Assembly (NCBI RefSeq): GCF_048593235.1
Contig: NC_133621.1
Span: 204,435,238-204,499,237 of the forward strand
Direction: 5' to 3'
Source of the DNA: Sminthopsis crassicaudata
Lineage: Eukaryota
DNA length: 64,000 bases
Below are positions 1 to 64,000 of the stretch, one piece after another. The stretch's first letter is position 1, and each line of letters starts with the position of its first letter. The notes beneath the pieces were generated by a model. That model saw only the letters and a list, made by a program, of their open reading frames with translations. It did not search any database and was not told where the DNA came from. A program made the position numbers and the translations under genes.

Positions 1-521
1 CTCATTTAATCTCCTGAGGCCTCAGTTTTCTCATTTGCAAAAAATGAGGAGATAGTAATAAATGATCTTCAAGGTCTCTTTCAGTTGTAGATCTATGGCC
101 CTAGGAATACTCTATGCTCTCCAAATTCATACTGCATTTATTTGTAGGTAATATCCCTCACTAAGAAAAAGAGTACATTTTTGATGAGATGTTTAATGGC
201 CTCTTTTCTTGGTACTGTTTTAAATTCATAGATTCTTCTCTTAAATGTTGAAATTTAAATATATGAAGGCGTTCTTGAACTTGATTTTCTAGCCATACAT
301 AAATATTAAGGGTAACCATATAGTGACACTGTTAGACAAAAGATGGAGGCACCTTGAGCCTTTTATACTCAAATGTAGGAGCACGTCTAATGAAATGTAT
401 AGAGAAGTAGAAGGGTCTTTTGGGCCAAAATTTCTGGGTTTTTTTTTTTTATAAAAAAAAAACAACAAAAAACCCCAAAACAGCTTGAACCCTTCTAAGA
501 GACACCACCTTCTCAAATTCA

Positions 522-742
522 NNNNNNNNNNNNNNNNNNNNNNNNNNNNNNNNNNNNNNNNNNNNNNNNNNNNNNNNNNNNNNNNNNNNNNNNNNNNNNN
601 NNNNNNNNNNNNNNNNNNNNNNNNNNNNNNNNNNNNNNNNNNNNNNNNNNNNNNNNNNNNNNNNNNNNNNNNNNNNNNNNNNNNNNNNNNNNNNNNNNNN
701 NNNNNNNNNNNNNNNNNNNNNNNNNNNNNNNNNNNNNNNNNN
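522..742. other. Assembly gap (221 N)
   Basis: Run of N. Both flanks align to intron 1 of the other LYZ copies. Confidence 1.
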
Positions 743-1149
743 ACTGGAAAGCTTCAGTACCTATGTATTAAACTTGAAAGATCTGGGACCAGGGACTATC
801 ATAGAAATTTTCAGATTTGGATGATGCAGCTCCATAAAGAAATAAACAAGCTGGTTTTGTTCAGTGGATTCTGGACACAATATTTAATTAATTTGGTGTT
901 ATTAAGTTCTTGAATTCCCTTCCCCCAGCCGTAAAGTCTTACTCCTTGAAATTTGGTTTCTAGGTGATTCATTTAATGTTTTTAAACTGAGGAGTTTTAT
1001 TTTAAGTTATATTAACAGTCAAAGGAAAAATGTTAAAAGAACAAGATATGATGCATTAAAAAACAACAACAACAACAACAAAAAAAAAACTATTATCCCC
1101 ATTCTTAGCTCTCCTCTTCTATGCAGGTTCTAAAGAAGATCAGACTTAC

Positions 1150-1258
1150 AGTCAACTAGACTGATTCCATTGTAGCTCTCCATGTCATTATCTTTCAGAA
1201 CTTCAGCAAAGTCACTACCATCAAGAGGAAAAGAACCCAGAAGGAGAACCTTCCTCAT
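1150..1258 (-). pseudogene. LYZ: Lysozyme C paralog P0, exon 1 only (rest lies left of the window); damaged signal peptide, probable pseudogene
   Basis: Reverse complement reads ATG AGG AAG GTT CTC CTT CTG ... GAC TTT GCT GAA GTT CTG AAA GAT AAT GAC ATG GAG AGC TAC AAT GGA ATC AGT CTA GTT GAC T|GTAAGT, giving MRKVLLLGSFPLDGSDFAEVLKDNDMESYNGISLVD. It aligns to exon 1 of copy A with 27 nt missing. The upstream ~350 bp and intron 1 are homologous to the other copies. Confidence 0.85.
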
Positions 1259-1311
1259 GTCCAAATAACCAATCAAACTGCTCCAAGTGCTAAACCTGAG
1301 CTGGACTTCGA

Positions 1312-1340
1312 TATGTAACTTCTCTCTCAAGTTCCTCTTC
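1312..1340 (-). promoter_or_regulatory. P0 proximal promoter: ETS/PU.1-like GAAGAGGAACT conserved; TATA-like box mutated to TTACATA
   Basis: agttcctcttc at 1330-1340 is identical to 9311-9321 of copy A. tatgtaa at 1312-1318 replaces tatttaa. Confidence 0.6.
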
Positions 1341-1584
1341 TTATTTGTCTGAAGGCCCCATTTTCCTAGTTATGTAGAAATGAAGATCTATTTATAATGA
1401 CATTTTCTCTCTTTCCTTGAAGGTAGAAGACTTGGCGCATGGAAGGGCATGGAGGTTTCCCTCTTTTCCTGAAGGCAGAATGAGAGTGGGAGGAACAGTT
1501 TCTGCTTTCTGAGTGTTTGAGCAATTAATGAATCTGATTTATTAGCAAACAAAAGTGTGGTAGAGGGATGGCCCAGATAAGCCA

Positions 1585-2560
1585 GTCAATAAACATTGAT
1601 TAAGCATCTGCCACCCGGACACTGTGCTGAATGTTAAGAGCAATAACAGAGTAAAATGTTCTTGCCAAAGGTCTAACTAATGCTAGTTCAAAGCCGCTTC
1701 TTTTGTGATCTCGGACATATCTGTTCCATCGGTAAACAATTTATCTTTATCTTCAAGCAACCGATGATTAAGGTTGTTTGCACATATGACTCTGCTCTTT
1801 GATGGAGATCGGCTCCTCTATGCTTCATCTCTGTAGTGAGAGGCAGAGTTGGCAAGAGTTGGGAAGAGGGGAAATCTTTGTATTTTAGTTTCCAGATTGA
1901 GAGAAGGGACATGGATTTCCAGCTGCTCTTCAGGGAGAGGTCTTTGAGAGGGAGAAAGACTGGGAGGAAGTAAACAAGGAGAGAGAGTAAGAATTAGATG
2001 GATAGGTAAGGAGAGAGTGAAGCTTAGGGAAAGAGAGAGAGGATGATTGATAATCAACTGAAGAAGGGAAGGAATGGAACCAAAGTACAAATAAAGGGTT
2101 TGGTATTGGTAAGGAGAAGACTGACTTTTTCATCAGAAATAGGAATAAAGAAGGAAAAAGTGAGGGGAACATGACATGGAGTTTTGGGACACAGAAAAAT
2201 GGAGAAGAGAGAGTTTATGGTGATTGACTTCTACTTTCTCAGTAAAGTATGAGACAATTAATTACCTTTGCTGAAATGGAGAGAGGAGGAGGCAGTGTGA
2301 CAATCTTGAGGAGAAAAGAGTAGAGTGAAAACACGTGCTCTAGGAAATGTGAAAGAGAATTAATTTGAGAATTGCTTTACTGTAACAAGAACCTAGTTGA
2401 GATTAAATCACATCTATATGTGGATTGAACCCAGTCAATGTGATCATGTAACTTCTGCTAGCAATAAGCATGTCAGTAGGAGTGAAGAAAGCAAGATGGG
2501 AGGATTCAGGTGAGGTTGTAAACCAAGGATGTATGGAGTAAAGATAAGGTGAAGAACTTA
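1585..2560 (-). mobile_element. Ancient L2 LINE fragments (antisense)
   Basis: Starts with an L2-type end (caataaacattgattaagcatctg), followed by purine-rich antisense ORF2-like sequence. Highly decayed; boundaries approximate. Confidence 0.5.
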
Positions 2561-4482
2561 CAAGAATGTCTAAATTCCTTTTCTGTATTTTATTTTCTCT
2601 AGGTCTCTGTGTTCTCCGTGACTTCTAGAACATGGAAGGAGAATGGGAAAATAAAAGTCTAAGATAAAAGAAGGTTTGCTAATGGTCAAATAAAGGAAAA
2701 TTCAGGAAGGAAGCAGGAAACAGCTAACAGAATGAGATTGGGGGGTAAGAGGGAACATCCTAAGATAGGTAAGGATGAGAAAATGGGGACAGAGAGCAAG
2801 GAAGAGGGTTGTTTGTTTGTTTGTTTTTTTAAGCAGCTAGGGATTCTGTGTAACTGGGACTAGCAGAAGGGGAGGTAGGATCTGGCAGGTGATAAGACAT
2901 GGGGATATATTTAATGGGGCTCTCACCTTTAAGAGTTTGTGAATAGCATCTTTCAAGTGCTAGGAAAGAACTGAGGTTATGCTTGCAGGCAGTCCCTAAG
3001 TACAGAACCAATAACAAGAAATCCAGCTGAGAATTTTTACCTTGATTCTTCAAGTAGAGGCCTGTGGTTGAAGGCTATGATCCTCGAAGCTAGACCCTAA
3101 ATCCATCATATTTTTAGAGAATAAAAGCTGAGAAAAATAAATATAATCTTGAATAATTGAATGAGGATCAAAAGGTCTTAACAGCCTAGAATGTGAGTTT
3201 TCTACTTCACTTATTTTTTATTCTTCCTTATCTGGTCTGTTCAATTCATATGATTTTAAGATTTGCAATACATATATGTATGCCTATATCTATATTTAAA
3301 TATATATCTATAGTTATATCTATTTATCAATTCACCTATCTACATCATTCACAATTACTTTTCTACTTTTAAACCAGTAACAAATAATTTAGATGACTCC
3401 TATTTCATAATGCAGTTGGTTTCATCATTTAAAAATTATTTCCCTTAACATTTTGGATAATTTTCTTTCTCCAGATTTTGCTATTATTTTATCTAGATCT
3501 ATAAATCAACCCTGGTATTTTGATTGATATCGTATCATATATGTATATTAAGTTAGGTAATATTTTCATTTTTATTAAATAAGCATGGCCCAGACATGAG
3601 CATTGAATATTTCTCCAGAATTACAATAGTTCTTTTTTTTTTTTTAACTCATTCAGTGACCATTTATTAAGTTCCAGATATGCCAGATCATGTACTGAGC
3701 ACTGTGCATACAAAAAAATGCAAATGATCCCTGCTCTCAAGGAGTTTACATTCTAACCTGAGAGACATTATATAAATTATACATAAGGTATATACGGAAT
3801 AGTTGGGAAGTAACTTTCCAGTGGAAAGCTTTAGCAGTTGTGGATCGAAGGGGAAGGGAAAAAAGGCTAGCAAAAAATGGTATTTGAGCTGTTTTGAAGG
3901 AAGTCAGGGAAACTAAATTAGGATTAGATCTGTGCAGAATAGCACATTTATAGAAAGAAATTAGAGAAATATGTCATAATTTGGTGCATTTTTGTTCATA
4001 AACATATCCGTGTATATCTATGTATATTTATTTCAGGTATGATTCTTGATTATAAACAATCTCTTCACACTCTGCATTATGTAGTTGCCTAATAAAGATA
4101 CACCCCCTTCTCCTTTTTAGTACTGCCCATAGATTTCTGAAGAGACATAGATGACAGTTCTTGCCAGGTCAGGATTTCACTTTATGTACATTCCCTTTAA
4201 GATGTAGTCATGTTTTTTCTAGAACTGAAGAATTTCTGAACTCATGATACTAAATTGTCTCTTTACACTCAAACCTGAAATCATGGAGCTTTGTGTGATA
4301 ACTAGACAAGTTTCCTTTCAGTTTGAGTGTAACTAAAAATCTAAAAAAGGTAGTCAGCCATAAAACTATTATTAAACATTGTCTTTTGAAAACTAGTTGT
4401 TTCATTCATTCTGTGTCAATTTTGTTAGAGAAAATGATTTTTTTAAGAGAGAAGAATATAGTGTTTGATTTAAAAAAGCATC

Positions 4483-4488
4483 TTTATT
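4483..4488 (-). other. Candidate polyadenylation signal AATAAA of LYZ copy A
   Basis: tttatt on the + strand, about 45 nt past the stop codon. The equivalent site is degraded in copy B. Confidence 0.6.
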
Positions 4489-4531
4489 AGCAGAGGAAGC
4501 ATATTGAGTTGTAGGACCTAAAGGTGGCAGA

Positions 4532-4598
4532 TTACAGATGGCAACCTTTCAGGTATCCTGAAAGGTCTTTTCCTTGGCATTTGTTTTTCCAGGCCACC
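4532..4598 (-). CDS. LYZ: LYZ copy A exon 4 ([21 protein letters not shown])
   Basis: Acceptor tttctctacag|G GTG GCC TGG; stop TAA at 4532-4534. Confidence 0.97.
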
Positions 4599-7500
4599 CT
4601 GTAGAGAAAGGGAAATGAAACAATGAAAAACTGAGCAAAATTAGCCTTGGATAAATGTTCATTTTTAACATGGAGTTATAAAGTGATATTTATGAAATAC
4701 AATTACTATTTCAAAGAGAAAAGAAAAAACATAAAAAGAAAATGTCTCATTAGGCCTTAGTTTTCTCATTTTTTTTAAAAAAAAATCAGGCTATTGGATT
4801 TTAAAGATTTCTATTAGGTTTGAACCTTTGTGATTCTTAATGTTGAGGCAACCAATAAATGAATCCACTATTCAATGATCTGACCAAATTAGACTCTTTA
4901 ATATCTCCTTTTCTTGTTCCAATGTTTTCTATCTCTCGGCTTTTGGAAGCTAAGATTAATTTCTCACCTTTGCATGGCAATTTTCAATATATAAAATCCC
5001 CCTTCTTCAAGGCTCATCCCATAATACCTCCTTCCTGAAACTTCTCAAGATGCACCAAGTAAAAGTGATCCTTTCAAATTTCAACTATTTTTAAAATCTG
5101 CATGTCTCCTTTACATCTCACACATTTTGCTCTGTTTCATAACCCTTTGAATACTTGTCTTTTTTTTCCTATTTGGTTATAAGCTTCTTTGGAGATAGAG
5201 TTTATTTTAAGCATCTAATATAATGTTTTTTGTTACTGAACAAAATTTTGCAAACTAATTTGACTGAATACATTGCCCAATGCTGAAGAAATCAATTCAA
5301 AACATATTAATAATATCTGAAGGAGCATTCTTCCACCCTACCCAACCTAATTCCTTATTATTATTATTATATAATTATATTTTATTTATTATTATATAAT
5401 ATTATACATATATAAATATTATTATAGTATTTATACCATGCTTTCAATCTAGGATTTCTGACTTCTCACTCCCTCTCATTCCCCCCAAATAATCAGTTGC
5501 CAAGGCATCCCTTTTCTACCCCTGTAATATTTTTTGTGTATAGGGGAGAAAGGGATCTTCTCTAATCTGACTCTTCCAACAGCTGGTTGCAGGTTCTCAT
5601 CACTACACACCTGGATTATAACAATATGATCTCCCCATTCCAGTCTCTCCTCCATTCAATTGTCAAAAAGTTCTTCCTAAAACATAAATCTCACCATGTC
5701 ACCTCCTATTCAATTAACAGCTCCAGTGGTTCCAAATTACCCCCAGGATTACTCTGTTGGCATTCAAAGCCAAATCCATTTTGCCAGTTCTCTTATACTT
5801 TACACTCTTTGCTGTACTCTATGTCCAGTGGCACTAGTTTCCTAACTGTGCCTTGAATCAGACATTCCATCTCTCAATTGAACACATTTTCTCTGACTCT
5901 CTCCCTTGCCAGAACTCTCTCCCTCCTCTTTTCTGCCTCTCGGGTTCTCTCACTTCTTCAAATCTCAGCTAAAGCTCTACCTTCTGAATAAATCAAGATA
6001 AACTGCATCTAAGCTCTAGATTGCATGAATCTAAGTTTTATTGTATGGGACTATTAACATGAGTCCCATAATGACTTATTGCCTATCAAATAACATTCAA
6101 ATTCTACTTGGTTTTCTAATCCCTCCCACCTGGTACCTCCCAATTCTTTCAGCCTCATTTCATCACATTTAAGTGGTTCACTTCTATTCCTTTCTGTTCC
6201 CAGGATGCAATCTGTTGCTGTTCTCATCACATTCTACTCACACGGTTGCTGATGCATAGAATAGTTCATTTCCAATCATTTGATCTTATCCCTGAAGAAT
6301 CCAATTTAACCACCATTTCTTTCAGTGAACTCCAGAATCAACAATGATTTCTCCCCTTTGTACTTGGTTTGCATCTCACTTATGGACTTTGGGATCATTC
6401 TGAATTATAACTATCTGGATTTATGGCAAATCCATCTGCTAAATCCTAGGCTGCATGAGGTCAGGGACTGTGTCTTATTGAATATTTTTTCTCTCAACAC
6501 CTAGTGCAGTGCTCTATACACAGTAAATAGGTAATAGGTAGTCTTTTAAAAAGCTTGAAGATCTATAGAGTCATGTTGCAAACTGTTTTGATTAAAATTT
6601 TAAATTGTGCTCCTGCCTGTTATTTCATCTCTAAGTTATTGGGGTTTTTTGGGGGGCCGTGGGGACATGATTCCTGGCCACAAAAACAGATTGGCAGAAA
6701 AAAGCAGCACCACAAAAACCCTAGGATCCTTATTAGGAGAGGTTGACTCATAGAATATTGTTTAAAATAATTGCTAATAGAAATAAATCCAACTAGTTTA
6801 GTTGCTGCTAAGCAATACACAACAAAATGGACTTTATCTTTGAATAACCTCAGGTCATCCCTGAAAGAAATGAATTATTCTTTATAGTGATTGAAAACAT
6901 ACCATGCACTAATGCCTTGTTGATCTACAATCTTTTTTGCACAATTTACTGTTTTCACGAGGTTATCTTCCTCCAGTTCTGAAACAGAAATGAAAGCAGA
7001 CATAAGTAAGTTTCAAGTTCATTTTATCTAAAAGGACCAATCCTCCTAGTTAAGGAAGAAGAAACAATATTATAAGATTATTTTCCTAAATTCCAGATAA
7101 ATGAGACTGCAGTCAAGAAAGGAAAGGCCTGTGCTCTCATTCATCTCCTCCAGACCTGACTTGAATTTCTGTATCACTTTAAGGCTTACAAAATACTTTT
7201 CTCTCTATAACCCTGTAAAGCAGCCAATTTTCAGATGAGAAAATTGGGACTCAGAGAGGAGATGTGACTTGTCCATGGTAACACAAATAGTCAGTGTTAA
7301 TGTCAGAACTTAAAGTCAGATGTCTTGACTCCAGGCTCAGGGTGCAGGGACCATGACCGCAGGTTGAGGGTCATCCATTTAAAAAATCAGGAATAAAGTC
7401 AAACATGAATGGACATTCTGTTTCATTTTTTTTTTTCCTTTCAAATAAATAAGGGCTGTGAAGTTGTTGTGGTGGTGGGTGACTCATTCTTAACACAAGC

Positions 7501-9240
7501 TAAGAACAGATGAAGACTAGGGAGCTGAGTTGAAGTGACTTCTGCAGGAGCACTCAGCTGTCAGGTAGTGAGTGATAAAGACTGACCATACAGAACAGCA
7601 GCTTAGAAAAAACACATTTTGGCTCACTGGTCACAGAAATCAGTCAGGGATAGAAGTAGCACCGTTACATGCCCCACGTATTAATTCTGGAGCTGAAAGA
7701 CCAGGTTCAAATCTCACCTTGGACTCTCCCTCTCCCTGTATGACCTTGGACACTCTCACTTCCCCAGACCTCACTTTAACCACTTGGGAAGTGAGAGTGA
7801 TGGATTAGAGACGGCATCAAGAGATCTCTACATCTATGATCCTATAATGTGGACTAAAAGGATCAGTCTGAATCACTGAGAATTTCCATTACAGACATTC
7901 CCCAGCCAAAGGGGGAAGCTAATTTAGGTAGCTACCTAAAATGAAAGGAGAATTTGAAGAATTGGGTCCCTTCCTTCTGAATGATCTTGTACCAGTCAAC
8001 AACAGGACTAAGAAATGATACTCTTCTGAGAAGAGATGGCCTTTTTTTAGTTTGGGAATGATGAGAGAGGAACTGGGAAGGTTAATTAGAAATTGAGTTT
8101 CTTTTTGGCTTTCTAAAGCAGCTTCCCTGTGTAAGTGTTTAATCTGCATATTATGGACCTTGCTGAGCAGAGTTGCTGTGCCCCAGATCCCAGAGGTGGC
8201 TCTTACCTGAGCACTTGTAGCCACACCCATTGGTTGCATGTGGGGTCTTGCCATCATCACACCAGTAGTGACTGTTGATCTGCATTATCCCATAATCAGT
8301 GCTTTTATCTCCAGGGTTGTAGTTTCTTGCTTTGGTATTAAAACTGCTCTCCCACCTTGCCAAGCACACCCCTGTGAAGAATTCATTTAAAGAGGGATTA
8401 TTTCATATATTATCATATTTATCCAGGAAAACCAATACTCTTGAATTGATTAATCATCCTTCATTACTGATAGTCTATAGATGGTGCTTTGAATAAATTA
8501 CAGGTTCCAGAATCAAGAAGACCTGAGTTTAAATTCAGCCCTCAGAGACTATGTGTGTGACCCTGAGCAAATTGCTTAATCCTATCAGCCTCAGTTCCTT
8601 ACCGGTTTAAAAAAAAAAAAAAATTACCTGTAAAAGGAAATGGCAAAGCACTCCAGTGTCTTTGCCAAAACAAAACAAAACAGAACAAAACAAAACAAAA
8701 CAACAAATTGAGTAGCTTAGAGTTGGACACAGCTGAAATAACTCAACAACAGCAAAGCATTATTTTCTGGGTTTTTTTAATCGAGGAAATTGGGGTTAAG
8801 TGACTTGCTTATTATATATCTAGTAAAGTGCCTGAAGTCAAATTTGAACTCAGATCCTCCTAAACTCTGGGGCCAGTGTTCTATCCACTGCTTCATTCAG
8901 CTGCCCCAACAAAGCATTACTTTTGCCAGTGTGAGCTGATGGTTAAGTTTTCACTGAGCTTTTTAACTTTTGCAAATAGGCAAACATCCAAAGGAAGAAA
9001 TTGAAAATGAAAGAAAACAAATATTCATTCCTCTGAAACTGTCACCCCCATTTTTAGCCCTCCTCTCCTTAGGGTCTGTGGAGATCACAGGAGATCAAAC
9101 TTACAGTTAGCCAGGCTGATTTGATGGTAGTTAGCCAAACCCAGATTCTTTATTCTTCTGGCAAAATCACATCTCTCCAAGATCTCACCATGGACTACCA
9201 TGGGGAGGAAGATGAATCCCAGAAGAAGGAGTACCTTCAT
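4532..9240 (-). CDS. LYZ: Lysozyme C (c-type muramidase), copy A, intact: complement(join(4532..4598,6903..6978,8207..8371,9105..9240)), 147 aa
   Basis: Exons of 136+165+76+67 = 444 nt with all introns GT-AG. Protein: [147 protein letters not shown]. It has an 18-aa signal peptide, 8 Cys, catalytic Glu (WES) and Asp (TDYG), and the canonical 4-exon LYZ structure. Confidence 0.98.
5420..6010 (+). mobile_element. L2 LINE 3' fragment in LYZ-A intron 3
   Basis: L2-type motifs (cacctggattataac, aaatctcaccatgtcacc, aaatctcagctaaagctctaccttc). Confidence 0.6.
6903..6978 (-). CDS. LYZ: LYZ copy A exon 3 ([26 protein letters not shown])
   Basis: tttctgtttcag|AACTGG...GCATG|gtatgt; 76 nt. Confidence 0.97.
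8207..8371 (-). CDS. LYZ: LYZ copy A exon 2 (catalytic exon)
   Basis: ttcttcacag|GG GTG TGC...TGC TCA G|gtaaga; 165 nt; matches ORF 8151..8369. Confidence 0.98.
8490..8905. mobile_element. Two adjacent CORE-SINEs in LYZ-A intron 1 (MIR/Mar1-like + at ~8490-8760; WSINE/Mar1-like - at ~8770-8905)
   Basis: CORE motif gacctgagtttaaattcagcc...tgtgtgaccctgagcaa, then an inverted copy (ggggttaagtgacttgc...cagctgcccc). Confidence 0.75.
9105..9240 (-). CDS. LYZ: LYZ copy A exon 1 (signal peptide + N-terminus)
   Basis: ATG at 9240-9238; GCT AAC T|gtaagt donor; 136 nt. Confidence 0.98.
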
Positions 9241-9292
9241 GTTGCCTGAGTAGTCAAGCTGCTCCAACTGTTGAGGCTGAATCAAGCCCCAG

Positions 9293-9321
9293 TATTTAAC
9301 TTCTCTCTTCAGTTCCTCTTC
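9293..9321 (-). promoter_or_regulatory. LYZ-A proximal promoter: TATA-like TTAAATA (9293-9299) and ETS/PU.1-like GAAGAGGAACT (9311-9321)
   Basis: Position ~55-80 nt upstream of the ATG. The purine box is perfectly conserved in P0. PU.1/ETS control of lysozyme promoters is established in other vertebrates. Confidence 0.7.
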
Positions 9322-9619
9322 CTTGCTTTTTGAGGGCTCCACATGCTGGCTATGCAAAAATCAAGATTTGTTTATTGCTACATTTCCCTATTTCCCCTGA
9401 AGGCAGAAAACCTGGCACATAGTATGGGAAGGTACCTCTCCCTCTAGTCCAAGGTTCAATTAAGGTGACAGGACAGGGACAGATTCTGCTTTCCTGGTGT
9501 AACACCAGACTTACCCAACATTAGTGGAATTGATTTACCAGTAAATCAAATTGTAACAGAGGAAGAAAGACTCAGATAACAGGCTAAAATCCACCTTCCT
9601 CAACACTAATGCCAATCAG

Positions 9620-9770
9620 TCATCCTGATCTCTATCTGGCCAGTGGACCCAGATGGCTCTGGAGGGGAAAGTACAGCAGGTGACCCTGCACAGCCTCCCT
9701 CACTTAAATCCAATTCCTTACCTCCCTGATGTCATGGTCCTCTTGGAGAACAACAGTAACGATATATAAG
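9620..9770 (+). mobile_element. Marsupial SINE 3' part (Mar3/WALLSI-like)
   Basis: ggacccagatggctctggagg...cctcacttaaatccaattc...gatgtcatggtcctctt resembles RTE-related marsupial SINE ends; family name from memory. Confidence 0.5.
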
Positions 9771-9976
9771 ACAAGAGAGTCTGAGAATCACAGAATTTCA
9801 GAGTTAGAATGGAATCCAACTCTTTCCCATCCTATGTTCAAGTGGAATCTTCTCTGCAACCTACATGATGAATAGTCAAATAATTTTTCCTGGAATCCAA
9901 ATCTATTTTTAACAACTTTGAAACTTTTATTTACTTCATCTGAGAAAAATTGCACATTCATAAATTACAATCCTTA

Positions 9977-10519
9977 TGTAATATCAGTTATTAGTATTAC
10001 CTGTTTATGGGCCAGAACTCTGAACTTGAAACAAAGGATTCTTACAAGGTACTAAGTCAGTGGAATTGATAGAAACAATATTTATCTAATTTACATGGTT
10101 CAGTATGATTGATCTGATCCTACATCTCCTTATAGGGCCAGAACTTGAAACAAGGCACTAAGTGGAATTGAGGAGACAATGGTTAAATCTATTTTCCATT
10201 GATTTAATCTTACAACAAATAGTGGTTTCCTAGTGATACAATGATTGCTGTATACTCAGTGTGTAGGATATAAGTTAGAAGCCTCAGCCAGGGAGATTCA
10301 GAAGCCAGAGAAGGCAGGCGGGAGCTCAAGCTTTCGGAAACAAGGAGAGAGGAAGGCCTCCAGAAAAACTAGCTGAGCCCCCAGTGAAGAAGACAATAAA
10401 GGATTTGGACCTTAACCCCTGGCTACTCTGGTGGTGATTGATCAACTGAAACAAAGGCTGCTCCAGAGACCCCAAGAAAACCTCAACAGAGAACATTACA
10501 TTTTAGAGAGAACATTACA
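9977..10519 (+). mobile_element. Solo LTR ~0.7 kb upstream of LYZ-A
   Basis: TGTAA...TTACA termini, internal gatataa and AATAAA (gacaataaagg), internal short duplications. Flanks ctta/atta are an imperfect 4-bp TSD. Confidence 0.7.
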
Positions 10520-48830: not shown

Positions 48831-50171
48831 AAGTATCAAAAGAGAAAAGGGACTGTGTACTTAGGTTAATTCAGAGATCCATTGCTCCCAAGCCCAACAG
48901 CTTTGGGGCAGACTGTTGGGAAAGGAATCAGGAAACCAAGTCCACACTTTTCCCCTTTACCTCTTTTCCTGACAGGGACCCATCTGAATTGTCTTTACCC
49001 ATTATGAAAGTTCTCAATAAGAGCTGGCCCCACTTTGAAGCCATCACTGATGTCCAGTGACCTGTTGCTACCTTGACCTATTTGTAATTTCTTTGTCCTT
49101 AGTTTTGCTTCCTTAATCAGGGTAAGTGAAGAATTTCTTTTCAAAAGTTCCAAAGGTGTAACAATACCTGAAGCCTTAAAGGACTGCAGAATATAAAGGC
49201 ATTCCCTCTAATTAACTAATTAGTGAAAGTGGTATCTTATCTCTTAGAAAAGAATTCTAGGTTTTTAAACAGGAGCCAGAAATTCTGGCCATAAACTGGC
49301 CAGAAATTCTGGCCAAAACATAAAAGTTGAACACTCCCTCAGAATTAGAAAGTTTTCCTAATAATGAATAGCCCTGAATTCCTGATATAAATCCCCCTGC
49401 ATGATCTTTATGATATATTGCTATAATCTCTTTGCTGACATGAGCAACAAAGTGAAAATAATCAGTCAGGACACAGAATGTCTTGTTCATGGAAGAACAA
49501 GGGTGTAGAAGAATATGGAGGGCTGGGAGGAGTAATGTATAAGGTAGAGGAAAATTGGAAAGCTAGTAGAAGAGCTTTGAAAGCGAAACAGAAAATTTAT
49601 ATTAATAACAACAGAAAAACAAGGACTACCATCTAAATAATGCTTTAAATTTAAACAGGACACCCTTTTAAGGTTAATATGCCCTATTAACATGATCTCC
49701 ATTAATTCTTAAGTCTAGGCAAAGAACAAAATGGTAGGTTAAGCATTGATTTGTAGCATTTCCCAATATCCAAAGTGTCAAAGCTTATACTGAAAATTTA
49801 ACCATCAGCATACTCCATCAAAGTAATACTTCACTGAGTTAAGTCATTTAAATTGTGTCCAACTCTCAGTTACCTTCATTGGGAATTTAATGACAAAGAG
49901 AGTGAAGTGATTTGTTATTTCCTTTTCCTTTTCTAGCTCTTTTATATATATATATATATATAGAACTGAATTAATTGACTTGCTCACACAGCAAGTGTTT
50001 AAGGCTGGATTTATACTCAGGTCCTCTTTATTTTGGTGTCAGGGATCTAACCAATGTACCACATACACTATATCAGTTATGAAGGAGGAATAATCAATTC
50101 AAGAGTATTGGTTTTCCTGGGTAAATATGATAATATATGAAATAATCTTTCTTTAAATGAATTCTTCACAG

Positions 50172-50336
50172 GGGTGTGCTTGGCAAGGTGGGAGAGCAGT
50201 TTTAATACCAAAGCAAGAAACTACAACCCTGCAGATAAAAGCACTGATTATGGGATAATGCAGATCAACAGTCACTACTGGTGTGATGATGGCAAGACCC
50301 CACATGCAACCAATGGGTGTGGCTACAAGTGCTCAG
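50172..50336 (+). pseudogene. LYZ: LYZ-C exon 2 (catalytic Glu/Asp intact)
   Basis: ttcttcacag|GG GTG TGC...TCA G|gtaaga; matches ORF 50174..50392. Confidence 0.95.
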
Positions 50337-51061
50337 GTAAGAGCCACCTCTGGGATCTGGGGCACAGCAACTCTGCTCAGCAAGGTCCATAATATGCAGA
50401 TTAAACACTTACACAGGGAAGCTGCTTTAGAAAGCCAAAAAGAAACTCAATTTCTAATTAACCTTCCCAGTTCCTCTCTCATCATTCCCAAACTAAAAAA
50501 AGGCCATCTCTTCTCAGAAGAGTATCATTTCTTAGTCCTGTTGTTGACTGGTACAAGATCATTCAGAAGGAAGGGACCCAATTCTTCAAATTCTCCTTTC
50601 ATTTTAGGTAGCTACCTAAATTAGCTTCCCCTTTTGGCTGGGAAATGTCTGTAATGGGAATTCTCAGTGATTCAGACTGATCCTTTTAGTCCACATTATA
50701 GGATCATAGATGTAGAGATCTCTTGATGCCGTCTAATCCATCACTCTCACTTCCCAAGTGGTTAAAGTGAGGTCTGGGGAAGTGAGAGTGTCCAAGGTCA
50801 TACAGGGAGAGGGAGAGTCCAAGGTGAGAATTGAACCTGGTCTTTCAGCTCCAGAATTAATACGTGGGGCATGTAACGGTGCTACTTCTAGCCCTGACTG
50901 ATTTCTGTGACCAGTGAGCCAAAATGTGTTTTTTCCAAGCTGCTGTTCTGTATGGTCAACCTTTATCACTCACTACCTGACAGCTGAGTGCTCCTGCAGA
51001 AGTCACTTCAACTGAGCTCCCTAGTCTTCATCTGTTCTTAGCTTGTGTTAAGAATGAGTCA

Positions 51062-51566
51062 CCCATTTACATGAACTGATGCTGAGTGAAATGAGCAGGA
51101 CCAGGAGATCATTTTATACCTCAATAATGATACTGTATAAGGATGTATTCTGATGGGCGTGGCCCTCTTTAACAATGAGATGAACCAAATCAGTTCCACT
51201 AGAGCAGTAATGAACTGAACCAGCTACACCCAGTGAAAGAACTCTGAGAGATGACTATGAACCACTACAAAGAATTCCCAATCCCTCTATTTTTATCCGC
51301 CTGCATTTTTGATTTCCTTCACAGGTTAATTGTACACTATTTCAAAGTCCGATGCTTTTTGTACGCAAAATAACTGTATGGACATGTATACATATATTGT
51401 ATGTAATTTATATTTTAACATATTTAGCATGTATTGGTCAACCTGCCATTAGGGGTAGGGGGTAGGGGGAAGGAGGGGAAAAATGGGAACAAAAGGTTTG
51501 GCAGTTGTCAATGCTGTAAAATTACCCATGCATAAAAAGCTATAATTTAAAAAAAAAAAAAAAAAA
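51062..51566 (+). mobile_element. L1 3' end in intron 2 of LYZ-C, absent from copy A
   Basis: 12-bp TSD aagaatgagtca; poly-A; empty site at ~7480-7490 in copy A. Confidence 0.93.
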
Positions 51567-51933
51567 AAGAATGAGTCAACCACAACCACAACAACTTCAC
51601 AGCCCTTATCTATTTGAAAGGAAAAAAAAAAATAATGAAACAGGACTTTATTCTTGATTTTTTAAATGGATGACCCTCAACCTGTGGTCATGGTCCCTGC
51701 ACCCTGAGCCTGGAGTCAAGACATCTGACTTTAAGTTCTGACATTAACACTGACTATTTGTGTTACCATGGACAAGTCACATCTCCTCTCTGAGTCCCAA
51801 TTTTCTCATCTGAAAATTGGCTGCTTTACAGGGTTATAGAGAGAAAAGTACTTTGTAAGCCTTAAAGTGATACAGACATTCAAGTCAGTTAGGTCTGGGA
51901 GGAGATGAATGAGAGCACAGGCCTTTCCTTTCT

Positions 51934-52095
51934 CTCTCTCTCTCTCTCTCTTTTTTTTTTTTTGAGGCTGGGGGTAAGTGACTTGCCCAGGGTCACACAG
52001 CCAGGACGTGTTAAGTGTCTGACATCAGATTTGAACTCTGGTCCTCTGGAATTCAGGGCTGGTGCTCTACACACTGCCCCACCTAGCTGCCCTTG
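51934..52095 (-). mobile_element. WSINE1-like SINE in intron 2 of LYZ-C, absent from copy A
   Basis: 14-bp TSD ggcctttcctttct. Confidence 0.92.
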
Positions 52096-52241
52096 GGCCT
52101 TTCCTTTCTTGACTGCAGTCTCATTTATCTGGAATTTAGAAAAATAATCTTATAATATTGTTCTTCTTCTTTAACTAGGAGGATTGGTTCTTTTACATAA
52201 AATGAACTTGAAACTTATGTCTGCTTTCATTTCTCTTTCAG

Positions 52242-52320
52242 AACTGGAGGAAGATAACCTCGTGAAAGCAGTAAATTGTGCAAAAAAGGTCGTAGATCAA
52301 CAAGGCATTATTAGAGCATG
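52242..52320 (+). pseudogene. LYZ: LYZ-C exon 3
   Basis: ttctctttcag|AACTGG...AGAGCATG|gtatgt. Confidence 0.95.
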
Positions 52321-52355
52321 GTATGTTTTCAATCACTATAAAGAATAAATCATTT

Positions 52356-52498
52356 GGGGCAGCTAAGTGGTGCAGTGGATAGAGCACCAGCCCTGAAGTC
52401 AGGAGGACCTGAGTTCAAATCTGATGTCAGACACTTAACACTTTCCAGCTGTGTGACTCTGGGCAAGTCACTAATCCCAATTGCCTCAGGGGAAAAAA
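52356..52498 (+). mobile_element. WSINE1-like SINE 35 nt after LYZ-C exon 3
   Basis: ggggcagctaagtggtgcagtgg...cctcaggggaaaaaa. Confidence 0.9.
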
Positions 52499-52722
52499 TT
52501 CAAGAATGAGCATGTTCAATGAATGAGATAAGGTGTTCAAAGATAAAATAAAGTCCATTTTGCTGTGTATTGTATTGCAGTAACTAGGCTGGTAGGAGAT
52601 ATTCCTAAAATTCAAGAATGAGCATGTTCAATGAATGAGATAAGGTGTTCAAAGATAAAATAAAGTCCATTTTGCTGTGTATTGTATTGCAGTAACTAAC
52701 TAGGCTGGTAGGAGATATTCCT
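52495..52722 (+). repeat. Direct tandem duplication of 112/116 bp
   Basis: aaaattcaagaatgag...gagatattcct occurs at 52495-52606 and 52607-52722, identical apart from a 4-nt insertion. Confidence 0.95.
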
Positions 52723-53314
52723 ATTAGCAATCATTTTAAACAATATTCTATGGGACAACCTTTCCTAATAAGGATTGTTGTTATGGTGCTGCTTTCCTTA
52801 TTGTACAGAAGGACAGTATATCAATGCAGTAATTATCCAGTAGGGAAATACAATATTGGAATTGTCCATTACAAAGCAATCAAGTAATCTTATAAGTCCT
52901 TTTTCTGACTCTACTGGAAATGGCCCTTTCCTAGGGGCCTGCAATGTCCATTCTGGCCATCAGGAGGTGCTCAGCTAAAAGATTCTGAGGCTTCTCTGCC
53001 CACCCTTGGACTGTGTTCTCAGCACAAAGCATGGCATTAAGCCCAAGCTGTCACAGTTCAAACTATGGTCTGATATGAAACATTGCTCAAAATATTAAAA
53101 TATGAGGTCTGTGGCCTCTACTACTTCATGGGTCCCTATACCTTTGGGGTTTTGTTCTTCCAATTTATTGCCCACTACCCTCATTGATCAAATGATTATG
53201 GAGTTTATTTCTCACATTTCATAAATAAATAAAATTAAAAATTTTCATAAATAAAAAATTCATAAATCACATTTCATAAGCATTCATGTATATAAAAAAT
53301 GAACATTTATTTAA

Positions 53315-54135
53315 CAGTGTTATGGTAAGCCTCTTTTTTTGTTGTTTGTTTATTCTTTTAGCCTACTTCTTGATTTGGGATTTTATGTTAGTTAAGCTTT
53401 GCTCATTTCTTGGAGACATTGTTTGGCCTGGGCTTCTGATCTTTTTGTGGATCAGTTTGAGTTCATGAAAGTTTTCATTGCTTCCAAAGTGATGTGATCC
53501 CGGAAGTTTATGATCTTTCTGCTCTGGGCATTACAAATTTCAGAGCTAGGTTTGTGTCTTTTGGCTTTGTGAAACTTTTAAGTTTCAGTAGATTACTATT
53601 GGACTCAGTCACGGTTAGTTTGCTGGGAGATTCTGAAGGTTCACACTGAACTGCTAGCTCTCTTTTGGTCTTGGTTGGCTATTCTGCATCCTGCTATACT
53701 GCAGGCTTATGCACTGGGTTAGAAATGAATTATATTCTGCTCCTGCTCTCACGAAAGGCTAGAACTGAATCAGTGCTCTGCTCCTATTCTTGGAATCACA
53801 CAGCTAAGTTTCCAGAATTTGTTTTTTGATCAATATTCATCTAGGGCTCCAGGCTTGAATTTGGACTCCTCTTCACCTTGAATCTGTCACTCAGAATTGG
53901 GTAATGGGTGATAAAGTTGGCAGATGGCCCCTGTTCTGTATCTGAGCACTGGAATATTCCTGGCCAGCTCCAAACTCAGTATCTGCAGACCTGTCTTCCT
54001 AAGCTTCCTTGGGCTGGAAAAATGACTCACTGTGACTTCACTTCTCCTATCAGAATTTTGTCTGGAACATTTTCTAGATTGTTGTGAAAGAAGTATGTTG
54101 AGAGAACTAGGCAAAAAATGCTTCCTTTCATTCTG
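53315..54135 (-). mobile_element. Old L1/HAL1-like 5' region, antisense, at the point where LYZ-C homology ends
   Basis: T-rich antisense LINE 5' character; family not determined. Confidence 0.45.
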
Positions 54136-55131
54136 TCAGAGTTTCTTGAGGACAGGCATGTGTGGTTCCAGATTCACTTTAGGTAAAACAAGTAGAGAAA
54201 GACTGTAGAAGAAGCAAATATGTGAGGGAAGTTGGCTCCTCAACATGTCTATGATTTTAAGCTTGCCTTCCTAGAGATTCCTGAGAATTTTCTTTGAGTA
54301 AGATTTGGCCTTTTCTTTTGATTGAACTGGATCCCAGTTCATTTCCATCTAAAACGAGTTCATTCATTATTGTATATTTTCTGATTTGCATTTGTTTGGA
54401 TAAATTGCATTACTTGCTTTTGACTATTTAGGACAGTATTTAATGTAACTAATAATGGGAAGAGATCAAATTAGTAAGCTTAAATTAAAGGATTAGCAAT
54501 CAAGAAAGGGAGTTTATTCTGGACCAGATTTTATTTCTAAATTCTTTCCATCTGAGGAGGATCAAGAGATGGGTGAATGAAGGAGAAAGTGATATCCAAA
54601 TTCAAGCCCAGAGCCCTAGGTGAATATTGAGCAAAAAACAAATTCTAGAAATTTAGCTGTATGATTCCAAGAATCATTACTCAAGTAATGGACTTGATGG
54701 CCTTGTAAAAGATGAAAAAGGCAGATACAAAGTTGAAAGAAGTTAATATGTAATATGTTTTCAGAAATAGCATATTTTTACAAAGTGTTTAAAGAAATTA
54801 AAAATATTTCTAGTTAATTAATTAATGAGATAAAGAACCTTGTGGAATTTAAGGAGAAAGTAGAACCACAATATGCTGTTACTGAGTGGTTGGTTCAAAA
54901 GAGAAATGAGAGCAGAATTTATAGTCTGCACAATCTAAATAATGAGCAGAAGAGAAAAACTGAAATCTGTGATAGGAAACCTCCCTATAGAAATAAATGA
55001 GGGAACAATATATAGGAAACGCAAAATAGAAAATACAAAGATGTGAAGTAAAATCTAGAATTAGAGAAACAAGAAAAAAAGGGAAGGATTTCAGTAATTG
55101 GAGAAGAACAATTCTGAGTCTACCGAAGTAC

Positions 55132-58100
55132 TGATAAGTATTTCTTGCCCTGAGGCAAGCAGGGAAGGGCGCTGATGGGGATTAATTTAATCTTATTGTA
55201 GTCCCACCCTTTGTGGAGGTCTTGGGTAGCTCTACTTTACTGTGTCCAGTCAGAAATGAAGTAATATCAAACCTCTGCGGTTAAATTTCTCCTATAAATC
55301 TTCCTATGGCCCATGCCATCTTTGCTGAATCCCTTTTGGGTTAGCTTATCATGGCATTCTGTCTTGTGCTGGCTGTCTTTTTCCTCCCCCTTGCCCATAT
55401 CTCTCATCCCCTCATCATACTTCATGGTGTCTTTCTCCTTCTTATAAGTAACTCTTTTAGGGTGCTAAACTCCTCTATGGATTTAGCCTGTTCCCACCTC
55501 ATAGGGTATTCCCTTTCTCCTGGTTAATTGTGAATTCCACTGGAGAACTTGTTTTTTCCATTATTAATGGAAATAATTTCCTTTTGCTAACTATATGCTC
55601 TCCCAAATCTGTTTCATATTTATCATTTCTGTTGTTTATTGTATCCCTTCATTTTATCTGAACCTCTTCTAAATAAATCTACCTTTTGCCAAAGAGTGGC
55701 CATTTTGAATTCTTCACATGACTGAACCCCGACATTTGGTACCAATTTATCTAAATCTCATCATTTGGTGCTAAACCCCAAACACATCATCTGGTGCTCA
55801 AAACCCACTGGTATTCTTCTTGTCAAAAGGTAAGAGATTCCCACATTTTAGTCCCATACCTCCACATAGTGAGAGCCCTTGTTTTCTCCATTTTTTTTTT
55901 TCTCATTTAGCATAATTGGGTAATATGTAATTCAACTTATTCAAGGGATGCCCTGAATCAAGTTACTTTGTCATTTCTGGTGTGGACCCCACACTAGATC
56001 TGTGGGATTTGGCTACAAGGATGGGACAGGAGTGGGTGAGGCTGCTTGAGTGTAGGACATTTTTTAGGGATGTTTGTGTTTCCCAATATTACAAAGGAGA
56101 GCTAATGTAACATCTGGCCATCTAGGATTTAAAATGCACACTGTGTTGTCTCTGCCTGTCTGTCCTCTCTAAGTCTTTCTATGACAGTCTCCTTTCTGTT
56201 TGTGCTAAAAACTAACCTGCATTTTCTTAAAAGTTAACCTTTGAGAGAGAAAAATAACCTTTAGCCTTCTGTCCCTTAAAGAGGTTTGTGGAATGGCTAA
56301 ATCAACACCTTGACTTGAAGATTAGGTTGTGCTTGTTAAAACTATTCCTCCAGTCTGCCTTTCCAATGAAGGATGGGCTCTCCAACATCCCCCGCCCCAT
56401 GTCTTGGAGTCAGTCTCAGTTTCTCTTTACATTGGGTCTCTCTGTGTCCCTGACTCCAGAGTCCTAAAATTCTCCTCATGAGACTCCATGAGGGTGTGAG
56501 GGTGAGAAGGGTGTGGGTTTTTTTTTCAGTTCTCCCTAGATGGAAGATGCCAGCAGTCTTCCCCAGCCCTCTCTAGACACAAACTTGTATCTCCACTTGG
56601 CTTGGATAGGTCCAGGTGGCTCACGTAGCACTTCAAGATCTTTTCCTCTTCCCTCCATCTTTAATGGAAGTTGGGAAGGTAGAGAAAAGATAGCCCTAAA
56701 ATTCTAGAATATAATCTCTCCACATGGTTTTGGGGGAGATCAGATTGTTGCCATTTTGCCCTCAGGCACCATCTAGAAAAACTGTATCTCCATATCAAGT
56801 CTCAATTTACTGCCACTTAAAAATTTTTAGGGCTCTAAGAGAACTAATTTGAATGTTGGAAAGTTTCAAAGTTGGGGCCTATACAGGAAAAAACCCGTCA
56901 TTCAACAAGTTTCTCTCAAAGATGCAGTTTTAAATTTGTGTGTTTTTAAATAGGAAATCTGATTCTACATTGTATGAGACAACTACTATTAAATGGCACA
57001 TGCTAAAATTGTGAACTTCTTTACCCTAAAATAAGATTTTAAAGATATGTGTCCATTATTCTTCTTTAATATTGAAATATAACTATTGGAAATTTAAATC
57101 TGTGTTTATGCAAAGTTCTCTGGTAAGTTAATTTAAAGAGGGCACATGTTTGTATATTTTCTAATTAGATGAAATAAATTTAAGGTGCTATGTTGTTTTC
57201 TGAATCATATATTGTGCAATTTTAAAAATCGTATGAGCTATACCTTAAACTTTTGTCAGTCCTGATGGACTTGTGGTATAAGTTTTGTGATGTTTCACTG
57301 AAAATTATTTAGCTATCACTATGTTCTGAATTTTAAGATTGTCTTGTTAATTTAGCCCCTTTTAAAAAAAAAGATTTACTTAAAGAGACAGAATGGAAAA
57401 GTATAAAGGATACATCCTGACCCCCTTCTCGTTAGCAAGGTGAAGCTTGCAAGATCATCAGCCCTAGGAAAAAAGTTTAATATTAGAGCTAAAATTCCCA
57501 TCAAACCTTCCTTCATGTTACAATTTGGCTATCAATTCTGAAAATTCTTGATTAGGATTTTTGGAAGTTATCTGACATTGGGGTTTGAAAACTGTATGCT
57601 AGTTATTTGCATAATTTCATTATTTTATTGGCTTTGGAATATTAGGACATAATCCTCCTTTTCTCCCTTACTAAGTGTGGAGGGCTTGGCTTTCGTCTCC
57701 CCCCCAACACTGGTTAGGGGAGGTGGAAAGAAGCCTATTCATTTGTGCTCATCCCCTCATTGAGCTCCTTGCTACTTGAGTAAAATGTCTTAATTTTTGA
57801 TTTGTTTCCATCATTTAAAGGTATAACACCACATCTCTAGTGTGGTTGTTTATCTCAGAGCAAAAAATTTGTGTAATGTTGACCATCTACTTAGATAAAG
57901 ATACTGCATCAAAGATTCTACTGCTTAGCAATGCAAGGAACTTTTGTGAGAAGTTTGTTAGATATATTCCAAAACTCATTAGTTCTACCATGATTTCTAT
58001 CTGCCTTCAGCAAATCATTTTATAAACACTTATTTAGTGCATCATGGTCTCATTGTTTAACCAATATATAACCAATATCATCTGTAGCTTTCTTAAAATG

Positions 58101-59828
58101 CCTAAAGCAAGATTTTAACCTGATAGTTTTTCTTTTTACATTTAGTTTTGGCTGTTCCCTATAGGTCTTTCATCCTCTGTACAGTGGCAAAATGAAACCC
58201 CTTCTCTTCATCTGCATGTGAAAAGCATGGCATGAGAATGCTTGCCACCACATTAGCCCTGGGGACTATAATTAATAATACTTCTTTGAGTTTGAATTCA
58301 GTTATGGACCATTAAGTTAGAAAACGCTTCATCTCAGAGAACTTCTCAAAAGGCTCAGGTAGAGGTTGGTTGGTTTGTATCTGGGGAAAAAGGAGTTTGG
58401 ATGGTGGCTTTTGAACTCTAGTTGAGGTTAAATCATTCTAACTTGATTTCCCAATTATGTTCCTTTTTTAAAAAGGATGATTCCCATCTAATATTGGAGT
58501 TTGGCAATAGGGTAGTATTGTTAAAACATGTGTGTCCTTCATTTGTGATTTGTAACTGAAGTCAAACAGAGCTAAGGATGCTTTGTCCTGTTGTAATTAT
58601 GTCCCTACGTTTTTCTCTTACAGCAAACTTTCCTATTCAGAACAAGTGGTCAGCTTAAAAGCCATGAGCAAAATCCAGGTATTCAAGATCTTGCTGTTTT
58701 TCATCTGAAATGTGTAAATTATTGGATAAGATGAATATCTGGCCACTCCTGGTACCTATTATCTCCTCATTTTGTCCGTAACCTTTTCTCCTAAATAAAC
58801 CTACCTTTTACCAAAGGAAATGGCCATTGTAAATTCTTTACATGACTGAACTCCAACATTTGGTGCCTCAACATGTTCTCTTCAAATCTACTGCAATACA
58901 CTGCCTCTCATCTGTAAAAGAAAGACTACTTTATTTGTATTAATCCCCTGCCTGGGGTCTTATATGGATCAGATGAAATGAAACATTTAAAGCACTTTCT
59001 AAATCTCAAAGTGAATTATTCCTAAAGGGTGAGGCAATGCTAAAGGTTGAGACAGAAAAGGAAACATTTCCTTTATGTGGGAAAGAGACCCTTTATGTGG
59101 GAGGGTCTCTTTCATCAGAAGTCAGGGTGGAGATTGGGTCACTTGCTCAGCCCACCAAGCTCATTAGTTAGAAACAATCCTATGTCTTAGTCTCCTGCTA
59201 TATGATCAAAGGCTAGAGAGGTAAATTTTGGAGGATTAATTCATTAATTCTAAAACAACTGATGTCAAGGAAAAGACTAAATAGAAAGAATGAATAAATG
59301 AATGAAAAATAACTTGTTAGATATTTACTATGCACCAAGCAGAGATAGAAAAACCAAGATGATCCCTGCTCTCAGAGAACTCATACTCTTATACACACAC
59401 AGAGAGAGCCTTGTGCTTTCTCCTCACTCCTTCCCCATGCCTCACGGTGTCTTTCTTCTCATTCCCCCATATTTCATGGTGTCTTTCTCCTTCCTATGGC
59501 TAACTCTTTTAGGGTACTAAACTCCTCTATGGATTGAGTCTGCCAGTTTTGGAGTATTTCCTGGTTAATGGTGAGTTCCACTAGGAAACTTGTCTTTTCC
59601 GTTGTTAATTGTTGAAACCCCTTTCCTTGCTAATTATATGCTCTCCCAAATCTATTTCATATTTACTATTCCTGGTGTCTATTGTATGTCTTCAATTTGT
59701 CTGTATTCTCCTAAATAAATCTACTTTTTGCCAAAGAGAAAAGCCATTGTGAATTCTTCACACAACTGAACCCCAACATTTGGTGCCATTTGCATCTCAT
59801 CATCTGGTGCTATATCCCAAACACATTA
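55132..59828 (+). mobile_element. Decayed ERV complex: LTR ~55132-55789, non-coding interior, LTR 3' part ~58745-58880, partial LTR ~59410-59828
   Basis: Three copies of ctaaataaa.ctacc.tttt.ccaaag...tgaac.cc.acatttggt; tctggtgc PBS-like start after the first LTR; no intact ORFs. Confidence 0.7.
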
Positions 59829-61734
59829 ATATCATTTAGTCAGCCAGATTCAATTAGTTTTTAGAAATGATATTTACTAAGGCAGTACTGTAAAAATAGC
59901 TAATGAAAACATCTTCCAAGTCTGTGAAACTCTCCCACCAATACTGAGAGTCTAAGCAAAAGCTCAAGTTTTCAGAAACATGCTCAGAAGTAAGCTCCAA
60001 TCTTGTCTCCCGTCCTTCTTTGTTGAGTGCTCAAGATATTTTCCTTGGGCATAATGACTTCTTTATTGTACTCTTTGTAGAGCTATGAATCTGTGTCCAG
60101 TAAGTCCTTGGCTCCTGAGGAAGCCAAGGCTAGTAGATGTTCTAAGGACACCACTACAATGATGATGGAAAATTCTTAGAACCTCCAAAGTCTGCAAGGT
60201 CCTCCTTTGACCCAAGTGGGGTAGGACAACAATGATGAAGTAGAAATGTTTTTTTCCTTTTCCACTCTCACCAGGCAGCAACTCTAAGGGGATTAAACTG
60301 GAATATCCTATTCTTGTTTGATACTCCTTGGAATTCAAATCTCTTGATTTCACACTGATCTGCTACTTTATAGAATGATAGAGCTTGACCTAATTGTGTT
60401 TAAAATAAACATTTTACTTACTAGGTATGGATCCATGAGCAAATTGTTCCTCTCCAACAGCACTCCAGTTCAATGACTCATCAGAGGTATCTAAATTGAT
60501 CAAAGCTTTTTCATATTTAAATTAGGATGTTTTTGATTTGATTCAACAGAGATGTGTTTCCATCTGGTTAAAGTACTAGAAGCTAAGCATTTAAAATAAA
60601 TCACAGTTAGGTCTGGTGAGAGAATCTGATTTTATTCAGTTGATCCCACCCTTATTCAAGTTTGTTTTATCCTATCAAATTAGTTTATTCTCCTTCAGAA
60701 AAAAAAAAATTACTTCCGCTTTGCCTCTCATCTCTGAACATTAAACTTTTTGTCCTCAACACCAGACTTATTCTTCCTTCTTGCTTTCAATGTGTGTGTG
60801 TGTAGGAGGGTCATTTTAATTTTCCTTAACTTTTTCTGTGTGCGCAAGCTTCAGTACACATGTAAACATTTTATATTTTGCCTTGTGTCTTTTTCCCCAT
60901 ATTCTGTATTTTATTATTTGCTCCCAAATCTGCAGTTCCATAATCTTTTTACATGCCTCCTCTGCCCCTTTTCTTTTCTATCAAAGCATTCACTTACACG
61001 ATCAGAATTTCACTTTTGAGTACTCCTCTGCTCTCTTGCACCATCTTCTCTTTCAGGTTGTGGATGAATCACATTACATCCAGAGATCTCAGGTTGTTCG
61101 TCTGTAAATGAGGGGCATTGGATGGGATGGCTTCCAGGGTTCTTTACAGTTCTAAGTCTATGAGCCTACCTTTTCTCTAAACTTTTTGAAACTGATGGTA
61201 CTAAACTATATAATAGTGTTTTATCTATATCACTGATTTTCTGCTCAGATATCAAGAATTCTAGGGTCATCCAAGCCTTTGTCATTTGCCTAGATTATTA
61301 TAACAATTTCCCAAATTGGTCTCTTAGCATTCAGTCTCTTCCTTCTCCATTACATCCTTTTCACATCTGCTAATATTTCTAAACTATGGGTCTGACCATG
61401 TTGCTTTATTGCTCAAGAAGTTTCAGCTTTATTTCATCCTCTTTGCCTCAATGACAAAATAAAAGCTCCTTTGGCATTTAAATCTTATCAAAATCTGGCT
61501 TTATCTATTTTTCCACAAAAATTACATAGTCCTCCCCCCCCCCCCCGTCTTGCACTCTGTTGTAGTTAAACTGGTTTATTTAATATTCTTTGTAACACAA
61601 CATTATAATTTTTGTCTTGGTCTTTCACAGAATGACTTACACAGAAATGTGTTTTGCATGACTAAAACCTATGCCTTCTCACTGAGGGGGGAGGAAAAGA
61701 ATGGAGAGAATTTGGAACTCAAATTTTGTTTTTG

Positions 61735-61876
61735 TTTTTTTTGCTGAGGCAATTGGGATTAAATGACTTGCCCAGCATCACACAGCTAGGAAGTGTTAAG
61801 TGTCTGAGATTAAATGAACTCAGGTCCTCTTGACTTCAGGACAGGTGCTCTACCCATTGTGCCACTTAGCTGCCCT
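61735..61876 (-). mobile_element. WSINE/Mar1-like SINE inserted in an L1 3' tail
   Basis: ttttttgctgaggcaattggg...cacttagctgccc, flanked by a ggaactcaaattttg TSD. Confidence 0.85.
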
Positions 61877-64000
61877 GGAACTCAAATTTTGAAAAAAAAT
61901 TTTAAAAATTATTTTTATATGTAATTGGGAAAAAATAAAATGTCAAAAAATCACCTAAAACCCCGTAGTTAATATAGTTGATATTGCTATATTCTAGTCA
62001 TGAATCCCCTCTCACCAACTTTCAGTGGTATCTAGGAGTTTTTCGAGCATTAAATTCTCAAGTTCCTTTAATTGTTCATACTTAAACATATAATTATATA
62101 AAGCCATAGGCATTATTCTCAACTCTCTTTCCAATTATTTTCTCTGAATTCCTGGGTACCTCTATCCGCTAATATTCTTTCTTGTCATACTGTCCAATTT
62201 TTTATCTAGATTTAGTTTTGTCAGGGTCCCTTCTCTCCATCCCCACCAAGTTTCAATTCACAAATCCCTCAATCATGCTAAATTTTTCGTCAAATGAGTT
62301 TTTCCCAGTCCTCACTTGATGTATTGTCACTAACCAGTTCATGGCCCTCAAACCCTAATTTCTTTCTTCAAAAATTAATTCACTCTCCAAAATTTCAGCC
62401 TTTAATAGGGAAAAATTATAAAAACGATACCTGGAATCCAAGTCCATTTGTTCCATAATCCAGGACCATAGTTTCTAGTCTTTTTCTTCTAGTGATATAA
62501 ATTTTCTCCACAAGATGGTGGTAGTAGTCAGGTTTGACAAACTGTCAGCAACAGTTTCTTCATAAGATGAATTTGTGCTCTACAAAACAGGCTCTCTCCT
62601 GATTGGATACATCTTTTCAGCAGGAAATCAATCTTATCACAATACTTGGAGGGTTTCCTTTCTTCTATTGATATCTATTCTGGGGATATCCTTCCCTAGC
62701 AATTTCCAATTCACTTATTTTGGTAAGAGTTTTATTTTTATTCGTTATATAGCCCTAGTAATCCAGAATTTCTTCCCTGTGTTGTGGCATAATAGTGATG
62801 GATTTGGAACCAAGGTTGAGATTTCTGTCCCCCTCTGCCCTTATATATGACCATGACTGTAATTTCTTAATTTTATTGAAACTCGGTTTCCTATTATGTA
62901 AAATAAGGATAACACTACTAAGCAGTCTCTCTCTCTTTTTTTCCTTTCTGTCATATGCACATACTTTCTCTTTCATTTTTTCCCCCTTCTCTCATCTCTC
63001 CTTCCCTCCCTTCCTTCTTTAACCTCTTTCTTTTCCTTTCCCCCCCAAGAGCTCATACATATACATTTGTCAGGTAATTGCCTCTGGTAGGAAAATAAAC
63101 AGCACAATTCTTTTATGACATTACAATAGCTCCTTCTGTCCAGTTCTTGCCTCTCAAGTCCACCAATGCTTCTGCTTCCCCATGTTAAAATGAATTTGCT
63201 GATCCTATTAGTTACCAAATAGACTCAGGGCTCTGCTCATGTTCTTTCATTAAGATGCCTTTCATGTTTTAAAAATGTTGGCCTTTGCATTCACATTATT
63301 CTCCCAGCTGAAGCCTTCTTAATCATCCATTGCATGATGGTATTCCCTAGCTAAATGTTACTAGGAAAATGGTGCTTTATGAATCCACTACAGGTGTGTC
63401 ACAGTGAATAGCGTTCTCTCTCAAGCATTGGATCTGCCAATAAGGGGAAGGAAATGAGTCTGTGTGTCTTGTACCTCTACTTTATTTCCTCCCTAACAGT
63501 CCAGCCAGAATTACCGGTCTGAATTTCCTGTGGCAAGTGAGCTGACACTGGGTACAACTGAAGGGCATCTTCTCTCTTCCTTTTTGCATTCTTTTAGAAG
63601 CACCAATCCTTCCCCGCCTTCCCCAATCCCCTTTTAAAACCAAACCTGCAGTTTCATTGGTGTAGGGAATTCTCAATGAGGAAACTTCTATTAATGCACA
63701 TGAACAACTTCTAGCCTCAGAGAACCCTCTGGGAAAGAGCTTAGGTCACTTACCTTGATTCATACAAGTAGAATCCATCAGACATGGGACCTGCGCCTTT
63801 GAGGTTGGCTCACTATTCATTATTCTATTCTTTCCTCTACACTTTTTTCAAGTATATAGTTCTCACACATCACTGGATGTGTAGCTTGTCCTTTCTATGT
63901 CTGTCAATGGCAAATTCATTGACGTAGTTTAGAAAGCACTTATAAATGTGGAACGATGGTCACTACAAATAGTTAGCTTTTCTTCTTTCCCTCCCTTAAT

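Follow-up and report, generated by a model that had tools for sequence, protein, structure and literature searches.

An intact lysozyme C gene and three probable relics in the fat-tailed dunnart, one relic with clean exons probably attributable to gene conversion

Several lysozyme copies lie close together on both strands of one short piece of dunnart DNA, raising the question of which of them work, and of how a copy of which only two inner exons are found comes to carry those exons open and with intact splice sites. The window, i.e., the whole 64-kb stretch of DNA analysed, was scanned by blastn, tblastn and Smith-Waterman alignment, with queries that comprised 23 vertebrate lysozymes and, one by one, the exons of the intact copy A; the product was represented by the database protein P0155, whose sequence equals the translations of the A exons. 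These scans confirm the four LYZ-derived loci on both strands that had been reported from the letters alone, with A and P0 on the minus strand and B and C on the plus strand, and the same queries find no fifth LYZ-derived locus in the window. The four lie within 52 kb; one is an intact gene, and the other three are decayed or partial. Weak tblastn matches at 406-441, 16085-16132, 58451-58489 and 59257-59277 were judged to be chance after inspection in context. The three exon-1 peptides quoted in the original prediction are found for P0 at 1160-1213 (minus), for A at 9115-9168 (minus) and for B at 27799-27840 (plus). The charge contrast drawn between their N-termini is real, but it sets a working gene against relics. 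Two assembly gaps interrupt the window, at 522-742 and 27344-27691, and its flanks hold nothing recognisable as CPSF6 or YEATS4, as judged by the RS-repeat pattern and by long open pieces.

Copy A (4532-9240, minus) is an intact lysozyme C gene of four exons, whose boundaries, with GT/AG at each intron, are read directly from the DNA. Its coding parts, all on the minus strand, are exon 1 at 9240-9105 (136 nt), exon 2 at 8371-8207 (165 nt), exon 3 at 6978-6903 (76 nt) and exon 4 at 4598-4532 (67 nt, with the stop codon TAA at 4534-4532). The exon translations equal P0155, that is XP_074125760.1, the lysozyme C of Sminthopsis crassicaudata, at 144/144 exon-encoded residues, so that the marsupial origin proposed earlier is borne out and A proves to be already annotated in RefSeq as lysozyme C of the fat-tailed dunnart; it is the only Sminthopsis lysozyme C protein on database record. 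The gene has the structure of its family, four coding exons with exon 2 spanning residues 29-82, and its exon 2 aligns end to end with human lysozyme residues 29-82 (PDB match, E ~1e-24). The Pfam domain PF00062 (Lys domain, C-type lysozyme/alpha-lactalbumin, GH22) matches exons 1-3 of A and exons 2-3 of C, with E-values of 9e-18 for A exon 2 and 1e-17 for C exon 2; the matches of A exons 1 and 3 and of C exon 3 are weaker and fall at the right profile positions. The catalytic residues Glu35 and Asp53 are present in A and in exon 2 of C; B has no exon 2, and P0 shows exon 1 only. A encodes eight cysteines and a hydrophobic 18-residue leader, with a pI of 8.4, whereas P0, B and C each fall short of the full set of eight cysteines and a signal peptide. 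In the tree, A lies within the dasyurid LYZ clade. Its product would thus be a conventional secreted muramidase, with an 18-residue signal peptide and a 129-residue mature chain containing Glu35, Asp53 and four disulfides, and A is probably the only one of the four copies that is expressed.

Copy B (27692-35025, plus) is an old pseudogene with frameshifts, lost splice donors, no exon 2, and a cysteine codon and the stop codon lost. The remnant of exon 1 (27692-27861, plus) begins at the gap edge inside signal-peptide codons, where the bases from 27692 on align with A signal-peptide codons 4-12; alignment further reveals ~45 nt of insertions and a 1-nt deletion that shifts the frame, and the donor GT is changed to GG at 27862-27863. 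The interval 27875-29690 contains no exon 2. In the exon 3 remnant (29686-29755, plus; alignment and tblastn) a 6-nt deletion takes out the Cys codon and the GT of the donor is gone, and in the exon 4 remnant (34960-35025, plus; alignment) a 1-nt deletion shifts the frame, a Cys is changed to Phe and the stop codon is lost. The gap at 27344-27691 ends inside B exon 1, with the B ATG and promoter outside readable sequence; the sequence that borders it on the left looks like the distal end of the repeated X block described below and not like a LYZ promoter, and the quoted B peptide is read wholly from bases to the right of the gap, 107 nt away from it. The pseudogene status of B is independent of this gap. 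Over 3.4 kb of flanks, A and B differ by a K2P of 0.23-0.36, and B would have decayed by point lesions together with loss of exon 2.

Copy C (50172-52320, plus) consists only of exons 2 and 3, both open and with intact splice sites. Exon 2 (50172-50336, plus; Pfam E 1e-17) differs from that of A at a single position (G at 8311 in A, C at 50232 in C, changing Gly to Ala), and exon 3 (52242-52320, plus) differs by four substitutions and one extra codon at ~52300. Exon 1 of C is missing from 47000-50170 and from the rest of the window, and 52321-64000 contains no exon 4, which might sit past a large insertion. Both ends of the copy are marked by junctions. On the 5' side (49162-49168, plus), homology to A 10974-10797 is joined directly to homology to B intron 1 (28164 onward), so that C lacks the promoter, exon 1 and the beginning of intron 1; on the 3' side (52795-52864, plus), homology to A (~6701) and to B (~30209) ends ~540 nt into intron 3.

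The two exons lie inside a tract, 50094-52355 (plus), that is near-identical to A 8450-6868 and is interrupted by two repeat insertions found only in C (~51066-51566 and ~51934-52095). Mismatches to A amount to 13/973 (1.3%) in the first zone of the tract and 26/589 (4.4%) in the second, compared with 31/109 (28%) and 19/135 (14%) in the flanks, and the observed steps from 28% to 1.3%, to 4.4% and to 14% are each sharp (Fisher p = 3e-23, 3e-4 and 2e-4, respectively). Within the tract the exons are no cleaner than the introns (1/165 vs 12/808 mismatches in one zone, 4/76 vs 22/513 in the other), and the exon changes mostly alter amino acids. Because the introns of the patch are as clean as its exons, the pattern argues for gene conversion from A, not for selection, and we infer that this patch of C was overwritten by the working gene. 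A working, exon-4-less lysozyme-like gene, with an unrecognised first exon, an end by read-through into intron 3 and exons kept clean by selection, is in our judgement very unlikely. The open exons 2-3, the intact splice sites and the in-frame indel would suit such a gene, as would the RefSeq "lysozyme C-like" models of bilby (P0152), in which, as would happen in C, the frame runs on from exon 3 into intron-like sequence and ends there, and of koala (P0217), which also has no normal exon 4. Against it stand the absence of an exon 1 in the 3 kb upstream or anywhere in the window, the equally clean introns with mostly amino-acid-changing exon differences, and the loss with exons 1 and 4 of the signal peptide and of all but 5/8 cysteines. 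The tammar, koala and bilby models moreover look decayed themselves, with intron read-through and with Asp53 lost in tammar and koala, Glu35 in koala and Cys6 in bilby. With the clean exons of C explicable by conversion from A, the different fate of each copy, stressed in the original prediction, does not serve as evidence of functional diversification.

The surroundings of A and C fit the conversion reading. The two lie in collinear inverted blocks, 6701-21550 against 52795-37509, with identity ranging from 67% to 99%; outside the homogenised patches the units differ by a K2P of ~0.14-0.38. Besides the A/C tract, a second patch stands out, formed by block X at the distal end of the A unit (19087-21550; 51% G+C) and block X' at the distal end of the C unit (37509-39968), which begins ~0.5 kb past the end of the B downstream flank (36969). 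X and X' are inverted and 99.1% identical, with a K of 0.009 inside arms at K 0.24-0.38, and a third, diverged copy of X lies upstream of B. Both the A/C tract and X/X' are high-identity tracts with sharp bounds, independent of coding status, and their G+C contents are 0.43 and 0.51, compared with ~0.37. Block X has no long ORF and no Pfam or Rfam match, and was rejected as a CpG island (observed/expected 0.13). Inverted repeats and palindromes, such as those of sex chromosomes, undergo arm-to-arm gene conversion. Like them, the dunnart arms are near-identical in patches, which are higher in G+C; unlike them, they are homogenised in only two patches (~1.6 and ~2.5 kb) and are otherwise 14-38% diverged. 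An element with 0.74-kb direct repeats (K 0.12) at 11489-17428 has no counterpart in the C unit, in keeping with old arms; a search for retroviral domains in it found none, and for this reason we do not offer it as a clock.

Part of this layout might instead be an assembly artefact, the A/C tract, X/X' and a 3.9-kb tandem pair at 39.8-47.2 kb being falsely duplicated or misplaced haplotype sequence around gaps. Two assembly gaps in the window, one of them abutting B, and the three segment pairs that differ by only ~1%, namely those just named, would agree with this, yet we regard it as very improbable: junctions and repeat insertions of its own set C apart, as do flanks 14-28% different from A, the inverted units stay collinear across 15 kb despite low identity, and the divergence of B and P0 is much too great for alleles. 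DNA runs of two separate studies contain most of the C stretch, with 63-90% of its sampled words found.

Copy P0 (1150-1258, minus) is represented by exon 1 only, with its ATG at 1258-1256 and a donor GT at 1149-1148. The exon is open from ATG to donor but nine codons shorter than that of A, a net in-frame loss of 27 nt having removed the signal-peptide cleavage region and Cys6. Homology to the A promoter and 5'UTR reaches ~1509, and 1269-1355 matches a wombat model in 5'UTR-like sequence. No exon 2 is found in 1-1133, a range that includes the gap at 522-742, where exon 2 might be. The statement of the original prediction that one gene is intact and three paralogs are broken thus holds for A, which is intact, for B, which is broken many times, and for C, which has only exons 2-3, whereas for P0 the label rests on a single exon, since the rest of the copy is behind the gap or the window edge. 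With a K2P of 0.46-0.53 to A, P0 may be the oldest relic (K ~0.5). The best tree places its exon outside the marsupial-type clade, with the alternative left unrejected by the AU test (p = 0.45), and dN/dS values of P0 and B are ~0.36, from just 21 and 53 codons. Alternatively, P0 could be the first exon of a divergent, acidic and functional lysozyme-like paralog, with its remaining exons to the left of the window, an explanation that we consider unlikely. Its open frame, good donor and right phase are compatible with this, and acidic lysozyme-like paralogs do exist, e.g., a Gracilinanus lysozyme C-like protein with a pI of 4.3; however, the loss of nine codons has taken with it Cys6 and the site of signal-peptide cleavage, the exon is conserved no better than the adjoining promoter (K 0.46 vs 0.53), and no dunnart protein of this kind is on database record.

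Taken together, the locus is very probably the lysozyme C locus of the fat-tailed dunnart, or of a species very near to it, in which A works, P0, B and C are relics, and the exons of C are clean by A-C gene conversion. The order and age of the events are what we infer, the ages depending on an assumed neutral rate and the divergence between units being uneven (0.14-0.38). P0, B and C would be relics of older duplications, and A, B and C would be copies of a single repeated unit, composed of an X block, upstream DNA, LYZ and a downstream flank, that probably diverged at K ~0.25-0.3, with A and B head to head and B and C in tandem. A later deletion would have removed promoter and exon 1 from the C unit, whose homology ends in intron 3. 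The inverted A and C units would have undergone non-allelic gene conversion, overwriting ~1.6 kb of C in at least two rounds (~4% and ~1% divergence), and the X blocks may have been homogenised likewise. The birth-and-death character proposed for this locus is supported: it holds four loci, several of them intron-bearing genomic copies and some disabled, with A working and the others decayed or partial, and B and C have introns and flanks homologous to those of A. Processed pseudogenes, without introns and with a poly-A tail, do not describe B and C, which carry intron sequence homologous to A introns. A further reading is possible, though we hold it doubtful: the "lysozyme C" that works in the dunnart and in other australidelphian marsupials of Australia and South America may be a marsupial-specific paralog and not the eutherian LYZ ortholog, older than the opossum split and marked by a one-codon exon 3 deletion common to the Gracilinanus "lysozyme C-like" protein; in that case P0 would represent what decay has left of the original LYZ, and the exon-4-less C unit could be old enough to be common to the 131-residue bilby model.

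The extra lysozyme copies of ruminants and rodents are expressed and specialised, in stomach, Paneth cell or macrophage. The ruminant stomach and rodent Lyz1/Lyz2 clusters share with the dunnart locus LYZ tandem duplication and gene conversion among copies (PMC3141428), whereas in the dunnart none of the extra copies is intact and conversion acts on a fragment unable to encode a secreted enzyme. The Lysc1 pseudogenes of primates and elephant resemble C in having exon 1 deleted and later exons recognisable (PMC3141428), but they also have frameshifts and stops, whereas the remaining exons of C are clean, apparently by recent overwriting from the working gene. Closest are the marsupial Lyz loci, LyzA-D (four) in opossum and LyzA-H (eight) in wallaby, which likewise consist of several nearby copies on both strands, many of them incomplete, with concerted evolution suspected (Irwin, Biegel and Stewart 2011, PMC3141428). 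In opossum all four are listed as intact and lie at Mb distances (PMC3141428), in contrast to the dunnart, where a single intact gene is accompanied by three relics inside 52 kb. The dunnart conversion tract and its bounds could be placed with single-base precision, beyond the reach of the 2011 draft assemblies. The claim that such a cluster had probably not been described therefore stands only in a narrow sense: no paper treating the dunnart LYZ locus was found in the literature, but multi-copy marsupial Lyz was published in 2011 (PMC3141428) and A is annotated. The dunnart cluster is an ordinary case of a defence gene family growing and decaying by duplication, in outline already known for marsupials; new here are the placement of A and C in old inverted units and the clean exons of C in a sharply bounded patch. 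A possible link to milk, pouch or myeloid defence is suggested solely by analogy with relatives, where lysozyme C makes up 3.58% of transcripts in devil milk (PMC4715465) and pouch secretions contain lysozyme (PMC5339227).

The locus opens no new question on lysozyme biology. It is a small and tidy case of gene conversion making a dead fragment look alive, cautioning that clean exons should not be taken for evidence of function. As the dunnart is a marsupial laboratory model, its practical value lies in annotation and expression work: only A should be counted as lysozyme C, and C, B and P0 are to be flagged as relics, not as the "lysozyme C-like" proteins that relics seem to be called in other marsupial annotations. 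In short reads from exon 2, A and C are separable at one base only.

Searches with the exons of copy A, as nucleotide and protein, and then with 23 lysozymes from marsupials, other mammals and a turtle, together with Smith-Waterman scans of the window judged against shuffled controls, recovered exactly four LYZ-derived loci beyond chance, the number given in the original prediction. No fifth locus was found in the window by any of these searches, and several weak additional hits, each read in its context, were rejected as chance. The three peptides quoted in that prediction are present at 1160-1213 (minus strand), 9115-9168 (minus) and 27799-27840 (plus), and its birth-and-death reading is correct in kind, with copy A intact, copies B and C decayed or partial, and P0 apparently so. 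The window contains two runs of N, at 522-742 and 27344-27691.

Copy A (4532-9240, minus strand) consists of four coding exons of 136, 165, 76 and 67 nt, with GT/AG at every intron and codons split at the positions usual for lysozyme genes. Its exons 1-3 match PF00062 (Pfam), and over its full length exon 2 can be aligned to human lysozyme, residues 29-82 (E ~1e-24). The exons were compared singly, and the dunnart protein P0155 (XP_074125760.1, 'lysozyme C [Sminthopsis crassicaudata]') stood in for the full product; exon by exon, 144 of 144 residues are identical, which assigns the window to the fat-tailed dunnart or a very near relative, and A is thus an already annotated gene. Its mature chain is 129 residues long and contains Glu35, Asp53 and eight Cys, with a pI of 8.4, and the devil and antechinus orthologs are identical at 130 of 147 positions. 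In A's upstream region, direct repeats of ~0.74 kb (K2P 0.12) at 11489-12220 and 16683-17428 bracket 4.5 kb, and the whole element is missing from the corresponding place of C's unit; because the pieces between the repeats gave no Pfam match, an LTR element is only suspected here.

Self-comparison of the window reveals an inverted collinear chain in which 6701-21550 matches 52795-37509 with very uneven identity. Most blocks of the chain have a K2P of 0.14-0.38, similar to A versus B; K is 0.009 for a 2.46-kb block at the far end of each unit and 0.006-0.05 for the LYZ exon 2-3 region of A versus C. At an assumed neutral rate of 2-4e-9 per site per year, a K of ~0.27 would correspond to some tens of millions of years and a K of ~0.01 to one to three million years. 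The distal blocks, X in A's unit (19087-21550, 51% G+C) and X' in C's unit (37509-39968), are inverted relative to each other and 99.1% identical, and could mediate inversion of the intervening 16 kb. A third, partial piece of X, roughly 75% identical, lies at ~26981-27261, close to the left edge of the gap that precedes B. Block X was rejected as a CpG island (observed/expected 0.13); it has neither a long ORF nor any match in Pfam or Rfam. On the simplest reading, one unit comprising X, upstream DNA, LYZ and downstream flank would be present three times, with A on the minus strand and B and C in tandem on the plus strand, and P0, downstream of A, would be an older neighbour. A SINE-like family of ~145 nt (80-96% identity, both strands) is also scattered through the window, at 15274-15417, 23715-23857, 26345-26495, 30742-30888, 52355-52498, 61724-61876 and, in C's intron 2, ~51950-52093.

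Copy C retains two open exons with intact splice sites, exon 2 (50172-50336, plus strand), which differs from A by one base (Gly to Ala), and exon 3 (52242-52320, plus), which carries four substitutions and one extra codon relative to A. No exon 1 was found in the 3 kb upstream or elsewhere in the window, and the 11.7 kb that remain up to the window end contain no exon 4. At the junction 49162/49168, a homolog of A's upstream DNA (10974-10797) is fused directly to a homolog of B's intron 1, so that C has lost its promoter, its exon 1 and the beginning of intron 1 by deletion; homology to A and B ends near 52864, ~540 nt into intron 3. Of the words sampled from the C stretch, 63-90% occur in the DNA runs that two studies made of one organism, and ~16% in runs of a second organism. 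Just downstream of exon 3, a 112-nt unit is doubled in tandem (52495-52723, 96% match).

The A/C alignment changes in steps, with mismatches at 31 of 109 sites (28%) over A 8560-8451, 13 of 973 (1.3%) over 8450-7476, 26 of 589 (4.4%) over 7475-6868 and 19 of 135 (14%) over 6840-6701 (Fisher p of 3e-23, 3e-4 and 2e-4 for the successive steps), and the 1.3% and 4.4% zones meet at a C-only insertion (~51066-51566). Within these zones the exons are no cleaner than the introns, with 1/165 exon versus 12/808 intron mismatches in the 1.3% zone and 4/76 versus 22/513 in the 4.4% zone, and of the four substitutions in exon 3 three are amino-acid changing. The stepped profile and the equally clean introns argue against purifying selection on C and point to gene conversion between the inverted copies, probably in at least two rounds. 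The converted patches have a G+C of 0.43 and 0.51 versus ~0.37 in their surroundings, which would fit GC-biased conversion. Inside C's upstream region, a 3.9-kb unit is duplicated in tandem (39844-43736 and 43737-47186, K2P 0.013), its first 125 nt overlapping the end of X'; the duplication appears to be of the same age as the youngest A/C conversion tract.

Copy B (27692-35025, plus strand) aligns to A as remnants of exons 1, 3 and 4; exon 2 is absent by Smith-Waterman scan. Exon 1 begins at the gap edge, inside the signal-peptide codons; it has gained ~45 nt by insertion and lost 1 nt by deletion, and its donor reads GG instead of GT. Exon 3, of marsupial-type length, has lost its donor and, through a 6-nt deletion, a Cys codon; in exon 4 one nt is deleted, a Cys has become Phe and the stop is gone. 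Since the right edge of the gap 27344-27691 lies within exon 1, B's ATG and promoter are hidden, and none of the disabling lesions rests on the gap. What borders the gap on the left is not a LYZ promoter but diverged sequence from block X's distal end, so more than the nominal 348 letters may be missing there. Compared with A, the introns and downstream flank of B have a K2P of 0.23-0.36, and B's surviving codons resemble ancestral australidelphian LYZ, with possum and Dromiciops nearest. Intron 3 contains an insertion not found in A (32596-34800) with a 582-codon open frame (32641-34389, plus), whose beginning corresponds to the final part of the reverse-transcriptase domain RVT_1 in Pfam (E 4e-9); the insertion resembles a LINE copy that is fairly young and truncated at its 5' end.

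Protein searches, each seeded with earlier hits, gathered lysozymes from eleven marsupial species, including the only dunnart lysozyme on record, and A falls within the dasyurid LYZ clade (starred in the protein tree). All australidelphian sequences and the Gracilinanus 'lysozyme C-like' protein (pI 4.3) form a clade (support 100/99 and 98/94 in two trees) that excludes the didelphid 'lysozyme C' proteins, which group with the LYZ of eutherians and monotremes. The same split is marked in exon 3 by the deletion of one residue. Comparison of the proteins P0101, P0164 and P0165 with all australidelphian LYZ shows two old marsupial LYZ lineages on the tree, with 98-100% support. P0 is visible only as exon 1 (1150-1258, minus strand), open from ATG to GT donor in the right phase, and ~300 nt of promoter/5'UTR homology; any further exons would have to fall within the 522-742 gap or beyond the window's left edge. 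With 27 nt fewer than exon 1 of A, the visible exon is missing Cys6 and the region of signal-peptide cleavage, and it is not better conserved than the adjoining promoter (K 0.46 versus 0.53), suggesting, as judged from one exon, a decayed or partial copy. In the best tree it lies outside the australidelphian and Gracilinanus clade, nearest didelphid LYZ; a tree constrained to place it within the clade is worse by only 0.57 log-likelihood units (AU p = 0.45), so P0 as the remnant of the original LYZ is no more than a lead.

The suggestion that such a cluster had probably not been described is weak: the dunnart locus is described in no paper found by our literature search, but multi-copy marsupial Lyz was published in 2011, with four opossum genes on both strands, eight wallaby genes, most of them incomplete, and concerted evolution suggested for marsupials (Irwin, Biegel and Stewart 2011, PMC3141428), and A is annotated. 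The possible tie to milk, pouch or myeloid defence draws on the literature for relatives: in devil milk, lysozyme C ranks seventh among transcripts by abundance (PMC4715465), and it is also reported from marsupial pouch secretions and milk (PMC5339227; PMC5054531). The locus is ordinary and of known kind; the one thing added here is gene conversion from A as the proposed explanation of C's clean exons, and the main use of the locus is annotation. The RefSeq 'lysozyme C-like' models P0152 (bilby), P0217 (koala) and P0296 (tammar) either have no normal exon 4 or run on into intron sequence (intron 1 or intron 3). Asp53 is lost in the tammar and koala models, as is Glu35 in koala; the bilby model keeps both catalytic residues and has Trp in place of Cys6. 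All three look like decaying paralogs annotated as coding, and decaying LYZ copies are evidently common in marsupials. The end of the bilby model is what truncation of a C-type unit within intron 3 would produce.

Follow-up and report, generated by a model that had tools for sequence, protein, structure and literature searches.

Lysozyme c genes arranged in tandem in ruminants and rodents evolve in a concerted, mosaic fashion (pmid 2318875; pmid 10620405; PMC3141428), and in marsupials, where opossum and wallaby have multiple Lyz genes, concerted evolution has been suspected (PMC3141428). The locus described here, contained in a window of 64,000 nucleotides, belongs to the same gene family and appears to feature the same partial-gene conversion, with a mosaic of homogenised and diverged segments. 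It differs from the ruminant and rodent cases in that the partners are inverted and one of them is truncated; the strongest homogenisation, in addition, is found in a non-coding block about 10 kb upstream, and intron 2 appears to be converted along with the exons.

Head-to-head inverted arms, a spacer between them and, probably, intrachromosomal conversion are shared with Y-type palindromes, in which identity exceeds 99.9% over whole arms; arm-to-arm conversion in palindromes of the Y chromosome and other ampliconic palindromes was reportedly described by Rozen et al. in 2003. A preliminary description of the locus drew this analogy, which is appropriate for the inverted arms but not for near identity over whole arms: of roughly 15 kb of arm, no more than about 4 kb is homogenised, and the 16-kb spacer holds another paralog. 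Because homogenisation does not extend along their full length, the arms are not comparable to those of a Y palindrome. Conversion and inversion by homologous recombination both occur at the human IDS gene, accompanied by a partial copy with exon 2-3-like sequence, and at the F8 int22h repeats; there, as here, an intact gene and a truncated copy in inverted orientation are highly identical over a few kb. Inversions are documented in those systems; at the present locus none has been observed, in contigs too short to phase across a 2.46-kb repeat. For the human fetal globin pair HBG1/HBG2, a conversion domain bounded by heterology is said to have been described by Slightom et al. in 1980: similarly, a tract of near identity with sharp limits, located at repeats or insertions, is embedded in paralogous sequence of older divergence. 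The globin genes, however, are direct tandem copies, both functional, whereas here the copies are inverted and one is truncated.

The cluster of C-type lysozyme sequences in the window, from a genome of marsupial character, is composed of three copies, indicated as A, B and C, and of a fragment, P0; their coordinates are reported in Table 1, along with those of the other features. Membership in the C-type lysozyme / alpha-lactalbumin family (PF00062) is assigned by exon-by-exon searches: exon 2 of A and exon 2 of C, each searched by itself, match PF00062 with E about 1e-17, and residues 29-82 of human lysozyme align with exon 2 of A (E=5e-25). Exon 2 is absent from copy B, whose downstream region is 67-83% identical to A 7122-2111.

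Table 1. Features of the lysozyme locus. Positions refer to the window; T1 and T2 are the two units of the tandem duplication; JC, JC distance.
Feature	Position	Strand	Remarks
A, intact lysozyme c gene	4532-9240	-	147 codons, 8 Cys, Glu35/Asp53 context retained
A exons	exon 1 9240-9105; exon 2 8371-8207; exon 3 6978-6903; exon 4 (coding part) 4598-4532	-	
Exon 2 - intron 2 - exon 3 island, A	6868-8452	-	sharp 5' edge at 8453
Sub-tract 2a	8450-7476		13/973 substitutions vs C (1.35%; JC 0.0135)
Sub-tract 2b	7475-7131		17/331 substitutions vs C (5.1%)
Sub-tract 2c	7130-6868		10/258 substitutions vs C (3.9%)
Old-homology flank, A intron 1	8453-8760	-	vs C 49828-50090, 67-72%; common old SINE-like tail
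Short 93% patch	10843-10974	-	vs C 48994-49125; possible third tract or conserved element
ERV-like insertion, A arm	11490-17428	+	5.9 kb; roughly 730-bp LTR-like direct repeats, ~85%; absent from C
Old-homology flank adjoining block	18205-18968	-	vs C 40422-41204; 60-82% in 100-bp windows, 64.5% by BLAST
Upstream block, A arm	19087-21550	-	2464 bp, 51% GC, non-coding, ~10 kb upstream of A exon 1
B, broken copy inside spacer	26981-36994	+	
B pieces	block homolog 26981-27343; exon-1-like 27796-27967; exon 3 29688-29753; exon-4-like near 34990	+	exon-1-like piece frameshifted; exon 3 degenerate
Upstream block, C arm	37509-39968	+	inverted partner of 19087-21550
Direct tandem duplication, C arm	39844-47186	+	T1 39844-43736, T2 43737-47186; period 3893
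C, truncated copy, exons 2 and 3 only	exon 2 50172-50336; exon 3 52242-52320	+	splice sites intact
Exon 2-3 island, C	50091-52355	+	broken by C-only insertions
C-only 5'-truncated L1 3' end	51068-51584	+	between 2a and 2b; poly-A, roughly 14-bp target-site duplication; matches L1 3' end at 34303-34704
C-only SINE	51920-52095	-	between 2b and 2c; absent in A and B; 9.2% from window SINE consensus
C-only SINE at island 3' edge	52352-52507	+	absent in A and B; 12.2% from consensus
P0			fragment of exon 1

Self-BLAST finds the three inverted matches originally reported, with midpoints at 29.27-29.61 kb. A and C face each other head-to-head across the spacer, and about ten inverted segments, all in one shared order, span roughly 15 kb; besides SINEs, no off-chain A-C matches were found. 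Most of these segments are 64-78% identical, indicating an old duplication; outside the two near-identical islands the full range is 64-81%, or no match at all, with JC distances of 0.26-0.48. Identity above 95% is reached only at 19087-21550 and 6868-8452, so that a check for uniformity along the arms gives a negative answer, and the abrupt jumps between adjacent tracts are real. The middle match, anticipated at about 70%, is present, with a lower identity by BLAST (Table 1). The introns of C had been described as B-like. This is correct for intron 1 (49174-49809), about 75-85% identical to B by windows in a three-way alignment, 74-79% by BLAST, and with no detectable homolog of this part in A; it is not clearly so for intron 3 just past the edge, where the three copies are about equidistant. 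A false duplication through haplotype mis-joining was discarded, since outside the islands the two arms show 20-35% divergence and carry different transposons.

The upstream block, anticipated to be about 99% identical between the arms (19087-21550 vs 39968-37509), is 98.6% identical when gaps are counted: 23 substitutions are found in 2450 aligned columns (0.94%; JC 0.0094), with several indels and a longest identical run of 509 bp. The flanks have a GC content of only 35-40%. None of eight ORFs in the block contains a Pfam domain, and no Rfam family is found in the window; a regulatory role is conceivable. The block is bounded by the end of A homology (21550) on one side and by an indel (19087/39968) on the other, with neither target-site duplication nor terminal repeats at its ends. 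No A-C homology was found distal to 21550/37509. B-C homology extends about 70 bp beyond the distal edge of the C block, indicating that C lies in the ancestral context, and B retains a 72-82% identical version of the block, which thus was part of the ancestral unit. Taken alone, the block edges, with no distal flank homology and a proximal indel, also fit a pasted duplicate, an observation which counts against conversion.

The possibility that the high-identity block had been collapsed in the assembly was evaluated on the A arm by k-mer depth and short de Bruijn contigs, in two independent samples from different studies. Depth over the block is about 1.5-1.9 times that of the flanks (sample S1), rising further in two short internal stretches (19812-19962 and 20869-21019). 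Two paralog versions are recovered as separate read contigs at 19376-19532, a two-copy unitig terminates exactly at 21550, at a graph branch, and the 19087 edge is spanned by a unitig in both samples. About two copies, both versions and real edges together rule out a transposon present in many copies as well as a collapse in the assembly; the block is genuine two-copy sequence. Read "joints" (e.g. 18707 to 21156), having sides of only 20-21 letters, were taken as short-repeat noise.

In the exon 2-3 island (6868-8452 vs 52355-50091), 1522 of 1562 positions (97.4%) are identical outside three C-only insertions. The average of about 97% initially proposed is thus correct, but the tract is not uniform (Table 1): sub-tract 2a differs in divergence from 2b and 2c together (p=2e-4), while block and 2a are statistically equal (p=0.35). 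Divergence values separate at least two age classes among the islands, 0.9-1.4% and 4-5%. The C-only insertions separating the sub-tracts appear older than the tracts themselves. The edge at 8453 falls within continuous homology, mismatches changing from 31/109 to 3/79 (p=6e-6). Exon 2 is identical at 164 of 165 positions between A and C, and the 5' part of intron 2 at 720 of 729 (98.8%): a non-coding intron homogenised like the exons indicates that selection is not the cause. At the exon 3 edge, to which the three-copy comparison is limited, site patterns inside the island are A=C 53, A=B 7 and B=C 2; beyond the SINE edge they become 18, 22 and 10, respectively (p=6e-8 for the switch).

The distance from block to exon 2 is indeed similar for A (10,716 bp) and C (10,204 bp), as already noticed, but this carries no meaning: it is a coincidence, generated by the 5.9-kb ERV-like insertion in A and a 3.9-kb tandem duplication in C, whose start lies within the final 125 bp of the C-arm block. 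No Pfam matches were found in the ORFs of either. The relative orientation of A and C, and the size of the spacer, about 16 kb as assembled, depend on how the scaffold was joined over a gap of Ns (27344-27691). The gap is located inside copy B and overlaps none of the matched tracts; pieces of the B unit flank it on both sides, all on the plus strand and arranged as expected, thus supporting the orientation of the scaffold.

These features are most probably explained by repeated ectopic gene conversion between the old A and C paralogs, with edges set by heterologies. A, intact and on the minus strand, and C, reduced to exons 2-3 and on the plus strand, are paralogs of long standing that face each other head-to-head; homologous repair of a non-reciprocal kind would have overwritten, more than once, two islands of homology that they share, one of 2.46 kb (the GC-rich upstream block) and one of 1.6 kb (exon 2, intron 2 and exon 3). 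Tracts would end where pairing fails, namely at the end of A homology (21550), at the 19087/39968 indel and at the C-only L1 and SINE insertions. The converted islands, because they are kept similar, would stay substrates for further conversion, while the remaining arm sequence would have drifted to about 65-78% identity. The mosaic, its edges, the age classes and the two block copies are observed; the conversion mechanism is what we infer from them. The earlier proposal, namely that an inverted duplication of old date underwent patchy conversion more than once, finds agreement in the collinear chain, the two young islands, the age classes, the pattern switch and the reads that show two real copies of the block. 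On this account the locus is an ordinary case of the concerted evolution seen in families of duplicated genes, lysozymes included.

Recent pasting of the islands by a duplication mechanism, rather than by conversion (template switching or one-ended repair, carrying A segments into C or the reverse), would fit the razor-sharp edges of the block and the end of A-C homology beyond 21550/37509, and the equal divergence of block and 2a would make a single episode possible. It is nevertheless improbable: both islands keep their places in the old collinear chain, the exon 2-3 island begins, at its 5' edge, within continuous 70% homology and with no junction sequence, an old block homolog occupies the corresponding position in B, and sub-tract 2a is significantly younger than 2b and 2c. 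In-situ replacement of a segment, moreover, is operationally conversion. Sharp edges would also be produced by mis-filling, the assembly is scaffolded, with N gaps, and the read check covered, of the near-identical tracts, the A-arm block only. The chance of an assembly artefact, in which one arm owes its high-identity tracts to the other paralog through collapse, mis-polishing or gap-filling, is very small, though, given a block depth that corresponds to about two copies in both samples, the letters specific to both paralogs in the reads, the graph branch exactly at 21550, the 23 substitutions and several indels between block copies, and the L1 and SINE insertions, with target-site duplication, that the C island has on its own.

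Purifying selection on functional exons and on a regulatory block, in place of exchange, could be suggested by the catalytic exons 2-3 contained in the islands, and by the 51% GC of the block as opposed to its flanks. It is hardly credible, when intron 2 is as similar between A and C as the exons, the block version in B reaches no more than 72-82% identity, and only a few bases separate sequence at about 99% identity from sequence at about 70%; since C lacks exons 1 and 4, selection on it as a gene is also unlikely. Independent insertion of a young transposable element in each arm, to which the sharp ends of the block and its short internal stretches of raised k-mer depth could point, deserves almost no credit either: overall depth corresponds to only about two copies, the ends lack target-site duplications and terminal repeats, no coding domain is present, the copies occupy collinear arm positions, and B has an old homolog. 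In copy number and ends, the block does not behave as a transposon pair.

Under repeated conversion, transfer may well run from A to C, although the indications are weak. Where T1 overlaps the block (125 bp), six sites distinguish it from T2, and at each of the six A has the T1 letter; over the remainder of the tandem duplication T1 and T2 differ by 1.15%. The test for a relic in T2 gives a nominal p=0.004, but is only suggestive of direction, because two other 100-bp windows of the duplication are equally mismatched. Together with the ancestral context of C, the putative relic hints at A as the donor. The catalytic exons of C, clean despite the absence of exons 1 and 4, have probably been rewritten from A, and would be kept so by conversion, not by selection on C.

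The locus thus offers sequence-level evidence for concerted evolution of marsupial lysozymes, only suspected so far (PMC3141428), and a compact case in which insertions and a homology end appear to delimit conversion tracts. For annotation purposes, the near-identical tracts are to be treated as real duplicates (for the block, on the evidence of reads), and paralog-specific variants located there should not be taken for heterozygosity.

Inversion of the spacer between the inverted repeats is plausible, from general knowledge of such arrangements. A broader reading, in which the blocks cause the 16-kb spacer to invert time and again, perhaps as a polymorphism, C is an exon reservoir maintained by A, and the 51% GC is a footprint of long-term GC-biased conversion, is improbable as a whole; if true, the catalytic exons of C may return variants to A, the one lysozyme gene that is intact. 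Over a short stretch of about 200 bp, GC content is 44% in the B homolog of the block and 52.5% in A and C.

The surroundings of the intact lysozyme gene A and of its partial copy C (the A and C arms) align by self-BLAST, run at two sensitivities, in a single collinear inverted chain. The nested inverted matches of the preliminary description are recovered, with midpoints at 29.27-29.61 kb and spacings of 10,716 and 10,204 bp, as it had reported; the similarity of the spacings is coincidental, unlike insertions filling each arm. At both sensitivities, the only inverted matches off the chain are SINE copies: its order and orientation can therefore not come from chance matches between dispersed repeats.

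Coordinates of the chained matches and other features ("A/window" and "C arm" are window positions; chain matches pair the two columns)
Feature	A/window	C arm	Orientation	Remarks
Chain match	6701-6840	52795-52657	inverted	81%
Chain match (exon 2-3 island)	6868-8452	52355-50091	inverted	high identity
Chain match	8453-8760	50090-49828	inverted	67-72%
Chain match	10843-10974	49125-48994	inverted	93%
Chain match	11036-11377	48296-47943	inverted	68%
Chain match	17434-17611	47376-47199	inverted	78%
Chain match	17792-17906	41361-41248	inverted	76%
Chain match	18205-18968	41204-40422	inverted	60-82% by window
Chain match (upstream block)	19087-21550	39968-37509	inverted	98.6%
ERV-like element	11490-17428			A arm, not in C; ~730-bp LTR-like direct repeats, ~85% identity
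A exon 1	9240-9105		minus	exon search
A exon 2	8371-8207		minus	exon search
A exon 3	6978-6903		minus	exon search
A exon 4, coding part	4598-4532		minus	exon search
C exon 2		50172-50336	plus	open, splice sites intact
C exon 3		52242-52320	plus	open, splice sites intact
B exon-1-like piece	27796-27967		plus	between A and C; frameshifted
P0	909-1516		minus	promoter and exon-1 fragment, 66% identical to A's
L1 3' end, 5'-truncated		51068-51584		C only; poly-A, ~14-bp target-site duplication
SINE		51920-52095		C only; missing from A and B
SINE		52352-52507		C only; missing from A and B
Tandem duplication (T1, T2)		39844-43736, 43737-47186	direct	3.9-kb unit

Lysozyme exons were searched one by one by reference, the joined spliced model being left out, and a C-type lysozyme cluster was found in the window, which has a GC content of 38.6%, strongly depleted CpG, two N gaps (522-742 and 27344-27691) and a 145-bp tRNA-type SINE in about ten copies, with a window consensus of marsupial type. 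Gene A is intact, with 147 codons, eight cysteines, the Glu35 and Asp53 contexts and canonical splice sites. For C, exons 1 and 4 were not found by exon search in the window; in B, exon 3 is degenerate and exon 4 disrupted, and the same search found no exon 2. In the P0 fragment, a 25-nt deletion takes out the end of the signal peptide and Cys6, and the remainder is hidden by the gap at 522-742 and the window edge. A LINE-1 fragment downstream of B (32605-34747) contains a 594-codon open frame matching reverse transcriptase (PF00078).

The 5' edge of the exon 2-3 island is sharp and falls within continuous homology, at 8453/50090; across it, mismatches change from 31/109 to 3/79 (P = 6e-6). 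Three C-only insertions, the truncated L1 and two SINEs, cut or end the island. Divergence is 1.35% in sub-tract 2a (8450-7476), 5.1% in 2b (7475-7131) and 3.9% in 2c (7130-6868): 2a differs from 2b and 2c together (P = 2e-4), and not from the block (P = 0.35). The two SINEs, being 9-12% off the window consensus, look older than the conversion tracts, which suggests that the tracts were laid down around them and not later interrupted by them. Directly after the island-ending SINE, in intron 3 of C, a 112-bp unit is directly duplicated at 96.6% (52495-52723).

Around exon 3, where A, B and C all align, informative sites were counted. From 7122 to 6868, 53 sites pair A with C, 7 A with B and 2 B with C; past the SINE site, from 6867 to 6700, the counts are 18, 22 and 10 respectively. 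The switch coincides with the SINE edge (Fisher P = 6e-8), indicating that A and C group only inside the island. The C intron outside the island had been called B-like. This does not clearly apply to intron 3, where the three copies are about equidistant, but does to part of intron 1 (49174-49809), which matches B at about 75-85% by windows and 74-79% by BLAST. No homolog of this segment is detectable in A, so that a deletion in A explains the match as well as a closer relationship of B and C.

In the GC-rich upstream block, the 2450 columns aligned between A and C contain 23 substitutions, along with a few indels, and the longest difference-free run is 509 bp. The block has an exact distal edge: past 21550/37509, A is unrelated to C, while B-C homology continues for about 70 bp, indicating that it is the homology of A that ends there, C being in the ancestral context. 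The proximal edge adjoins an indel (118 bp in A vs 453 bp, SINE included, in C), after which A-C homology of about 70% restarts.

Such a tract might be a high-copy transposon, or a product of assembly collapse or polishing, a concern already raised for the high-identity tracts and checked here with reads on the block. Logan contigs over 18000-22500 were taken from four DNA runs on two samples, each from a separate study. In the flanks the first sample matches the assembly without a difference, and probably supplied the DNA for it; the second diverges by about 1%. In two runs of one sample, k-mer depth in the block and in the flanks is 83.6-89.9 vs 50-57 and 36.6 vs 18.5-21, respectively: about two copies, when paralog-specific k-mers are allowed for, and the transposon is rejected. 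At 19376-19532 both paralog versions are present as separate contigs (depths 53.5 and 40.9), which disagree at the six positions that distinguish the arms and at no others; in a second run, the contig over 19503-20996 has the letters and indels of the C arm. The two-copy unitig gives way to a single-copy one precisely at 21550, and 19087 is spanned by a unitig in both samples. Depth, paralog-specific contigs and unitig edges thus indicate that the block truly exists in two copies and that its differences and edges are genuine; for the block, the artefact is also rejected. In the second individual (X5/X6, 19173-21529), depth is about 147 in the central block contig, about 90 in the distal 540 bp and 40-66 in the flanks; the retained path mixes A-type (19448) and C-type (19449) letters within 31 bp, and adds four new letters. 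This pattern could reflect a different copy number, polymorphism shared as a result of exchange still under way, or simplification of the contigs.

These data fit a history in which inverted paralogs underwent ectopic gene conversion repeatedly, within limits set by heterology, and the core of the preliminary description, an old inverted duplication converted patchwise, is supported. The features that make up this pattern are the old collinear paralogy of the arms, near-identical islands lying in place within it, homogenisation of intron as well as exon sequence, a tract edge within continuous homology, changed copy relationships across an edge, and at least two age classes of tracts. If A is the usual donor, the clean exons 2-3 of C need no selection on C. 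GC content is higher in the block (51%) than in its flanks (35-40%) or in the B homolog (44%), which fits GC-biased conversion without demonstrating it.

Direction may be read from the tandem duplication of the C arm, whose copies T1 and T2 differ by 1.15% over 3311 bp (98.7% identity by substitutions over the duplication, in the assembly). The duplication begins 125 bp within the block, at its left breakpoint; in this overlap T1 and T2 differ at 6 sites, and A equals T1 at 6/6, as if T1 had been overwritten from A after the duplication. The P value of 0.004 is nominal, and two other 100-bp windows of the duplication are equally mismatched, so that repeated transfer from A to C is only suggested.

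How A and C are oriented with respect to each other depends on the scaffold orientation across the gap at 27344-27691, which lies inside unit B, in the spacer between the arms, and overlaps neither matched tracts nor coding frame. On its left, 26981-27343 is homologous to the distal part of the block (72-82%), on its right lies the exon-1-like piece of B, both in plus orientation. This order, block and then exon 1, is that of A and C, and supports, by sequence arrangement, the scaffold orientation. The block of A and its B homolog, head to head, are both within one contig.

In ruminants and rodents, lysozyme c genes are known to have evolved in a concerted and mosaic manner; multiple Lyz genes are reported in opossum and wallaby, and concerted evolution was suspected in marsupials (PMC3141428). 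To these cases the locus adds a new one that is ordinary for a duplicated gene family. It departs from them in three respects: its partners are inverted, one of the two is a truncated copy, and homogenisation is strongest in a block that is non-coding and lies upstream. The analogy with Y-type palindromes is loose: homogenisation does not extend along the whole of the arms, and the locus is not a palindrome of that type.

Human pairs of a gene and an inverted partial pseudogene, IDS with its partial copy for instance, are close analogues, and show that such repeats can invert the DNA between them; by this analogy, inversion of the spacer between A and C is only a possibility.

Two further features of the A arm may be added. 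The 132-bp patch at 10843-10974 (48994-49125 in C), about 1.6 kb upstream of the A start codon and flanked by 68% homology and a C-only insertion of about 700 bp, could represent a third tract of conversion, or else a conserved element. The LTR-like repeats of the ERV-like element contain an AATAAA signal, and its degenerate interior has no Pfam matches. Finally, beside the old flank of the block, a self-complementary stretch (17980-18148) and a short segment (18604-18754) are very high-copy repeats, with extreme read k-mer depths of about 1e6 and 5e4, vs about 55 in the flanks.
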